Part shown: positions 1-64,000 of the stretch, in pieces | Layout of the letters: each line of letters begins with the position of its first letter | Numbering within the stretch: position 1 is the first letter of the stretch | Assembly (NCBI GenBank): GCA_900548735.1 | Contig: URMC01000001.1 | Span: 240 to 64,239 of the forward strand | Length of the DNA: 64,000 nucleotides | Reading direction: 5' to 3' | Source: an uncultured Eubacteriales bacterium | GTDB lineage: Bacteria > Bacillota > Clostridia > Oscillospirales > CAG-272 | Position numbers and translations under genes: made by a program | The notes under the pieces: model-generated | The model's input: the letters and a program-made list of their open reading frames with translations, nothing else | Database searches by the model: none | Told to the model about the DNA's origin: nothing

Positions 1-544
1 CGCGGTAATAGGCGGAAATCACGCGGGCAAAATCAAAGCCGCCCACCAAAAACTCCACATCCCGCAGGGTGTCTGCAACCAACGCGGTCAGTTTTTCGGT
101 ATTCCCCGCTTCCAACCCCGCTTCTGCCTGCAAGCCGGAAATCCAGCGCGCAATCACCTTGGGTAATGCTCCGCCGTCCGGCGAGGCTTTGGAAGCGAGG
201 TTTTTCATCAGTTCCCGATACGTGGCGACCCCGGTGCCGGAGGTGCCGTACAGACGGCGCTCCGGGGAAAGATCCGCGTCCGCGGTCAGAAAATCGCGCT
301 CCAGCGCATATCCCCGCACCAGTTGCATCAAAAAGCTTTTGCCGCTGCCGTATCTGCCGATGAGAAAGCGCATGGCTGCGCCCCCTTCGCTGACAGTTTC
401 CAGATCGGAGAGAAACGCCCCGATCTCTTCTTTTCTGCCGATGGCAATATACGGCGCGCCGGTGCGCGGCACCACACCCGCCGAAAGAGACGCCAGAAGC
501 GACGTTAATATCCGCCGCGGCACTTTCACTTCTTCTTGCTGCAT
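1..544 (-). CDS. P-loop ATPase, DUF2791/BrxD-like (SngB-like), N-terminal part; continues beyond left edge
   Basis: Absent from the ORF track because there is no stop in the window. Manual translation from ATG 544-542 (SD GGAAAGGATGAG just upstream) gives MQQEEVKVPRRILTSLLASLSAGVVPRTGAPYIAIGRKEEIGAFLSDLETVSEGGAAMRFLIGRYGSGKSFLMQLVRGYALERDFLTADADLSPERRLYG... Walker A is GRYGSGKS. Track ORFs 33..671(-) and 69..707(+) look like Arg/Ser-rich off-frame shadows. Confidence 0.6.
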   Translation of the reverse strand, partial: MQQEEVKVPRRILTSLLASLSAGVVPRTGAPYIAIGRKEEIGAFLSDLETVSEGGAAMRFLIGRYGSGKSFLMQLVRGYALERDFLTADADLSPERRLYGTSGTGVATYRELMKNLASKASPDGGALPKVIARWISGLQAEAGLEAGNTEKLTALVADTLRDVEFLVGGFDFARVISAYYR

Positions 545-624
545 GATCTCTCATCCTTTCCTCAGGCAATATCCAATATCCGTGCTGGGTTTTCGCGGGC
601 GGATATTTTTGCCTGACTGCGTAG

Positions 625-2679
625 TCAATCCAGAACCTGCGCTTCCCGCAGGTCCTCCATATAATCTTCAATCACAGTATAATAGCCGTCTGCATCCTCT
701 AAGATAATGTCGCCGAGAATGTCACAGGCGGCAGTGTTGATTCTGTCCGCCAAGGCATCCGGCATCAGCCCGTGCGCGGCGGCAAAGCGACGCTCTCCCG
801 CGCGGTCGCCCGCGGCGGCAAGCCGCACAAACTCCGCCAGCTCCCCCAGCGCCTTTTGCAGGGGGGATTCCGGTAAAACTTCCTTGACTTTTCCGGAAGT
901 TGCTGTGGTGCCTGCCGGAGCTTCCCTGACGTTTTCCGCCGGATTTTCAGGAGTTTTGTCCGATAAAAGCGAAGTATTTTTTTCAAAAACGCCTGATCTT
1001 TCACCAGAAAAGAACATATTTTCATTACTCAAAAATGAGTCAGGGAAGTTTTGCGTTTTTTTGGCAGAGTCAAGGAAGTTTTGCAGGGTTTCGACAGCCC
1101 GCGGCGTTCCCTTTCCTCCTGCTTCTCCTGCGGGGGTACCTTCCGGCGGCATGGCGACTCGTTTTTCCGTCGCCGTCACTTCCGGCGGGGCGGTCTGATT
1201 TTCCGTTGCGGGGGGTGCCGCTGTGGCAACGGTCCTGTTTCCCGTTACCGGGGGTTCCGGCGTGGGTTCGCCATCCCCGCCAAAGGCTTCCACTAACCGT
1301 CTTGTGGTCTCCCAGGACTCCGCTTCAATTTTCGCGGCACGCTCCGGCGAAACGGGGCGCACAGGAATTTCATAACGTTTTTCGTAGTCCGGTTCCGCCT
1401 TTTTCTCATACCGTATCGGGGCTTTTTTTGGAATTGCCCCCTCCAGGTATGCGTCAAGAACGCGGCGCAATTCCGTGCTGATCTGGTACACCGTGAGGCG
1501 TGATTTGACCGAAATTTTTGCCCGGATGGCGTTTTCGGCATATTTCAGCACGTCTGTCATGATATACCGCAACTCGTGCGTATGGGAGAAAGAGGCATAG
1601 TCCACCTCAATCCGCCGTTTGAGGCGATAGGAGCATACCGCCCCTGCAAATGCATCCCGCGTAATGGTGGAGACCCCGGCGCTGTGCCCGATCCCTCCGT
1701 TTTTCTCCCGAAAAAAGGACAGTGCCGCCGCCACCGCGCCGGAAAGCACCCGATCATACAGCTCCGCCGTATCCGCACGGTAAAACTTGCTTTTTTTATA
1801 GTCATAGTTGTTACAGAACAAGAGGATTGCCAGCACCTCCTCCTCTGCCCCCTGCCAGCCGGAAACATAAAACTCCTTGAGCCGGCATCCGGCAAGTAGT
1901 TCCCCATACAATGCCCTTGGCAGTGCCGGGGGCGGCAGGCGGTGCAACAGCGAATAATCACAGAGCCACTCCCGCACCAGCACGTCCAGCCGCGGGTGCT
2001 CCCCGCGATAGGAGAGCCAGAGACGGAGAATGTTTTGTTGCCCCTCCTCCGGCGGGATTTTGCCGGAAAGGTTGATTTGCTCATACAAATACAACAAGAG
2101 ATAGGAAAACGCCGCGTGCAGGTAAATTCCTTTGCGGAAATTGGTGCGCCACCACAGGTAATAATGCAACTGTTCCCTTGTCAGTTGCGTATATTGCGGC
2201 ATATAGGAGAAAATGTCAACCTCTGCGCACTCGCTCCCCTCCCGCGGGTGTAATTTCAGCGCATGAACGCGAAACTGCTCATAATAAGTGTACGCCGTGC
2301 GCCATGGGTAAATACGCACCTCATGAAGCAGAGAGTGCTCCGGGCGGTACACCGTCTCCGGCTCCTCGTGGAGCGGTTCCTTTGCCGCATAGGGGTTGAC
2401 CGGGCGCTCGCGCAACGGCACGTCCGCGTCAACAAATACGCCGCCCGTGCCGGTAAGGGTCCCTCGTGCAGGGGCAGTCTCTTCCGGCGCGGCAGGTTGC
2501 GTTGCACCGGTACCGGGGGCAAGCACGGGATTTACCGTGATATCCCCCGGCAACACCCCGGCAGGCACGGTAATTTCCACCGTTGAGGTATCCGGGGAAA
2601 AGCCTTTGGAAGCAGGCACTTTTTTGGGGGGAGGTAACAGATCATCCAAGTTCCAGAAATCCTTCGGATCATCACTCAT
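625..2679 (-). CDS. TerB-N / TerB-C domain protein (SngA-like)
   Basis: Track ORF 625..2799. Preferred start is ATG 2679 (MSDDPKDF..., SD GGAAAGGAG upstream). The block FSYMPQYTQLTREQLHYYLWWRTNFRKGIYLHAAFSYLLLYLYEQINL looks TerB-N-like. The C-terminus DRINTAACDILGDIILEDADGYYTVIEDYMEDL looks TerB-C-like. A Pro/Thr/Ala-rich linker lies between them. Confidence 0.6.
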   Translation of the reverse strand: MSDDPKDFWNLDDLLPPPKKVPASKGFSPDTSTVEITVPAGVLPGDITVNPVLAPGTGATQPAAPEETAPARGTLTGTGGVFVDADVPLRERPVNPYAAKEPLHEEPETVYRPEHSLLHEVRIYPWRTAYTYYEQFRVHALKLHPREGSECAEVDIFSYMPQYTQLTREQLHYYLWWRTNFRKGIYLHAAFSYLLLYLYEQINLSGKIPPEEGQQNILRLWLSYRGEHPRLDVLVREWLCDYSLLHRLPPPALPRALYGELLAGCRLKEFYVSGWQGAEEEVLAILLFCNNYDYKKSKFYRADTAELYDRVLSGAVAAALSFFREKNGGIGHSAGVSTITRDAFAGAVCSYRLKRRIEVDYASFSHTHELRYIMTDVLKYAENAIRAKISVKSRLTVYQISTELRRVLDAYLEGAIPKKAPIRYEKKAEPDYEKRYEIPVRPVSPERAAKIEAESWETTRRLVEAFGGDGEPTPEPPVTGNRTVATAAPPATENQTAPPEVTATEKRVAMPPEGTPAGEAGGKGTPRAVETLQNFLDSAKKTQNFPDSFLSNENMFFSGERSGVFEKNTSLLSDKTPENPAENVREAPAGTTATSGKVKEVLPESPLQKALGELAEFVRLAAAGDRAGERRFAAAHGLMPDALADRINTAACDILGDIILEDADGYYTVIEDYMEDLREAQVLD

Positions 2680-2865
2680 GGTCTGCTCCTTTCCGCGCCC
2701 GGCGCCTGTATTTTGTAATATTTTATTATACCATGCCCCTGCCCGTCTGTCAAGGCTTCCTGCGGGGGAAGGCGGAAAAATTCCCGCCTGCTCTTGCATT
2801 CCTGCCCCGCTTGGGTTATAATAGAAAACGCCAAGGAACGATAGTATGATTACCTTTTTCGCTCC

Positions 2866-3867
2866 ATGGCAAATTCCGCAGGAAAGGAAGCTCCGCCACC
2901 GCGAGAGCCGGCGTCAAAAATGAGGATCGTGGACCTGAAAACTCCCACAAAGGATTATGAATACCCCGGCGATTGCGGTCTTTGCCTCGGTTTTTTTGAC
3001 GGCGTTCACTTGGGGCATCAGGCGCTGATCCGGAAACTGCAGGAGGAAAACAAAAAAAGAGAGCACGCCCTGCCTTTAGGTGCCCTCTGTTTTACCAGTT
3101 CACCAAAGGATTACTTTTCCCCCACTCCTACTCCCCTGCTGACTCCTTTGCCGCAAAAACTGGAAAAACTGCGCCAGGCGGGGCTCCGCTTTGCGGTGCT
3201 TTATGACTTTCCGGAGATCCGGGATCTGGATGCGTTTGATTTTGTAAAGGATATCCTGATCAAAACGCTTCGCTGCCGCCTGCTGGTCTGCGGGTACAAC
3301 TTCACTTTCGGCAAAGATGCAAAGGGCACGCCGAAGGAGCTTGCGCAATACTTTGGTTCTCAACCCAACCGCTCCTTTTTTGAGGTGCCCGCGGTCAAAA
3401 AGGACGGTCAAGCCGTCAGTGCGTCTCTGATCCGCATGATGCTGAACGTCGGGCATCCGGAAGCGGCTGCACGGTTGCTTGGCACTGCATACGCCGTGAC
3501 CGGAAAGGTGCGCGACGGGCGGCACGTGGGGCGCACACTGGGTGTACCCACCGCAAATATGTATTTTGAAAACGGATATCTTGTGCCGCGGCACGGCGTT
3601 TATATCACCACAATCAAAGTGGACGGCAGAACCTACTCCGGTATCAGCAATGTAGGCATCCGCCCGACCTTTGACTGTGAAGACGGCGTAAACTGTGAGT
3701 CGTTTCTGTTTGACTTCAGCGGTACGCTGTATCAGAAAAACATTACGGTGTCCTTTCTCCGTTTCATCCGCCAGGAGAAGAAGTTTGAGACCTCCGCCGC
3801 CCTGAGAGAGCAGATTCAAATGGACATCAACAGCGCCAAGAAATATTTCGATGGGCATTGGTATTGA
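2866..3867 (+). CDS. ribF: bifunctional riboflavin kinase / FMN adenylyltransferase
   Basis: Contains GFFDGVHLGHQALI (nucleotidyltransferase motif) and a C-terminal riboflavin kinase block (GVPTANM...HGVY...GISNVGIRPTF). An alternative start is ATG 2920 (MRIVDLKT). Confidence 0.9.
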   Translation: MANSAGKEAPPPREPASKMRIVDLKTPTKDYEYPGDCGLCLGFFDGVHLGHQALIRKLQEENKKREHALPLGALCFTSSPKDYFSPTPTPLLTPLPQKLEKLRQAGLRFAVLYDFPEIRDLDAFDFVKDILIKTLRCRLLVCGYNFTFGKDAKGTPKELAQYFGSQPNRSFFEVPAVKKDGQAVSASLIRMMLNVGHPEAAARLLGTAYAVTGKVRDGRHVGRTLGVPTANMYFENGYLVPRHGVYITTIKVDGRTYSGISNVGIRPTFDCEDGVNCESFLFDFSGTLYQKNITVSFLRFIRQEKKFETSAALREQIQMDINSAKKYFDGHWY

Positions 3868-4020
3868 ACAAATTTCCATTTTTAAGAACTTTATTTTCCA
3901 AAATTATTCAAAATAATTCTATCTACGCTGAAAAATTTTTTATATTTTTGCCGTTTTATTCCGAAAGCACGGGCTTTTTGCCATATAAAAGAATTCCTGC
4001 GCTTTTTTATCAAAAAGCCC

Positions 4021-4049
4021 TTGATTTTCAAAGCAAAATGTGGTATACT
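4021..4049 (+). promoter_or_regulatory. sigma-A type promoter upstream of tRNA-Ser(CGA)
   Basis: TTGATT (4021-4026), 17-nt spacer, TG-extended TATACT (4044-4049), about 38 nt upstream of the tRNA 5' end. Confidence 0.5.
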
Positions 4050-4086
4050 GTGTTTCGTGATTTCGGGAAGCTGGAATCCGCAATAC

Positions 4087-4175
4087 GGAAGCGTATCGAA
4101 GTGGTCATAACGGCCCTGACTCGAAATCAGGTAGCCCGCAAGGGCTCGTGGGTTCGAATCCCACCGCTTCCGCCA
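4087..4175 (+). tRNA. tRNA-Ser (anticodon CGA)
   Basis: Acceptor GGAAGCG / CGCTTCC, then G-CCA. Anticodon stem-loop CCTGA-CTCGAAA-TCAGG. Long variable arm (GCCCGCAAGGGC). T-arm GGGTTCGAATCCC. Confidence 0.9.
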
Positions 4176-4310
4176 AATAATCAGCCGGATTCCGGTTTTC
4201 CGGGTTCGGCTGATTCATATCATGTCACCGGAGGTAGAGCGTCGTAACGCTCGGGGATCGTAAGGCGCAAGCCTTGCAGGCCGCATACCGGATTAGGTGT
4301 CGAGTGCGCT

Positions 4311-4350
4311 CGGTTATTACTTAGTAATGACCGGGTATTTTTTATTTTTT
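4311..4350 (+). terminator. intrinsic terminator / attenuator immediately upstream of the GNAT gene RBS
   Basis: Hairpin CGGTTATTAC-T-TAGTAATGACCG followed by GGTATTTTTTATTTTTTT, then GGAGGT and ATG 4362. Confidence 0.55.
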
Positions 4351-4361
4351 TGGAGGTACAT

Positions 4362-4913
4362 ATGAACAACACAAAAGTAACCCTTGCACCACTGGAAGCG
4401 GAAGATCGTGAGCAGTTCATTCTTGATAATCAGGAGTCTTTCAAGTATGGTGCGGCGGAAGAATTCGGTCTGCGGGACGATCATTTTGAGGAGGACGGCG
4501 AAATCATTTCCCGTGCGACGATTGAGCAAAGCATTGATGCGCCTGACAGCGAAGCATACCGGATTCTGTATGAAGGCAGAAAGGTTGGCGGGGTGGTGCT
4601 GAAAATCGACAAAGAGACACATCACAATGAGCTTGAGCTTCTTTTCGTTTCGCCGAAGGAACACAGCAAAGGCATCGGCTATGGCGCTTGGCTTGCTGTG
4701 GAAGCTCTGCACCCCGAAACCAAGGTCTGGGAGACCTGCACGCCATATTTTGAAAAGCGCAATATCCATTTTTATATCAACAAATGCGGTTTTCACGCCG
4801 TTGAGTTTTTCTCCGCCATGCACCCGGATCCGAATCCGCCGGAGAAAGACGAACAATCATTCCCCGGCGAGGGGCCGGATGAAATGTTCCGCTTTGAAAA
4901 AGTTATGAAGTGA
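4362..4913 (+). CDS. GNAT family N-acetyltransferase
   Basis: Track ORF 4350..4913. ATG 4362 is preceded by GGAGGT. The LELLFVSPKEHSKGIGYGAW...YINKCGFHAVEFF block is GNAT acetyl-CoA-site-like. Confidence 0.8.
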   Translation: MNNTKVTLAPLEAEDREQFILDNQESFKYGAAEEFGLRDDHFEEDGEIISRATIEQSIDAPDSEAYRILYEGRKVGGVVLKIDKETHHNELELLFVSPKEHSKGIGYGAWLAVEALHPETKVWETCTPYFEKRNIHFYINKCGFHAVEFFSAMHPDPNPPEKDEQSFPGEGPDEMFRFEKVMK

Positions 4914-5006
4914 TTATATCAACATATAGAATTTTCGGTTGAAAAATCCGGGGATTTGTGTTATGATAAAAGTAACTCAAAGTTTCAGGGAAAGAGGGAC
5001 GATTGG

Positions 5007-5519
5007 ATGGAAAGAAAGCATTTCAGCCGCGGCACGATGATCGGCGGGGTTGTGCGGATCATTGTTGCACTGATTACGATGGCGATTGCCGGGTTTGTGG
5101 TGGCTTCCGGCATTCGGATGAAAACCGAGGAGACCACATTTGCGGTCATGTTTATGTGTTTTGTGGGCGGAATCATCATGATTGCATCGCTCTGCTTTAT
5201 CGGCGGTGGAATCAAAATGATCATTGACGGCAAAAAATCCTTTGAGGTCGCCAGAAAAGGGCGCGCCGGAAATGGCAGAATTCTTGATCTTTCGGAAACG
5301 CAGGTGACCGAGCGCCACAACGGTTGCGTTTCCCATTACACCATCTACAACCTGAAATTTGAATATACGGACGACTCCGGCAACCTGTGCGAAAGCGAAG
5401 AGCAGGTCAGCCAAAGTATTTATGAAAAACTGCGCCGGGTGACGCTCGTTCCCATTCTTGTATACAGAGAGCGGGCGATATTCGATAAAAAAAGATTTGA
5501 TCGGGAAACTGTCGGTTAA
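5007..5519 (+). CDS. membrane protein (two N-terminal TM helices plus small beta-rich domain, DUF3592-like)
   Basis: Start at MERKHFSRGTMIGGVVRIIVALITMAIAGFVV, with a second hydrophobic helix FAVMFMCFVGGIIMIASLCFIGG. Family assignment is tentative. Confidence 0.6.
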   Translation: MERKHFSRGTMIGGVVRIIVALITMAIAGFVVASGIRMKTEETTFAVMFMCFVGGIIMIASLCFIGGGIKMIIDGKKSFEVARKGRAGNGRILDLSETQVTERHNGCVSHYTIYNLKFEYTDDSGNLCESEEQVSQSIYEKLRRVTLVPILVYRERAIFDKKRFDRETVG

Positions 5520-5661
5520 ATTTTGGAAAGCCATAGCTTTGCTTTGACGCAAATGACAACCCGACAGATAATATCCTGTAAAAAAGGCGCTTGATTACAA
5601 GCGCCTTTTGTTCTCTTATGAAACACCCGCTCCGGGCTGTTGCCCGGAGCGGGTGTTCGGT

Positions 5662-6483
5662 TTACAGCACCTTGGCAAGGAAGTTTTTGAGCCTCTCTGA
5701 CTTCGGCTTGGTGAAAATCTCCTCCGGGGTGCCCTGCTCGGCAATAATGCCGTCTGCCATAAACAGCACCCGGTCGGCGACCTCACGCGCAAAGCCCATT
5801 TCGTGCGTTACGATCACCATGGTCATCCCATCGTCTGCCAGCTTTTTGATCAGATCCAGCACCTCACCCACCATCTCGGGGTCAAGGGCGGAGGTTGGCT
5901 CGTCAAACAGCATCACTTTCGGGTTCATTGCCAGCGCGCGCACAATGGCGATTCTCTGCTTCTGCCCGCCGGAAAGCGTGGAGGGGTACTGATCCGCTTT
6001 ATCCGAAAGCCCGATACGGGAAAGTAGCTCCAGCGCGCGGGTTTTGGCGTTTTCCACGATCTGCGCTTTGGTGGTTTCTACCGGCAGTTTTTTGGCTTTG
6101 GAAAGGAAAAGGTTTTTCCGTTTCGTGCGGCGCAGATTCCGCTTGCCGACATATACCGGCGCCAGCATAATGTTTTCCAGCACCGTTTTATTGTTGAACA
6201 GATTAAACTGCTGAAACACCATCCCGATATGTTCCCGATGGGTATTGATGTTCACTTTCATATCCGCCAGGTCAACGCCCTCAAAATAAACCGCGCCCTC
6301 GCTGGGGTCCTCCATACAGTTCAGACACCGGAGAAAGGTGGATTTTCCGCTCCCGGAGGGGCCGATAATCGCCACTTTTTCCCCGTTGCGGATCACCTCG
6401 TCGATATGATCCAGCACCAGCAAAGAGCCGTAGCGCTTGGTCAGCCCTTTGGTCTCAATCAGAGTATCAGTGTTTGCGTTCAT
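5662..6483 (-). CDS. amino acid ABC transporter ATP-binding protein
   Basis: Walker [10 protein letters not shown], signature LSGGQKQR, Walker [12 protein letters not shown] ~30-aa basic insertion ([20 protein letters not shown]...) is present. Confidence 0.9.
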
Positions 6484-7270
6484 TCTTTGCCAGTTTCCTT
6501 TCCATCAGTTTCACAAGGGATGCGATCACCGCCACAATCACGATATACAGCGCCGCCATCACCAGATACGGGATCATATACTCGTAAGAATTGGAGCCCT
6601 GCATCTGGAAGTATCTCGTAATATCCACCGCGCCGACATAGCCGACCACGGCAGTCTCTTTGATCAGGGCAATAAACTCATTGCCAAGGGTCGGGAGGAT
6701 ATTTTTGATTGCCTGCGGCACCACGATTTTCAGCATTGCCACCGAAAACGGCATACCGACCGCGCGCGCCGCCTCCAGCTGACCGGGGTCCACCGAGTGG
6801 ATGCCGCCGCGCATGATCTCGGAGATATACGCCCCGCTGTTCAGCCCGAAAATCAGCACACAGGAACCGACGGACGACATTTTAAGCCCGATCAGGGGCA
6901 ACAGGATGTAATAGCCCACCAAAAGCTGCACCACGATCGGCGTTCCGCGGAAAAACGCCACATACACGCCGCACACCTTTTGCGCATAGCGCGTGACTTT
7001 TTTGTAGGGAGGAATCACCTTGACCACGGCGATCAACGTGCCGATCACAATACCGATTCCAAGACCGAACACCGCAATCAGCGCGGTGTTTTTCATCCCG
7101 TTCAACAGCATTTTATAGCCGTTGTTGGTGATGAAATAGTCCTTGAAAATGCCCCACTTTTTGGGGAAATTATTCTGCACCGAAACCTGCACCGCCAGCA
7201 GTACCAGCAGTGCCGCCACTGCCAGAATCACCAGCACATCTATCCAGTGTTTCTTCAAAAACTTTGTCAT
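6467..7270 (-). CDS. amino acid ABC transporter permease
   Basis: Polytopic. The HisM/GlnP-type EAA-like region is [14 protein letters not shown]. It overlaps the ATPase gene start by 17 nt. Confidence 0.85.
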
Positions 7271-7395
7271 TCTCGATTTTTCCTTTCGGGTTTTTCAAAA
7301 AAGGGGCATAACGGGGTGAAAAACGCATGATTTTCGGAGGTATTTAACGCAAGCAAAGCGGGGAGTTCACTCCCCGCTTTTGCAAGTGGCACCAA

Positions 7396-8313
7396 TCAGT
7401 TTGCCGCGTTGACGTTCTTGACAATCGCCTTTGCGGGACCCTGGTCGATCACCACGAAATTGATGTTGCCGTTGAAGATTTCCTGCACGGCGAGTGCGCC
7501 GCTGGCATAGCCGACCGTGGTGTACTTGAAGCCGGCAAAGCCCATGCCGGAATCACCCTTGCCGTAAAGCTCACCGGTGGTGCCGCTCTGCACGCCGACC
7601 TTGGTGGTTTCGGTGTAACCTTTCAGAATCGCTTCCACATCGGCTGCGGTCTTGCAGTTGTCAAAGGTGGTGTTGTTTTCGGCAACAACAATCACCTGAG
7701 AAGCATTGTAGTAGGAATCCGAAAAGTCCAGGGTTTCTTTTCTCGTCTCGCTCACGGTAAGACCAGCCGCCGCCACGTCGCACGTGCCGCCTGCAACCGT
7801 TACGGTCTTGCCGCTCTCATCCTTGTAGGTACCGCCCGCAGCGGAAACCGCAAGGCAAACTGCGTCAAACGCCATGTTACTGATGTAGAGCTCTTTGCCC
7901 AGTTTCTCGGCAAACAGTTTCATAATCTCCATATCGATGCCGTAGTAATTTTCGCCTTTCATATATTCAAAAGGCTCAAACTCGGCGTTGGTCGCCACGA
8001 TCAGCTGGCTGCCGTCGGTCTTCATCTCTTTGGCGGAGGTCACGGCGCTCGGCGTGCCGTTACCGAAGAACTTGTTGACGATCTCGTCAAACTTGCCGTT
8101 GGCTTTGATCTCGGCAAGGAAGCTGTTGAGTGCGGTCAGCATCTCGGTATTGCCCTTTGCCACGGCGAACGCGTAAACCTCATCGGTCAGTGGAATGTCG
8201 ATCACTTTCAGCGCCTTTTTGTTGGTCTCATCGTTCTTTTTGCAGGAGGACAGTGCGGCAACACAGCCGGCAACCATCAGTACTGCAAGTACCAGTGCTA
8301 CAATCTTTTTCAT
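7396..8313 (-). CDS. amino acid ABC transporter substrate-binding lipoprotein
   Basis: Start MKKIVALVLAVLMVAGCVAALSSC (signal peptide plus lipobox) at ATG 8313. This fits the promoter at 8362-8390. The track start 8373 would lie upstream of the predicted TSS. Confidence 0.85.
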   Translation of the reverse strand: MKKIVALVLAVLMVAGCVAALSSCKKNDETNKKALKVIDIPLTDEVYAFAVAKGNTEMLTALNSFLAEIKANGKFDEIVNKFFGNGTPSAVTSAKEMKTDGSQLIVATNAEFEPFEYMKGENYYGIDMEIMKLFAEKLGKELYISNMAFDAVCLAVSAAGGTYKDESGKTVTVAGGTCDVAAAGLTVSETRKETLDFSDSYYNASQVIVVAENNTTFDNCKTAADVEAILKGYTETTKVGVQSGTTGELYGKGDSGMGFAGFKYTTVGYASGALAVQEIFNGNINFVVIDQGPAKAIVKNVNAAN

Positions 8314-8361
8314 TTTATTTTTCCCTTTCGTTTCTTGCGATGTCGTCGCTTTGATGTTGCC

Positions 8362-8390
8362 ATTATATCGCATAAATATTCACTTGTCAA
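8362..8390 (-). promoter_or_regulatory. sigma-A promoter of the ABC transporter operon
   Basis: On the minus strand: TTGACA (8390-8385), 17-nt spacer, TATAAT (8367-8362). Confidence 0.6.
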
Positions 8391-8570
8391 GGGGTTTTTG
8401 AAAATTTATTCATTTGGATAGATTCGCCGAGCGGCGGTAGGTCGGTTTTATGCAATTCGTACAACAATTCGTGTAAAAAAGGAAGAAGCCGGCACTTTTC
8501 GATGCCGATTTCTTCCTTTTTCGCGTCTGTATTCAAATATCAAGAGTGAATATATTCATTAAATTATGCA

Positions 8571-9677
8571 TTAAATCTTTGCCGCTTCCCGGATTTTCGC
8601 CGCGGTTTCCTTAGCGGTACCGTCCGCGCGCACGGTCAGATCGCAGAGCTGTTCGTTGCGGTATTCATCGTCCAGCGAAAGGATGCGGCAGGTCTTGTCC
8701 TTAGCGTCAAGGTCGCGGGTGACGATTTCGTGGATGACCGCCGTGCGGCTTCGGTCCAGGAAAACCAGCAGCGCCTGTTCACGATAGCGGTTTTTCAGCG
8801 TCAGCGCACCGCAGATGTCAATCGGGATGACTGCCACGTGCCCGCGCGACACAATGCGGTCAATTTCCTCTGCCCCGGTGCCGAAATAGTGCCCGCTGTA
8901 CACCGTGGTTTCCAGATACCGCCCGGCTTCCGCTTCCTTTAAAAATTCCTTTTTGGTGAGAAACCGATAATCCCCCTCGCTCTCGCCCTCTCGCCTTGGT
9001 CTTGTGGTGGAGGTAAGCGGCTTTTCGATATGCGGCTCATGCGTCAGTTCCCGCGCGATGGCGTTTTTGCCACTGCCGGTGGGCGCAACCAGACACAGCA
9101 CCCCACCGTTTGAAAGGTCAGGCGTAACCTCCGAAAACGCGCGGCAGACCATATCCACCAAATGGAGAAAATCGTCATAGGAGTTGACCGACAGGAGCCC
9201 GGACAGGTGGGTATTCCACGGTTTGCGGAACAGCACCGGGTACGCCGCCGGGGAGTGCACGATGTTGTGCGCGCCGTCGTCAAGCAAGATATCCAGATGC
9301 ACGAGATCCTTTCTGGTTCCCAGCAGAATATTGCCCTCCGGCACCCACGGGAAATCCCGGCACAGCCGCATGGCGCGGGCGCTCATACACTCCGGAGGGA
9401 CTGCCGAAACAAAAAACACGTCCGCTTTACGGCAAAGCGCCTCCACAAATTCCACCGCGCCCGGCAACACCGGTTGCGCGGCGACAAATTCCGGGTCGCT
9501 AAAATAACGCAGGCGCGCGTCGGTCACGCTACCGGTCTGCCCCCAGCCGTCAATATCATAAATGGTAAGGGGCGGGTCGATCTTCTCCTCCCTGCACAGC
9601 CGCGCCAAGGCATAGGCGTTACAGTCATACAGGATGTCGTCCACATCCAGTCCCACACGCAAACGGTATTTTTGCAT
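8571..9677 (-). CDS. fusion protein: 5'(3')-deoxyribonucleotidase-like (HAD/NT5C) N-domain plus guanylate kinase-like C-domain
   Basis: N-terminal VGLDVDDILYDCN (DxDx motif) ... LLDDGAHNI. C-terminal P-loop APTGSGKN, TTRPRREGESEGDYRFLTKKEF, and YLETTVYSGHYFGT typical of guanylate kinase. Confidence 0.7.
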   Translation of the reverse strand: MQKYRLRVGLDVDDILYDCNAYALARLCREEKIDPPLTIYDIDGWGQTGSVTDARLRYFSDPEFVAAQPVLPGAVEFVEALCRKADVFFVSAVPPECMSARAMRLCRDFPWVPEGNILLGTRKDLVHLDILLDDGAHNIVHSPAAYPVLFRKPWNTHLSGLLSVNSYDDFLHLVDMVCRAFSEVTPDLSNGGVLCLVAPTGSGKNAIARELTHEPHIEKPLTSTTRPRREGESEGDYRFLTKKEFLKEAEAGRYLETTVYSGHYFGTGAEEIDRIVSRGHVAVIPIDICGALTLKNRYREQALLVFLDRSRTAVIHEIVTRDLDAKDKTCRILSLDDEYRNEQLCDLTVRADGTAKETAAKIREAAKI

Positions 9678-10185
9678 AGTTCCTCATTTCCGCGCCGGTC
9701 ACGGCGAAATTTCTTTTTTACAGTATACCATAACGCCGGGGCAAATGCAAGCGGCGGCACGTCTTTTTTCTGCCGGCACTGCACTGCGGCGGGAGATGTG
9801 TTATGATAATATGATGGAAGCATTCCGTAATATATAAGGTGCCTCGATTCGTAACGGCAATCCGAATTTCGTTATCGGTTGCAAAAACAACGTTAAAAGT
9901 GATCCGAGTTTCAATGCCAAAGTGTGGATGTTCAGCCGTTTTCTTTCGATCGCAATCCCCAAAGTCAACGAAAAAGGACAAAATTGTGCGGTGATGCCTT
10001 AAAAAAGAGCCAAACTCAACAGCGAGTCTGGCTCTTGGTGTTATTTGAGCATAGAAAAAGCCGAGCGATGAAACGCCCGGCTGATTCTTCTTTTTGCCGT
10101 TCAAATCGACTTTTATGCCGAAATATTCGTTAAAAAAGAACAATACGAACTCTAACTTATCGTCAGGGTTCGTATTATTCCTTAA

Positions 10186-10241
10186 TGGCGGAGAGGATGG
10201 GATTCGAACCCATGTGGGGTTGCCCCCAAACGGTTTTCAAG
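10186..10241. repeat. attL-type direct repeat: orphan copy of the 3' 56 nt of tRNA-Ser(UGA)
   Basis: TGGCGGAGAGGATGGGATTCGAACCCATGTGGGGTTGCCCCCAAACGGTTTTCAAG is identical to 32205-32260. The copies diverge at the next base on both sides. Confidence 0.9.
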
Positions 10242-10647
10242 GCATAATAACCATGCGGAATTTAAGGGATTTTAGAAGACGATACCGGACGATAAAAGAA
10301 GCTGAAACCCCAGTATTTACAAGGGCTTTCGGCTCTTTTTTGTTCGAACCTCAAAAAATCCTTGCGCCATAAGGCATAGCGATTTCTAAAAATATTTCTA
10401 AAAAATTTTTAGAAATTCTTTTAGAAATGCACCCCCGTTTGTGTGGTTCCTGTAGCTGAGTTTGATGCGGTCGTTCACTGTCACCGCACTTCACGGCGCA
10501 AATATTTCACCGCTGTAATCAAAGAGTACCGCTCCGCCAAAGCCGGATCGATAACTTGAATTTATTATAACACAAAGTAACAGAGATTGCAAAAGATAAG
10601 AATCGGCGAATTATTCCGCAAATTCAAAAATATTATTCCGAACCCTA

Positions 10648-10676
10648 TTGAATTTATGCCGAAAATGTGGTATACT
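10648..10676 (+). promoter_or_regulatory. candidate promoter of the Fic/type I R-M operon
   Basis: TTGAAT (10648-10653), 17-nt spacer, TG-extended TATACT (10671-10676), about 50 nt upstream of ATG 10729. Confidence 0.5.
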
Positions 10677-10728
10677 TATTCTGATAAATTGTATTATTTT
10701 GAGAACTCAATGTAACGAGGTATGAATC

Positions 10729-11625
10729 ATGGCTATGACGACCAAGAAAGCCGCCGAGAAATGGGGCATCTCCGACAGACGCGTCCGTACGCTCTGCGTA
10801 AACGGACAGATTGACGGTGCATGGCGCGAGGGCAAACTCTGGTTTGTTCCCGATAACGCCCCAAAACCTGCCGACGGACGTATTCGCGGAAAGGAAACCC
10901 TTCTCGCCCAAATTGAAAGAAAGAAAAAAGAACTCGACGGTCGCAGACCGCTTACCGAAGGTGAAGTGGCGCGTTTGAACGAGGACTTCATGATCGAATA
11001 TACCTACAACTCCAACGCAATCGAGGGCAATACCTTAACTTTGCGTGAAACCGATATGGTTCTGAAGGGCTTGACCATCGATCAAAAACCGCTGAAGGAC
11101 CACATGGAAGCGGTCGGTCATAAAGATGCGTTCTATTTCATCTGCGACCTTGTCAAGGATCGCACTCCCCTCTCCGAATCGGTTATCAAGCAGATTCATT
11201 CCCTCGTTCTTGCGGATAAACCGCTCGACCGAGGCGTGTACCGCAGAGTGCCTGTTCGCATCATGGGCGCAAAGCAGGAACCTGTCCAGCCCTATCTCAT
11301 TGAGCCAAAAATGAATGACCTTATGCAGCAGTACGCGACCGATGAGCGCAACATCGTGGAAAAACTCGCCGACCTGCATATCGCGTTTGAGGCCATCCAT
11401 CCCTTCATCGACGGCAACGGCAGAACCGGACGCCTCATCATCAACCTTGAACTGATGAAAGCCGGCTACCCCCCCATCGATATCAAGTTCACCGATAGAA
11501 TGAGATATTACGACGCCTTCGACCATCGTTCCGAGATGGTAAAACTCTTCGCAGAGTATCTCAATAAGCGATTGGATCAGTATTTGGATGTTTTAACTGA
11601 CGAAGCAAATGAAAGCGAGAAGTAA
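10729..11625 (+). CDS. Fic family protein with N-terminal HTH domain
   Basis: Fic motif HPFIDGNGRTGR. An internal inhibitory-helix-type motif SNAIEG lies upstream of the core. The N-terminal KKAAEKWGISDRRVRTLCVNGQIDGA is HTH-like. The stop is 3 nt before the hsdM start. Confidence 0.85.
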   Translation: MAMTTKKAAEKWGISDRRVRTLCVNGQIDGAWREGKLWFVPDNAPKPADGRIRGKETLLAQIERKKKELDGRRPLTEGEVARLNEDFMIEYTYNSNAIEGNTLTLRETDMVLKGLTIDQKPLKDHMEAVGHKDAFYFICDLVKDRTPLSESVIKQIHSLVLADKPLDRGVYRRVPVRIMGAKQEPVQPYLIEPKMNDLMQQYATDERNIVEKLADLHIAFEAIHPFIDGNGRTGRLIINLELMKAGYPPIDIKFTDRMRYYDAFDHRSEMVKLFAEYLNKRLDQYLDVLTDEANESEK

Positions 11626-11627
11626 TA

Positions 11628-14075
11628 ATGGCCATCAAAAAGAATGAATTATACAGCTCCCTGTGGGCAAGTTGCGATAAACTCAGAGGCGGAATGGATG
11701 CCTCGCAGTATAAGGATTACATACTGACACTTCTGTTTGTCAAATATGTTACCGATAAGTTCAAGGATGTCAAATATGCAGACATCACCGTCCCTGAAGG
11801 CGGAAGTTTTGACGACCTTGTTGCACTCAAGGGGAACAAAAATATTGGCGAAGAAATGGACAAGGTGATTGCAAAACTCGCTGAAGCCGAAAACAATAAT
11901 CTTCGCGGAGTGATAGATAACGCACATTTCAATGACGAGGCAAAGCTCGGCAAGGGCCAGGAAATGGTGGACAAGCTCACTGGTCTGATTGCCATTTTTC
12001 AGCGTCCGGAATTTGATTTCAAGAACAATAAAGCTGGCGGGGATGATATTCTCGGTGACGCATACGAATATTTGATGCGCAACTTTGCTACGGAGAGCGG
12101 AAAGAGCAAAGGGCAATTCTATACTCCTGCCGAGGTTTCCCGAATTCTTGCAAAGGTTATCGGGATTGATAAGGTAACCGACCCGGACACATCGGTCTAT
12201 GACCCTGCCTGCGGATCCGGCTCCCTGCTGATCAGAGCGGCAGATGAGGCTCCCATCGATGTAGCTATTTACGGCCAGGAAAAAGAGATCACCACTGCCG
12301 GTCTTGCAAAAATGAACCTTGTTCTGCACAATAAAGCAACGGGAGAAATATACGCCGGAAATACATTCTCCGACCCTCATTATAAAGATGATAAGGATGA
12401 TTCCGTGCTCCGTCGCTTTGATTTTGCAGTTGCCAACCCGCCCTTTTCGCTGAAAAACTGGACGGACGGAGTCAAGGACTACGGTAGATTTACAGGTTAC
12501 GGTGCGGAACCGCCCGAAAAGAACGGTGATTTTGCTTGGCTTTTGCATATTCTCAAATCTCTCAAATCCACAGGTAAAGCAGCAGTCATTCTGCCGCACG
12601 GTGTTCTGTTCAGAGGAAACGCAGAGGCAACCATTCGTAAAGCCATTATCGACAAGGGATATATCAAAGGCATCATCGGTCTGCCCGCTAACCTCTTTTA
12701 CGGCACGGGTATTCCTGCGTGCATTATCGTAATTGACAAATCCGATGCCGACGAGCGTCAGGGTATTTTTATGATCGACGCAAGCCACGATTATGTCAAG
12801 GACGGCAATAAGAACCGGTTGCGTGAGCGTGATATTTATAAAATCGTCACTACCTTCAACGAGCAGATCAGTACTGACCCGAAGTATGCCCGTTTTGTGC
12901 CGAATGAGGAGATCAAGGTCAAGAATGATTACAATCTGAACATTCCTCGCTATATTGACAGCTCCGAACCGGAAGATTTACAGGATATCGACGCGCATCT
13001 GCATGGCGGGATTCCGGCAGCAGATGTGGATTCCATGGAAAAGTATTGGACGCTTTTCCCGAACCTGAAAAATAAACTGTTTTCCCCTTTGCGTGACGGT
13101 TACTATAAGCTGAATATCAAAAAGGACGATGTCCGCAGCACGATATATTCCGACGAGGAATTTAACGCATACGCTGATCGTATTGATATGGCATTCGACG
13201 CCTGGAAAAACGAGGTGGACGACGGCCTGCGTAATATCAACGAATCGGTAAATATCAAAAAATACATCACCAAGCTTGCGGAAGCGCTCATTGCACAGTA
13301 TGCCGACATGGAACTTGTGGACAAGTATGATGTTTATCTGGTTCTCCTTTCCTATTGGCAGGAGACGATGGCTGACGATATCTTCATACTTATTCAGGAC
13401 GGATATGAGGCGGCAAGAGAAACCGAACTCATTATAGAGGTAACAGAGGACAAAAAGACAAAGAAGGAAAAGCAAAAGATCAAGGGTTGGGAAGGCAAAC
13501 TGATTCCCAAGTCGTTAGTCGAAACCGCATTCTTTGCCAAAGAGCGTGCGAAGATCGACGAAGCGCAGGCAATTGTTGACGAAACGCAGAGCCGACTTGA
13601 CGAGATGACCGAAGAACACACCGCGGAGGACGGCGTTCTTTCCGACTGCCTGAACGACAAGGATGCGGTAGATATGAAAGCGGTATCTGCCAAGCTCAAC
13701 GAATTGAAAAAGAACGCTCCTGACAGCGAGGACTACCGTGTTCTGCTGGAATACACCGAGCTTTGCGAGAAGGTGAAGAAATACAGCAAGATCGTTAAGG
13801 AGTTGAACACCGCGCTTGACGAAGCCTGCAAAGCGAAGTATGCCGAACTGACGATGGACGAAATCAAGGAACTGCTTGTCAACCGCAAGTGGTATTACAC
13901 CATTTTTGCAGGTATCAAAGCCCTGTATATCACCACCTCCCATGAGATCGCCGGACGCATTACCGAACTTGCCGAGCGTTACGAAAACACCCTGCCCGAG
14001 CTTGAATCGGAACTTGAGACATACGAAGCCAAAGTAAAGGCGCATCTCGAAAGGATGGGATTTGTATGGAATTAA
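11628..14075 (+). CDS. hsdM: type I restriction-modification system methyltransferase subunit (long form with coiled-coil C-terminal extension)
   Basis: Motif I VYDPACGSGSLL and motif IV FDFAVANPPFS. The ~300-aa C-terminal region is charged and helical. Confidence 0.9.
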   Translation: MAIKKNELYSSLWASCDKLRGGMDASQYKDYILTLLFVKYVTDKFKDVKYADITVPEGGSFDDLVALKGNKNIGEEMDKVIAKLAEAENNNLRGVIDNAHFNDEAKLGKGQEMVDKLTGLIAIFQRPEFDFKNNKAGGDDILGDAYEYLMRNFATESGKSKGQFYTPAEVSRILAKVIGIDKVTDPDTSVYDPACGSGSLLIRAADEAPIDVAIYGQEKEITTAGLAKMNLVLHNKATGEIYAGNTFSDPHYKDDKDDSVLRRFDFAVANPPFSLKNWTDGVKDYGRFTGYGAEPPEKNGDFAWLLHILKSLKSTGKAAVILPHGVLFRGNAEATIRKAIIDKGYIKGIIGLPANLFYGTGIPACIIVIDKSDADERQGIFMIDASHDYVKDGNKNRLRERDIYKIVTTFNEQISTDPKYARFVPNEEIKVKNDYNLNIPRYIDSSEPEDLQDIDAHLHGGIPAADVDSMEKYWTLFPNLKNKLFSPLRDGYYKLNIKKDDVRSTIYSDEEFNAYADRIDMAFDAWKNEVDDGLRNINESVNIKKYITKLAEALIAQYADMELVDKYDVYLVLLSYWQETMADDIFILIQDGYEAARETELIIEVTEDKKTKKEKQKIKGWEGKLIPKSLVETAFFAKERAKIDEAQAIVDETQSRLDEMTEEHTAEDGVLSDCLNDKDAVDMKAVSAKLNELKKNAPDSEDYRVLLEYTELCEKVKKYSKIVKELNTALDEACKAKYAELTMDEIKELLVNRKWYYTIFAGIKALYITTSHEIAGRITELAERYENTLPELESELETYEAKVKAHLERMGFVWN

Positions 14076-14767
14076 ATGATAGGATCCGGAATAGGCATTG
14101 TGGCTGTGATCTTGATTCTCATTTCTGGAAAACGAGTAACGAGTACACGGCACTTGCGTGCTTAAAATATTGCTTCGAAGAAAAATACAGACACTTAAGA
14201 AAAGCGGAAGCACCGGACTTGCAAGATGCTGAAAATTCGGTTGCTATTGAGGTAACGGATTCTGTTACGCCTAATGATGCACAAACCATTGGCGAGTTCA
14301 CAAAACTGTCGCAGGTAAACTCGGAAAAACAGAAAGAAAAATGTCGCGAAAAAATCAGTCGGAACGGAGCCAGACTTCTTGGCGACGGGATGATGGCTTG
14401 GCCATCTCGTGGTCCGGAGACGGAAAAACGTGAAATTATAAATGCCTTTGTTCAGAAACTGTCCAAAATTTCCAAGTATCGAAAAATGGGGTTTGCAAAT
14501 ATAGGGCTGTTGATTTATCATGAAAAGCCTGCTTTTTCCGAAACCATAGATAATTTCCCCGAATGGCTGATAGATGCTCAGAAAGATTGTGCAGACAAAT
14601 ATGATTTTGTTTACATATTGCATGTCGAAGGACTTCTATTTTATGATTTTGCAAATAGAGAAAAGAGCGAGATAATAATACCGCATGAGGATAAATATGC
14701 TCTCGGAAATCTCGGAAGAATGGCTGCAGAAGGTGAGGTGAAAGATGATGATCCCATATGGCTATAA
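14066..14767 (+). CDS. hypothetical protein embedded between hsdM and hsdS
   Basis: Its ATG overlaps the hsdM stop (ATGGAATTAA), and its end overlaps the hsdS start by 23 nt. It has an HCGCDLDSH cluster and a PD...IEVT segment (APDLQDAENSVAIEVTD). I recognise no family. Confidence 0.6.
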   Translation: MELNDRIRNRHCGCDLDSHFWKTSNEYTALACLKYCFEEKYRHLRKAEAPDLQDAENSVAIEVTDSVTPNDAQTIGEFTKLSQVNSEKQKEKCREKISRNGARLLGDGMMAWPSRGPETEKREIINAFVQKLSKISKYRKMGFANIGLLIYHEKPAFSETIDNFPEWLIDAQKDCADKYDFVYILHVEGLLFYDFANREKSEIIIPHEDKYALGNLGRMAAEGEVKDDDPIWL

Positions 14768-15962
14768 ACAGACCGAGGTTGGTGTGATTCCTGAGGATTG
14801 GGAGTGCGTAAAGATCAAAGATGTTGCAACAATATCAATGTGTAAACGGATATTCGCTAATCAAACAAGCACAATCGGTGATGTCCCTTTTTATAAAATC
14901 GGTACATTTGGTAAAGAAGCGGATGCTTGTATTTCAAGCAAATTGTATGTAGAGTATAGGAATAAATATTCATTTCCACAAAAAGGGGATATTTTGATTT
15001 CTGCTGCTGGTACTTTAGGAAGAACAGTGGTTTACGACGGAGAGAAAGCCTATTTTCAAGATTCAAACATTGTATGGCTTGATATAAACAAGACTAGACT
15101 GTGCAATGAATATTTGAATCAATATTATAAGGTGATAAAATGGGCTTCTTCGGAAGGTAGTACGATTGCAAGATTGTATAACGGAATTATTTACGCAACC
15201 TATATTTCTCTCCCGCCTCTTCCAGAGCAGCAACGCATTGCTGAAGCACTTTCGGATGTGGACGGCATGATTTCTTCGCTTGAAAAACTGATTGCAAAGT
15301 ATAAGTCCATCAAAACAGCTTGCCTGCAACAGATGTTTCCGCAAAACGGAGAAACAGTCCCGCGTATACGTTTGCCCGGATTTACGGGCGCTTGGGAACA
15401 GCGTAAGTTGAATGAAGTTGTTAATGTGTATGATGGTGTTCATCAAACTCCTGACTATAAAGATAGCGGAGTAATGTTCCTTTCTGTCGAGAATATCAGT
15501 ACCCTTAAATCAGAGAAATATATTTCTGAAGAAGCGTTTCAGAGGGATTATAAAGTATATCCGCAAAAGGGTGATATTTTAATGACGAGGATTGGTGATG
15601 TTGGGACTCCAAATGTGGTTGAAACCACGGAAAAAGTGGCTTTTTATGTGAGTTTAGCACTCCTTAAACCGACAAAAATAAATAGTTATTTTTTGTGCAA
15701 TTCTATCCAATCTCCTCTATTTCAGAAAGGCTTGAAAGATAGAACTTTAGTGACTGCTATTCCACAAAAAATCAATAAAGACGAAATAGGAAAAGTTAAT
15801 ATTCTTTTACCTACTTCATCACAAGAACAGCAGCTTATTGGCGATTATTTCCGCAACCTTGACAACCTTATCACCCTTCATCAGCGTAAGTTGGAAAAAA
15901 TACAGAAAATCAAACAAGGTATGATGCAACACCTGTTGACCGGAAAAATTAGACTTGTGTAA
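14745..15962 (+). CDS. hsdS: type I restriction-modification system specificity subunit
   Basis: Two variable TRD halves separated by conserved helices LPPLPEQQRIAEALSDVDGMISSLEKLIAKYKSIK and EQQLIGDYFRNLDNLITLHQRKLEKIQKIKQGMMQHLLTG. Confidence 0.9.
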   Translation: MMIPYGYKQTEVGVIPEDWECVKIKDVATISMCKRIFANQTSTIGDVPFYKIGTFGKEADACISSKLYVEYRNKYSFPQKGDILISAAGTLGRTVVYDGEKAYFQDSNIVWLDINKTRLCNEYLNQYYKVIKWASSEGSTIARLYNGIIYATYISLPPLPEQQRIAEALSDVDGMISSLEKLIAKYKSIKTACLQQMFPQNGETVPRIRLPGFTGAWEQRKLNEVVNVYDGVHQTPDYKDSGVMFLSVENISTLKSEKYISEEAFQRDYKVYPQKGDILMTRIGDVGTPNVVETTEKVAFYVSLALLKPTKINSYFLCNSIQSPLFQKGLKDRTLVTAIPQKINKDEIGKVNILLPTSSQEQQLIGDYFRNLDNLITLHQRKLEKIQKIKQGMMQHLLTGKIRLV

Positions 15963-15974
15963 AGGAGAATTATT

Positions 15975-17480
15975 ATGTCGTTGGAAATTCAACTTGAAAT
16001 TCAAAAAATTAAAAATATAAACAACTTTAAATACGCATTTTCATTTGATAAAGGAATATATGCGTTGGTGGGCGAAAATGCAGTCGGCAAAAGCACGGTT
16101 ATGTCTGCAATTGCTTCGGTGGTGTATGGGCAAAACTTAAAAAAATTAGGAGATTCTGAATTGTGTTCAGAATCAAAAGTTAAGATTACTTGCATGAGCA
16201 AAGAAAATAATTGGTCTTTTGATGAAATTGCTAAAAGACTAAATCCAGATTTTCTTGGTATTTCTTTCTATGGAATATACGAGGGTAGTGTTTTTAATGG
16301 TACAAGATTTGAGGATATGAAAAATCTTGACGATCTAATTAGCGATCCCTCTTTCATCGATCAATTGGTGCCAGCAACAGATGATTTAAAAGCCGCTTTA
16401 AGTCAAATTTTACATGGAGAAAAAGGTCATTACCAAGAACTGTATAAATTAAAAACTATGGATATTGCAAGAAGGTATGGCCTTGGAAATATACCCTATT
16501 TCTTAAAATTGCCCAGTGGTAAATATATAAGTAAATATAAAATGAGTTCTGGTGAATGCATGTTGATTTCATTACTAAATTTTATAAATTCGACTGCGTT
16601 AAACCCAAGACAGATCAAACACAAACATAAAGTAACAAGCGACCGTTTGTTTGTTTTCATTGACGAAGTGGAATTGGCGTTGCATCCGAGTTCTATTGAC
16701 CGTTTGTTGGAGTATATGTTAAATATGATACAACAAAAGGAACTAACTGTTTTGTTTTCTTCTCATTCGTCAGAACTAATCCGAAAGATAAATCCTCGTA
16801 ATATTTTTTATATGAAGAATGAGGCAGGAACAGCAAAAATAATTTCTCCATGTTATCCTCAATATGCCATTAGGAGCTTGTATAATCATGATGGATATGA
16901 CTGTACTATACTTGTCGAAGATAAAGTCGCCGAGCTGATAGTTAGAAAACTTATTGCAGATTATAGAACAAATAATAATCTCTTAATTAACGTTTTGCCC
17001 GTTGGCAGTTGGAGCAATACATTAGAACTTCAAAAAAATTTTTGTGAGCAAAATATTCTTGGTCGAGATAAATTTACATTTTCAATTATTGATGGAGATG
17101 TAAAAGATGAGGTAAACAAAAATACAAGTTACAAACCTTTGAAAAAACTATTTTTGCCAATTAAAAGTCTTGAAAAGTATCTATATGAAAAGATACTTAT
17201 AGAAAATAATGAGAATTTTATAAGATATTTTGGTAATCGATATTTTACATTAACATCATTTGATGAAGTTGTCAAAGAATGTAGGGGCAATACATATGTA
17301 ATGGAAGATAAAAGCGGTAAAGCTCTATATGAAGTAATTATTAAAAAACTTTCTGCAGAGAGAGTCGATGAGGAAACTTTAGTTAGAGATTTTAGTGAAT
17401 ATCTTTTTGAAAAGGAAAAGTTTGCGTCTCTACAGAGTAATATAGAAAAATTTATTAATGAGAATTTTACGAACAGATAA
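15975..17480 (+). CDS. ABC/SMC-type ATPase fused to a Toprim-like (OLD/DUF4435/RloB-like) domain
   Basis: Walker [10 protein letters not shown], signature-like MSSGE, Walker [16 protein letters not shown]-loop FSSHS. The C-terminal part has [10 protein letters not shown] (Toprim Glu strand) and [11 protein letters not shown] (DxD). SD AAAGGAG lies upstream. Confidence 0.65.
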
Positions 17481-17495
17481 TTTGGAGGTAAAATA

Positions 17496-20400
17496 ATGCC
17501 CCACATTGACCAAGTAGAAAAAGCAACACAAAATCGTGTTATCAAGTTTTTTGTAAACAATCTCCATTATACATATTTTGGCGACCTGCATGACAGCGAA
17601 AACAGCAATATCATGCAGGAGCGTCTCTATGCCTATTTGACGGGAAAGGGCGGTTATTCGGACAAGCTGGCTCTTCGTTCCATTGACGAACTTGTCCGCA
17701 CGGCAGGCAACCTCCAGCGCGGATTGTACGATGCCAACAAACAGGTGTACTGTCTGCTTAAATACGGGGCAAAGATTTCCGAAGAAGCCGGTGAAGCTCC
17801 GAAAACGGTCTTTTTTATCAATTTTGAGAATCCTGCAGAAAATGATTTTGCCATTGCCGAAGAGGTCACAGTCGTCGGCAACAATACAAAGCGCCCCGAT
17901 CTTGTCGTGTATGTAAACGGAATTGCGCTCGCCGTAATAGAACTCAAACGCAGCAGCGTTTCGGTCTCCGAGGGAATCAGGCAGAACCTAACCAACCAAA
18001 CAGCGCATTTTATCGAAAATTTCTTTACCACGGTACAATTCTGCATGGCGGGAAACGACAGCGAGGGCTTGCGCTACGGAACACTTCTCACTCCCGAAAA
18101 GCATTATTATGAATGGCAGGATGACGGTTTTGGCGAATTCCCGGAAGAAAGGAATGAAACCGATGTGCTGATTGAAGAAAAAAGCAAGGCGATTGAACAT
18201 CCTTTGGACAAGCAGCTTTATGCTATGTTCTACAAAAAGCGTTTTCTTGACCTGATCCACAACTTTATCATTTTTGATAAGGGTATTAAAAAGGTTTGCC
18301 GCTACAATCAGTATTATGCCATCAAGCGTGCGCAGTACCGTTTAACCGAAGAAAAACGCGGCGGCATCATCTGGCACACACAAGGCAGTGGAAAGACTCT
18401 TACTATGATATGGCTGTCCAAGTGGCTTCTTTCAAACAACCCGAATGCCCGTGTTTTGATTGTAACCGACCGTGAGGAACTCGACGATCAGATTGAGAAA
18501 GCATACAAGGGCGTTGATGAAACCATTGTGCGCACCAAAAGCGGCGATGATCTTGTGAAGCGTTTGAATGCCTTTGATGACCGTTTGATCTGCTCTTTGA
18601 TTCATAAATTCGGCAAAAAGGGCGGCGATGTGACCGAGAAGGATATTGACAAATATATTGAGGAAATCAAGACAGCATTGCCCGAAAACTATTGTGCCAA
18701 GGGAGACTTCATCGTATTTGTGGACGAATGCCACCGCACGCAGTCGGGCAAACTCCATGCCGCCATGAAAACGATTATTCCAAACGGTATTTTTGTCGGT
18801 TTCACAGGTACACCCCTGCTTAAAAAAGACAAAAAGACAAGTCTTGAAACCTTTGGCGGGTATATTCACACCTATAAATTTGATGAGGCGGTACGCGACG
18901 GCGTTGTGCTCGATCTTCGCTATGAATACCGTGATATTCCGCAGGAGATCAAGTCCCAGGACAAGATAGACACATGGTTTGAGGTCAAGACAAGAGGTCT
19001 AACCCCTCGCGCACAGGCAAGGCTGAAATCCATGTGGGCAACGATGCAGAAGGTATTTTCCTCACGCTCTCGCCTGGAAAAAATTGCGCTTGACATTCAA
19101 TTTGACTTTGAAACAAAACCTCGCCTGATGGATGGCAACGGAAATGCAATGCTTGTTGCCGGCTCGGTTTACTCCGCTTGCAAATACTATGAGATTTTTC
19201 AGCAGATCGGCTTCAAAAAGTGTGCAATTATCAGTTCATATGAACCGCAGGCAGGTGACCTGCGCACGGATACGGTAAGCGATGATGAAGAAACCGAAAC
19301 ATTTGAAAAGTACGATATTTATAAGAAGATGCTCGGCGGTCAGAGCGTAGAAGATTTCGAGAAAGAAGCAAAGAGAAAGTTTGTCGAAGAACCGGCAAAT
19401 ATGAAATTGCTCATCGTAGTTGACAAACTTCTTACTGGTTTTGACGCGCCTCCCTGCACGTATCTCTACATTGACAAAGCGATGCACGACCACGGTTTGT
19501 TCCAGGCGATATGCCGCGTTAACCGCCTTGATGGCGAAAGCAAGGATTTTGGTTACATTGTAGACTATAAGCAACTTTTCGGAGATCTTGCCGATGCTAT
19601 AAATACCTATACATCTGGTGCATTTGAGGATTATGATGCTGAAGATGTTGAGGGACTCCTGAAAGACCGTACCGAAGAATCCAAGAAATATTTTCTTGAA
19701 ACGATTGACGCTTTGGACGAACTATGTGAAGGCGTTGCTGTTCCAAAGACAGAACTGGATTATATTCACTATTTTTGTGGTGAAAACGGCGTTGATCCCG
19801 ACAATGATGAGGCTTTTGCCCGCAGCCGCGAAAAACTGTACAAGCTCGTCTCCCGTCTGATTCGTGCATATGCCGAATTCAAGCCAAGAATGGATGATGC
19901 AGGATTCTCCGCAACAGAGCAATCCGGATTTGAGAAGCGTGTCAACACATATATCAAACTTCGAGAGGTAATCGGTCGGGCAAGTGGTGACTTCTTGGAT
20001 TTCAAGCAGTTTGAACCGGGTATGCGCTATCTGATCGATAACTACATTGTTGCCGACGATGCGGAAAAGATTGCTATCTTTGATGATTTCACGCTTCTTG
20101 ACTTCATTTTGGCACAAGAAGATAAGCTGAATCAGGACGGCGAAAGTAAGGAACAAGAAAGTGCTGCGGAAGCAATTGAGAACAATATTCGTAAAAAGGT
20201 TGTTCAGAAGATAGTAATTAACCCTGCGTATTACAGTAAGATGTCCGAAGTCCTTGAACAGTTGATTCTTGATCGAAAGCGTGGTGTGATTGCATACAAA
20301 CAATTGCTTGAGCGTTATCTGGAACTTGCCAAGAATGTAAGCACTCCCGAAGAAAACGCACGCTATCCTGAGTCTATTCGCAAGAGCGGGGCGATGAGAG

Positions 20401-20597
20401 CGTTTTATGACAACTGCGGAGAGGATGAGCAATTGGCAATACAGTTGCACAAAGCTGTTTTGTCCTCTAAAATGGACGGATTCAGGAATAATCCCACAAA
20501 AGAAAACAGAATCAAGCGTGCATTGTATCAAGTTTTAAAAAACGATGAAACGGTTGAACGCATATATAAAATTGTCGTGGAACAAGAGGAATATTGA
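17496..20597 (+). CDS. hsdR: type I restriction endonuclease subunit R
   Basis: N-terminal PD-(D/E)xK nuclease RPDLVVYVNGIALAVIELKR. Helicase motif I HTQGSGKTLT and motif II FVDECHRTQ. Confidence 0.9.
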   Translation: MPHIDQVEKATQNRVIKFFVNNLHYTYFGDLHDSENSNIMQERLYAYLTGKGGYSDKLALRSIDELVRTAGNLQRGLYDANKQVYCLLKYGAKISEEAGEAPKTVFFINFENPAENDFAIAEEVTVVGNNTKRPDLVVYVNGIALAVIELKRSSVSVSEGIRQNLTNQTAHFIENFFTTVQFCMAGNDSEGLRYGTLLTPEKHYYEWQDDGFGEFPEERNETDVLIEEKSKAIEHPLDKQLYAMFYKKRFLDLIHNFIIFDKGIKKVCRYNQYYAIKRAQYRLTEEKRGGIIWHTQGSGKTLTMIWLSKWLLSNNPNARVLIVTDREELDDQIEKAYKGVDETIVRTKSGDDLVKRLNAFDDRLICSLIHKFGKKGGDVTEKDIDKYIEEIKTALPENYCAKGDFIVFVDECHRTQSGKLHAAMKTIIPNGIFVGFTGTPLLKKDKKTSLETFGGYIHTYKFDEAVRDGVVLDLRYEYRDIPQEIKSQDKIDTWFEVKTRGLTPRAQARLKSMWATMQKVFSSRSRLEKIALDIQFDFETKPRLMDGNGNAMLVAGSVYSACKYYEIFQQIGFKKCAIISSYEPQAGDLRTDTVSDDEETETFEKYDIYKKMLGGQSVEDFEKEAKRKFVEEPANMKLLIVVDKLLTGFDAPPCTYLYIDKAMHDHGLFQAICRVNRLDGESKDFGYIVDYKQLFGDLADAINTYTSGAFEDYDAEDVEGLLKDRTEESKKYFLETIDALDELCEGVAVPKTELDYIHYFCGENGVDPDNDEAFARSREKLYKLVSRLIRAYAEFKPRMDDAGFSATEQSGFEKRVNTYIKLREVIGRASGDFLDFKQFEPGMRYLIDNYIVADDAEKIAIFDDFTLLDFILAQEDKLNQDGESKEQESAAEAIENNIRKKVVQKIVINPAYYSKMSEVLEQLILDRKRGVIAYKQLLERYLELAKNVSTPEENARYPESIRKSGAMRAFYDNCGEDEQLAIQLHKAVLSSKMDGFRNNPTKENRIKRALYQVLKNDETVERIYKIVVEQEEY

Positions 20598-21316
20598 TGC
20601 AAATTGAGATTTCTGGAATTACAATAGACATACAAAAAAAGAATATCAAAAATATGCATCTTGCTGTTTTACCTCCCGACGGGAAGGTGCGCGTTTCAGC
20701 TCCGATGCATTTGTCGGATGAAAGCATCGCTATGTTCGTTCGGACCAAGCTTGTCTGGATAAAAAAACAACAGGAAAAGTTTGCACTTCAACCCCGGCAA
20801 TCCGAACGTGAGTTTATTTCCGGCGAAACACTATATGTTTTTGGTAAACAGTATTTTCTGCGAGTGATGTACAGTTATAAGGGAAACTCTCTTGTACTCA
20901 ACGGCAATGAAGCCGTCCTAACGGTACGAAAGGAAAGCACGGCAAGGCAGCGTGAAGCGTTTGTTAATGAATGGTACCGTGATTTGCTGAAAGAAAAGAT
21001 AAGCATCTATTTACCAAAATGGGAACAGATAACCGGGTTGTATTGTGATTCCTGGCAGACGAAATACATGACTACCCGTTGGGGAACCTGCAATACAAAC
21101 ACCCGCAAAATATGGTTCAATCTGCAACTTGCAAAAAAGCCGATAGAATGTCTGGAATATGTTATTCTCCACGAATTGGCACATTTGAAAGTGAAAAACC
21201 ACGGAAAGGATTTCATTGCAATTTTAGATATGTATATGCCATACTGGAGAGAAACTAAGAAATTGCTGAATGATTTTAAACTTGATTATATGGAATCAAA
21301 AGAGTTAGAAGAATAA
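20597..21316 (+). CDS. YgjP/DUF45-type (M48-like) zinc metallopeptidase
   Basis: HExxH in VILHELAHLKVKNHGKDF. The ATG overlaps the hsdR TGA (TTGATG). Confidence 0.8.
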   Translation: MQIEISGITIDIQKKNIKNMHLAVLPPDGKVRVSAPMHLSDESIAMFVRTKLVWIKKQQEKFALQPRQSEREFISGETLYVFGKQYFLRVMYSYKGNSLVLNGNEAVLTVRKESTARQREAFVNEWYRDLLKEKISIYLPKWEQITGLYCDSWQTKYMTTRWGTCNTNTRKIWFNLQLAKKPIECLEYVILHELAHLKVKNHGKDFIAILDMYMPYWRETKKLLNDFKLDYMESKELEE

Positions 21317-21357
21317 ACAAAGTATTAAGCAGAAAATCCACAAGATAGGAGGACGCC

Positions 21358-22740
21358 ATGGCAAAAAAGAAAGTTAAAAAAAGAGATTTTTCAAAGGCAA
21401 AGGAAAAGGCAATAAAGGCGTTGAAAATCTCCGCGAAAGCATTGATTGCGATTATAGGAATTACTATAACTGTTGCATTTTTAGTTGTTCCATTTTTACA
21501 TAATAAAATAGATGCTGTAGTTGCGAAATGCATATGGTATCCTGCGAGCATAGTGTTTGCTGCATCTGCAATTGTAAATATGGTTAAGCAACCGAAGCAA
21601 TCTGTAAAACATCCGATGTCCGATTTTATAGGAAATCTCGGTATTGTTCCAATTATTGTAATTCTCGGTAGTGCTTTTGTTATAAATTATTATACTACCG
21701 CTTATACTTGGTGGTGGGCTATATTCATTTTAGTTGCTCTTTTTCTGCCATCCATCACATTTGGGTTGCGCAACTTTTTGAAAAAGGAGAATGAGTATAC
21801 CGACGATCAATTAAAAATATCTTTGAAGATTAGTTGGAAATACGTTGGCTTCTATTGGCTGATGGATCTGTTCTATATGGCAATTTTTAATTATTGGATC
21901 GCTGATGTACAGTCACAAACGATTTGGCTTACGTTGCAGTTTGTTTTTGGCGGATTGGCGATGGTATACATCTTTTACAATCTCGCAAGAGCATTTCTCT
22001 CCAACGCTCAAAAACGGTGGTGGGGGCTGTTACAAGATTTCATGTGGGGTATTGCAATCACCATCTACTTGATATTCCTTATCCCCAATGACGCTCTTCA
22101 AACCATCGTACTGTCAATCACAGCAGCAGTATATGGCGGATTGTTAACACTGGTAGGTGTTGCTTGGACGATTAAGGATACTAATGAGAAACGAAAAGAA
22201 GATTTGTTACGTATTGAAAATGAGCGAAAAGAAGAAGAAAGAAAAAAACATATTCCGTATATAAGGGTTTCCTTTGATGTGGACAATCTTCCGCCCGTTG
22301 TAGTAAATGCTAACATTACTAAAGGATTAGATTTCGAAAAGAAGGAAGATCTTACTCTTCTAAAAAACAAAATGTTTTATTCTGTGAACATTAAAAACTT
22401 TGATATAAAAAACATTTCTTCGCAAAACATTATTATTAAAGGAATTATTGTTCACGGGAAATTTTATGAATTCTCCTCAGAAGAAATTCTCGAACCAAAT
22501 GTGTGCTGTAAAATACAAACCACAAATAATTGGTGGATACCTGTTGCTCATCCAACGAACAAGCTTACATTAATTGTTAGCGATGTAATTGGTAATCTGT
22601 ATGAAATTGAATGCCATATATCATATGATATTGAAACATCGCGTCATCAAATAGCAACCGTTGGAGATGAAGAATATACAGGGTTTGAATGCTCCTACAT
22701 AGTAACATCCGTAGGATTACCTATATTCATTCCGCAATAA
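21358..22740 (+). CDS. hypothetical polytopic membrane protein with charged linker and C-terminal soluble beta-rich domain
   Basis: SD AGGAGG upstream. By eye there are about 7-8 hydrophobic helices in residues 25-270. These are followed by KRKEDLLRIENERKEEERKK and a ~170-aa C-terminal domain. I recognise no family. Confidence 0.6.
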   Translation: MAKKKVKKRDFSKAKEKAIKALKISAKALIAIIGITITVAFLVVPFLHNKIDAVVAKCIWYPASIVFAASAIVNMVKQPKQSVKHPMSDFIGNLGIVPIIVILGSAFVINYYTTAYTWWWAIFILVALFLPSITFGLRNFLKKENEYTDDQLKISLKISWKYVGFYWLMDLFYMAIFNYWIADVQSQTIWLTLQFVFGGLAMVYIFYNLARAFLSNAQKRWWGLLQDFMWGIAITIYLIFLIPNDALQTIVLSITAAVYGGLLTLVGVAWTIKDTNEKRKEDLLRIENERKEEERKKHIPYIRVSFDVDNLPPVVVNANITKGLDFEKKEDLTLLKNKMFYSVNIKNFDIKNISSQNIIIKGIIVHGKFYEFSSEEILEPNVCCKIQTTNNWWIPVAHPTNKLTLIVSDVIGNLYEIECHISYDIETSRHQIATVGDEEYTGFECSYIVTSVGLPIFIPQ

Positions 22741-22767
22741 TACAAATACTTAGATGGAAATTTGGCA

Positions 22768-23145
22768 ATGACAAAACAACAATTCCTTGAATACTGCCTC
22801 ACTACATACAACACATCTCCGGACTATCCGTTTGATGAGGATTTTGAAACGGCGGTGCTCCGGCACGCGGATAATCGCAAGTGGTATGCACTCGTGATGC
22901 GGGTATCACGTCGCAAGTTCGGTTTTGACAGCAACGAGGTCATCGACGTTGTCAATCTGAAGCTGCCGGTGGAGATGTTCGGCTCCTTTGGCGCGGCGGA
23001 CGGTGTCTATCCCGCCTATCACATGAACAAGCTCCATTGGATCTCGGTGCTTCTGCCCGACGCGCCCGAGGATGTAGTGCGGTTCCTTGTGAACGTGAGC
23101 TTTGAGGCAACGAAGGACAAGAGAAAACGTCAAAAGAACATTTGA
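22768..23145 (+). CDS. MmcQ/YjbR family protein
   Basis: YPFDEDFETAVLRHADNRKWYALVM...KLHWISVLL is YjbR-like. It is GC-richer than its neighbours. Confidence 0.7.
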   Translation: MTKQQFLEYCLTTYNTSPDYPFDEDFETAVLRHADNRKWYALVMRVSRRKFGFDSNEVIDVVNLKLPVEMFGSFGAADGVYPAYHMNKLHWISVLLPDAPEDVVRFLVNVSFEATKDKRKRQKNI

Positions 23146-23186
23146 ACAGTAAAGGGATGGATCGCGCCATCCCTTTTTGTAATATT

Positions 23187-24491
23187 TTATGCTTCTAAAC
23201 TATCCTTATCAAGCAAAAATTCCTTTACGCCAATCATAACATATCCTTTTTCATCACGGCGGGGTTTCATACTCTTTTCAACAACGACGATCTTTTTGAA
23301 AGAATCCATGGTCTTATCAAAAGATGCGGTTTCTTGTTCGTACTTGGTCTGATCGGGAATCGCATACGCGGACTGAATATAGTATTTTTTGCTGCCGAGA
23401 GTAGCAATGAAGTCAATCTCGAGTTGGGTGCGGGTTTCTTTTCCGTCTGCGTCTCTTTCGCGTGATTCTACCATACCCACATCCACTTGGTAGCCTCTGT
23501 AACGAAGCTCATTATAAATAATATTCTCCATAATGTGAGTGCCTTCAATCTGGCGGAAATTCAAACGAGCGTTGCGAAGACCGATATCCTCAAAGTAAAT
23601 TTTATAAGGAGTGCCTATATATTTTCTGCCTTTGACATTATATCGCTTCACACGGGTGAGCATAAAGGCATCTTCCATATGGGAGATATAACGGTCTACG
23701 GTAGCATCGCAGATTCTGTTGCCGCCGTGAACACTATTCATAGTGTTCGCAATGTTTCGAGGATTGGTAAGAGCCGAGATATCGGATGCAACAACATCAA
23801 GAACTTCTCCAATGGTTACTTCATCCTGCAATCCGTAACGATTTTTTATGTCGCGCAAGTAAAGATTTTGCATCTGAGAAATAAGGTAATTGGACTTCTG
23901 TTCTTCGGTTGCCATAAGTGCTACAGCCGGTAAGCCGCCATAGATAGAATAATCGTCAAAGGCCTCGCTTTTATCGCCGCCTTTGAACGCATAATACTCC
24001 GAGAAGGATAGAGGGAGTACGTGAACCTCATCACCTCTGCCTTCAAATTCGGTCAGAATATCCTTTGATAAGAATTTGGAATTGCTTCCGGTTACATATA
24101 CGTCAAGATTGCTTTTGCGAAGAAATCCGTTCATAACCGATTCAAACGCTCCGAGCTTTTGTACCTCGTCAAGCAGAATATAGTGCATCTCTTTGTCTGC
24201 AATCTGTGGTTGCAACCAATTCAAAAATTTAGAGGGATCGACTTTTCTGTCCTCACGTTCATTATCGAGAACGATAGGATCTTCTCCGATTTTCAATAAA
24301 TCGTCAGCCGAGTCGAACGCAAATTTAATAATATGATCCTCTGCTATGTTTTCTGCAATTAAGTGATTATAAAACAAAGTGTTGAGCAAATATGATTTTC
24401 CGCTTCTGCGAATACCGGTAATAACCTTTATGAAGCCGTTGTATTTTCTGACAATCAGTCTATTTAGATAAACGTCTCTTTTAATCTCCAT
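23187..24491 (-). CDS. AAA+ ATPase with C-terminal DUF4143 (nuclease-like) domain
   Basis: Walker A GIRRSGKSYLL and Walker B YILLDEVQ. The C-terminal LEIDFIATLGSKKYYIQSAY block is typical of AAA_14/DUF4143 proteins. Start taken as MEIKRDVYL at ATG 24491. Confidence 0.75.
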   Translation of the reverse strand: MEIKRDVYLNRLIVRKYNGFIKVITGIRRSGKSYLLNTLFYNHLIAENIAEDHIIKFAFDSADDLLKIGEDPIVLDNEREDRKVDPSKFLNWLQPQIADKEMHYILLDEVQKLGAFESVMNGFLRKSNLDVYVTGSNSKFLSKDILTEFEGRGDEVHVLPLSFSEYYAFKGGDKSEAFDDYSIYGGLPAVALMATEEQKSNYLISQMQNLYLRDIKNRYGLQDEVTIGEVLDVVASDISALTNPRNIANTMNSVHGGNRICDATVDRYISHMEDAFMLTRVKRYNVKGRKYIGTPYKIYFEDIGLRNARLNFRQIEGTHIMENIIYNELRYRGYQVDVGMVESRERDADGKETRTQLEIDFIATLGSKKYYIQSAYAIPDQTKYEQETASFDKTMDSFKKIVVVEKSMKPRRDEKGYVMIGVKEFLLDKDSLEA

Positions 24492-24500
24492 AATAACCCC

Positions 24501-24616
24501 CATCTAATATTTTTGCCGCAATCGTCACTTTTATTAGATACATTATACACCGTGTTTTTGAAAATTGCAATAGGTTCATCTAATATTTTTGCCTCAAACG
24601 GCGATTTTATTAGATC
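24501..24616. repeat. two ~39-bp direct repeats, each with 8-bp inverted ends (ATCTAATA...TATTAGAT)
   Basis: CATCTAATATTTTTGCCGCAATCGTCACTTTTATTAGAT at 24501-24539 and CATCTAATATTTTTGCCTCAAACGGCGATTTTATTAGAT at 24578-24616, directly upstream of the ATPase start. Confidence 0.8.
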
Positions 24617-24647
24617 AACTGAAGTAACGAGATAAATAACGATTATA

Positions 24648-24669
24648 GGGTGGGGTTTTTCCCCCACCC
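24648..24669 (+). terminator. GC-rich hairpin, terminator-like on the plus strand
   Basis: GGGTGGGG-TTTTT-CCCCCACCC followed by TACTTTTT. No plus-strand CDS lies upstream. Confidence 0.5.
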
Positions 24670-24816
24670 TACTTTTTAAACGAATCTAACATCTCTATGC
24701 GATCTGGATCAAATCATCCCAGACCACTTTTTTGTGTTTGGGTTGTGGTCCCAAGGTTCACGACCACATTAAAAGTCGAAGCATTATGGGCGCTTAAAAA
24801 AATTTTGCGAAAAATA

Positions 24817-24891
24817 TGGAACATTTTGTTCCAGCCCTATTGACAAGAGGAAAATCCTGTGTTATAATGTCGAATGGAACAATTTGTTCCA
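24817..24891 (+). promoter_or_regulatory. promoter with two palindromic operators for the LexA-like repressor
   Basis: O1 TGGAACATTTTGTTCCA (24817-24833). TTGACA (24840-24845), 17-nt spacer, TG-extended TATAAT (24863-24868). O2 TGGAACAATTTGTTCCA (24875-24891), abutting the AAGGAG SD. Confidence 0.65.
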
Positions 24892-24901
24892 AGGAGAAAC
24901 G

Positions 24902-25522
24902 ATGAGTAGAACTACCGATTCGAAAAAGCAGATCATCCTGGATTACATCAACGAATACTACGGAAGCTACGGTGAAACGCCCACGGTGCGTGACATCGCG
25001 GCAGGAACAGGCATTGCCGTTACGAGCGTTCACCGTTATCTTTCTGCTATGAAAGAGGACGGCGAACTGGAATACAACGGTCGCCGTTCCGTCAGCACCC
25101 GCCGCATGGAGATGGAGCAGGTCGCTCACGCCATGCCAGTGCTTGGCTACGTAGCCTGCGGAGAAGGTCAGGAAGAAACCGAGCAGGTCATCGAATACAT
25201 TCGTATGCCCGAATCCTTGGTTGGCAAGGGCGAATTCTTTGCGCTGATCGCAAAGGGCGAGTCGATGATCGACGCAGGGATTCATCCCGGCGATTACGTG
25301 ATGATCCGCAAGCAGAACACCGCAGATATCGGTGACATTGTCGTTGCACTTGATGGGGGACTCAACAACCTGAAAGTCCTCGGCTTCAACAATGCCAAGG
25401 GCAGATATTTCCTTCGCTCCTGCAACGAGGACAAAAAACGTTACGGTGACATCTATCCCGAAGAACTTCAGATTCAGGGCGTTGCCGTTTGCGTTGCACA
25501 CAGGCTCAAAAAGATACTGTAA
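24902..25522 (+). CDS. LexA-like (S24 peptidase) transcriptional repressor
   Basis: N-terminal winged-helix region (ETPTVRDIAAGTGIAVTSVHRYL). C-terminal S24 fold with GESMIDAGIHPGDYVMIRKQ and NNLKVL. Confidence 0.8.
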   Translation: MSRTTDSKKQIILDYINEYYGSYGETPTVRDIAAGTGIAVTSVHRYLSAMKEDGELEYNGRRSVSTRRMEMEQVAHAMPVLGYVACGEGQEETEQVIEYIRMPESLVGKGEFFALIAKGESMIDAGIHPGDYVMIRKQNTADIGDIVVALDGGLNNLKVLGFNNAKGRYFLRSCNEDKKRYGDIYPEELQIQGVAVCVAHRLKKIL

Positions 25523-25843
25523 CCTCACCTTTCACATAACAGCATCTTTGCCGATTCACAATTGAATATTTCTTTATCTATCGCGTAAAAAACACGATCC
25601 ATCCTCCCGACCTCTTAACCGGGAATCAAGGGTAGGTATCTGTTGCGTTAGAGTGTACATAGGAAAACCATAAGTTTTGGCTTATGTTTTTTCGTTATGC
25701 TCTGCAACAGATACCTGCCCTTTTTTGCGTTTGTTTCCAAGGCGCAAAAGGAAGGCAGAAGAAAAGCAGAGCCACATATCGGGAAACGAGGTGCGCAACT
25801 CCTTTCCCCAATCAAATATTTCTTCAACGAAAGGAGATTACGA

Positions 25844-26935
25844 ATGCAAAGTAATCCACACAAGCTCACCGTAATAGACGGTGAAACACTCATGGACAAA
25901 AGACTTCCGCCTACGAAGTTTTGCGTTGACACGCTACTGCCTCAAGGGCTCTGCATCCTTGGCGGTTCACCCAAGGTAGGCAAATCGTGGCTGGTGCTTG
26001 ACCTCTGCGTCCACGTCGCCCAAGGAACGCCCTTGTGGGGGCTTGACGTGACGAGGGGAGATGTGCTCTACCCCTGCCTGGAAGACAGTGAGAGGCGGAT
26101 CCAGGAGCGCCTGAACACCATCACGGACAACGTTCCCGACGGGATGTATTTCGCTACCGGATGCACTTCCATCGAAAGCGGTGTCTGCAACTGGCTTCGG
26201 GATTTCAAGCGTCAGCACCCGGAGGTGTCCCTCATAGCCATCGACACCTTCCAGCTCATCCGCACGCCCACGCCCGAGGTTTCCTACGGTGGTGACTATG
26301 CCGAGCTTCGTGTCCTCAAGGAGCTTGCCGACGAGCTTGGAATCTGCCTTCTGCTCGTCCACCATCTGCGGAAGATGAATGACCGCGATCCCGTCAATAA
26401 ACTCTCGGGCAGTACAGGTATCTCGGGTGCGGTGGATGCTATATTCGTCCTGGACAAGAACGAGAGGATCGAACGGTTCGCTACCCTCTATGCTTCGGGT
26501 AGGGATATACGCGACCGAAAGATACAGCTGGAGCTCGATAAAGATGCCTGCGTCTGGACACTCATTGCCGACAGCCTGACCATGCCCGAAACCATGCTTC
26601 CCGATGAAATGGCATATGTGTTTGGCTTCGTTTGGAGATCAAAAAACCATGAATTCGTCGGAACGAACACCGAACTGGCTCATCACGTTTCCATCGCGTT
26701 AGGGAAAGAGGTCAATCCCAAGGGGCTCAAGCAAATGATGAACCGCTACCGTTATCAGCTGGAAGACCTCGGTGTTTTCTTCGAGAGCAAGCGGAGCAAC
26801 GGACAGAAATTCGTTGTGGTCAAATACCGTTCTCCCTCTGACGGTGACTCAAGTGCCTCAAGTGACTCTGTTTCTTCTGCTCTCACAGATTCCGTCCCTT
26901 TCGTCCCTTGCGTTCCTGCGGGGGATGTCGGATGA
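25844..26935 (+). CDS. AAA_25/RepA-like RecA-fold ATPase
   Basis: ATG 25844 follows AAAGGAG. Walker A GGSPKVGKSWLVLDL and Walker B-like LIAIDTF. The C-terminal tail is Ser-rich. Confidence 0.7.
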   Translation: MQSNPHKLTVIDGETLMDKRLPPTKFCVDTLLPQGLCILGGSPKVGKSWLVLDLCVHVAQGTPLWGLDVTRGDVLYPCLEDSERRIQERLNTITDNVPDGMYFATGCTSIESGVCNWLRDFKRQHPEVSLIAIDTFQLIRTPTPEVSYGGDYAELRVLKELADELGICLLLVHHLRKMNDRDPVNKLSGSTGISGAVDAIFVLDKNERIERFATLYASGRDIRDRKIQLELDKDACVWTLIADSLTMPETMLPDEMAYVFGFVWRSKNHEFVGTNTELAHHVSIALGKEVNPKGLKQMMNRYRYQLEDLGVFFESKRSNGQKFVVVKYRSPSDGDSSASSDSVSSALTDSVPFVPCVPAGDVG

Positions 26936-26969
26936 AGCGTTTATCGCCAGTTTCGCCTTTGTATTACGA

Positions 26970-27125
26970 CCGCCGAAACGGCGGCCGCAAAGGCGTCGGG
27001 CTATGCCCATACCTCTACGCCGTAGGCGTAACTTCTTTTGCCTGCAAAAGAAATATAACGACGGTGTTTGCACCGTCATATCACGTTGCCGCAAGGCAAC
27101 ATTTCACATTCCGCTTGCGGAATAT
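26970..27125 (+). promoter_or_regulatory. oriT-like cluster of six short inverted repeats upstream of mobC
   Basis: The six repeats are: CCGCCG-AAA-CGGCGG; TACGCC-GTA-GGCGTA; CTTTTGC-CT-GCAAAAG; GACGGTG-TTTG-CACCGTC; GTTGCC-GCAA-GGCAAC; ATTCCGC-TT-GCGGAAT. Confidence 0.45.
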
Positions 27126-27153
27126 TTCACCCTTACAGAAAGGATTTCACTCT

Positions 27154-27474
27154 ATGAATGATAAAGAAAATAAAAGCGTGATCATTTCTTTTCGTGTGAC
27201 TGCTGAAGAAAAGAAGTGGATTGAGGATCGTTCCTACGGTCGTTATCGCCTCATCAGCGACTTCGTACGGGACTGTGTTTTCAAAAAAGAAATGATTATC
27301 ATCACAGGTGCTGACGATGTAGCCGCAGAGCTTCGCCGCATCGGAAACAACATCAATCAGCTCACGCGAGCCGTCAACGCGGGATTCGTCTCCCAGATCA
27401 ATCTGACAGAGACGAGAAAGGAGCTTGAAAAAATATGGCAATCGTTAAATTCGTTGCTTCGGGTTGCCCAATGA
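27154..27474 (+). CDS. mobC: plasmid mobilization relaxosome protein MobC
   Basis: ISFRVTAEEKKWIEDRS (RHH-like) and LRRIGNNINQLTRAVN, typical of MobC. Confidence 0.8.
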   Translation: MNDKENKSVIISFRVTAEEKKWIEDRSYGRYRLISDFVRDCVFKKEMIIITGADDVAAELRRIGNNINQLTRAVNAGFVSQINLTETRKELEKIWQSLNSLLRVAQ

Positions 27475-28412
27475 ATAACATTTTTCCCTACGTGATGAAC
27501 CGGGAAAAGACCGATGAGAATCTGATTTCGGGCATCAACTGCTCCCCCGATACGGTGCTTCAGGAGTTCACTTTTGTGAAAAAGCAATTCAAGAAAGAGG
27601 ACGGCAGGACCTACGTTCACATCGTACAAGCCTTCAGTCCCGACGATGATCTCACCCCCGAGGTCGCTCACGAGATCGGTCTGCGCTTCGCCGAATACTT
27701 CGGAGGCTATCAAGCGTTGGTTGCCACGCACCGAAACACCGACCACATCCACAATCACATCATTCTCAACTCGGTGAACATGGAAACGGGAAAGAAATTT
27801 CATCAGAGTGCCGCCGAGCTGCGGCAGGTCAAGGAGTATTCCAACAAGCTCTGCCGGGAGTACGGTCTCTCGGAAACCGAAACCAAATCTTCCTTCGGGG
27901 CTATGCCGAAGTGGAAATCACAGCTACGAAACAAAGCATATTCTGTGGCAAACCGCACGCGATCCAAGGAAGATTTCATCTTTGAAATGGAGATGCACGG
28001 CTACAAGGTGGACTGGCAGGAGGGACATAAGTATATCACCTTCACCACGCCGGACGGTCACAAATGCCGTGACAATAAGCTCTTTGCCGAGCAGCTTCTC
28101 CGAAAAAATCTGGAGATCTACTATCTCCTCGGCGGTTGTGAATCGGGGCTGGCGGATCAGTACAAGTCGTATGTAAACGATCTTCGCCCGGAACACAGCT
28201 ACACCGTGGGCGAAGGACTCTTCCATCTTCTGAAAAATCTGCTCGAAACGATGCCATACGAGGGGCGCTTCACACCGCCGGTTGAAGACCATCAGCTCGA
28301 CAAAATGACCGTGATGATGCTGGAAATGATGGGCATCAAGGTCGAACCCAAGGCGCTTTTACAGTACAGCGCAAACCAAGAACGTGAAAACGAATACGGC
28401 CTTTATATGTAA
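27435..28412 (+). CDS. relaxase/mobilization nuclease (MobA/VirD2 family)
   Basis: His-triad region ATHRNTDHIHNHIILNSVN. The N-terminal MAIVKFV...YVMNREKT is typical of the family. Confidence 0.8.
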   Translation: MAIVKFVASGCPMNNIFPYVMNREKTDENLISGINCSPDTVLQEFTFVKKQFKKEDGRTYVHIVQAFSPDDDLTPEVAHEIGLRFAEYFGGYQALVATHRNTDHIHNHIILNSVNMETGKKFHQSAAELRQVKEYSNKLCREYGLSETETKSSFGAMPKWKSQLRNKAYSVANRTRSKEDFIFEMEMHGYKVDWQEGHKYITFTTPDGHKCRDNKLFAEQLLRKNLEIYYLLGGCESGLADQYKSYVNDLRPEHSYTVGEGLFHLLKNLLETMPYEGRFTPPVEDHQLDKMTVMMLEMMGIKVEPKALLQYSANQERENEYGLYM

Positions 28413-28426
28413 CGAAAGGAGATTCA

Positions 28427-28729
28427 ATGCTCAATAACAATATCTTTTGCAATTACCCCGACGCGATGACACTCGCCCAGCTTGCCGAGTGTCTGAACAT
28501 CAGCACCAAGCTCGCCTCACGGCTCGTGCATGAGAAAAAGGTATTTGCCAAAAAAGTCGGACGGGAATACCGCATCTCGAAAAGCTCCGTGATGGAATTT
28601 GTCCGCGGAAAGAAAAAACACACGAAAAAAAGTTGTGTTGTAAATGTAACTTCGAACCCACAGGACTGGATAATTGAAGATAAATGTGGTATCTTGTGTG
28701 CTGCCGCAAAGCGAAAGGAGGTATGCTGA
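28427..28729 (+). CDS. excisionase-family HTH DNA-binding protein
   Basis: MTLAQLAECLNISTKLASRLVHEKKVFAKKVGREYRISKSSVMEFV. It lies immediately upstream of the integrase. Confidence 0.7.
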   Translation: MLNNNIFCNYPDAMTLAQLAECLNISTKLASRLVHEKKVFAKKVGREYRISKSSVMEFVRGKKKHTKKSCVVNVTSNPQDWIIEDKCGILCAAAKRKEVC

Positions 28730-28730
28730 T

Positions 28731-29834
28731 ATGGCAAATAAACTGAGTAAAGACATCTCGGGAAGCGTTCAGGAAAAGAGAGGTATGCTGTATCTGGTGG
28801 TCAGCTACAAGGATACCGTAACACAGAAAAACAAAACCAAATGGCTGGGGCTTGGACTGCCTGCCGGCTCCACGAAATCGCTCATCAACAAGGCTGTCAG
28901 AGAGGCGAAGAACAAGTTTGAAAGCGAGTACAAGCGCTTCCTTGACGGCTACGACGATCCGACCAAATATCCTCTTCTGCAATTCTTAAACGACTGGCTC
29001 GACCGTGTACACATCCACAAGATCCAAGAGTCCACATACTACGGCTACAAAAGAAGAGTGAGCGGAAAGATGGCGAAATACTTTGACGAAAAGATCACGC
29101 TTGCCGACTGCAAGCCCCGCCTCATTCACGGCTTCTACGATTACCTGCGCGAGGACGGCGACAGTGAGCAGACGATTTTGCATTATCACAATCTGCTGCA
29201 CACCGCCTTCGAATACGCCATCCGCCAGGAGATCCTCGAATACAATCCCATGGATAGAGTGGAGCGTCCGCAACCGAAGAAGTTCGTCGGCGACTTCTAC
29301 TCGGTGGACGAGGTCAAGACTCTTCTCGAACACGCCAAAGAGGACGTTATCTATATCCCCATCGTCCTTGCCGTCTATTGCGGACTGCGAAGAAGCGAGG
29401 CACTTGGGCTGTCTTGGAGCAACATCGACTTCGAGAATGATAAGATCTTCATCGGGCAGAAGGTGCTGGAGGTCATCCGCAACGGTAAAATGGAACAGGT
29501 GATCAGCGACGAGATGAAGACCGAAAGCTCACGAAGAAGCTTCAAAATGATCCCCGAGGTCAAGGAGATCCTGCTCGCCCACAAAGCACAACAAGAGCTC
29601 TATCGCCGGCAATTCCGCCGCACCTACAGCAAAAAATATCTTGATATGGTCTGTGTCAACCCCTTGGGTGAGCTGATCAAGCCGAGTTATATCACCTCTC
29701 TCTTCCCGATCAACAAAAGCACATCGATGCCGTCCGCAGCAGCGGCAAGTATATCATCTCCAAAGCCGCTATCGTTGACTTCCTCGTCAGTGACATCGCC
29801 TTCGGGATCGTCAACAAATCCGCGTGGCATATAA
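28731..29834 (+). pseudogene. int: tyrosine site-specific integrase, 3'-truncated (catalytic HxxR and Tyr region missing)
   Basis: The SAM-like N-domain and box I (CGLRRSEALGLSWSNIDF) plus KTESSRRSFKM are present. After ...GELIKPSYITS (~29697) the frame reads a Ser/Pro-rich tail with no HDLRH or Tyr motif. Confidence 0.7.
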
Positions 29835-29934
29835 ATACGATCCTTATGTTCTCAAATAAGGAATAAGAAAAGGCACAGCCCTGCCATGAAGGTGGGGCTG
29901 TGTCTTTTATTGTTTAGAATAATGATTACGAATG

Positions 29935-31098
29935 TCAGTTTTTCATTTCAAAATTCTCGGTACTCCGTTTTTCGTATTGTTCGCAAAGTAAAATGTAATC
30001 TGCCTCAATTTTATCTAAAACATTGATGCCGAAAACATCTCTTTCCTCTGCATAATCTTCACAAAACATCTCATATACAGATGGAATAACGCTACTTAAC
30101 ATTAAAGATATCTCGAAATAATGAAGCAATGGATATCGTGATTCAACAACACCGCCATGCACGTATACATGACACATTTTATAAAGACGTTCCATCATCT
30201 CAAATGCAGCGAGGGTTTCATTTTCACAGTTTGCTTTAAGATAATTTAAAACGCCCATGAAAGTATATGGCTTTTGCTTTACAATATCGTGATAGTTCGG
30301 AATTTTATCAACAAAACCATAATGCATATATTCAACCTTGTTGCGCTCATTTTTATTTTCGCGGTTTGCGAACAGTTTATTAAATTCATCGGGAAATACT
30401 TGGTCGCAGCACGTTTGACGCGTTTCAAAATATGAGAATTTTTCGTCCTCGGCAAACAGTTCGGGATAAACACGCATAACAAGAAGTTTTGCATACAGTT
30501 CAAGTACGGTTCGGCAAGGTAAATATGCTGTTCCAAGGAAGTTATCTTCAAGGAGCGATAATGCAGACAATGCTTTGTTTGTGATTTTTGCAAAATAAAA
30601 AGCTGATTTGTTTTTTGCTCCGTTCAAATAAATCATATGATTCATTTTCATACATAAAACAAACAACTCATACGGCAAGGGGTAGTAGTTGAATCGTTCT
30701 CCCAACATAATGGGCTTGTGTCTAAAGTATGCACTACCATACTCCCGAAGAAAAATTTGTTCAGAAACTTGTTTTGTGAGTTTATTTTTGTAATTTTCGT
30801 CCTTCTCTATCCTTGATTTATCTTCCGTGGTGAGAAAAATCGTATTTGCTTTATGTACTCCAACGATATGTTTACAGATGTCATATTCCGGTTCTGGACC
30901 AATTCCGGTTACCATTCTTTCATCAGACCAGCGAAGATCATACAACTCAAAAAACTTTTCTGCAATTGCATTAAAAACTCGATATTTTATATCAATAAGA
31001 AAAGAACCTCTAATATCGTTTTTAAACAGCTCTTTTAATGAGCGATTGTTTTGTCTTTGTATTCGCTCGGCAATTTGCGAAAAATTGTTGGGCAACAT
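29935..31098 (-). CDS. hypothetical protein B (387 aa), paralogous core shared with upstream protein A
   Basis: Very AT-rich ORF with AAGGAGG upstream. Motifs FYFA(167-170), RTVLE(196-200), KMCHVYVH(307-314). I recognise no family. Confidence 0.65.
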   Translation of the reverse strand: MLPNNFSQIAERIQRQNNRSLKELFKNDIRGSFLIDIKYRVFNAIAEKFFELYDLRWSDERMVTGIGPEPEYDICKHIVGVHKANTIFLTTEDKSRIEKDENYKNKLTKQVSEQIFLREYGSAYFRHKPIMLGERFNYYPLPYELFVLCMKMNHMIYLNGAKNKSAFYFAKITNKALSALSLLEDNFLGTAYLPCRTVLELYAKLLVMRVYPELFAEDEKFSYFETRQTCCDQVFPDEFNKLFANRENKNERNKVEYMHYGFVDKIPNYHDIVKQKPYTFMGVLNYLKANCENETLAAFEMMERLYKMCHVYVHGGVVESRYPLLHYFEISLMLSSVIPSVYEMFCEDYAEERDVFGINVLDKIEADYILLCEQYEKRSTENFEMKN

Positions 31099-31126
31099 AT
31101 TTTCAGAAATCCTCCTTATATTGTCG

Positions 31127-31150
31127 AAAAAAGCCCCGAAAAATCGAGGC
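31127..31150 (-). terminator. terminator-like hairpin between genes A and B
   Basis: On the minus strand: GCCTCG-ATTTTT-CGGGGC followed by TTTTTT. Confidence 0.45.
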
Positions 31151-31203
31151 TTATGGCGGAAAGCCTGAAAGTCAATTTGAACTTTTTGTCTTCAGGAAAT
31201 CCT

Positions 31204-31938
31204 TTATTGTAGCGGTCCATCTTTAATCTCTTTGCGAATTTCCGTAATTTTTGCATATGTTTTTCTAAACTCAGAGAAAATGTCAATATTGCCAAACTTA
31301 AAATCAAAGCCTGTTACATTATGGTAACTACAACAAATTTCATCGAATAAGATAGCAAGAAGGTATATAAATTCTGTATTAAGTTTTATCATGCCTTCTT
31401 GCGTTAATTCTATATAAGTTAGATTTGTATGAACAAAGTTGTTACAGTATTTACGCCAGATTGCCAAATCGTGAATATTGGCAAGCTCAAATAATTTATC
31501 GTAAGATATTTCCGTTACACCAATAAGTTCTAACCACCCTAAAGAATAAAAATCGATCATGTTTTTTCTTTGCTTTTTGGTTAATTGGCTTGCATCGTAT
31601 AATTTTTTTAGTTCGCAGTTATCCTCCTTATGCTCTAGATAATAATGCCTTGCTTTTGCAAACATTCCGTATGCAGATAAGTTATTTTCGTTTAACCCAA
31701 TAATTTTCGCTGTTGCTACTTGCTCAAGTAGTTGGCGCAACAATGTTCCAATTTGTGAGTAAGATTGAATATCTATAGCCACGCAACATAGAGCCAGTCC
31801 ACGATATATCTCATTTGCAAGTGCAAAATAATAATTATATTGCTTGTTCTCAAACCTATCCATATCAACACAAATTTGAGGAAACATATTTTGAGAAATG
31901 TTAAAAATATTTTCTTTTAATGTTAAATAGTTCATCAT
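31204..31938 (-). CDS. hypothetical protein A (244 aa), paralogous core shared with protein B
   Basis: Very AT-rich ORF. Motifs YYFA(36-39), RQLLE(68-72), KYCNNFVH(163-170). I recognise no family. Confidence 0.65.
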   Translation of the reverse strand: MMNYLTLKENIFNISQNMFPQICVDMDRFENKQYNYYFALANEIYRGLALCCVAIDIQSYSQIGTLLRQLLEQVATAKIIGLNENNLSAYGMFAKARHYYLEHKEDNCELKKLYDASQLTKKQRKNMIDFYSLGWLELIGVTEISYDKLFELANIHDLAIWRKYCNNFVHTNLTYIELTQEGMIKLNTEFIYLLAILFDEICCSYHNVTGFDFKFGNIDIFSEFRKTYAKITEIRKEIKDGPLQ

Positions 31939-32204
31939 TATACCTTCTATCTATTAGAGTTTCAACTCGTTCATAAACCGTGTTTTTTTGCATGACGACA
32001 AAATTTTAATCTTTTACAACACCGGCGAAAATAACCCGACGGTAATTAAGAGAAAAAATACGGAAGAATTGGTTTCGCAACTTAACGACATAGAGAGCAA
32101 CGGCAAAACCGCAACAGATGACTGCCCGAACGCAACGGGGAACAACAGCCCAAGCGTACAAAAGGAAAACTCGCTTGAACCTCAAGGGTTCAAACGAGTT
32201 TCAC

Positions 32205-32294
32205 TTGGCGGAGAGGATGGGATTCGAACCCATGTGGGGTTGCCCCCAAACGGTTTTCAAGACCGCCTCGTTATGACCGCTTCGATACCTCTCC
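32205..32294 (-). tRNA. tRNA-Ser (anticodon TGA)
   Basis: The reverse complement is GGAGAGG-TA-TCGAAGCGGTCATAACGA-G-GCGGT-CTTGAAA-ACCGT-TTGGGGGCAACCCCACAT-GGGTTCGAATCCC-AT-CCTCTCC-G-CCA. Its 3' 56 nt form the attR repeat. Confidence 0.9.
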
Positions 32295-32417
32295 GTATGG
32301 CAGGAAACCAGCTTACGCCGTATAGTATAGCATATCCGGGGGAAAAAGTCAAGGTTGTGGTGGAAATTTACGGATGGCGGTGATATAATAGAAAAAAGAA
32401 GCGAAAGGAGCGGGACG

Positions 32418-32969
32418 ATGGCGGTTTATCATTATCACTCCCCGTTAGGGGGCATGACATTGACCGGGGACGGCAACGCCGTGACCGGGGTTTGGTTTGA
32501 CGGGCAGAAATACTTTGGAGAGGCGGGGGCGGCAAACTGTTTTGCAAAAAGGCTCCCAGACGAGGAGGAGCCCCTGCCGGAGGCGGTTGCCGCATGGCTG
32601 GACCGCTATTTTAAGGGGATGAATCCGGGGGAGATTCCGAAGGTGGTATTCCCGGAGGCCTCGCCGTTCCGGCGACAGGTATGGGCGCTTTTGCGCCGCA
32701 TTCCATACGGAAAACTCGTCACGTATGGGGACGTTTCGCGGGAAATCGAACGAAAAACCGGGCGCCGGGTCTCGGCGCAGGCGGTCGGCGGCGCGGTGGG
32801 GCACAATCCGATTTCGGTGATTGTTCCCTGCCATCGGGTAATCGGTTCCGACGGGAGTCTGACCGGGTATGCCGGGGGGCTTACCAAGAAAATGGCGCTT
32901 TTACGATTGGAAGGAATAACCCCCGCGCTGCTTGCCGCAGAGCCGGAACGGTTTCGGTTTGAGTTTTAA
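32418..32969 (+). CDS. ogt: methylated-DNA--protein-cysteine methyltransferase
   Basis: Active-site VPCHRVIGSDGSLTGYAGGL. ATG 32418 follows AAAGGAG. Confidence 0.9.
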   Translation: MAVYHYHSPLGGMTLTGDGNAVTGVWFDGQKYFGEAGAANCFAKRLPDEEEPLPEAVAAWLDRYFKGMNPGEIPKVVFPEASPFRRQVWALLRRIPYGKLVTYGDVSREIERKTGRRVSAQAVGGAVGHNPISVIVPCHRVIGSDGSLTGYAGGLTKKMALLRLEGITPALLAAEPERFRFEF

Positions 32970-33035
32970 GCGGGGCGGGTTTGGCGGAACGAATGATTAG
33001 GATGTGAGGGGCGAACAGGTGAGCGGCTAATGGTC

Positions 33036-33360
33036 GGCACCTTGCGGTGCGGCTTTCAGGCTCCCGCCTTACTTTGGGTACACACGCCCAACTTTTGTAG
33101 CGGCGACCATTGGTCGCCGCCAACCCAACAAAAACAAACATTTGTAGGGGAGGGGTTTCCCCTCCCGTTTGTAAGGATTTTTATCCCATCAACCGGCGGC
33201 GCACTTGCCCGTTTGCTTGCCCGCCGCAGGCGCGCGAAAAGGGGGCTTTTTGAAAAAAGCCCCCTTTAAATCCCCGAAAAACTTTTACACAGCACACGCC
33301 AAACTTTCGGCGAGTGCGCCCAAAGTAAGGCGTCAGCCTGAAAGCTGCACCGCAGGTGCC
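33036..33360. repeat. imperfect ~45-bp inverted repeats enclosing three strong GC hairpins (REP/MITE-like intergenic element)
   Basis: Left arm GGCACCTTGCGGTGCGGCTTTCAGGCTCCCGCCTTACTTTGGGT. Right arm GCCCAAAGTAAGGCGTCAGCCTGAAAGCTGCACCGCAGGTGCC. Internal hairpins GCGGCGACC-ATT-GGTCGCCGC, GGGGAGGGG-TTT-CCCCTCCC and AAAGGGGGCTTTTT-G-AAAAAAGCCCCCTTT. Confidence 0.75.
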
Positions 33361-33481
33361 GTCAGCCTGTCAGCCGCACCGCAGGTGCCCCCGCCGCAGG
33401 CGGCGCAGGTGCCGTCAGCCTATCAGCCCCACCGCAAGGTGGTTGTCAACTGGCGCCGGGATGATTTTGGAATTTGGCGAA

Positions 33482-35976
<2,495 letters not shown>

Positions 35977-35998
<22 letters not shown>

Positions 35999-38208
35999 AC
36001 GCACTCCCCGGCAAAGATAGCCAGTGCCCCGCGCACGCGTGCCATCACGTCATCCGTCATTTTGGCGCCGGTGGCAAGCACATCGCGCAACTGCGGCTCT
36101 TTGGTCTCAAAATACGCATACAATTCGCTTTCAAACACCCTGAATTCCGGCACGGGAACGCTGTCGGCAAACCCTTCCGCCACAGCGAAGATCAACAGCG
36201 CCTCCTGCCAGTCCTCCAGCGGCGAAAAGCGGCGCTGTCTGAGCGCGGTCATCATCCGCACGCCTGCATCCAGCGTTTTTTGCGTATCGGCGTCCACATC
36301 GGCGCCAAACTGCGCAAAGCCGGACAGTTCCCGGTATTGCGCCAGGCGCATACGAAGCGAAGCCGAAACCTGTTTCATCAGTTTGGTCTGCGCCGCGCTG
36401 CCCACACGGGAGACCGAAAGCCCCACGTTGATTGCCGGGCGCTGACCCGCATAAAACAGTTCGGTATCGAGGAATATCTGCCCATCCGTGATGGAAATCA
36501 CGTTGGTCGGGATATACGACGAAATGTCGCCCGCCAGCGTTTCCAGGAGCGGCAGGGCGGTCATGGAGCCGCCGCCCAGTTCGGGCGAGAGTTTTGCCGC
36601 GCGCTCCAACAGGCGCGAATGGAGATAGAAAATATCCCCCGGATATGCCTCACGCCCGGAGGGGCGGTGCAAGAGAAGCGATAACTCGCGGTATGCCACG
36701 GCGTGCTTGGAAAGATCGTCATACACGATCAGCACGTCGCGCCCCGCATACATAAAGTACTCGCCCATCGCCGTTGCGGCAAAGGGGGCGATATACTGCA
36801 ACGAAGCCGATTCCGACGCGTCGGCACACACGATAATGGTATATTTCATCGCACCGTTCTGTTCCAGTTTGGCGCGAAGCCCGGCGACCGTGGTATCCTT
36901 TTGCCCGATGGCAACGTAAATGCACACCACGTTTCTGCCACGTTGGCTGATAATCGCGTCCACCGCGAGGGCGGATTTACCGGTCTGTCGGTCACCGATA
37001 ACCAGTTCCCGCTGACCTTTGCCGATCGGCACCAGTGCGTCGATCGCCTTAATCCCGGTATGAAGCGGCTCCGAGACGGAGGCGCGCTCCAGAATAGCCG
37101 GCGCTTTGCACTCGATGGGGCGGCGCTCCCCCGTGCGGATCTGCCCCTTACCGTCAATGGCGTGCCCCAGCGCATCCACCACTCTGCCAAGCAATGCTTC
37201 ACCCACCGGCACGGAAGCAATCTTGCCCACACGCCGCACGCGGCTGCCGCTTTCGATATGCGCGTAGTCGCCGTAAATCACGCACCCGATTTTGCCGGGC
37301 TGAATGTCCAGTACCATCCCGCGGTTTCCGCTGGCAAACTCCACCACCTCGCCGTACATAATGTCGGCAAGACCGTCCATCCAGCAGATTCCGTCCGAAA
37401 CCGTCAGGACTCTGCCGAGCTGGTAGGTAAAGACCTGTTCGCCCATCGCGTCCAGATCCTCCCGCAGTTCCGCGGCAAGGCGCGCCGCGTCCTCCGTGCC
37501 CTCGATGCAGTCTTTCTGCATCCGGTGCTCCATCTGATACAGGCGCTCGGTCACGGAGCAATCATACACCGTGTCGCCGATACGAAGGCAAAGCCCGCCC
37601 AGCAGGTCCGGGTTTTCCTTGACCCAAAAAGAGGTTTTGCCCCCCACCGCCGCCAGCATCCGGTCGGTGTATTCCTCCATCTGCCGCACCAGCTCCTCCG
37701 GGAGCGGGAATGCGGAAGTCAGCGTGACGTACAGCACGTCATGCGTTTTCAGATAGGCAATATCACCGGGGGTCAGTTGCACTTTTTCCAAAATATTTCG
37801 CACCATCTGCGGCTCTTTTTGCCGCAGAGCCGTGGCATACGGCTCCGTGCCTAACATCCGCAACACGTTCTCCCGGATGGCGGAAACCGCCTCCCGGTGC
37901 ACGCCGGAAATCATTTCCCGGCGCATCTCGCGCCGCATTTCGGCGCCGGCGCTGTGTGCCTCTGTCAATTTCGTTTCGTTTTCTTTGGCGATACCCGCCA
38001 GTTTTGCCGCCGCCAGTGCTTCCGGCGGGTCGGCACGCTCCGGCTCGGGCAAGGTCAGAGTCTCCTTTTCCGCTTCCTCCGCAAAGGAAATATCCCGGTC
38101 GATGCGGTCTTTCCGGGAACGGAAAATCTCCGCGATCTTTTTTCTGCCAAGCAGTACGATCAGCAAAACAAGAATCGCGAAATTGATGATTGCATATACG
38201 ATATTCAT
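35977..38208 (-). CDS. atpA: single ORF encoding b-like TM/stalk segment, delta (OSCP) C-terminal domain and a complete alpha subunit
   Basis: Residues 1-50, MNIVYAIINFAILVLLIVLLGRKKIAEIFRSRKDRIDRDISFAEEAEKE, are b-like. Residues ~160-228, VTLTSAFPLP...DLLGGLCLRIGDTVYDCSVTERL, are delta-like. From ~255, GRVLTVSDGICWMDGL...GDRQTGKSALAVDAI (Walker A) is alpha. There is no stop between the modules. Confidence 0.85.
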
Positions 38209-38226
38209 AAATTCCCTGCTCAGGGG

Positions 38227-38643
38227 TCAGGAGGTCAGGCGGGAAACAAACAGCGCCGCCAGTTTTTCTGCCTCTCCGGCAACCTCTGCGGACAGCGCGG
38301 ATTTCTCCGCATCCAGCGATTTTGCATACCGTTCACACTCGTTTTGCTCCTCGGTGCGTGCCGCGGCTAGCAAACGGTCTGCCTCCTCCTGCCCCTGAAC
38401 GATCATCCTTTCCGCGTCATTTTTTGCCTTGACGGTGCTCTCCCGAAACGCCTCGTCCGCGGCGGCCTTTGCCGCTTTTCCGGCGTTTTCGTTGTCTTCA
38501 TGGCGCTTTTTCGCCGCCGCGATTCTCGCCGTGCGCGCGTCCATCATGCGCAACATCGGGGCAAACAGCAGTTTTTGGAGAATCAGCACCAATAAAAGAA
38601 AGCAGATCACCGTCCAGACCATCACAGAAACCTGTATGTTCAA
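38227..38643 (-). CDS. atpF: F-type ATP synthase b subunit
   Basis: Single N-terminal TM (VMVWTVICFLLLVLILQKLLFAPM) followed by a long charged helix. Confidence 0.85.
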   Translation of the reverse strand: MNIQVSVMVWTVICFLLLVLILQKLLFAPMLRMMDARTARIAAAKKRHEDNENAGKAAKAAADEAFRESTVKAKNDAERMIVQGQEEADRLLAAARTEEQNECERYAKSLDAEKSALSAEVAGEAEKLAALFVSRLTS

Positions 38644-38655
38644 GACTGCCCCTCC

Positions 38656-38886
38656 TTAGATTTTGGAAACCAGCATAAAGGCGATCAGCAGGCCGTAAAT
38701 CGTCAGCGCCTCCATCAGTGCCATGGAGATAATGAGGGAAGAACGGATGTCTTTTGCGGCGTCAGGCTGGCGGGCAATGCTCTCCATTGCCGCCTTGGCG
38801 GTCAGCCCCTGGGCGATAGCGGGAAAAATCGTGCTGAATGCCACCGCGATAGCGGCGGCGAGTGCGATCAGTGCTTCTCTTGTCAT
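38656..38886 (-). CDS. atpE: F-type ATP synthase c subunit
   Basis: Two-TM hairpin with the ARQPD loop and carboxylate E in MALMEALTIYGL. Confidence 0.9.
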   Translation of the reverse strand: MTREALIALAAAIAVAFSTIFPAIAQGLTAKAAMESIARQPDAAKDIRSSLIISMALMEALTIYGLLIAFMLVSKI

Positions 38887-39626
38887 GATTGTGTACTCCT
38901 TTTCATTTTCTTTTTGGAATGTTTTTCACGCGGCAGCTTTACTTCTTCTTTTTCGGTTGCCTCGTCTAAATAAATCGAAACCAACATGGTAAATACCACC
39001 GCCTGCAATGCGCAGAACAGGCACGACAGCACCATCATAATGACCGGTGCGCCAATGGGAAGAACGTGGTACAATTCCTCCGTGACCGTCTCCTCGCCGA
39101 ACACGTTGCCGTAAAGACGGAGCGCCAGCGACGCGGGCTTGATGAACTCATCCAACAACAACAGCGGCAACATGAAAAATGCCGGGGTCACAAACCGTTT
39201 GAAGTAATGCCCCACCCCGTTGCAAAGCCCTGCCGCCTGCAAAAACACAAACGCAATGCCGCCCAGCGCCAGCCCGGTGGAAAGCGACGAGGTCGGCGCT
39301 TTGACATAATCCGTCATACCGACACCGGGGAGAAGCCCCGAATAATTGGAAAGAATGATAAAAACAAACAGCGAGGCGAGAAACGGAAAATACTTTCGCG
39401 CTTTCTCCTTGCCGAGGATCCCGGAAAAGAAGTTATCGAGGTACTCCACCCCGGTCTCCACAATGTTCTGAAATTTCCCCGGGCGCTCTTTCATATGCCT
39501 GGTGGCAATAAGAGAAACGATAGCAACCAGCGCGAGAATCCCCCACATGGCAACCACCTCGCCCGTGACGTCCAGTACCCCGAAAATGCGGATCAGAACC
39601 TTTGAGTTTTCACCCATCGTTCTCAC
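38883..39626 (-). CDS. atpB: F-type ATP synthase a subunit
   Basis: Polytopic, with LALRLYGNVFGEE containing the essential Arg. It overlaps the atpE start. Confidence 0.9.
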   Translation of the reverse strand: MRTMGENSKVLIRIFGVLDVTGEVVAMWGILALVAIVSLIATRHMKERPGKFQNIVETGVEYLDNFFSGILGKEKARKYFPFLASLFVFIILSNYSGLLPGVGMTDYVKAPTSSLSTGLALGGIAFVFLQAAGLCNGVGHYFKRFVTPAFFMLPLLLLDEFIKPASLALRLYGNVFGEETVTEELYHVLPIGAPVIMMVLSCLFCALQAVVFTMLVSIYLDEATEKEEVKLPREKHSKKKMKRSTQS

Positions 39627-39942
39627 CCCCCTGACTGTGCTCCTCCGGCGGTTTTTTCCACTTGGAGGTGACCTTTACCAGCCGCGAGGTAAAGTAAAGC
39701 GAGGACACGGTAATGCCCAATGCCGCGCCGATCAGCAACGGAATCAGATCCCACGGGAGAGCGGGCGCCAGGAAATACACCGCCAGAAAATACCCGATCT
39801 GAATCAGGTTTCGCACGATGGAAAAAGCGGAAACCCGCGAGGGCGCGCGCCGCAACATCTGCACCGAAATCAGGTAGCAGACCCCGCCGACCAGCACGCC
39901 GCCAAGGAACGCGAAAGCCGCGCCCCACAACCAAAACGTCAT
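39610..39942 (-). CDS. atpI: ATP synthase subunit I-like small membrane protein
   Basis: First gene of the operon. Start MTFWLWGAAFAFLGGVLVGG follows AAAGGAG. It has four hydrophobic segments. Confidence 0.6.
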   Translation of the reverse strand: MTFWLWGAAFAFLGGVLVGGVCYLISVQMLRRAPSRVSAFSIVRNLIQIGYFLAVYFLAPALPWDLIPLLIGAALGITVSSLYFTSRLVKVTSKWKKPPEEHSQGGENDG

Positions 39943-40108
39943 CTTTTTCTCCTTTCTTTTACAGACTTTGTAAAAAAGCGCACCGCGCATCCGCAAAAGA
40001 ACGCGCGGCGCACCGGATTTTCTACATTATAACACCGCCCAACCTTTTTGTAAAGCGCGAGCGGTGAAATAAATGCATATTTTTTTCTTATAATTATATA
40101 TATTTCGC

Positions 40109-40738
40109 TTATGAATTCTCCGCGGGGGCGGAATTTTCCGCAGGGGCAGGCTTGGCGCGATACTTCAGGCGCGACCAGAATACAATGGCAACCTGACCAG
40201 GGATGCCGAGACTGAAAATCAACCACAGGTTATAACCAAACGGCAGAAACGTGAGGTACACGGTAGCCAGCACCGACCACATCAGAAGCGAGATAATGAG
40301 ATAGTTGCGCCGCTGGTTGAACCACACGCTGTTACATACCAGCCACACAATCATGGAGATCGGCACGGCGTAAATAAACGCCAGCCATTGGAAATCAATT
40401 CCCCCGGTGGAAAAATCCACTACCATAAAGCAGAACGTGGCAATCAGCCACACCAGCAGAATGGCAATGCCCGTAATAAAACCGCGGTTGATGAGTTTGT
40501 TGCGTTTTTTCTGCGCTTCCGCCGGGTGCGTTTCCTCCACCAGATAATTCAATGTCACGCCGAACAGTTCCGCAATCTGCAAAAGCACCGTCACATCCGG
40601 GATGGATTCTCCGCGCTCCCATTTGGAGATTGCTTTGTCGGAGTAGTTCAGCTTTTCGGCAAATTCCAGTTGGGTCATCCCCGCGCCCTGGCGAAGGGCG
40701 GCGATATTCCCCGCGATAATCGCTTTTACGTCTTTCAT
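40109..40738 (-). CDS. XRE-family HTH regulator with C-terminal membrane domain
   Basis: MTQLEFAEKLNYSDKAISKWERGESIPDV, followed by four hydrophobic helices. ATG 40738 follows GGAGGTG. Confidence 0.8.
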   Translation of the reverse strand: MKDVKAIIAGNIAALRQGAGMTQLEFAEKLNYSDKAISKWERGESIPDVTVLLQIAELFGVTLNYLVEETHPAEAQKKRNKLINRGFITGIAILLVWLIATFCFMVVDFSTGGIDFQWLAFIYAVPISMIVWLVCNSVWFNQRRNYLIISLLMWSVLATVYLTFLPFGYNLWLIFSLGIPGQVAIVFWSRLKYRAKPAPAENSAPAENS

Positions 40739-40999
40739 GCAAATCTCACCTCCCATCGGCAGGAAAATTCTTTCCAGTTGACAGTATAACACATCCGAAA
40801 GAAAAAATCAAGTGTTTTTCATCACATGCCGGGGTTTCTACTGCCAGTAGAACGAAAAATCCGCAACTCTACACCCCTGCCCCCGAAGAGTATAGCGCAA
40901 TCCCGCAAAAGTAGGTTGATTAAAATCTCCTTTTTGCATTAAAATATGTGTGTAGAATTTTTCGCGCCCGGGGGCGCCAAATCGGAAAGGAGAACCCGC

Positions 41000-41866
41000 A
41001 TGAACCCGTATGTTATCTTCACAGATTCCGGCTGTGACATCCTCCCTGCCCTGTTGCAGAAGTGGGGGGTGCGCTATTGCAATCTTACATTTAAATTTGA
41101 CGACTCCGAAAAGGAGTACACCTTTGAGGATATTTCCCATAAAGAATTTTATGACCGCATGAGGGAGGGGCACCTGGTCAAGACCGCGGCTGTAAACTCC
41201 GAGGTGTTCCGCATGGCATTTGAGGAAGAGTTGTCGGCAGGCAACGATATTCTTTATCTCGGTCTTTCCGGGGGGCTCAGTTCCACCTATGAAACGGGGC
41301 ACATGGTCGCCGAATCGCTGAAAGAAAAGTATCCTGCCCGCAAAATTCTTACCGTAGATACGCTCAGTGCCTCCGCGGGGCTGGGATTGTTGATCTGGAT
41401 GACGGTGCAGAAAAAAGAAAAGGGCGCCACAATTGAGGAGGCGGCGGAATTTGCCACCGAAACGCGCGGGCACATTGCCCACTGGTTTACCGTGGACGAC
41501 CTGATTTATCTCAAGCGCGGCGGGCGGCTGAACTCCGCCATGACGTTTTTCGGCAGCGCACTGGGCATCAAGCCGATTCTGCATGCCAGCAACGAGGGCA
41601 AAGCCGTGAATATGGCAAAGGTGCGCGGCAGAAAAAACGCACTGATTGCCCTTGCCAATAAGTATGGTGAAACCGCCATTGATCCGACCGAGAATCCGGT
41701 ATTCCTCACCCATGGCGACTGCCTGAAAGATGTGGAAATGCTGAAGGATATGCTGGTGGAGCGTTACGGAGCCAAGGTAGGAATGGTTTCCTATCACGGC
41801 GCAGTAACAGGTGCTTATGGCGGCCCCGGCGTGATCGGGATGTTTTATCTTGCCAAGGAACGGTAA
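41000..41866 (+). CDS. DegV family fatty-acid-binding protein
   Basis: Start MNPYVIFTDSGCDI, with SGGLSSTYE and WFTVDDLIYLKRGGR motifs. Confidence 0.85.
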   Translation: MNPYVIFTDSGCDILPALLQKWGVRYCNLTFKFDDSEKEYTFEDISHKEFYDRMREGHLVKTAAVNSEVFRMAFEEELSAGNDILYLGLSGGLSSTYETGHMVAESLKEKYPARKILTVDTLSASAGLGLLIWMTVQKKEKGATIEEAAEFATETRGHIAHWFTVDDLIYLKRGGRLNSAMTFFGSALGIKPILHASNEGKAVNMAKVRGRKNALIALANKYGETAIDPTENPVFLTHGDCLKDVEMLKDMLVERYGAKVGMVSYHGAVTGAYGGPGVIGMFYLAKER

Positions 41867-41908
41867 AAAAATGCCGGCGCAAAAGTGCGCCGGCATTTTT
41901 TGCCGGAA

Positions 41909-42241
41909 TTATTTGACCACGACCAACAGCATTTTGAACTGCTCCTTGCCATAGACCGCATGCGGGTGCCCGGCGGGCATCACAATGGATTCGCCCTCCT
42001 TGAGATCGTGCCCTACACCGTCAATGGTGATGGTGCCCTCTCCGTCAAGGCAGGTGACAAACGCGTCACCGGGGGCGCTGTGTGCGCTGATTTCCTCGCC
42101 CTTGTCAAAAGAGAACAGCGTGATGCTGAGCGCGTCATTCTGCGCCAGCGTTTTGCTGACCACCTGCCCTGCCTGATATGCCACTTCCTCTTTTAAGGTC
42201 AGCACTTTGGCTTTTTCGATATTTTTCAGAAATTCTTTCAT
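41909..42241 (-). CDS. cupin domain protein
   Basis: Cupin motifs FDKGEEISAHSAPGDAFVTCLDGEG and GESIVMPAGHPHAV. ATG 42241 follows GGAGGGAGG. Confidence 0.8.
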   Translation of the reverse strand: MKEFLKNIEKAKVLTLKEEVAYQAGQVVSKTLAQNDALSITLFSFDKGEEISAHSAPGDAFVTCLDGEGTITIDGVGHDLKEGESIVMPAGHPHAVYGKEQFKMLLVVVK

Positions 42242-42352
42242 TTGAAATTCCTCCCTCCGGGTGTCGCGCACCGCTGTCTTTATTATACCACAAGGCGCGC
42301 GGCGGCACAAGCCGAAAATACAAAAGCCCCAAAGGGGCTTTTGTGCAGGAGA

Positions 42353-42778
42353 TTACTCTGCCAGTTTTGCGCCAAGCGCACGGCAAGCCGCCAGTGCGTC
42401 GTCATCCGGCGCTTCGTTGCAAATCACGCTTTCTGCCACCTGTTTGGCGCCTGCGGCAAAGCAGTCCTCCTCCCAGTTGCGCATCCACTCGCCGTCTCCC
42501 CAGCCATAAGAGCCGAAAAGAGCGATCGGTTTGCCCGCAAGACCTGCCTTGCAGGCGTCAAACATCGGGGCAAACTCCTCTTCCTCCAAGACCTCCGAGC
42601 CCATTGCCGGGCAACCGAACGCGATAGCGTCAAATGCGGAAACCAGATCCGCGCTCATTTCTGCCGCGGTCAGCACCGCCACCTCGGCACCTGCCGCTTT
42701 TGCGCCCTCCGCCACGGCGTTAGCCATTGCCTCGGTGTTTCCTGTCCCGCTCCAATACACGACTGCTGTTTTTTTCAT
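42353..42778 (-). CDS. flavodoxin (short-chain)
   Basis: FMN-phosphate loop VVYWSGTGNTEAMA, and FGSYGWGDGEWM. Confidence 0.9.
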   Translation of the reverse strand: MKKTAVVYWSGTGNTEAMANAVAEGAKAAGAEVAVLTAAEMSADLVSAFDAIAFGCPAMGSEVLEEEEFAPMFDACKAGLAGKPIALFGSYGWGDGEWMRNWEEDCFAAGAKQVAESVICNEAPDDDALAACRALGAKLAE

Positions 42779-42793
42779 TTTCTTCTCCTTTCT

Positions 42794-43348
42794 TTATGAT
42801 GCCCGTACGACGAGCCGTTCAAATGCCCCGGTCTTTCGGTATACTTCCCGATAGACCCTGGTACATTTCTCAAATTGCGCAAACCGCCGCCGGGCAGACT
42901 CCACATCCCCAAACACCTTCCAGGTGCCGACATATTTTGCCGCCCTGCGGTCACCGTGGATAAACCCGTATACATCCTCCGGCGGATAACCGAGAAACAG
43001 CCCAATTTCATGGGGGAATGCACCCCCGTGCCGAAGCCGGCGCGTCAGTTCCGTCAGGCATTCCTCCGGGCTTTGCTGCGTGTATCCGCACTCGGAGAGG
43101 ATCTCCCGCGCCCGCTTATTTTCAAGATCGCGGCAAAGGCACTCCGGGCGATATACGTAAATCAACGCGTGCCCGTTCTCCGCCCGAACCGGAATCATCC
43201 GCACCCCGCGCGGGGTCAGGCAACGGTTAAAACGCCGCACGCTTTCATATAACCGCCGCCGGCACTCATAGGGGCAGGCAAACAGGTTGCCCGTTTTCAG
43301 CCCCGCCATCGTCGGTGAGCAGTTATTGACCACCAATTCCTCAGACAC
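42794..43348 (-). CDS. DUF3793 family protein
   Basis: NNCSPTMAGLKTGNLFACPYE and HEIGLFLGYPPEDVYGFI blocks. It overlaps the upstream gene by 8 nt. Confidence 0.7.
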   Translation of the reverse strand: MSEELVVNNCSPTMAGLKTGNLFACPYECRRRLYESVRRFNRCLTPRGVRMIPVRAENGHALIYVYRPECLCRDLENKRAREILSECGYTQQSPEECLTELTRRLRHGGAFPHEIGLFLGYPPEDVYGFIHGDRRAAKYVGTWKVFGDVESARRRFAQFEKCTRVYREVYRKTGAFERLVVRAS

Positions 43349-43637
43349 GGTAAATGCCGCCCTTCGCGTGCTCGTCCAAAATATTTTTCAACGCCGTGGC
43401 GGAGCTCTGATGGCTACGCACAATGCGCACATTGCTCCCCTTCGTTTCGCTCATCACGGTGTGCAGCATTTTATGTGACATGGTGTTGGTAAACAACACC
43501 AAAAGATCCGGCGTGCCGAAATTCTTAAACCGCCCGGTCAATTTGGTATATACCTTGCTTTTGCAGGAGTAGGCTTCACACAACTCCCGATATTTTCTCT
43601 CCATACATTCGTTTCCGCCAACAATTACTACGCTCAC
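43341..43637 (-). CDS. DUF2325 family protein
   Basis: GTG start (VSVVIVGGNE...) follows AAAGGAGG. PDLLVLFTNTMSHKM and the family-like length support the call. Confidence 0.7.
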   Translation of the reverse strand: MSVVIVGGNECMERKYRELCEAYSCKSKVYTKLTGRFKNFGTPDLLVLFTNTMSHKMLHTVMSETKGSNVRIVRSHQSSATALKNILDEHAKGGIYRV

Positions 43638-43664
43638 AACGCGCCTCCTTTGATCGTTTGAAAT

Positions 43665-43717
43665 TTGTTAGCGTATGCTAACAATTAGATTATAGCGTAA
43701 TTTTTCCCACTTGTCAA
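43665..43717 (-). promoter_or_regulatory. promoter plus 20-bp palindromic operator of the DUF2325-DUF3793-flavodoxin operon
   Basis: On the minus strand: TTGACA (43717-43712), 17-nt spacer, TATAAT (43694-43689), then TTGTTAGC-ATAC-GCTAACAA (43684-43665). Confidence 0.6.
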
Positions 43718-43784
43718 GTGGGTTTTTGCATTTTTCAAAATTTTTTATGCAACGCGCATTTCCGTTGCCGACTCGCGGCTACCC

Positions 43785-44165
43785 CCTCCCCGAAGGCGTA
43801 TCTCATACTCTAAGCGGGAGGGAGTTTCTTTTGCCCTGCGCCCGCCTTCTCGCCCAATTTTCCCTTGCCCCGCAGATTTTGATGCAGGATTGCCGGAGCC
43901 TCCCCGAAGGCGTATCCCATACGCCGAGCGGGGGGGGAGTTTCTTTTGCCCTGCGCCCGCCTTCTCGCCCAATTTTCCCTTGCCCCGCAGATTTTGATGC
44001 AGGATTGCAGAAACCTCCCCGAAGGCGTATCTCATACGCCGAGCGGGGGGAGTTTCTTTTGCCCTGCGTCCGCCTTCTCACCCAATTCTCCCTTGCCCCG
44101 CAGATTTTGATGCAGGATTGCAGGAACCTCCCCGAAGGCGTATCTCATACGCCGAGCGGGAGGCT
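43785..44165. repeat. tandem repeat, ~114-bp unit x ~3.3 copies
   Basis: Units begin at 43785, 43899, 44014 and 44127, each with CCTCCCCGAAGGCGTATCTCATACGCCGAGCGGGG... They are nearly identical over their whole length. Confidence 0.9.
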
Positions 44166-44173
44166 CCTGCGAT

Positions 44174-44209
44174 AAAAAAAGAAACCGCCATACGGCGGTT
44201 TCTTTTTTT
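44174..44209 (-). terminator. rpmA intrinsic terminator (bidirectional shape)
   Basis: AAAAAAAGAAACCGCC-ATAC-GGCGGTTTCTTTTTTT, 40 nt downstream of the rpmA stop. Confidence 0.8.
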
Positions 44210-44249
44210 GCCCTGCGCAAAAGATGCGGGGCAAAAGATGCGGGGCAAC

Positions 44250-44528
44250 TTACTCAGCGTATACGCTGACCTGCTTCTTATCCTTGCTCTTGTGCTCGAA
44301 CTTCACCGTGCCTGCAATCAGAGCAAACAGCGTGTGATCCTTGCCAAGACCAACATTGTTGCCGGGATGAATGGCAGTGCCTCTCTGACGGACGATAATG
44401 CTGCCGGCGTTCACCTTGGAACCGTCGGCTGCTTTTACGCCCAGCCGTTTGGACTCACTGTCACGACCGTTTTTGGTAGAACCTACGCCCTTTTTGTGAG
44501 CGAAGAACTGCAAACTGAGTCTTAACAT
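44250..44528 (-). CDS. rpmA: 50S ribosomal protein L27 (with Prp-cleaved N-terminal extension)
   Basis: [32 protein letters not shown]. Confidence 0.95.
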
Positions 44529-44553
44529 TGTTCAATATCCTCCTTACAGAATT

Positions 44554-44934
44554 TCACGCGTAATCCCTGTTTTCCACTTTGATCGTGAATCCGGCATCCT
44601 TGGTGAACTCATACATATCATCGTGCAACTGCATGTCCTCCAAGAGGCGATAATATGTTAAAAACAACCCGGACACCGCAAAGCGCACACGCTCGTCCTC
44701 CTCAAAAGCGGGGAGCGCGGACGGGGAACGTACGGTGATGGTGGTATCGTCTTCGTTGACATCATACTCGGCTTTGCCGCCGTAGATGTCTTCTATCGCG
44801 TCAACGATATACATGGTGATGGAAGAAAGCATCGCACAAAACGGGTCGCTCCCGCTTTCGGCAAAGCCGACGTGCCCCTTTTCTTCAAACCCATAAAAGA
44901 TTCCGTCACTGCGGAAAAATGTGATCGTCGTCAT
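44554..44934 (-). CDS. prp: ribosomal-processing cysteine protease Prp
   Basis: Located between rplU and rpmA. GHVGFAESGSDPFCAMLSS carries the His/Cys dyad context. Confidence 0.85.
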   Translation of the reverse strand: MTTITFFRSDGIFYGFEEKGHVGFAESGSDPFCAMLSSITMYIVDAIEDIYGGKAEYDVNEDDTTITVRSPSALPAFEEDERVRFAVSGLFLTYYRLLEDMQLHDDMYEFTKDAGFTIKVENRDYA

Positions 44935-44936
44935 GC

Positions 44937-45248
44937 TCAGCCTTCAATGGTGGCAATCTGAACTTTGGTATAGGGCTGTCTGTGACCGATCTTCTTCTTC
45001 TCGTTCTTTTTGGACTTGTACTTGAGAATATAGATTTTCTTGCCCTTGCCGTTTTTCAGGACGGTCGCAGTCACTTTTGCACCCTCCACATTGGGAGTGC
45101 CGACTTTGAGCGCGCCGTCACGGGAAATAGCCTTTACACTGTCAAACACAACAGTCTCGCCCTCGTTTACATCGAGCTTCTCGATGAAAACAACGTCGCC
45201 TTCGTTGACCTTGTACTGCTTTCCGCCGGTTTCAATAATCGCAAACAC
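44937..45248 (-). CDS. rplU: 50S ribosomal protein L21
   Basis: GTG start at 45248 ([14 protein letters not shown]) follows GTGAGGTG. The track ORF is extended upstream to 45320. Confidence 0.9.
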
Positions 45249-45376
45249 GAAAAGCACCTCACTTTCTTCAAGACTCGCTGTCGGGGCGGCGCTGTGCGCA
45301 CTTAAAAAAGCCCTTTTCACGCGGCAAGCTATTATACCATATCCTGCCTCACGTTGTCAAGGGCTTTTTGAAATTT

Positions 45377-45856
45377 CTAAGATATATTTTGAGAGTCTTT
45401 CACGCACACCGCCTGTTTGCGGCGCTTGCGGGTGAAAAGAAGATAGAACAGAAACACAATCAGCACGCCGCAAAACCCGCCTGCGCAATCCAAAAGCGCG
45501 TCGGTAAAAAGGCAGGCTCTGCCGGGCACAAAGCGCTGGATCGTTTCATCCACGGCGGCGGCAAAAATCGGTGCCAGAGATGCGGTGAGAAACGGAAACT
45601 CCAGATTGGTGGAAAGCGCCGCTCCGGCGGCAAGTAACCCCAGCACAAAAAACTCCGTAAAATGGGCTGTTTTTCGCACCATATGGTCGCTAAACCGGAA
45701 GCTGACACCCCATTTTTGCAGTACGTCATTGAAAAGCTGCCGTACGCCACCGCTGGTTTCGGCGGATTCGGTTGCCGGAGAAAGGGAAAAATGCCAGATA
45801 AAAATCATCCATGCGATGCAAAACACCGGCAGAATCCAGCGCACCCACTTTTTCAT
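45377..45856 (-). CDS. VanZ family membrane protein
   Basis: VRKTAHFTEFFVLGLL and DETIQRFVPGR motifs, with four TM helices. Confidence 0.8.
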   Translation of the reverse strand: MKKWVRWILPVFCIAWMIFIWHFSLSPATESAETSGGVRQLFNDVLQKWGVSFRFSDHMVRKTAHFTEFFVLGLLAAGAALSTNLEFPFLTASLAPIFAAAVDETIQRFVPGRACLFTDALLDCAGGFCGVLIVFLFYLLFTRKRRKQAVCVKDSQNIS

Positions 45857-45938
45857 AATTTCCTCACTTTCCGAAAAGCACTTGATTTTTTGCCTTTTCT
45901 GTGCTACAATATTTACATTGCCGCAAACATCAACATCT

Positions 45939-46015
45939 GTCTGCGTAGCTCAGTTGGATAGAGCGACCGCCTCCTAAGCGGTAGGTCGGGTGTTCAAGTC
46001 ACCTCGCGGACGCCA
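45939..46015 (+). tRNA. tRNA-Arg (anticodon CCT)
   Basis: GTCTGCG...D-arm TAGCTCAGTTGGATAGAGC...ACCGC-CTCCTAA-GCGGT...GGGTGTTCAAGTCACC...CGCGGAC-G-CCA. Confidence 0.9.
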
Positions 46016-46017
46016 GC

Positions 46018-46044
46018 AAAGAAGCCCTTTGGGCTTCTTTTTTG
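46018..46044 (+). terminator. intrinsic terminator after tRNA-Arg
   Basis: AAGAAGCCC-TTT-GGGCTTCTT followed by a T-run. Confidence 0.75.
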
Positions 46045-46076
46045 TTTTAGTCACGCCCGACGGTTAGCCCGACAGG

Positions 46077-47162
46077 CTACTTGCGGCACGCGGCAACGAT
46101 TTTTGCCATGGTGTCCGCTTTTTTCTCCATATCCGCCACCAGCCTGAACTGGGTGCGGCAACGATCCAGGTTCTGCGCCGGGCGATGAATACGAAAATAG
46201 GTATCCCCCAACAGGTAATCCGTCAGGAAACGTATGCCGCACTCATAGGTCATCAAGCGTGCGGAAAACGGCAGCAATTCGATTTCTTTTTCGGTCAGGC
46301 TTTCCCCGCAGGCGGCGAGATATCCCCTGGTATATGCTTCAAAAAACGGCAATTCGCAATATACTTTATTCAGATCCTGCTCATCCTCCGCCGCCGGATT
46401 GGAGCCGAAACGGATGGCATCCCCAAAGTCGTAAAGCGCGGAGCCGGGCATCACCGTATCGAGATCAATCACGGCAACCGGCGCCTCGGTTTCTTCATCC
46501 AACAGCACGTTGTTGAGCTTGGTGTCATTGTGCGTCACACGCAACGGGATTTCCCCGCGGGTCATCAGATCCAGCAAAATGCCGGTCTCGTTTTTTCTCG
46601 CCCGCACGAAATCAATCTCCGCGGCAACGCCTGCGGCTCTTTTCAGCGGATCTTTTGCCACCGCCGCCTCAAAATCGGCATAGCGGGAAACGGTATCGTG
46701 AAAATGCGGAATGGTTTCATGCAGTTTTTCCGCCGGATACGCCGACAGCGCGGCGGCAAAATTACCGAAAGCCAGCCCCGCCGCATACAGTTCCTCCGGG
46801 TGCTTTACCACCTGCAAAGATACCGTATGTTCGATAAAGGAATACACCCGGTAACACACCCCGTCCGCCGCGTGGAAATACGGGCGCCCACTGGCGGTGG
46901 TATGCACCCGCAGTACCTCCCGCTCCGGGTTCCCTCCCCCGGCAAGACATTTATCCCGCAAAAAGGCAGTGACACCGACAATGTTTTCCATCAGGGCGTC
47001 CACATCCCGGAAAACCCCGGTATTGATCTTCTGCAATACATAGTGCCCGCCATCCTTGGTAACGACCTCAAAGGTGGAATTGATATGCCCGCACCCGTAC
47101 GGGACACAGCTCAGCGCCTCCCCCAGTCCAAACGCGGAAAAAACCTCTGTCATCTCCATCAA
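46077..47162 (-). CDS. N-acetylhexosamine 1-kinase-like phosphotransferase (APH fold)
   Basis: PYGCGHINSTFEV, HNDTKLNNVLLD (catalytic loop) and IDLDTVMPG. It resembles NahK/LnpB-type kinases. Confidence 0.7.
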   Translation of the reverse strand: MMEMTEVFSAFGLGEALSCVPYGCGHINSTFEVVTKDGGHYVLQKINTGVFRDVDALMENIVGVTAFLRDKCLAGGGNPEREVLRVHTTASGRPYFHAADGVCYRVYSFIEHTVSLQVVKHPEELYAAGLAFGNFAAALSAYPAEKLHETIPHFHDTVSRYADFEAAVAKDPLKRAAGVAAEIDFVRARKNETGILLDLMTRGEIPLRVTHNDTKLNNVLLDEETEAPVAVIDLDTVMPGSALYDFGDAIRFGSNPAAEDEQDLNKVYCELPFFEAYTRGYLAACGESLTEKEIELLPFSARLMTYECGIRFLTDYLLGDTYFRIHRPAQNLDRCRTQFRLVADMEKKADTMAKIVAACRK

Positions 47163-47183
47163 AAAGCCTCTTTTCTCACACCG

Positions 47184-48524
47184 TTACAGGGTGTTTTCAA
47201 AATTCACCCTCAGTGCATAAATTTCGTTTTCCCGCGCGGGGAGAAAAATCTGCGCCTCGCCGTGCGCCACTTTTCCATGCACAAGCTCCTTCATGGTATG
47301 CTCTTCATTTACCACCGACAGGGTGATCTCCGCGCCCCTTGGCAGTCCCTTGACCCGCAGAGAACGCACAACAGGGTCTCCGCCGTAGAAAGCGATCATC
47401 CCGGTGGCACCTGTCTCATCCTTTGCGGCAAGCGCATAAGCATTCCGGTCATCGGTGGCGGAGAAAACCTCTTCTCCGCGCCCGGCAATTTCCCCGAACA
47501 GGGAAAAGGCGTAAAACGGCTTGCGTGCGCGGAGCTTTGCCGGTCCGTGCCGCCCGATGCTCATTTCAGCCACCTCAAACAACCCGCACCACTCCTTGAC
47601 CACGTCTGCTTCAAAATAGTGCGCCATTGCCACGGGAGAGTGTTGCAGGGTAATCAGATCCGCCGCGCAGAACGCCGCGCCTTTCATGGACGGAATGATC
47701 CGGTAGCTGGGCGCCTGGTTTGCCCAGTCCTCCATATAGTTCCACTCGTCCAAAATGCTTTCGGCTTCCCAATAGCCATACGCCGATTTGACAGCCTCCG
47801 CCTCGGCGATTTTCTCTTTCAGTTTTTCCGGGGAGGCGTGATAGGTGTGCCAGGAATAAAAATCCAGCGGAGCGTGCTCCTTTTGAATATATTCAAAAAA
47901 GCCCTCGATAAACTGATTTCTGGCTTTGGTAAAGCCACCGCCGCCGATATGCAGCTCCGGGAAGCAGGCTTTCAGGTGTTTTGCCGCCACGGTGTAGAGC
48001 CGGTAATACTCCTCCGGCGTGCCGACCCACATATTGTCGCCTCCGTCCGCCTCGTTCCAGATCTCCCAATACCGGATGTTGTAATGAAATCCGCCCGCAA
48101 AGCCCTCGTTATAGTGGCGGATAACGTGCTCACAAATACGCGCCCATTTTTCAAAATCCTTGGGCGGGAAAACATGACGTTTGACCGGCGCGTGCTCAAT
48201 CGACACGCCCAGGCGGAAGAACGGCTCCGCGCCCACCTCAATGATTTTTTGTATATACAGATCCGTTAAGGCAAAATTATAGTTTGCCGGATCGGTCTCG
48301 TCCGCGTCAAAATTCCGGAAAATACAGGGGATGTCCACAAACTCTCCGCTCCCGTACGGATACTCCACATCGTGCAACCGGCAACTCGGAAACCGCGCCT
48401 CCCGGAACAGCGGTTTGGCGTCATAGGTAAACACTTTTGTTTCCGGTCCCCCATTTACCCCCCATACGGGCTTGATTTTGCCCGTTTTCCGGGTCAGGTC
48501 AAATAAAATATCGCTAAGGTCAAT
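47184..48524 (-). CDS. glycoside hydrolase (clan GH-A type, GH39-like); start codon uncertain
   Basis: YWEIWNEADGG (acid/base NE motif context). The upstream part of track ORF 47184..48713 overlaps a good promoter (TTGACA 48571-48566, TACAAT 48547-48542). The true start should therefore lie near 48524. Confidence 0.7.
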   Translation of the reverse strand: MDLSDILFDLTRKTGKIKPVWGVNGGPETKVFTYDAKPLFREARFPSCRLHDVEYPYGSGEFVDIPCIFRNFDADETDPANYNFALTDLYIQKIIEVGAEPFFRLGVSIEHAPVKRHVFPPKDFEKWARICEHVIRHYNEGFAGGFHYNIRYWEIWNEADGGDNMWVGTPEEYYRLYTVAAKHLKACFPELHIGGGGFTKARNQFIEGFFEYIQKEHAPLDFYSWHTYHASPEKLKEKIAEAEAVKSAYGYWEAESILDEWNYMEDWANQAPSYRIIPSMKGAAFCAADLITLQHSPVAMAHYFEADVVKEWCGLFEVAEMSIGRHGPAKLRARKPFYAFSLFGEIAGRGEEVFSATDDRNAYALAAKDETGATGMIAFYGGDPVVRSLRVKGLPRGAEITLSVVNEEHTMKELVHGKVAHGEAQIFLPARENEIYALRVNFENTL

Positions 48525-48652
48525 CCCACCTCTTTTCCCCCATTGTAACACAGAGCGGCGGGGTGTGTCAAGAATATTGCAAAATTCACAAAAAACCTTG
48601 CGTTCGGGGCTGAAATATGGTAGAATAAAGAAAAAACGGAAAGGGCTTGTAT

Positions 48653-50821
48653 ATGGCAATTTTCTTTGACGAACAAAATAAAATCTTCTACCTGGAAGGC
48701 AAAAACACCACATATGCCTTCGGCATTCACCCCTGCGGGTGCCTGCAACACCTGTACTACGGCAAAAAAGTGGGGAGAGACGACCTGCACTATATCGCGG
48801 CGGAGGGTCCCAGCGCCTTTGCCCTGCGCTCCCCGGAGGACAAAAAAACCAGTTATCAGCATATCTGGGCGGAAGCGCCCGCTTACGGGCGCGGGGATTT
48901 CCGGGAGCCGATGTACGCCATCCGGGACGAGAAAGGCGACCGGCTGTCGGAACTGGTTTATGTGCGGCATGAAATCCTTCCGGAAAAACCGATGCCGGCA
49001 GGGCTCCCCGCGCTTCGCGAGGGCGAGACGCTGATGGTGGAGCTTGCCGACAAGGTGCACCCCTTTACCGTACGCCTGTACTACACTGTTTATGACGATC
49101 TGGACGCAATGGCGCGCCGAGTGGAATATATCAACAACGGCGAGAGTGCGATGTTCCTTGACCGGGCATTCAGCTTTTCGGTGGATCTGCCCCGCAGTGA
49201 TTTTGACGTCATTACCCCTTACGGCGCGTGGGCAAAGGAATTTCAGCTGGATCGCACCCCGATCCGCCACGGCGTAACCGAGATCGGCTCCAAATACGGC
49301 GCAACCTCCGCCACCACCAACCCGTTTCTGATTCTTGCCGCCGACGGCGCCGACGAACACCGGGGGGAGGTTTACGGCTTCAATCTCATTTTCTCCGGCT
49401 CCTTTGCAATGAAAGCAGAGCTTTCCATGATGGGCACCGTGCGGGTGCTGGGCGGCGCGCCGGACTTTGATTTTTCGTGGAAACTGGAAAAAGGCGAGTG
49501 CTTCCCCTCGCCGGAGGTAGTGATGGTCTACTCCGACGAGGGGCTGAACGGGATGTCCCATCAGTTCCACGACACGTATCGCCGCCATCTGATCAATCCG
49601 CGCTATGTGCACGCCAAGCGCCCGGTGCTGATCAACAGCTGGGAGGGTGCGTACTTCAACTTTGACAACGAGCGGCTGATGAAAATGATTGACGGCATCA
49701 AGGGCACCGGCGTGGATATGTTTGTGCTGGATGACGGCTGGTTCGGCGCCCGGAACGGGGACAAAGCCGGGCTTGGTGACTGGGTAGTCAATGAGAACAA
49801 GCTGAAAGGCGGGCTGAAAACCGTAATTGACTACACGCACGCCGCGGGAATGAAATTCGGGCTGTGGTTTGAGCCGGAAATGGTCAACCCCGACTCCGAT
49901 CTTTACCGCGCCCACCCGGACTATGCGATTCACTGCCCCGGTCACGACCCGATGCTCGGCAGAAACCAGCTGGTGCTGGATCTGACCCGCGCGGACGTGC
50001 GGGATTATATCGTAGAAGCGGTCTCCAAAGTGCTACGGGAAAACGAAATCGACTATGTGAAATGGGATTTCAACCGTTCCGTGGCGGAAAACTACAGTTC
50101 CCACCTCCCTGCCGACCGACAGATGGAATTCCAATACCGTTTTGCCCTCGGGTTCTTTGACCTTTGCGAGCGGCTGGTCAACGGGTTCCCCCACATCTTC
50201 TTTGAGGGATGCAGTGGCGGCGGCGCACGGTTTGACGCGGGACTGATGTACTACTTCCCCCAGATCTGGACCTCGGACGACACGGACGCTTATATGCGCA
50301 CCCTGATTCAGTACGGCGCTTCGATGATTTATCCGCTTTCCGTGCACTCCTGCCACGTTTCCGCCTGCCCCAACCATCAGGCAAAACACACCACCCCGTT
50401 TGCCACCCGCGCCGACATTGCACACCTGGGTGCCACGGGATATGAGTTGGATCCCGCCGTCATCAGCGAGGAAGAGCGGGCACAGATTGCGGAGCAGGTT
50501 GCGGCATACCACGAGATGGAAGATCTGGTGTTGGAGGGCGATCTTTACCGCCTTTCCTCCACGGCAAACTCCAATTTCTTTGCCGAGGAGCTGGTCTCCA
50601 AAGACAAAGCAAAAGCCCTGCTGACCGCAATGCGCGCCATCCCGATTGTCAATGACGAAATCCGGACGGTTTACCCGAAAGGGCTGGATGAGAACACGGT
50701 TTACCACATCCGGGAGCTGAATATTGACCTGCACGGCAGCACAATCATGAACGCCGGGCTGAAACTCCGCTTCCCCAACGGAGACTATGCCAGCGCCGTG
50801 TGGCATATGGAAAAGGTTTAA
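48653..50821 (+). CDS. alpha-galactosidase (GH36)
   Basis: FVLDDGWFGARNGDKAGLGDW, YVKWDFNR and FEGCSGGGARFD motifs. Start MAIFFDEQNKIFYLEG. Confidence 0.9.
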   Translation: MAIFFDEQNKIFYLEGKNTTYAFGIHPCGCLQHLYYGKKVGRDDLHYIAAEGPSAFALRSPEDKKTSYQHIWAEAPAYGRGDFREPMYAIRDEKGDRLSELVYVRHEILPEKPMPAGLPALREGETLMVELADKVHPFTVRLYYTVYDDLDAMARRVEYINNGESAMFLDRAFSFSVDLPRSDFDVITPYGAWAKEFQLDRTPIRHGVTEIGSKYGATSATTNPFLILAADGADEHRGEVYGFNLIFSGSFAMKAELSMMGTVRVLGGAPDFDFSWKLEKGECFPSPEVVMVYSDEGLNGMSHQFHDTYRRHLINPRYVHAKRPVLINSWEGAYFNFDNERLMKMIDGIKGTGVDMFVLDDGWFGARNGDKAGLGDWVVNENKLKGGLKTVIDYTHAAGMKFGLWFEPEMVNPDSDLYRAHPDYAIHCPGHDPMLGRNQLVLDLTRADVRDYIVEAVSKVLRENEIDYVKWDFNRSVAENYSSHLPADRQMEFQYRFALGFFDLCERLVNGFPHIFFEGCSGGGARFDAGLMYYFPQIWTSDDTDAYMRTLIQYGASMIYPLSVHSCHVSACPNHQAKHTTPFATRADIAHLGATGYELDPAVISEEERAQIAEQVAAYHEMEDLVLEGDLYRLSSTANSNFFAEELVSKDKAKALLTAMRAIPIVNDEIRTVYPKGLDENTVYHIRELNIDLHGSTIMNAGLKLRFPNGDYASAVWHMEKV

Positions 50822-50940
50822 AGGATTCTCAAAACAAAAAAGCGCCCCCGCAAGCCGGGTTCCGGCTTGCGGGGGTGCTAGCATAAGTGAATAAGTGAGA
50901 GGTTTACCACCAGCAAGGCTCCCTTGTGTAAAGGGAGCTG

Positions 50941-51309
50941 TCAGCGAAGCTGACTGAGGGATTGTTTCACGAGTTGCTCAATATACTCGCACACGCCCCG
51001 GAAATTCTGATGTATTTCCCTGTTTGTAATTCTGATTACCGTGATTCCATATGCCTGTAAAAATGCGGTTCTTTCTTCATCGTATTGTCTGCCGTCATCG
51101 GTATAATGCCCCGACCCGTCAAGTTCGATGATGAGTTTTGCTTCGGCACAATAAAAATCGGCGATATATTTTCCCAGCACCTTTTGGCGGGAAAAACGGA
51201 CGGGGTATGTGCGCAAAAAATCATACCACAGATGGCTTTCTTCTTTGGTCATATTCTTCCGCAGGATTTTAGCGGTGGGAACGATGCTTTTGTTGTGTTT
51301 TCGTAGCAT
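50941..51309 (-). CDS. DUF559 (Vsr-like endonuclease fold) protein
   Basis: LRKNMTKEESHLWYDFLR...FSRQKVLGKYIADFYCAEAKLIIELDGSGH...ERTAFLQAYGITVIRITNREI. ATG 51309 follows GGAGGGA. Confidence 0.8.
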   Translation of the reverse strand: MLRKHNKSIVPTAKILRKNMTKEESHLWYDFLRTYPVRFSRQKVLGKYIADFYCAEAKLIIELDGSGHYTDDGRQYDEERTAFLQAYGITVIRITNREIHQNFRGVCEYIEQLVKQSLSQLR

Positions 51310-51426
51310 TACAATCCCTCCGTCACGCTTTGCGTGCCACCTCCCTTTACACAAGGGAGGCTTATTTGAGTGATAGCAAGATATGATCTTCTGTGCAAAA
51401 GTCCGGGAAAAGTATCCCGGACTTTG

Positions 51427-52128
51427 TTACAGTTCCTCTACCGAGACCACGCCGCCGATGCCGGCAAGGGCGGTCATCAGTTTATCCTGCGTCATTTTGC
51501 GGGGCAGATCCAGCGAGAAGATGGCACACGGATTTTGCGTTGCCGCGCCGGATTTGGTGACTTGCAGGTCGCTGACGCTGACATTGTGCGTCCGCAGATA
51601 CTCGGTCATTTCAAACAGCGCGCCGCTCTCGCGGTACTCCACATACAGGTTCAGGGTCTTTGCCGTGGACATGATGAACCACTCAAAGCGCGCCAACAGT
51701 GACTCCACCAACAGGATCATCAAGGTGGCAAGCACTGCCGCCTCCACGTATCCGGCGCCGATGGCAAGCCCCACGATGGCAGAGACCCAAAGCCCTGCCG
51801 CGGTGGTCAGCCCTTTGACCTGACGGCGGCGGGTCACGATGATGGTGCCGGCGCCGATAAAACCGATGCCCGCAATCACCTGCGCGCCAAGACGCCCAAG
51901 GTCGGTAAACATATTCATTTCCAGATACATATACTGGCTGATCAGCGTGGTCATGGAAGCACCAAGGCAGATCAGAATATGGGTTCTAAAGCCCGCCGGG
52001 CGGCGCTTATACTCACGCTCGATCCCGATCAACCCGCCGCAGATCACCGCAAGAACCATACGGAGAAACGCGCCCCAAATATGAAAATTACCATCCGTAA
52101 AGCGGATAAAATTCAAGAAATTTTCCAC
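51427..52128 (-). CDS. MgtC/SapB family protein
   Basis: VICGGLIGIEREYKRRPAGFRTHILICLGASM, plus a C-terminal ACT-like soluble domain. Confidence 0.85.
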   Translation of the reverse strand: MENFLNFIRFTDGNFHIWGAFLRMVLAVICGGLIGIEREYKRRPAGFRTHILICLGASMTTLISQYMYLEMNMFTDLGRLGAQVIAGIGFIGAGTIIVTRRRQVKGLTTAAGLWVSAIVGLAIGAGYVEAAVLATLMILLVESLLARFEWFIMSTAKTLNLYVEYRESGALFEMTEYLRTHNVSVSDLQVTKSGAATQNPCAIFSLDLPRKMTQDKLMTALAGIGGVVSVEEL

Positions 52129-52140
52129 TGCCGTTCCCCC

Positions 52141-52878
52141 TTACAGTTCTTCGATTGCGCGGACGTTTTCGACCGACGCCAGCACGGACATCACTTCGGT
52201 ATGCGTCATACGTTTGGGCAAACGCACCGAAAACACGGCGCTTTGATTGACCCCGACGGTTTTGTGCTTTTGAATTTCCACGTCAAATATGCGGATCTCC
52301 TGCGCCTTGATAGCGGTGATGATAGCGCCGAGATCGTCGATGTTCGGGAACTCTACATATATATTCAGGTTGCGCGCGCGGGAAAGAATGGCGCGCTCCA
52401 TCCGGCTGAACACGATGATCGTTAAGATAATCAATACACAGCCGAACAGCGCCCCTTCCGCAAAGCCTGCCCCGATGCAAAGCCCCATGCAGGCAGAAGC
52501 CCAAAGCCCCGCCGCGGTGGTCAGCCCTTTGACCTGCTGCTGACCGGTGACGATGATGGTGCCGGCACCGAGGAAACCGATGCCGTTGATGACCTGCGCG
52601 CCAAGACGTGACGCGTCGGTATAATGCTGCCCGTCAAAGGAAACCAGCGCGTTCCAGTACCCATCTACCATCATATTGAGATACTGGCTGATCAGCATGG
52701 CAAGCGCCGCGCCGATACAGACCAGCATATGGGTGCGGAAACCCGCCGGGCGCCGCTTGCGCCCGCGCTCCAACCCGATGCACCCGCCGCAGAACGCGGC
52801 GATGGCCAGGCGGAAGAGCGCCACCCAGAATGCGTTGTCGTATGTAACGACCCGTAACGGGTCTAAAAATGCAATCAT
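52141..52878 (-). CDS. MgtC/SapB family protein (tandem paralog)
   Basis: FCGGCIGLERGRKRRPAGFRTHMLVCIGAAL. It has the same architecture as its neighbour. Confidence 0.85.
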   Translation of the reverse strand: MIAFLDPLRVVTYDNAFWVALFRLAIAAFCGGCIGLERGRKRRPAGFRTHMLVCIGAALAMLISQYLNMMVDGYWNALVSFDGQHYTDASRLGAQVINGIGFLGAGTIIVTGQQQVKGLTTAAGLWASACMGLCIGAGFAEGALFGCVLIILTIIVFSRMERAILSRARNLNIYVEFPNIDDLGAIITAIKAQEIRIFDVEIQKHKTVGVNQSAVFSVRLPKRMTHTEVMSVLASVENVRAIEEL

Positions 52879-52905
52879 TTCGCTTATGCCTTTCCTGAAG
52901 CGGTT

Positions 52906-54279
52906 TTACTCCGCCGTCAACATGATCGGAATCTCCAGTGTTTTGCCGTCCCGGTAAACCGTCAGCGTTACGCTCTCGCCCTCGCCGTACCGGTTGACCG
53001 CGCTGACCATATCCGAGGTGCCGCGCACAATCAGCCCGTTTACGCGCATGATGATGTCCCCCTCGCGCAGTTTGAGTTTGGCGTCGGGGTTGCTGATACT
53101 CATCACATAAATGCCGGATTCCGCCATATAATGATAGCCCGCCTTTTCGGTATCGGACGACTCGATGACATTGGTGGTGCTGTCCGCAGGGGAATACCAT
53201 TTCCCTTTCACACCGCCGTGCCCGGTAATGCCGACCAGCGTTTTTCCGCTGACAAAGGGGTTTTCGCCGGTGAAAGAGCCTTTTTGAATAATCTCGTCCG
53301 CCACCACGCGCACCCCGTCAATCGGAAGTGCGAAACCGATCCCTTCAAACACGGAGCCGCCGTATTGCGACACTTTCATCACCACCACGCCGACCACCTT
53401 GCCGTACATATCCAGCAAAGGACCGCCGGAGTTGCCGGGGTTGACGCTGACGTCGGTCTGAATCAGAGTCATCTTTTTCGTGACGCTGCCGTTTGCATCC
53501 GTCATCTGCACCAGCCGTTTGGGGCAGGAGACCGAACCGAAGGTTGCCGTGCCGGCATAGTCCAGTTTTGCCGGCGTGCCGACCGCCACCACGCTGTCTC
53601 CGGTCAGGAGTGCGTCAGAAGAGCCGAGCGCCAGCGGCACCGGCGCTTTTTCCGCCGGAATCTTCAGCACCGCAATGTCGGACGCCGCGTCACTGCCGAC
53701 CAGCGTCGCGTCCACCGCGGTTCCGTCCGCCAGCACCACCTGCACCGCGGCGGTCCCATCCTCTGCCATGTCTTCAATCACGTGGTGATTGGTCACAATA
53801 TGCCCGTCCGCCGTGTACACAAAGCCGGAGCCGGTCACCGTGCCGTTGGCAAGTTTGACCTGAATCGTGACCGTGGATTTCCGCCCCACGTCCGCCGCTT
53901 CGTTCGGGGTGAGGAGACCGCTTGCAGGGTCGTATTCTTTCACATAAACCGTGCGGTCGGTATCGGTATGAATGTCGCGGATGATCTTAAAACCCGCTTT
54001 GCCGAGCACAAATGTCAGAAGCAGCAACAGCACGCACACCCCGCCGAAGATACCGAACAGCAGGGCAAATGTTTTTTTACTGCCGCGCGGCTCGCTCGCC
54101 GCCTCTGTTTTGCCGTAATCAAACGCCAGCGCCGGCGCGGGGGTTTCCGGGGTCACAGGAGCTTCCGCGGTCACCGGGGTTTCCGGGGTCTGTCCGTCCG
54201 CTTCTGTCACAGCCGGCTCAAAAGATTGTTGCCCTTCGGGCTGCATCCCCGCTTCACGGGGGTCTTTTTCTTCGTTCAT
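52906..54279 (-). CDS. htrA: HtrA/DegP-type S1C serine protease with PDZ domain
   Basis: HIVTNHHVI (His), DIAVLKI (Asp), NPGNSGGPLLD (Ser), with a C-terminal PDZ. ATG 54279 overlaps the kinase stop (ATGA). Confidence 0.9.
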   Translation of the reverse strand: MNEEKDPREAGMQPEGQQSFEPAVTEADGQTPETPVTAEAPVTPETPAPALAFDYGKTEAASEPRGSKKTFALLFGIFGGVCVLLLLLTFVLGKAGFKIIRDIHTDTDRTVYVKEYDPASGLLTPNEAADVGRKSTVTIQVKLANGTVTGSGFVYTADGHIVTNHHVIEDMAEDGTAAVQVVLADGTAVDATLVGSDAASDIAVLKIPAEKAPVPLALGSSDALLTGDSVVAVGTPAKLDYAGTATFGSVSCPKRLVQMTDANGSVTKKMTLIQTDVSVNPGNSGGPLLDMYGKVVGVVVMKVSQYGGSVFEGIGFALPIDGVRVVADEIIQKGSFTGENPFVSGKTLVGITGHGGVKGKWYSPADSTTNVIESSDTEKAGYHYMAESGIYVMSISNPDAKLKLREGDIIMRVNGLIVRGTSDMVSAVNRYGEGESVTLTVYRDGKTLEIPIMLTAE

Positions 54280-55766
54280 TCTGTTCCTTTCCGCAAAACT
54301 GCACTTTCCCGGTTGCACAGCGGCAATGTAAAATCAAACTGACAGTACTTGCCCTGCTCACTGCTGACCGTGATTTTTTCGTGGTGTGCATCCATAATGG
54401 TTTTGGCAATAAACAGCCCGAGACCTACGCCGCTTTTATCCAGCCCCCGGCTTTTGTCGCCCTTATAAAAACGTTCAAACACAAACGGCAGATCTGCCGC
54501 GGCGATCCCCTCGCCTTCATTGTATACAGACACCATCACGTGCCTGTCCTTCATCTCGTGCAGGGAAAGGCGAAGCGCCCCGCCCTCTCTTGAAAATTTT
54601 ACGGCGTTATCACAGATATTATACAGGATCTGATAAATTGCGTCATGGTCGGCAAGCACCTCCATGCGCTCCTCGTCACATTCAAACGCCACATCCAGGT
54701 GCTTCTGCTCGATCTTTGCCTCAAAGGAAATGAGAATCAGGCGCGCCATTTCGCAGATGTCAAACGGCTTCATCTCAAATTTGCGGTCACCCGCCTGAAT
54801 TCTGGAAATATCCAGAAGGGACGAGACAAGGCGTGCCAGCCGCTGTACCTCGGTGCGGATCAGCCCCAGATAGTAATTCTGCTTCTCCGGCGGGATGGCA
54901 CCCGAGAGAATATTGTCGATAAACCCGGAGATCGTAGTCATCGGCGTGCGCAGGTCATGTGATACGTTTGCCATAAAGGTATTCCGCATCACCTCCAGGT
55001 GAGAGAGCGACTCCGCCATATTGTTGAAAGCGACCGCCAGCTCCGCCACCTCGTCCTTGCCGCGCACCGGCACACGGACGTCAAAATTACCCGAGGCAAA
55101 TTCCTTTGCCATCCGGCTCATATCCCGCAGAGGGCTGATCACCTTCTCGGTAATGATATACACCGCTACCAGTGCCGCCAGCATCACCCAAAGCGACCCC
55201 ACAATCACCGTGCGCACCATCAGGGTCAGCAGTTCGTTCAGCGTGGCGGAGCTGGAGCAGGCAAACACCGTGCCGCACACATAGCCGTCCGCGGTGTAAA
55301 CCGGCACGGTATAAAACAGCTGATCGGAATCAAAAATCCCGTCCAACCCCTTGAACTCGGATAATTCCACCCCGTTGTTGACTTCATCCATCACGGATTT
55401 CGGGATGGAAACCGGTGTTTCCAGCGCGCCGGAGCCGGTTTTGGTTGCCTTGCGGAGCACCGTGCCGTTGTTATCCACCAGCAGGATGGTCATATCCTCC
55501 CCCGTGGATGCCATGGCAGTGAGAATCCGGTCCGTATCCGCCGCATGCTTTTCCAGCATTTTATTGAAATCGGTAGTAAGGCTTGCGCCGGTCTGCCCCC
55601 CGAGATACTCCGCCGTAGTGTGCGCCGCGTTGGAAAGCAAAGCCTCCTTTGCATTGAGCGCATAGCTGTTGACCATGGAGGTGATAATCACCACCAGGAT
55701 AAGAAAGCTGACGCAGATGATCGACATAAAGGTGACAATGTATTTTGCAAATACGCTTTTGAACAT
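54276..55766 (-). CDS. sensor histidine kinase (TM-sensor-TM, HAMP, HisKA, HATPase)
   Basis: H-box VSHDLRTPMTTISGF, N-box YNICDNAVKFS, G-boxes GVGLGL. Confidence 0.9.
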   Translation of the reverse strand: MFKSVFAKYIVTFMSIICVSFLILVVIITSMVNSYALNAKEALLSNAAHTTAEYLGGQTGASLTTDFNKMLEKHAADTDRILTAMASTGEDMTILLVDNNGTVLRKATKTGSGALETPVSIPKSVMDEVNNGVELSEFKGLDGIFDSDQLFYTVPVYTADGYVCGTVFACSSSATLNELLTLMVRTVIVGSLWVMLAALVAVYIITEKVISPLRDMSRMAKEFASGNFDVRVPVRGKDEVAELAVAFNNMAESLSHLEVMRNTFMANVSHDLRTPMTTISGFIDNILSGAIPPEKQNYYLGLIRTEVQRLARLVSSLLDISRIQAGDRKFEMKPFDICEMARLILISFEAKIEQKHLDVAFECDEERMEVLADHDAIYQILYNICDNAVKFSREGGALRLSLHEMKDRHVMVSVYNEGEGIAAADLPFVFERFYKGDKSRGLDKSGVGLGLFIAKTIMDAHHEKITVSSEQGKYCQFDFTLPLCNRESAVLRKGTE

Positions 55767-55845
55767 TCCGCCCCCGCCTTTTCAAGGTCTGTAAGAGAAG
55801 TGCCGCTGCAAAAGCGTTTTTGCGGCGGCACCGTCCTCTTATCTG

Positions 55846-56538
55846 TCAATTATAAAGTTCAAATTTATAGCCGATGCCCCAAACGGTCTTCAGCGCCCAT
55901 TTGTCCGAAACGCCCTCCAGCTTCTCCCGCAGGCGCTTGATATGTACGTCTACGGTGCGGCTGTCGCCGAGAAACGCAAAATCCCACACATGCTCCAGCA
56001 GCTGCTCGCGGCTGAACACATGGTTCGGGTTGGAAGCAAGGCAATACAGCAGCTGCAGTTCCTTCGGAGGAATATCCACCTTTTTGCCCTTCAGTTTCAG
56101 TTCAAATTTCTCCTGGCTGATCTCAAAATTATCAAACTTGATCACATCGCCGTCTTCCTGCCCGACATGGGATTGATAACGGCGAAGCACTGCCTTGATG
56201 CGTGCCGACAGCTCCTTGAGGTCAAAGGGCTTCACCACATAGTCGTCCGCCCCCATCTCCAGTGCCAGCACCTTATCAAACGCCTCACCCTTTGCCGACA
56301 GCATAATCACCGGCTTGGAGGACTCCTTGCGGATCTCCGCCAGCATCTGCTGCCCGTCCATCTTCGGCATCATGATATCCAGCAGGACAAGATCAGGGGA
56401 ATTGGCTTTGAACGCGGCAAGTCCTTCCACCCCGTCCGACGCGGTAATGACTTCGCAGCTTTCTTTTTCAAAATGGGTTTTCAGGATGTCGCAGATATTC
56501 GCGTCATCGTCTACCACAAGAATTTTCGTCCCTACCAT
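55846..56538 (-). CDS. OmpR-family response regulator
   Basis: Start MVGTKILVVDDD follows GGGAGGA. Receiver Asp is in LVLLDIMMP. The winged helix includes RTVDVHIKRLREKL. Confidence 0.9.
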   Translation of the reverse strand: MVGTKILVVDDDANICDILKTHFEKESCEVITASDGVEGLAAFKANSPDLVLLDIMMPKMDGQQMLAEIRKESSKPVIMLSAKGEAFDKVLALEMGADDYVVKPFDLKELSARIKAVLRRYQSHVGQEDGDVIKFDNFEISQEKFELKLKGKKVDIPPKELQLLYCLASNPNHVFSREQLLEHVWDFAFLGDSRTVDVHIKRLREKLEGVSDKWALKTVWGIGYKFELYN

Positions 56539-56749
56539 TTTATCCTCCCGAAATCCGCACACAGCGGAAATTTTAACTCCTGCCGCGGTATTTTGCAAAA
56601 AAGCGCAAATATACTCAACTTATATTGTATTGTAACATATTTTTTTCTGTTTGAAAAGGGGTTTTTCAAAAAAGATTTCATTTTTCTTGACGGAAAAGTC
56701 GGAATATGATAACATATCAGGTGAAATTCAGAGGTGCGTGGAGGTCAGA

Positions 56750-58054
56750 ATGTATCGGATCACAAAAGAAGCCCCTGTCAGCGGGCATTATGATCTCGTC
56801 GTGATCGGCGGCGGTCCCTCCGGGCTGATGTGCGCCATTACCGCCGCGCGGCTCGGTTGCCGGGTGGCGCTGGCAGAGCGGTTCGGCTTTCTCGGCGGCA
56901 CTGCGGCGGGCGGATATGTGTTGCCGATCAGCGGTTTTTATCTCGGCGGGCGGCAGGTAGTAGGCGGAATCCCGTTTGAGTTTGTGAAGCGCATGGAGGC
57001 GCTGGGCGGGGCGGCGTTTGAATATCCCAAAGGCAACGTTTCGTTCTCCCCGGAGGTCTATAAGCTGGTGGCACAGGAAATGCTGACCGAAGCAGGGGTG
57101 GAGGTTTACACCAACGCTTATCTCACCGATGCGGCAGTGTGCGACGGGCGGATTCTTGCCGCAATCCTCGAAACCAAAAGCGGCGCCGCGGCAATCGAAG
57201 CGGACGTGTTTGCGGACGCCACCGGAGACGGCGACCTTGCCCGCCTTGCCGGCGCGGAAATGTTGCCCGCCCCCGCCGAGGGACTGCAGCCGATGTCGCT
57301 TTGCTTTTTGCTGGGCGGAGTGGATACGACCACGCCGCTGTTGCGGGATTGTATTCATCACGACGGGAAAACCGGCGCCTCCGTCAACAAAACGATTCGG
57401 GCGCTTCTGCAAAAGGAAGCCGGAAGCGGTTTTGCCCGCTTCGGGGGTCCCTGGTTCAACGTGACGCTTTGCGGGGATGTGCTGGCGGTCAATGTAACGC
57501 GCGCCGGGGCGGACGCCTGTGACGGCAAGGCTTTACAGGATGCGGAATTTGCCATGCGCCGGGAGATGTTTGCCATTGTCGCGGTACTGCGGCGCGCGTA
57601 TCGGGAGTTTGAAAACTGTTACATCATCTCCTCTGCGCCGCTGGTCGGTATCCGCGAAACACGGCACATCCGTGGCGCTTACACCATGACGGGCGACGAC
57701 CTTCTGCTGGCGCGGCGTTTCCCCGATTGCGTGGCGCTGTGCGCGCACCCGGTGGACATTCACAACACCGCGGACGGCACGCAGATCTGCAAGCGCCTGG
57801 AACGCGCGGCGGGCGTGCCCTATCGCGCGATGTACAGCCCTGCGGTGAAAAATCTGCTTTGCCCCAGCCGGTGCGTCTCTGCCGAGCGGGTGGCGTATGC
57901 TTCCCTGCGCGTGCAGGCAACGCTGATGGCGCTGGGGCAGGCGGCAGGCGTGGCGGCGGCGCTGTGCCGCCGCACCGGGAACGGTGATGTGGCGGCGGTG
58001 GACACCCCGGCGCTCTTACGGGAACTGCACGCCCTTGGCGGTATCACGGAATAA
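56750..58054 (+). CDS. FAD-dependent oxidoreductase
   Basis: Dinucleotide-binding motif DLVVIGGGPSGLMCAITAARLG. ATG 56750 follows GGAGGT. Confidence 0.8.
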   Translation: MYRITKEAPVSGHYDLVVIGGGPSGLMCAITAARLGCRVALAERFGFLGGTAAGGYVLPISGFYLGGRQVVGGIPFEFVKRMEALGGAAFEYPKGNVSFSPEVYKLVAQEMLTEAGVEVYTNAYLTDAAVCDGRILAAILETKSGAAAIEADVFADATGDGDLARLAGAEMLPAPAEGLQPMSLCFLLGGVDTTTPLLRDCIHHDGKTGASVNKTIRALLQKEAGSGFARFGGPWFNVTLCGDVLAVNVTRAGADACDGKALQDAEFAMRREMFAIVAVLRRAYREFENCYIISSAPLVGIRETRHIRGAYTMTGDDLLLARRFPDCVALCAHPVDIHNTADGTQICKRLERAAGVPYRAMYSPAVKNLLCPSRCVSAERVAYASLRVQATLMALGQAAGVAAALCRRTGNGDVAAVDTPALLRELHALGGITE

Positions 58055-58222
58055 TCCGGCGCCCGGAAAGCCCGCATTTTGCGGGCTTTCCGGGCTTTTT
58101 TGCAGGCGCTTTGGAAAATCCGACGTTTTTTTGCGCACGGCTCTTGCCAAAACCGGAAAATTGCGGTATAATGATATGATGTATGAGTATGCCGCGCAAG
58201 CGGACAAACGAGGAGAAACAAT

Positions 58223-59317
58223 ATGAAACTTGGTATCGTAGGACTGCCGAATGTCGGCAAAAGCACGCTGTTCAACGCACTGACCAATGCCGGTGCCGAA
58301 TCCGCCAACTACCCGTTCTGCACCATTGAGCCGAACGTGGGCGTGGTTGCCGTGCCCGACAGCCGGATGGATTATCTGGCGGAAATGTATCACCCCGAAA
58401 AATACACCCCCGCCGTGATCGAATTTGTGGATATTGCAGGGTTGGTTGCGGGCGCCTCCAAGGGCGAGGGACTGGGCAACAAATTCCTTTCCCATATCCG
58501 CGAGGTGGACGCCATCATTCACGTGGTGCGGTGCTTCAAGGACGACAACATCATCCACGTGGACGGCAGCGTCAACGCGATGCGGGATCTGGAAACCATC
58601 AATATGGAACTGATTTTCTCCGATATGGAGATGCTGGAGCGCCGGATCGACCGCACCAAAAAGGCGATGAAGGGCGACAAGACCCTTGCCGCGGAAATTG
58701 CGGTGCTGGAAAAGGTGCAGGCGGCGCTGGAAGCGGGCAATACCGCCCGCACGGTGGAACTGACCGAGGATGAGCGCGCGGTGTTTTCCGACACTCCTCT
58801 GCTGACCATGAAGCCCGTGATCTACGTGGCAAACGTCAGCGAAGAGGAGGCAGGCAGAGAGCCGCTGGACAACCCGATGTACGCGGCGCTGAAAGCATAT
58901 GCCGAGAGCGAGGGCGCCGGGATTCTGCCGGTGTGCGCGCAGATCGAAGCCGAGATTGCGGAACTTTCCGCCGAGGAAAAGAAAGCGTTTCTGGACGACC
59001 TCGGTATTGCCGAAAGCGGGCTTGACCGCCTGATCAAAGCAAGTTATGCCCTGCTGGGGCTGATCAGTTTTCTCACGGCGGGTCCCAAAGAGGTGCGCGC
59101 ATGGACGATCACGAAAGGCACCAAGGCGCCGGGCGCCGCAGGCAAGATTCACAGTGACTTTGAGCGCGGGTTTATCCGCGCGGAAGTCGTGTCGTTTGAC
59201 GACCTCAAGCGCATCGGCTCGATGAACGGGGTCAAGGAAGCGGGGCTCTTGCGCAGTGAGGGCAAGGACTATGTGATGCAGGACGGGGACATTGTGGTCT
59301 TCCGTTTCAACGTCTGA
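58223..59317 (+). CDS. ychF: redox-regulated ATPase YchF
   Basis: [21 protein letters not shown], a TGS domain and the C-terminal [10 protein letters not shown]. Confidence 0.95.
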
Positions 59318-59964
59318 TGCGCGCCCGCAAGAAAAAGCACGGGGCGGAGCGGATTGCCGCCTGCTCTGCGCTTCTGATCGAGCATCCGGAAACGCTGAAC
59401 GGCGACCCCGGCGCGGCTTTCCCCGAACGGCGCCCGGTGCATCTGGAAATCGGCTGTGGCAAAGGCAACTTTGCCTGCGGCATGGCGGCGGCGCACCCGG
59501 AGATCAACCTGATCGCGATGGAACGCGTGGCGGATGTGGCGTGTCTCGCACTGGAAAAAGCGCGGGACTGTGCCGATACCCGCCCCGACAATCTGCGGTT
59601 TCTCATCGGCAATGCGGAAGCAATCACCGAGTGGTTTGCCCCGCACAGTATTGCTTGCATTTATCTGAATTTCAGCGACCCGTGGCCGAAAAAGGGGCAC
59701 GCCAAACGGCGCCTGACGCATCGGCTGTTTCTGGAGCGCTACCGGCAGGTGCTGGCGCCGGGCGGGGTGCTTCGCTTCAAGACCGACAATGTGGGACTGT
59801 TTGATTTTTCGCTGGAAGAGTTTGAGGCGGCGGGGCTTGCCGTCAGCGACCTTACACGTGACCTGCACCACAGCCCGCAAAACGAGGGCAATGTGATGAC
59901 GGAATACGAGAAAAACTTCTCCGAAAAAGGCTTCCCCATCCACGCGGTCACCGTACATTTCTGA
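59317..59964 (+). CDS. trmB: tRNA (guanine46-N7)-methyltransferase
   Basis: EIGCGKGNF and NFSDPWPKKGHAKRRL motifs. Confidence 0.9.
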   Translation: MRARKKKHGAERIAACSALLIEHPETLNGDPGAAFPERRPVHLEIGCGKGNFACGMAAAHPEINLIAMERVADVACLALEKARDCADTRPDNLRFLIGNAEAITEWFAPHSIACIYLNFSDPWPKKGHAKRRLTHRLFLERYRQVLAPGGVLRFKTDNVGLFDFSLEEFEAAGLAVSDLTRDLHHSPQNEGNVMTEYEKNFSEKGFPIHAVTVHF

Positions 59965-60003
59965 TACCGTTATGGGGGATATTCCCCCGGAAAGGAGTTT
60001 TTT

Positions 60004-60579
60004 ATGTACCATATGGACGAGCTGGTGCTCAAAAACCGTTCCTACCGCGCTTTTGACGAGAGCGCGCCGATCACAGAGCAAACGATGACGGAACTGGTGG
60101 ACCTCGCGCGCAGATGCTCCTCCGGGATGAATCTGCAACCGCTCCGCTACCGGATTCTTTCCACCGCCGTGGACATCGGCAAAATGCTGAACAACTGCCG
60201 TTTTGCTTCCTCTCTTGGCATCAAGCTCCCGCCGGAGGACGGCAAGCCCACCGGGTTTATCCTGATTTTTGAGGACAAAGAGACCGAAAGCCCCGCCACG
60301 CTGGCGCTCAAAGACGCGGGCATTGCCGCGGCAACAATTCTGCTTGCCGCCACGGAACGCGGTTTCGGCGGTTGTATGTTAGGCAGTTTTGACCCCGCGC
60401 GCCTGAACGCCGATTTTGAAATTCCCGATCGCTACACGCCCCTGCTTGCCATTGCGCTGGGCAAACCTGCCGAGACTGTGGTGCTGACCGACGCGCGCGA
60501 CGGGTCGCTTCGCTACTACCGGGATGAAGCGGGGATTCATTACGTGCCCAAACGCGCGCTGAAAGAAGTGCTGATCTGA
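60004..60579 (+). CDS. nitroreductase family protein
   Basis: LKNRSYRAFDE, SSGMNLQPLRY and the family-typical length. Confidence 0.8.
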   Translation: MYHMDELVLKNRSYRAFDESAPITEQTMTELVDLARRCSSGMNLQPLRYRILSTAVDIGKMLNNCRFASSLGIKLPPEDGKPTGFILIFEDKETESPATLALKDAGIAAATILLAATERGFGGCMLGSFDPARLNADFEIPDRYTPLLAIALGKPAETVVLTDARDGSLRYYRDEAGIHYVPKRALKEVLI

Positions 60580-61502
60580 TGGCGGGCACCCCAAACACGG
60601 CGGAGCCCTGTGGCATTCTGCCCATCGACAAACCGGCGGGCAAAACCTCACATGACATTGTGGGGCAGATGCGGCGGCTGTTTCACACCAAACGTGTGGG
60701 GCACACCGGCACGCTGGATCCGATGGCGACCGGTGTACTGACGGTTCTGATCGGCAGAGCCGCCAAAGCGGCGGAATACCTGGTCTCGGACCGCAAGACC
60801 TACGTGGCGGAGTTACGGTTGGGACTGACCACCGACACGGAGGATACCACCGGGCGGGTGCTGACCGAGTGCCGCGACCTCCCGGCAAGCGATGCGGTTT
60901 TTGCCGCGGCACGCTCGTTTCTCGGCACGTATGCGCAGATTCCGCCCATGGTCAGCGCCCTGAAAGTCGGGGGAAAAAAACTGGTTGATCTTGCGCGGAA
61001 AGGCATTGAAATTGAGAGAAAGCCCCGTGACGTGATGATTTTTGCGCTGGATTGCCGGGCGACCGACCGGGCGGACACCTATGTACTGACAGTGGAATGT
61101 TCCTCCGGCACCTACATCCGCACGCTTTGCGCCGATATCGGCAAAAAACTCGGTTGCGGGGGTGTGATGGCGGCACTGCGCCGCACCGCGGCGGGCGGAT
61201 ATACGCTTGCCGACTGCCGCCCCCCGGCAGCGGTGGAAGCCGTGAAAGAGGCGGAACGCCCCGCACTTCTCCTGCCGGTAGAAACCCTCTTTTCTTCGCT
61301 TTTTGCAGTACGTTTGCCGGCATTTTATGAAAAACTGGCAAGGAGCGGGTGTGAAATCTATCAAAAAAAGATCGGCACCGACCACCCGGTCGGCACGCGC
61401 GTACGCGTGTGCAATGAGGGCGGGAAATTCTTTGCCCTCGGCGAGGTGCGGGAATATCCGGACGGCAGCGCCGTCAAGCTGATCAAAATATTTGAATTGT
61501 AA
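60579..61502 (+). CDS. truB: tRNA pseudouridine(55) synthase
   Basis: GILPIDKPAGKTSHDIV and catalytic HTGTLDPMATGVL. Confidence 0.95.
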   Translation: MAGTPNTAEPCGILPIDKPAGKTSHDIVGQMRRLFHTKRVGHTGTLDPMATGVLTVLIGRAAKAAEYLVSDRKTYVAELRLGLTTDTEDTTGRVLTECRDLPASDAVFAAARSFLGTYAQIPPMVSALKVGGKKLVDLARKGIEIERKPRDVMIFALDCRATDRADTYVLTVECSSGTYIRTLCADIGKKLGCGGVMAALRRTAAGGYTLADCRPPAAVEAVKEAERPALLLPVETLFSSLFAVRLPAFYEKLARSGCEIYQKKIGTDHPVGTRVRVCNEGGKFFALGEVREYPDGSAVKLIKIFEL

Positions 61503-61520
61503 AATATAAAGGAGAACGCG

Positions 61521-62936
61521 ATGAAACCTTTTATGGGTGCGGATTTTCTGCTTCATACCGAAACGGCAAAACACCTTTATCATGACGTGGCGGAGCATTT
61601 GCCAATCATTGACTATCATTGCCACCTCTCGCCGGAGGAGATTGCCAAAAATCGCCGCTATCACAATATCACGGAAGTCTGGCTGTACGGCGATCACTAC
61701 AAGTGGCGCGCCATGCGTTCCTGCGGCGTGCCCGAACGACTGATCACGGGCGATGGGTCGGACTATGAAAAATTCCGCGCTTACTGCTCCTGCATGCCGA
61801 AACTGATCGGCAACCCGCTCTATCATTGGAGCCACCTGGAGTTGCGGCAGTATTTTGATTGCGATCTCATCCTCAACGAGGAAAACTGCGATGAGATTTG
61901 GCGGCTGACCGCGGAAAAACTGAGCACGCCGGAACTGGGCGCCCGCAACCTGATTCTCTCCTCCGGCGTGGAGGTGATCGGCACAACCGACGACCCGGCG
62001 GATACGCTGGAAGCGCACATGGCGCTGAAGCATGAGGAATTCCCTGTGACGGTGGTCCCCTCTTTCCGCCCCGACCGCGCCGTGGCAGTGAACGCCAAGG
62101 GATATGCGGAATACATCGCCAGACTCGGCAAGGCGAACGGCGTGGAGATTTCCGATCTCGATTCGCTGTGCCGGGCGCTTCGCGTGGCGCTGGATCGCTT
62201 TGAGGCGGCGGGGTGCCGCGCGGCGGATCACGCCTTTAACGAGGTGTTCCGCTTTGTAAAACCCGACCCGTATCACGCGGGCGAAATCTTCCGCCGCGCG
62301 CTTGCCGGCGGCGAGATCAGCACCGAAGATGCGGAACTGTTCCGCGCGCAAATGATGCGTTTCTTTGCCGGAGAATACACCAAACGGCATATGGTAATGC
62401 AGTTGCATTTCGGCACGCTGCGCAATCCCAATTCCGTGATGTTCGGCAAACTGGGTGCCGACACGGGCTATGACATTGTGCACGGCGGCAACAGTATCGC
62501 AGGGCTTGCGGAACTGTTGGACTACCTGAACAGTGCCGAGATGCTGCCGCGCACCATTCTCTACTCCGTCAACGGGGCTGACAATGAAGCGGTGGCGGTG
62601 CTTTGCGGTGCCTTTACGGGGTACGGCGACGGAGAGCCGCGCGTGGTACAGGGCAGCGCCTGGTGGTTCTGTGACCGCATTGACGGGATGCGCGCGCAGA
62701 TGCGCAGTTTTGCGGGGTTGGCGGCGCTTGGCAAATTTCTCGGCATGCTGACAGACTCCCGCAGTTTTCTCTCCTACCCCCGGCACGCCTATTTCCGCCG
62801 GATTCTCTGCGACCTGATCGGCGAATGGGTGGAAAACGGCGAATATCCGAACGACGAAAAAGCGCTCACGGCACTGATCACCGACATTTGCCATGACAAC
62901 GCGGCGCGTTATTTCGGGTTTGAAACAAAGAAATAA
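61521..62936 (+). CDS. uxaC: glucuronate isomerase
   Basis: FLLHTETAKHLYHDVAEHLPIIDYHCHLSPEEIA and WWFCD motifs. Confidence 0.9.
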   Translation: MKPFMGADFLLHTETAKHLYHDVAEHLPIIDYHCHLSPEEIAKNRRYHNITEVWLYGDHYKWRAMRSCGVPERLITGDGSDYEKFRAYCSCMPKLIGNPLYHWSHLELRQYFDCDLILNEENCDEIWRLTAEKLSTPELGARNLILSSGVEVIGTTDDPADTLEAHMALKHEEFPVTVVPSFRPDRAVAVNAKGYAEYIARLGKANGVEISDLDSLCRALRVALDRFEAAGCRAADHAFNEVFRFVKPDPYHAGEIFRRALAGGEISTEDAELFRAQMMRFFAGEYTKRHMVMQLHFGTLRNPNSVMFGKLGADTGYDIVHGGNSIAGLAELLDYLNSAEMLPRTILYSVNGADNEAVAVLCGAFTGYGDGEPRVVQGSAWWFCDRIDGMRAQMRSFAGLAALGKFLGMLTDSRSFLSYPRHAYFRRILCDLIGEWVENGEYPNDEKALTALITDICHDNAARYFGFETKK

Positions 62937-63179
62937 TCCGACAGACACGGTGTGAAAACATATACCGAAAGCGGAAAGCAACGCGGTCAAGGAGGCTTTG
63001 CAACCTCCCTGACCGCGTTGTTTGTGCGCGTTGCCGAATTTGCCCGCGTCAGTCGGCGGGAAAATGCCCCGCCTCTTTCCCCGGCTTTGTGACGCTTTTT
63101 TCATAGAAAGTGACACTTTTTTTATAGCGGCGCCTTACCGCCGGTGATATACTGAAATCACCAAATCCGGAGGTGAAAA

Positions 63180-64000
63180 ATGTTTGACAAAAAGTGCTTT
63201 GCCGGGGACGGCAAACGGGATTTTCTCTTTGCACACCCGATAGACAGACCCCTGCGGGTTCTGCAAATGACCGATATTCAGACCGTGGGGTTGCAATGGA
63301 CGCGCAACGCCACCCGTGACCGCCAGATCCGCGGCGCGTATTTCAAAAACGGCGTGTACGGGATGGAAGAACGGGCATATGCGCACATCCGCGCACTGGT
63401 CAGAGAAACCGACCCCGACCTGATTCTGCTGACCGGCGACAATATCTACGGCGAGTTTGACGACGTGGGCGTGATGCTTGCCGAACTGATTGAGGTGTTT
63501 GAGGAAATCGGGCTTCCCTGGGCGACCACCTTCGGCAATCACGACCCCGAAAGCCGGATTGGCATTGACCGGATTTGTGCTGCGTATGAAGCCGCGCCCC
63601 ATTGCCTGTTCCGGCGCGGAAACGTAACGGGCAACGCCAACTACTCCATCGGCATTACGACCCCGGACGGGGTGATTTTTACCCTGTTTTTGCTGGACAC
63701 AGGTGGGTGCCGCCCGGTGGGAAATCCGGGCGCGCCGGAAGAAGGGCTGACCCCCGACAACCCGGATTTTGACAAGCTGGAACACCGCAACCGCATTGCA
63801 CAAGATCAGATGAACTGGTACAAATGGGCGGCAGACGGTGTGAGAAACGCCGTGTTTTTGCACATTGCGCCGCATATTTTTCTCACCGCTCTGAGTGAGC
63901 GCTACGGCTTTCGCCCCGGCAAGGAGGTTTATCTTGACGGAGAAGACTGCGGACAGTATGTGGAGCAGATGAGAGAAGCGGACTTCACCGACCCTGACGG
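63180..64000 (+). CDS. metallophosphoesterase (calcineurin-like), 5' part; runs off right edge
   Basis: Absent from the track because there is no stop in the window. ATG 63180 follows GGAGGTG. Translation gives MFDKKCFAGDGKRDFLFAHPIDRPLRVLQMTDIQ...LILLTGDNIYGEF...TTFGNHD (phosphoesterase motifs D-x-Q/H, GDxxY, GNHD). Track ORF 63135..63875(-) is an antisense shadow. Confidence 0.75.
   Translation, partial: MFDKKCFAGDGKRDFLFAHPIDRPLRVLQMTDIQTVGLQWTRNATRDRQIRGAYFKNGVYGMEERAYAHIRALVRETDPDLILLTGDNIYGEFDDVGVMLAELIEVFEEIGLPWATTFGNHDPESRIGIDRICAAYEAAPHCLFRRGNVTGNANYSIGITTPDGVIFTLFLLDTGGCRPVGNPGAPEEGLTPDNPDFDKLEHRNRIAQDQMNWYKWAADGVRNAVFLHIAPHIFLTALSERYGFRPGKEVYLDGEDCGQYVEQMREADFTDPD

Follow-up and report, generated by a model that had tools for sequence, protein, structure and literature searches.

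[quoted passage not shown] On the sequence evidence, the hsd genes and ygjP would form a conserved scaffold; the Fic, 233-aa, ATPase-Toprim and membrane proteins would be separate embedded cargo of foreign base composition, exchanged between related operons through recombination with breakpoints at the margins of the conserved hsd genes. The operon, likely a single transcription unit, is carried by an island in a tRNA-Ser gene. The R-M enzyme would provide first-line restriction, and the embedded genes would be largely autonomous second-line effectors sharing its expression. The layering of R-M with abortive infection that the initial annotation suggested would be a reasonable reading.

All eight ORFs, from the Fic gene upstream of hsdM through the membrane gene, are present on the + strand where they were first noted, in the order HTH-Fic, hsdM, 233-aa gene, hsdS, ATPase-Toprim, hsdR, ygjP-like gene and membrane protein gene (Table 1), and domain searches supported the identities assigned to them. 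The intergenic spacing varies from -23 to +41 nt. The Fic TAA lies 2 nt before the hsdM ATG, the 233-aa gene overlaps hsdM by 10 nt and hsdS by 23 nt, gaps of 12 and 15 nt precede and follow the ATPase-Toprim gene, respectively, and 41 nt separate ygjP from the membrane gene. These measurements, with the ORF positions, bear out the co-directional genes with minimal spacers. The hsdR stop and the ygjP start are fused in TGATG; therefore, the true start of ygjP is the ATG at 20597. A Shine-Dalgarno sequence is situated upstream of all genes in the operon, and the GC content per gene ranges from 31% to 52%. We observed the hsdS-ATPase-Toprim-hsdR junction at 99.7% identity in a separate sequencing run, which rules out a chimeric assembly.

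Table 1. Coordinates of the operon, its regulatory sites and the ends of its carrier island.
Feature	Position	Strand	Basis or detail
Left island end: perfect direct repeat of 56 nt, corresponding to the tRNA-Ser 3' part	10186..10241	
Three direct repeats TTAT(T/G)CCG(C/A)A, putative operator	10611..10663	+	motif count
SigA/sigma-70-type promoter	10648..10676	+	TTGAAT-17-TGgTATACT, TG extension; promoter scan
HTH-Fic protein, 298 aa	10729..11625	+	PF02661 3.4e-20
hsdM, long form, 815 aa	11628..14075	+	N6_Mtase 2e-100
Exchanged block: 233-aa gene, hsdS, ATPase-Toprim	14063..17483		nearest-relative alignment
Uncharacterised 233-aa gene	14066..14767	+	overlaps hsdM and hsdS
hsdS, 405 aa	14745..15962	+	Methylase_S 6.3e-43
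ABC ATPase fused to Toprim nuclease domain, 501 aa, OLD/HEC-04-like	15975..17480	+	
hsdR, 1033 aa	17496..20597	+	TIGR00348 3e-162
YgjP-like/SprT-like zinc metallopeptidase, 239 aa	20597..21316	+	PF01863 6.4e-60
Uncharacterised membrane protein, 460 aa	21358..22740	+	hydrophobic helices
yjbR-family gene, 125 aa, ninth of the unit	22768..23145	+	conserved position
Intrinsic terminator hairpin	23151..23181		AAAGGGAUGG...CCAUCCCUUU + U-run
tRNA-Ser(tga), integration target	32206..32294	-	the right repeat is its 3'-terminal 56 nt

The reading of a single promoter was judged right: the promoter scan found the site again, and related loci keep it ahead of different first genes (-35 TTGACA/TTGAAT, TGTG-TATACT). 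On the other hand, contrary to what had been proposed, the unit does not end with the membrane gene; yjbR follows after 27 nt and then the terminator, which is placed between the convergent yjbR and AAA_14/DUF4143 genes. This hairpin (dG -20 kcal/mol, z -3.58, with 0 of 200 shuffles equally stable) is the sole convincing terminator of the unit, and no hairpin was found in the two larger gaps, those flanking the membrane gene. Most likely, one transcript would run from the promoter to this terminator. Promoters inside the coding sequences may nevertheless exist, the scan having given 53 weak + strand sites versus 35.5 expected in this AT-rich DNA. It is unlikely that the genes belong to several separate transcription units with nothing but their orientation in common, e.g. 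with hsdR-ygjP driven from a promoter in the 3' part of the ATPase gene. For this reading, hsdR is transcribed separately in the classical type I systems of E. coli, weak + strand promoter-like sites are present at 17170-17197 and 17466-17494, and a recombination breakpoint (17484) lies just upstream of hsdR. However, both sites score 9/12, a level common in AT-rich DNA, the second site stops 2 nt short of the ATG and covers part of the Shine-Dalgarno sequence, and the genes are not separated by any terminator-like structure.

The three repeat copies at the promoter start at 10611, 10633 and 10654 (spacing 22 and 21 nt), and the third falls within the -35/-10 spacer. The motif has 7 matches in the window versus 1.8 expected, 3 of them clustered at the promoter. 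Repeats of the TGTTCCG type are located at the same promoter in four related loci (L005, L021, L028 and L031), and the HTH N-terminus of the Fic protein is ~48% identical to that of an AAA-ATPase/PDDEXK_9 protein encoded by the first gene elsewhere. The promoter would probably be auto-regulated, the protein encoded by the first gene binding the three direct repeats through its N-terminal HTH. This pairing of HTH and operator is probable from their co-conservation; alternatively, the repeats could be bound by a LexA-like repressor encoded on the island (24884-25522).

The scaffold hsdM-hsdS-[slot]-hsdR-ygjP is common to about 25 related loci, among which the accessory genes are confined to four slots and are exchanged. 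For example, the nearest relatives (L069-71) have 96-98.5% nucleotide identity to the window over 10959-14062 and from 17484 onward, while within the block between these segments they align only over a 178-nt hsdS core. A different 3-kb block takes its place there, without the 233-aa and ATPase-Toprim genes. Seven complete and six partial relatives retain HsdM (78-97%) and the 233-aa gene and, where the contig extends, HsdR (86-89%) and YgjP (85-87%). In a sister lineage (HsdM 76%, HsdR 74%) an ATPase-Toprim protein with 75-78% identity occupies the hsdS-hsdR slot; one of these proteins has index entries in 188 blocks of the collection. Other fillings of this slot are PDC-M04 (DUF3800), TM+SIR2, a small TM protein and unknown 576- and 747-aa proteins. 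The cargo in relatives matches the PADLOC models PDC-M04, PDC-S25, PDC-S53, PDC-S57 and PDC-S66, and one locus (L007) carries about nine accessory genes.

Since the accessory genes stand in fixed slots, they are not randomly placed relative to the hsd genes. They do not travel together, and only YgjP is constant. The Fic, ATPase-Toprim and membrane protein genes are swapped independently of one another. We consider it quite doubtful that the accessory proteins are functionally linked to the R-M enzyme and were selected together with it as a single co-adapted module of eight or nine genes, e.g. by sensing inhibition of the enzyme by phage anti-restriction proteins and then triggering abortive infection. 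Such wiring would agree with co-transcription and translational coupling of the genes, with the recurrence of the ATPase-Toprim gene in the hsdS-hsdR slot of the sister lineage from many samples, with the literature placing PrrC almost exclusively inside type I systems, and with ABC-ATPase systems such as PARIS being reportedly triggered by anti-defence proteins. Against it, near-identical relatives exchange the accessory genes independently, none of the ~25 loci has the same accessory set, homologues of three accessory genes are active in, or at any rate located in, surroundings other than hsd loci, and the GC content differs sharply between adjacent genes. The comparison of sequences therefore speaks for a scaffold whose cargo is exchangeable and largely autonomous, rather than for an integrated module that co-evolved as a whole.

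Within the scaffold, HsdM has a C-terminal extension of ~360 aa, exceeds the cut-off of TIGR00497 and matches PADLOC PDLC03027 over its full length (1166 bits); HsdS consists of two target-recognition domains (TRDs). The YgjP-like peptidase has a HELAH motif. In all complete related loci its gene comes directly after hsdR, its start codon overlapping or adjoining the hsdR end, and it is the sole accessory gene always accompanying hsdR. Being conserved and translationally coupled to hsdR, YgjP is likely the one accessory protein that works with the R-M enzyme itself. It is improbable that some accessory genes encode true components or regulators of the enzyme family, with YgjP as a protease that acts on HsdR in its turnover or in restriction alleviation, as its coupling to hsdR in all complete relatives and two distant plasmids would suggest, and the 233-aa protein as an assembly factor or additional subunit made between HsdM and HsdS, as its two overlaps and retention in 13 related loci would suggest. 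Against the latter, the 233-aa gene is missing from the closest relatives and the sister lineage and its family is found mostly outside hsd loci. None of the observations speaks against the YgjP part, which is compatible with the scaffold-and-cargo reading too.

Among the cargo, the first gene encodes a protein with an HTH_17-like N-terminal domain, an inhibitory motif SNAIEG and an active-site motif HPFIDGNGRTGR, matching PADLOC PDC-S04 (4e-40); it would act as an auto-inhibited AMP-transferase, a second-line effector. The 233-aa protein has no match in Pfam, NCBIfam, PADLOC or PHROGs. Its family (810 clusters at 50% identity) has the invariant residues E26..P50-D51..E62-V63..K131, a PD-(D/E)xK-like signature. 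The AF2 model has a pLDDT of 92.6, and Foldseek gave no significant fold match (lowest E-values 0.28 and 0.11). From its motifs and its predicted secondary structure it is a probable PD-(D/E)xK-type nuclease, which would be another second-line effector. Its homologues occur mostly outside hsd loci, with no constant partner; among related loci the gene is constant in one sub-lineage only, kept in 13 loci, and absent from the closest relatives (hsdM 96% identical) and the sister lineage, where hsdM and hsdS overlap directly.

The ATPase-Toprim gene (GC 31%) encodes Walker A (33-40), SSGE (191-194), Walker B (226-231) and H-loop (262-265) motifs, and the Toprim residues E315 and D373-G-D375 are readable. 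Its top PADLOC match is the retron effector model ATPase-Toprim_I-B (5.4e-47), with the reverse transcriptase partner absent from the locus. A homologue with 57% identity stands alone in another mobile element. The protein would act as an OLD/HEC-04-like ATP-dependent nuclease in the second line. In the membrane protein, 7-8 TM helices are accompanied by a charged helix, and the C-terminal domain (~300-460) is all-beta; this domain would be variable and cytoplasmic, and the protein would also be a second-line effector. Its homologues occupy other slots and other islands. The yjbR gene is at the same position in L007, L014 and L069-71. No PADLOC model was matched by the 233-aa protein, the membrane protein, YgjP or YjbR.

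A similar layout is known from the EPEC RRDM island, rptR-hsdM-hsdS-darT-darG-hsdR-M48 peptidase, which functions in defence under the control of a repressor (Zhang et al. 2025, PMC12255303). Both have a DNA-binding function, hsdM, hsdS, cargo, hsdR and a zinc metallopeptidase in this order (a likeness of layout), a single upstream promoter with three direct repeats, and horizontal acquisition. They differ in that the window has an HTH_17-type domain fused to the Fic effector rather than a separate small RptR, the repeat TTATKCCGMA rather than TAGCTA, an ATPase-Toprim fusion rather than DarTG, two further filled slots (hsdM/hsdS and post-ygjP) plus yjbR, and a Clostridia-type host with a tRNA-Ser IME rather than E. 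coli. Embedding of genes in type I R-M systems is frequent, and genes are also embedded in BREX, DISARM and Hma (Payne et al. 2024, bioRxiv 10.1101/2024.01.29.577857); the PDC-S04 and HEC-04-like models derive from such genes (Hma; BREX/DISARM/type I R-M). Besides embedding itself, the window shares with this set the Fic protein (PDC-S04), the adjoining AAA_14/DUF4143 protein (PDC-S01) and the match to HEC-04, an ABC ATPase-TOPRIM fusion whose phage defence needed Walker A and metal-site residues (bioRxiv 10.1101/2024.01.29.577857); Walker A and the E/DxD metal site are intact in the window protein. The HEC-04 match (7.5e-23) is at the domain-family level only and is weaker than that to the retron I-B model.

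The combination of ABC ATPase and Toprim is shared with the OLD family, GajA, PARIS AriA/AriB, retron I-B and Ec83/Septu PtuA (profile matches: GajA 2.2e-14, Old 8.2e-13, AriA 1.4e-13, PtuA 4.6e-12; PDB retron Ec83 ATPase 3.8e-5). The window protein, however, is a single polypeptide whose locus lacks a partner gene (GajB, AriB, PtuB or reverse transcriptase), and is closest to phrog_3940 (PHROGs, 1.3e-53), for which no function is assigned. In EcoprrI-PrrC and Rlo an anticodon nuclease is held silent by the type I enzyme. There too an ABC-ATPase effector is encoded between hsdS and hsdR, but the effector domain in the window is Toprim rather than an anticodon nuclease, and no PrrC model is among the best 25 PADLOC matches listed for the ATPase protein; physical masking by the R-M enzyme belongs to the PrrC case. 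From 521 plasmid records encoding a YgjP homologue, two were inspected, a Citrobacter IncC and a Klebsiella IncF plasmid, and both have hsdM-hsdS-[two genes]-hsdR-SprT/YgjP with the same slot and the peptidase directly after, and abutting, hsdR. Their cargo differs (a TrlF-like ATPase with an RNA-binding protein; a YecA-like with a cold-shock-domain protein), and their YgjP is just 30-45% identical to that of the window.

These comparisons agree with the initial annotation that the add-ons are individually known from hsd loci (Fic as PDC-S04, ATPase-Toprim as HEC-04-like, YgjP/SprT on plasmids). The suggestion that the accessory load is unusual is not supported: relatives carry as many accessory genes or more, the EPEC RRDM has the same layout, and embedding is described as frequent.

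The mobilizable island that carries the operon as cargo measures ~22 kb and is inserted in tRNA-Ser, and the host is a gut Clostridia-type bacterium carrying the operon on this IME. The left repeat is 100% identical to the right repeat (32206-32261), and the island genes include an integrase, an excisionase-like HTH protein, a relaxase, MobC and AAA_25.

As the layout is already known, the locus illustrates it well but does not come as a surprise. The fresh material lies in two uncharacterised families, those of the 233-aa protein and the 460-aa membrane protein, and in the conserved promoter/operator coupled to an exchangeable HTH-effector first gene.

The operon belongs to a known class, type I restriction-modification (R-M) operons with embedded defense cargo, and is no new kind of system. 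All eight plus-strand ORFs of the initial annotation were found, and domain searches confirmed their labels. The tight packing it described was recovered as well: spacers ranged from -23 to +41 nt and, in gene order from the Fic gene to the membrane-protein gene, measured 2, -10, -23, 12, 15, -1 (TGATG, where the ygjP start overlaps the hsdR stop), and 41 nt. A Shine-Dalgarno sequence preceded every start in the operon. The proposed extent, 10648-22740, held for these eight genes and fell short at the 3' end, where yjbR adds a ninth gene beyond 22740. There was no hairpin between the membrane-protein gene and yjbR. Directly after the yjbR stop we observed a strong hairpin with a U-run (23151-23181; dG -20 kcal/mol, z -3.6, 0 of 200 shuffles as stable), which faces the 3' end of the convergent AAA_14/DUF4143 gene; a scan of 10.7-23.1 kb detected no comparable terminator on the plus strand. 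The operon would be read as one transcript.

Genes of the operon and of the island that carries it (window positions)
Feature	Coordinates	Strand	Evidence or remark
HTH-Fic	10729-11625	+	Fic PF02661 3.4e-20; PADLOC PDC-S04 4e-40
hsdM, long, 815 aa	11628-14075	+	N6_Mtase 2e-100; full-length match to PADLOC MTase_I PDLC03027
233-aa gene	14066-14767	+	sequence without family match
hsdS, two TRDs	14745-15962	+	Methylase_S 6.3e-43
ABC-type ATPase	15975-17480	+	best models PADLOC ATPase-Toprim_I-B 5.4e-47, HEC-04 7.5e-23
hsdR	17496-20597	+	TIGR00348 3e-162
YgjP-like peptidase	20594/20597-21316	+	6.4e-60
460-aa membrane protein	21358-22740	+	sequence without family match
yjbR	ATG 22768	+	PF04237 9.4e-16; ninth gene
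AAA_14/DUF4143 ATPase, convergent	23187-24503	-	PADLOC candidate PDC-S01 1.8e-101
LexA-like S24 repressor	24884-25522
AAA_25	25697-26935
NikA/MobC	26908-27474
Relaxase, MobA/VirD2	27435-28412
HTH_17 excisionase-like gene	28427-28729
Tyrosine integrase	28674-29834
Two DUF5677-like genes, 387 and 244 aa	29935-31938	-	between integrase and tRNA; GC 32-35%

HsdM matched HsdM_N (PF12161, 2.4e-16) and PF02384 (2e-100) and scored 272 bits against TIGR00497 (cut-off 242.75 bits). In HsdS, PF01420 matched in two stretches (6.3e-43), and the PADLOC model Specificity_I matched across residues 2-404 (3.1e-84). HsdR carried HSDR_N (3.2e-35), SWI2_SNF2 (1.6e-69), and T1R_D3-like (1.1e-35) domains and reached 541.6 bits against TIGR00348 (cut-off 284.55 bits). 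Judged by these domains, the hsd genes are predicted to encode a type I system, with the HsdM domains, a two-TRD HsdS, and an HsdR that joins a nuclease to an SF2 translocase. We also looked for signs of a phase-variable hsdS (inverted repeats, a second hsdS, an invertase) and found none.

The arrangement had been called unusual, and this did not hold, as the same layout was found on plasmids and in a characterized island. YgjP homologs are encoded on 521 plasmid records, and the two plasmids inspected (a Citrobacter IncC and a Klebsiella IncF plasmid) had the order hsdM-hsdS-(two unrelated genes)-hsdR-SprT/YgjP, with the peptidase gene abutting hsdR. The RRDM island of enteropathogenic E. coli (EPEC), which protects against phages, reads rptR-hsdM-hsdS-darT-darG-hsdR-M48 peptidase (Zhang et al., 2025, PMC12255303). 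Such embedding is frequent: type I R-M, BREX, DISARM, and Hma systems often contain embedded genes, and the HEC and PDC models were derived from genes of this kind (Payne et al., 2024, bioRxiv 10.1101/2024.01.29.577857). It is the layout shared with the plasmid loci, RRDM, and these embedded genes that places the operon in the known class.

The related loci (numbered with the prefix L) came from gut and rumen metagenomes and from Clostridia/Oscillospiraceae MAGs. Lineage A, anchored on the 233-aa gene, comprised 13 loci (L005, L007, L021-L031) with the order hsdM-233aa-hsdS-(slot)-hsdR-ygjP, a slot being a position where accessory genes differ. Identity to the window was 78-97% for HsdM and, where the contig extended that far, 86-89% for HsdR and 85-87% for YgjP. 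The slot between hsdS and hsdR held two ORFs without assignment (104 and 236 aa) together with PDC-M04A/B (DUF3800 type) in L007, a small TM protein with a SIR2-like protein (PDC-S25) in L025, the small TM protein alone in L026, L028, and L029, and uncharacterized proteins of 747 aa in L021 and 576 aa in L024. Between ygjP and yjbR of L007, genes for T5orf172 (PDC-S57) and TIR (PDC-S66) proteins intervened. The ATPase-Toprim and the membrane protein occurred in none of the 13 loci, and Fic only in L031. In L023 (10699-12049), hsdM and the 233-aa gene are kept, and the place of hsdS and hsdR downstream is taken by a 395-aa ORF on the opposite strand; this system is probably disrupted.

Lineage C, the sister lineage L057-L064, was anchored on the ATPase-Toprim. 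With HsdM at 76%, HsdR at 74%, and YgjP at 73-80%, these loci had a 75-78% identical ATPase-Toprim in exactly the same hsdS-hsdR slot and no 233-aa gene, and their upstream genes differed, being either AAA_14/DUF4143 or Fic with GmrSD. One ATPase-Toprim protein of this lineage was indexed in 188 blocks of the collection, and a 57% homolog stood alone in another mobile element.

The nearest relatives of the island were L069-71 (lineage B, anchored on the membrane protein). Their DNA was 96-98.5% identical to the window over 10959-14062 and again from 17484 on (to 27017 in L069). The intervening DNA held another hsdS and genes of 195 and 387 aa, and only a 178-nt hsdS core could be aligned. The block 14063-17483, with the 233-aa gene, hsdS, and the ATPase-Toprim gene, has thus been exchanged relative to L069-71; one breakpoint lies at the 3' edge of hsdM and the other 12 nt upstream of hsdR. 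Inside the block, the 233-aa part resembled lineage A (84% at the nucleotide level) and the ATPase part resembled lineage C (70%); therefore, the window is a mosaic. The gene GC along the nine-gene operon (51, 47, 41, 38, 31, 45, 39, 35, and 52%, in order) agrees with this. The hsdS/ATPase/hsdR junction of the window was found again at 99.7% identity in an independent run.

The initial annotation had suggested for the locus a layered module of R-M and abortive infection, whose accessory genes would not be randomly distributed relative to hsd genes. Random they were not, as they occupied fixed slots; they did not travel together, however, and assorted independently, which weakens the idea of one integrated R-M and abortive infection machine and leaves it quite improbable. 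Only ygjP, plus yjbR at the border between cargo and backbone, remained with the scaffold. Two further loci deserve mention. Another island of this type (L014) carries an unrelated type I system whose hsdM/hsdS junction (4971-6378) holds a different pair, a 217-aa gene and a 254-aa weak-RES gene, so this junction is an insertion slot more generally. In L008 (Oscillospiraceae MAG CP091718.1), frameshifts split hsdM, hsdS, hsdR, and ygjP into many pieces, likely through long-read assembly error rather than decay.

The carrier island is bounded by a perfect 56-nt direct repeat (10186-10241 and 32206-32261), which corresponds to the 3' portion of tRNA-Ser(tga) (32206-32294). GC was 43% between the repeats compared to 53-56% outside. 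Because of the tRNA-Ser repeats and the integrase, excisionase-like, and relaxase genes, we regard the island as an integrative mobilizable element of ~22 kb. Its backbone was also present in L012, L014, and L069. The 387-aa DUF5677-like gene was 92% identical to a gene at the same position in L012; neither DUF5677-like gene had a PADLOC match. The AAA_14/DUF4143 family was also found upstream of hsdM in L007 and L057. Several non-coding features were seen in passing. Immediately upstream of the gene for the LexA-like repressor lie two 39-nt repeats (24501-24539 and 24577-24615, 87% identical), a bidirectional terminator of high strength (24646-24671), and a promoter that fits the consensus perfectly and has the TG extension (TTGACA-17-TATAAT; 24840-24868). 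The host DNA next to the island has three 33-nt direct repeats beginning CGCAGGTGCCGTCAGCC (33322-33436).

Among the accessory proteins, YgjP (PF01863 across residues 26-227) has the zinc motif HELAH (HExxH). Its gene directly followed hsdR also in L007, L021, L024, L025, L028, L029, L057-64, and L069-71 as well as on the two plasmids. A literature search for links of YgjP, DUF45, or COG1451 with type I restriction gave nothing useful; for this linkage we rely on the loci and the annotations of the plasmids. Of the accessory proteins, YgjP alone would be likely to work on the R-M enzyme.

The ATPase protein had Pfam matches to AAA_21, AAA_15, and SMC_N, with Walker A GENAVGKS (33-40), SSGE (191-194), Walker B FVFIDE (226-231), and the H-loop SSHS (262-265). 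The PADLOC ATPase-Toprim_I-B model spanned residues 4-455. There was no Pfam Toprim match, and the Toprim-type motifs ILVE315DK and IID373GD375 were present. Their residues E315/D373/D375 are close in position to the metal site E319/D375/D377 of HEC-04, an ABC ATPase-TOPRIM fusion whose phage defense depends on Walker A and the metal site (Payne et al., 2024, 10.1101/2024.01.29.577857). Following the best PADLOC model, we considered a retron I-B effector and rejected it: no operon ORF had a reverse-transcriptase domain and no retron RNA was detected, tRNA being the sole Rfam family found.

Neither the 233-aa nor the 460-aa protein had a match in Pfam, NCBIfam, PADLOC, or PHROGs. A word-indexed search gave 49 relatives of the 233-aa protein, none named or with a Pfam domain, and a full HMM search extended the family to 810 clusters at 50% identity. 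In a set of 46 members with identities as low as 22%, P50, D51, E62, V63, and K131 were invariant, and E26 and K134 nearly so. In the AlphaFold model (pLDDT 92.6), E26 lies in a helix, the PD pair opens one strand, and E62-V63 are in the next. A helix E, a strand-start PD, and E/V in the next strand form the PD-(D/E)xK arrangement. The third motif position is T, not K, and K131 possibly supplies the missing lysine. Since Foldseek against PDB and BFVD returned no significant neighbor, with PD-(D/E)xK nucleases only at E 0.29-1.6, we keep the PD-(D/E)xK-type identity as a working hypothesis. The family profile gave only noise against PDB sequences, and Pfam found no domain in ten distant or fused members. 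No match was obtained by tblastn of the protein against plasmid and phage collections, nor by megablast of 10000-23000 against E. coli genomes.

The family had no constant partner in 14 loci and no constant neighbor outside lineage A. Pairing with a RES-domain toxin was rejected, the RES neighbor occurring in one element only (L001-4); by hhalign (probability 0.1%), the 233-aa protein is also unrelated to the 217-aa and RES-like pair that fills the hsdM/hsdS junction of L014. A 255-aa metagenomic protein (P0030) aligns with 64% of the 233-aa query at 70% identity and has YgjP/SprT Pfam domains as well; a fusion, a deletion variant, or a contig chimera could each account for it.

The 460-aa protein has more than 400 relatives; in many, the alignment is of high identity in the N-terminal part and does not extend to the C-terminal third. 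In its model (pLDDT 80.5; no PDB neighbor), the hydrophobic region is traversed by eight helices, and the model further shows a long charged helix and, from about residue 300, an all-beta domain. The N-terminus is basic and the helix count is even, which probably places the beta domain on the cytoplasmic side. Homologs were observed in three other settings: in the hsdS-hsdR interval of an unrelated type I system, on a like island (L014); amid Mrr, GmrSD, PARG, and DUF3800 cargo (L012); and next to Fic and Hypoth_Ymh genes (L015).

Fic/DOC AMP-transferases have the active-site motif HxFx(D/E)GNGRxxR, and in those of class II, which are auto-inhibited, the Fic core is preceded by an inhibitory helix with the motif (S/T)xxxE(G/N). 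The Fic translation carries the active-site motif HPFIDGNGRTGR and, N-terminal of the core, the inhibitory-type motif SNAIEG, which may inhibit Fic. Residues 3-41 form an HTH domain. The N-terminal HTH is also found in relatives (~48% identity over 56 aa), where it is fused to an AAA-ATPase/PDDEXK_9 body, not to Fic; the PDDEXK_9 domains of these loci differ very little from one another. The promoter site (10648-10676; TTGAAT, 17 nt, TG-n-TATACT) matches consensus at only 9 of 12 positions and aligns with TTGACA/TGTG-TATACT of related loci having another first gene. Three direct repeats TTAT(T/G)CCG(C/A)A surround it (10611, 10633, and 10654); this pattern was observed 7 times in the window versus 1.8 expected, and TGTTCCG-type repeats occupy the equivalent promoter position in relatives. 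These features point to a putative HTH/operator circuit by which the first gene product would auto-regulate the operon. RRDM is repressed via three direct repeats in its promoter (PMC12255303); here an HTH domain in the first gene and three promoter repeats, conserved jointly across loci, may form a comparable arrangement. Between the left end of the island and the promoter, close to that end, lies a dense palindromic array (10382-10428) of ATTTCTAAAA-type units, two direct copies followed by two inverted, to which a protein of recombination or regulation might bind.

In the mechanism we propose, type I restriction would be the first line of defense and the embedded genes autonomous second-line effectors, with the operon giving expression and the conserved hsd flanks recombinational spread. 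A joint reading of the accessory genes goes further, and we offer it as speculative and rather doubtful as a whole. The 233-aa protein would found a new PD-(D/E)xK-type family, a single-gene anti-phage effector in the coupled hsdM/hsdS junction. The first gene would be a regulator-effector chimera, whose HTH auto-represses the operon via the TTATKCCGMA repeats and whose swappable effector (Fic here, AAA-ATPase with PDDEXK_9 in relatives) responds to infection, and the 460-aa protein would be a third new defense family.

Near-identical operons that differ only in four fixed slots provide a clean natural experiment on defense-gene movement. The breakpoints at conserved hsd edges support a role of type I R-M genes as homology arms and expression platform for embedded defense genes. 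The embedded position nominates two uncharacterized and fairly widespread families of gut Clostridia as defense candidates, and the locus suggests an HTH/operator control circuit that may be analogous to RptR. These two families and the candidate regulator-effector circuit are worth following.
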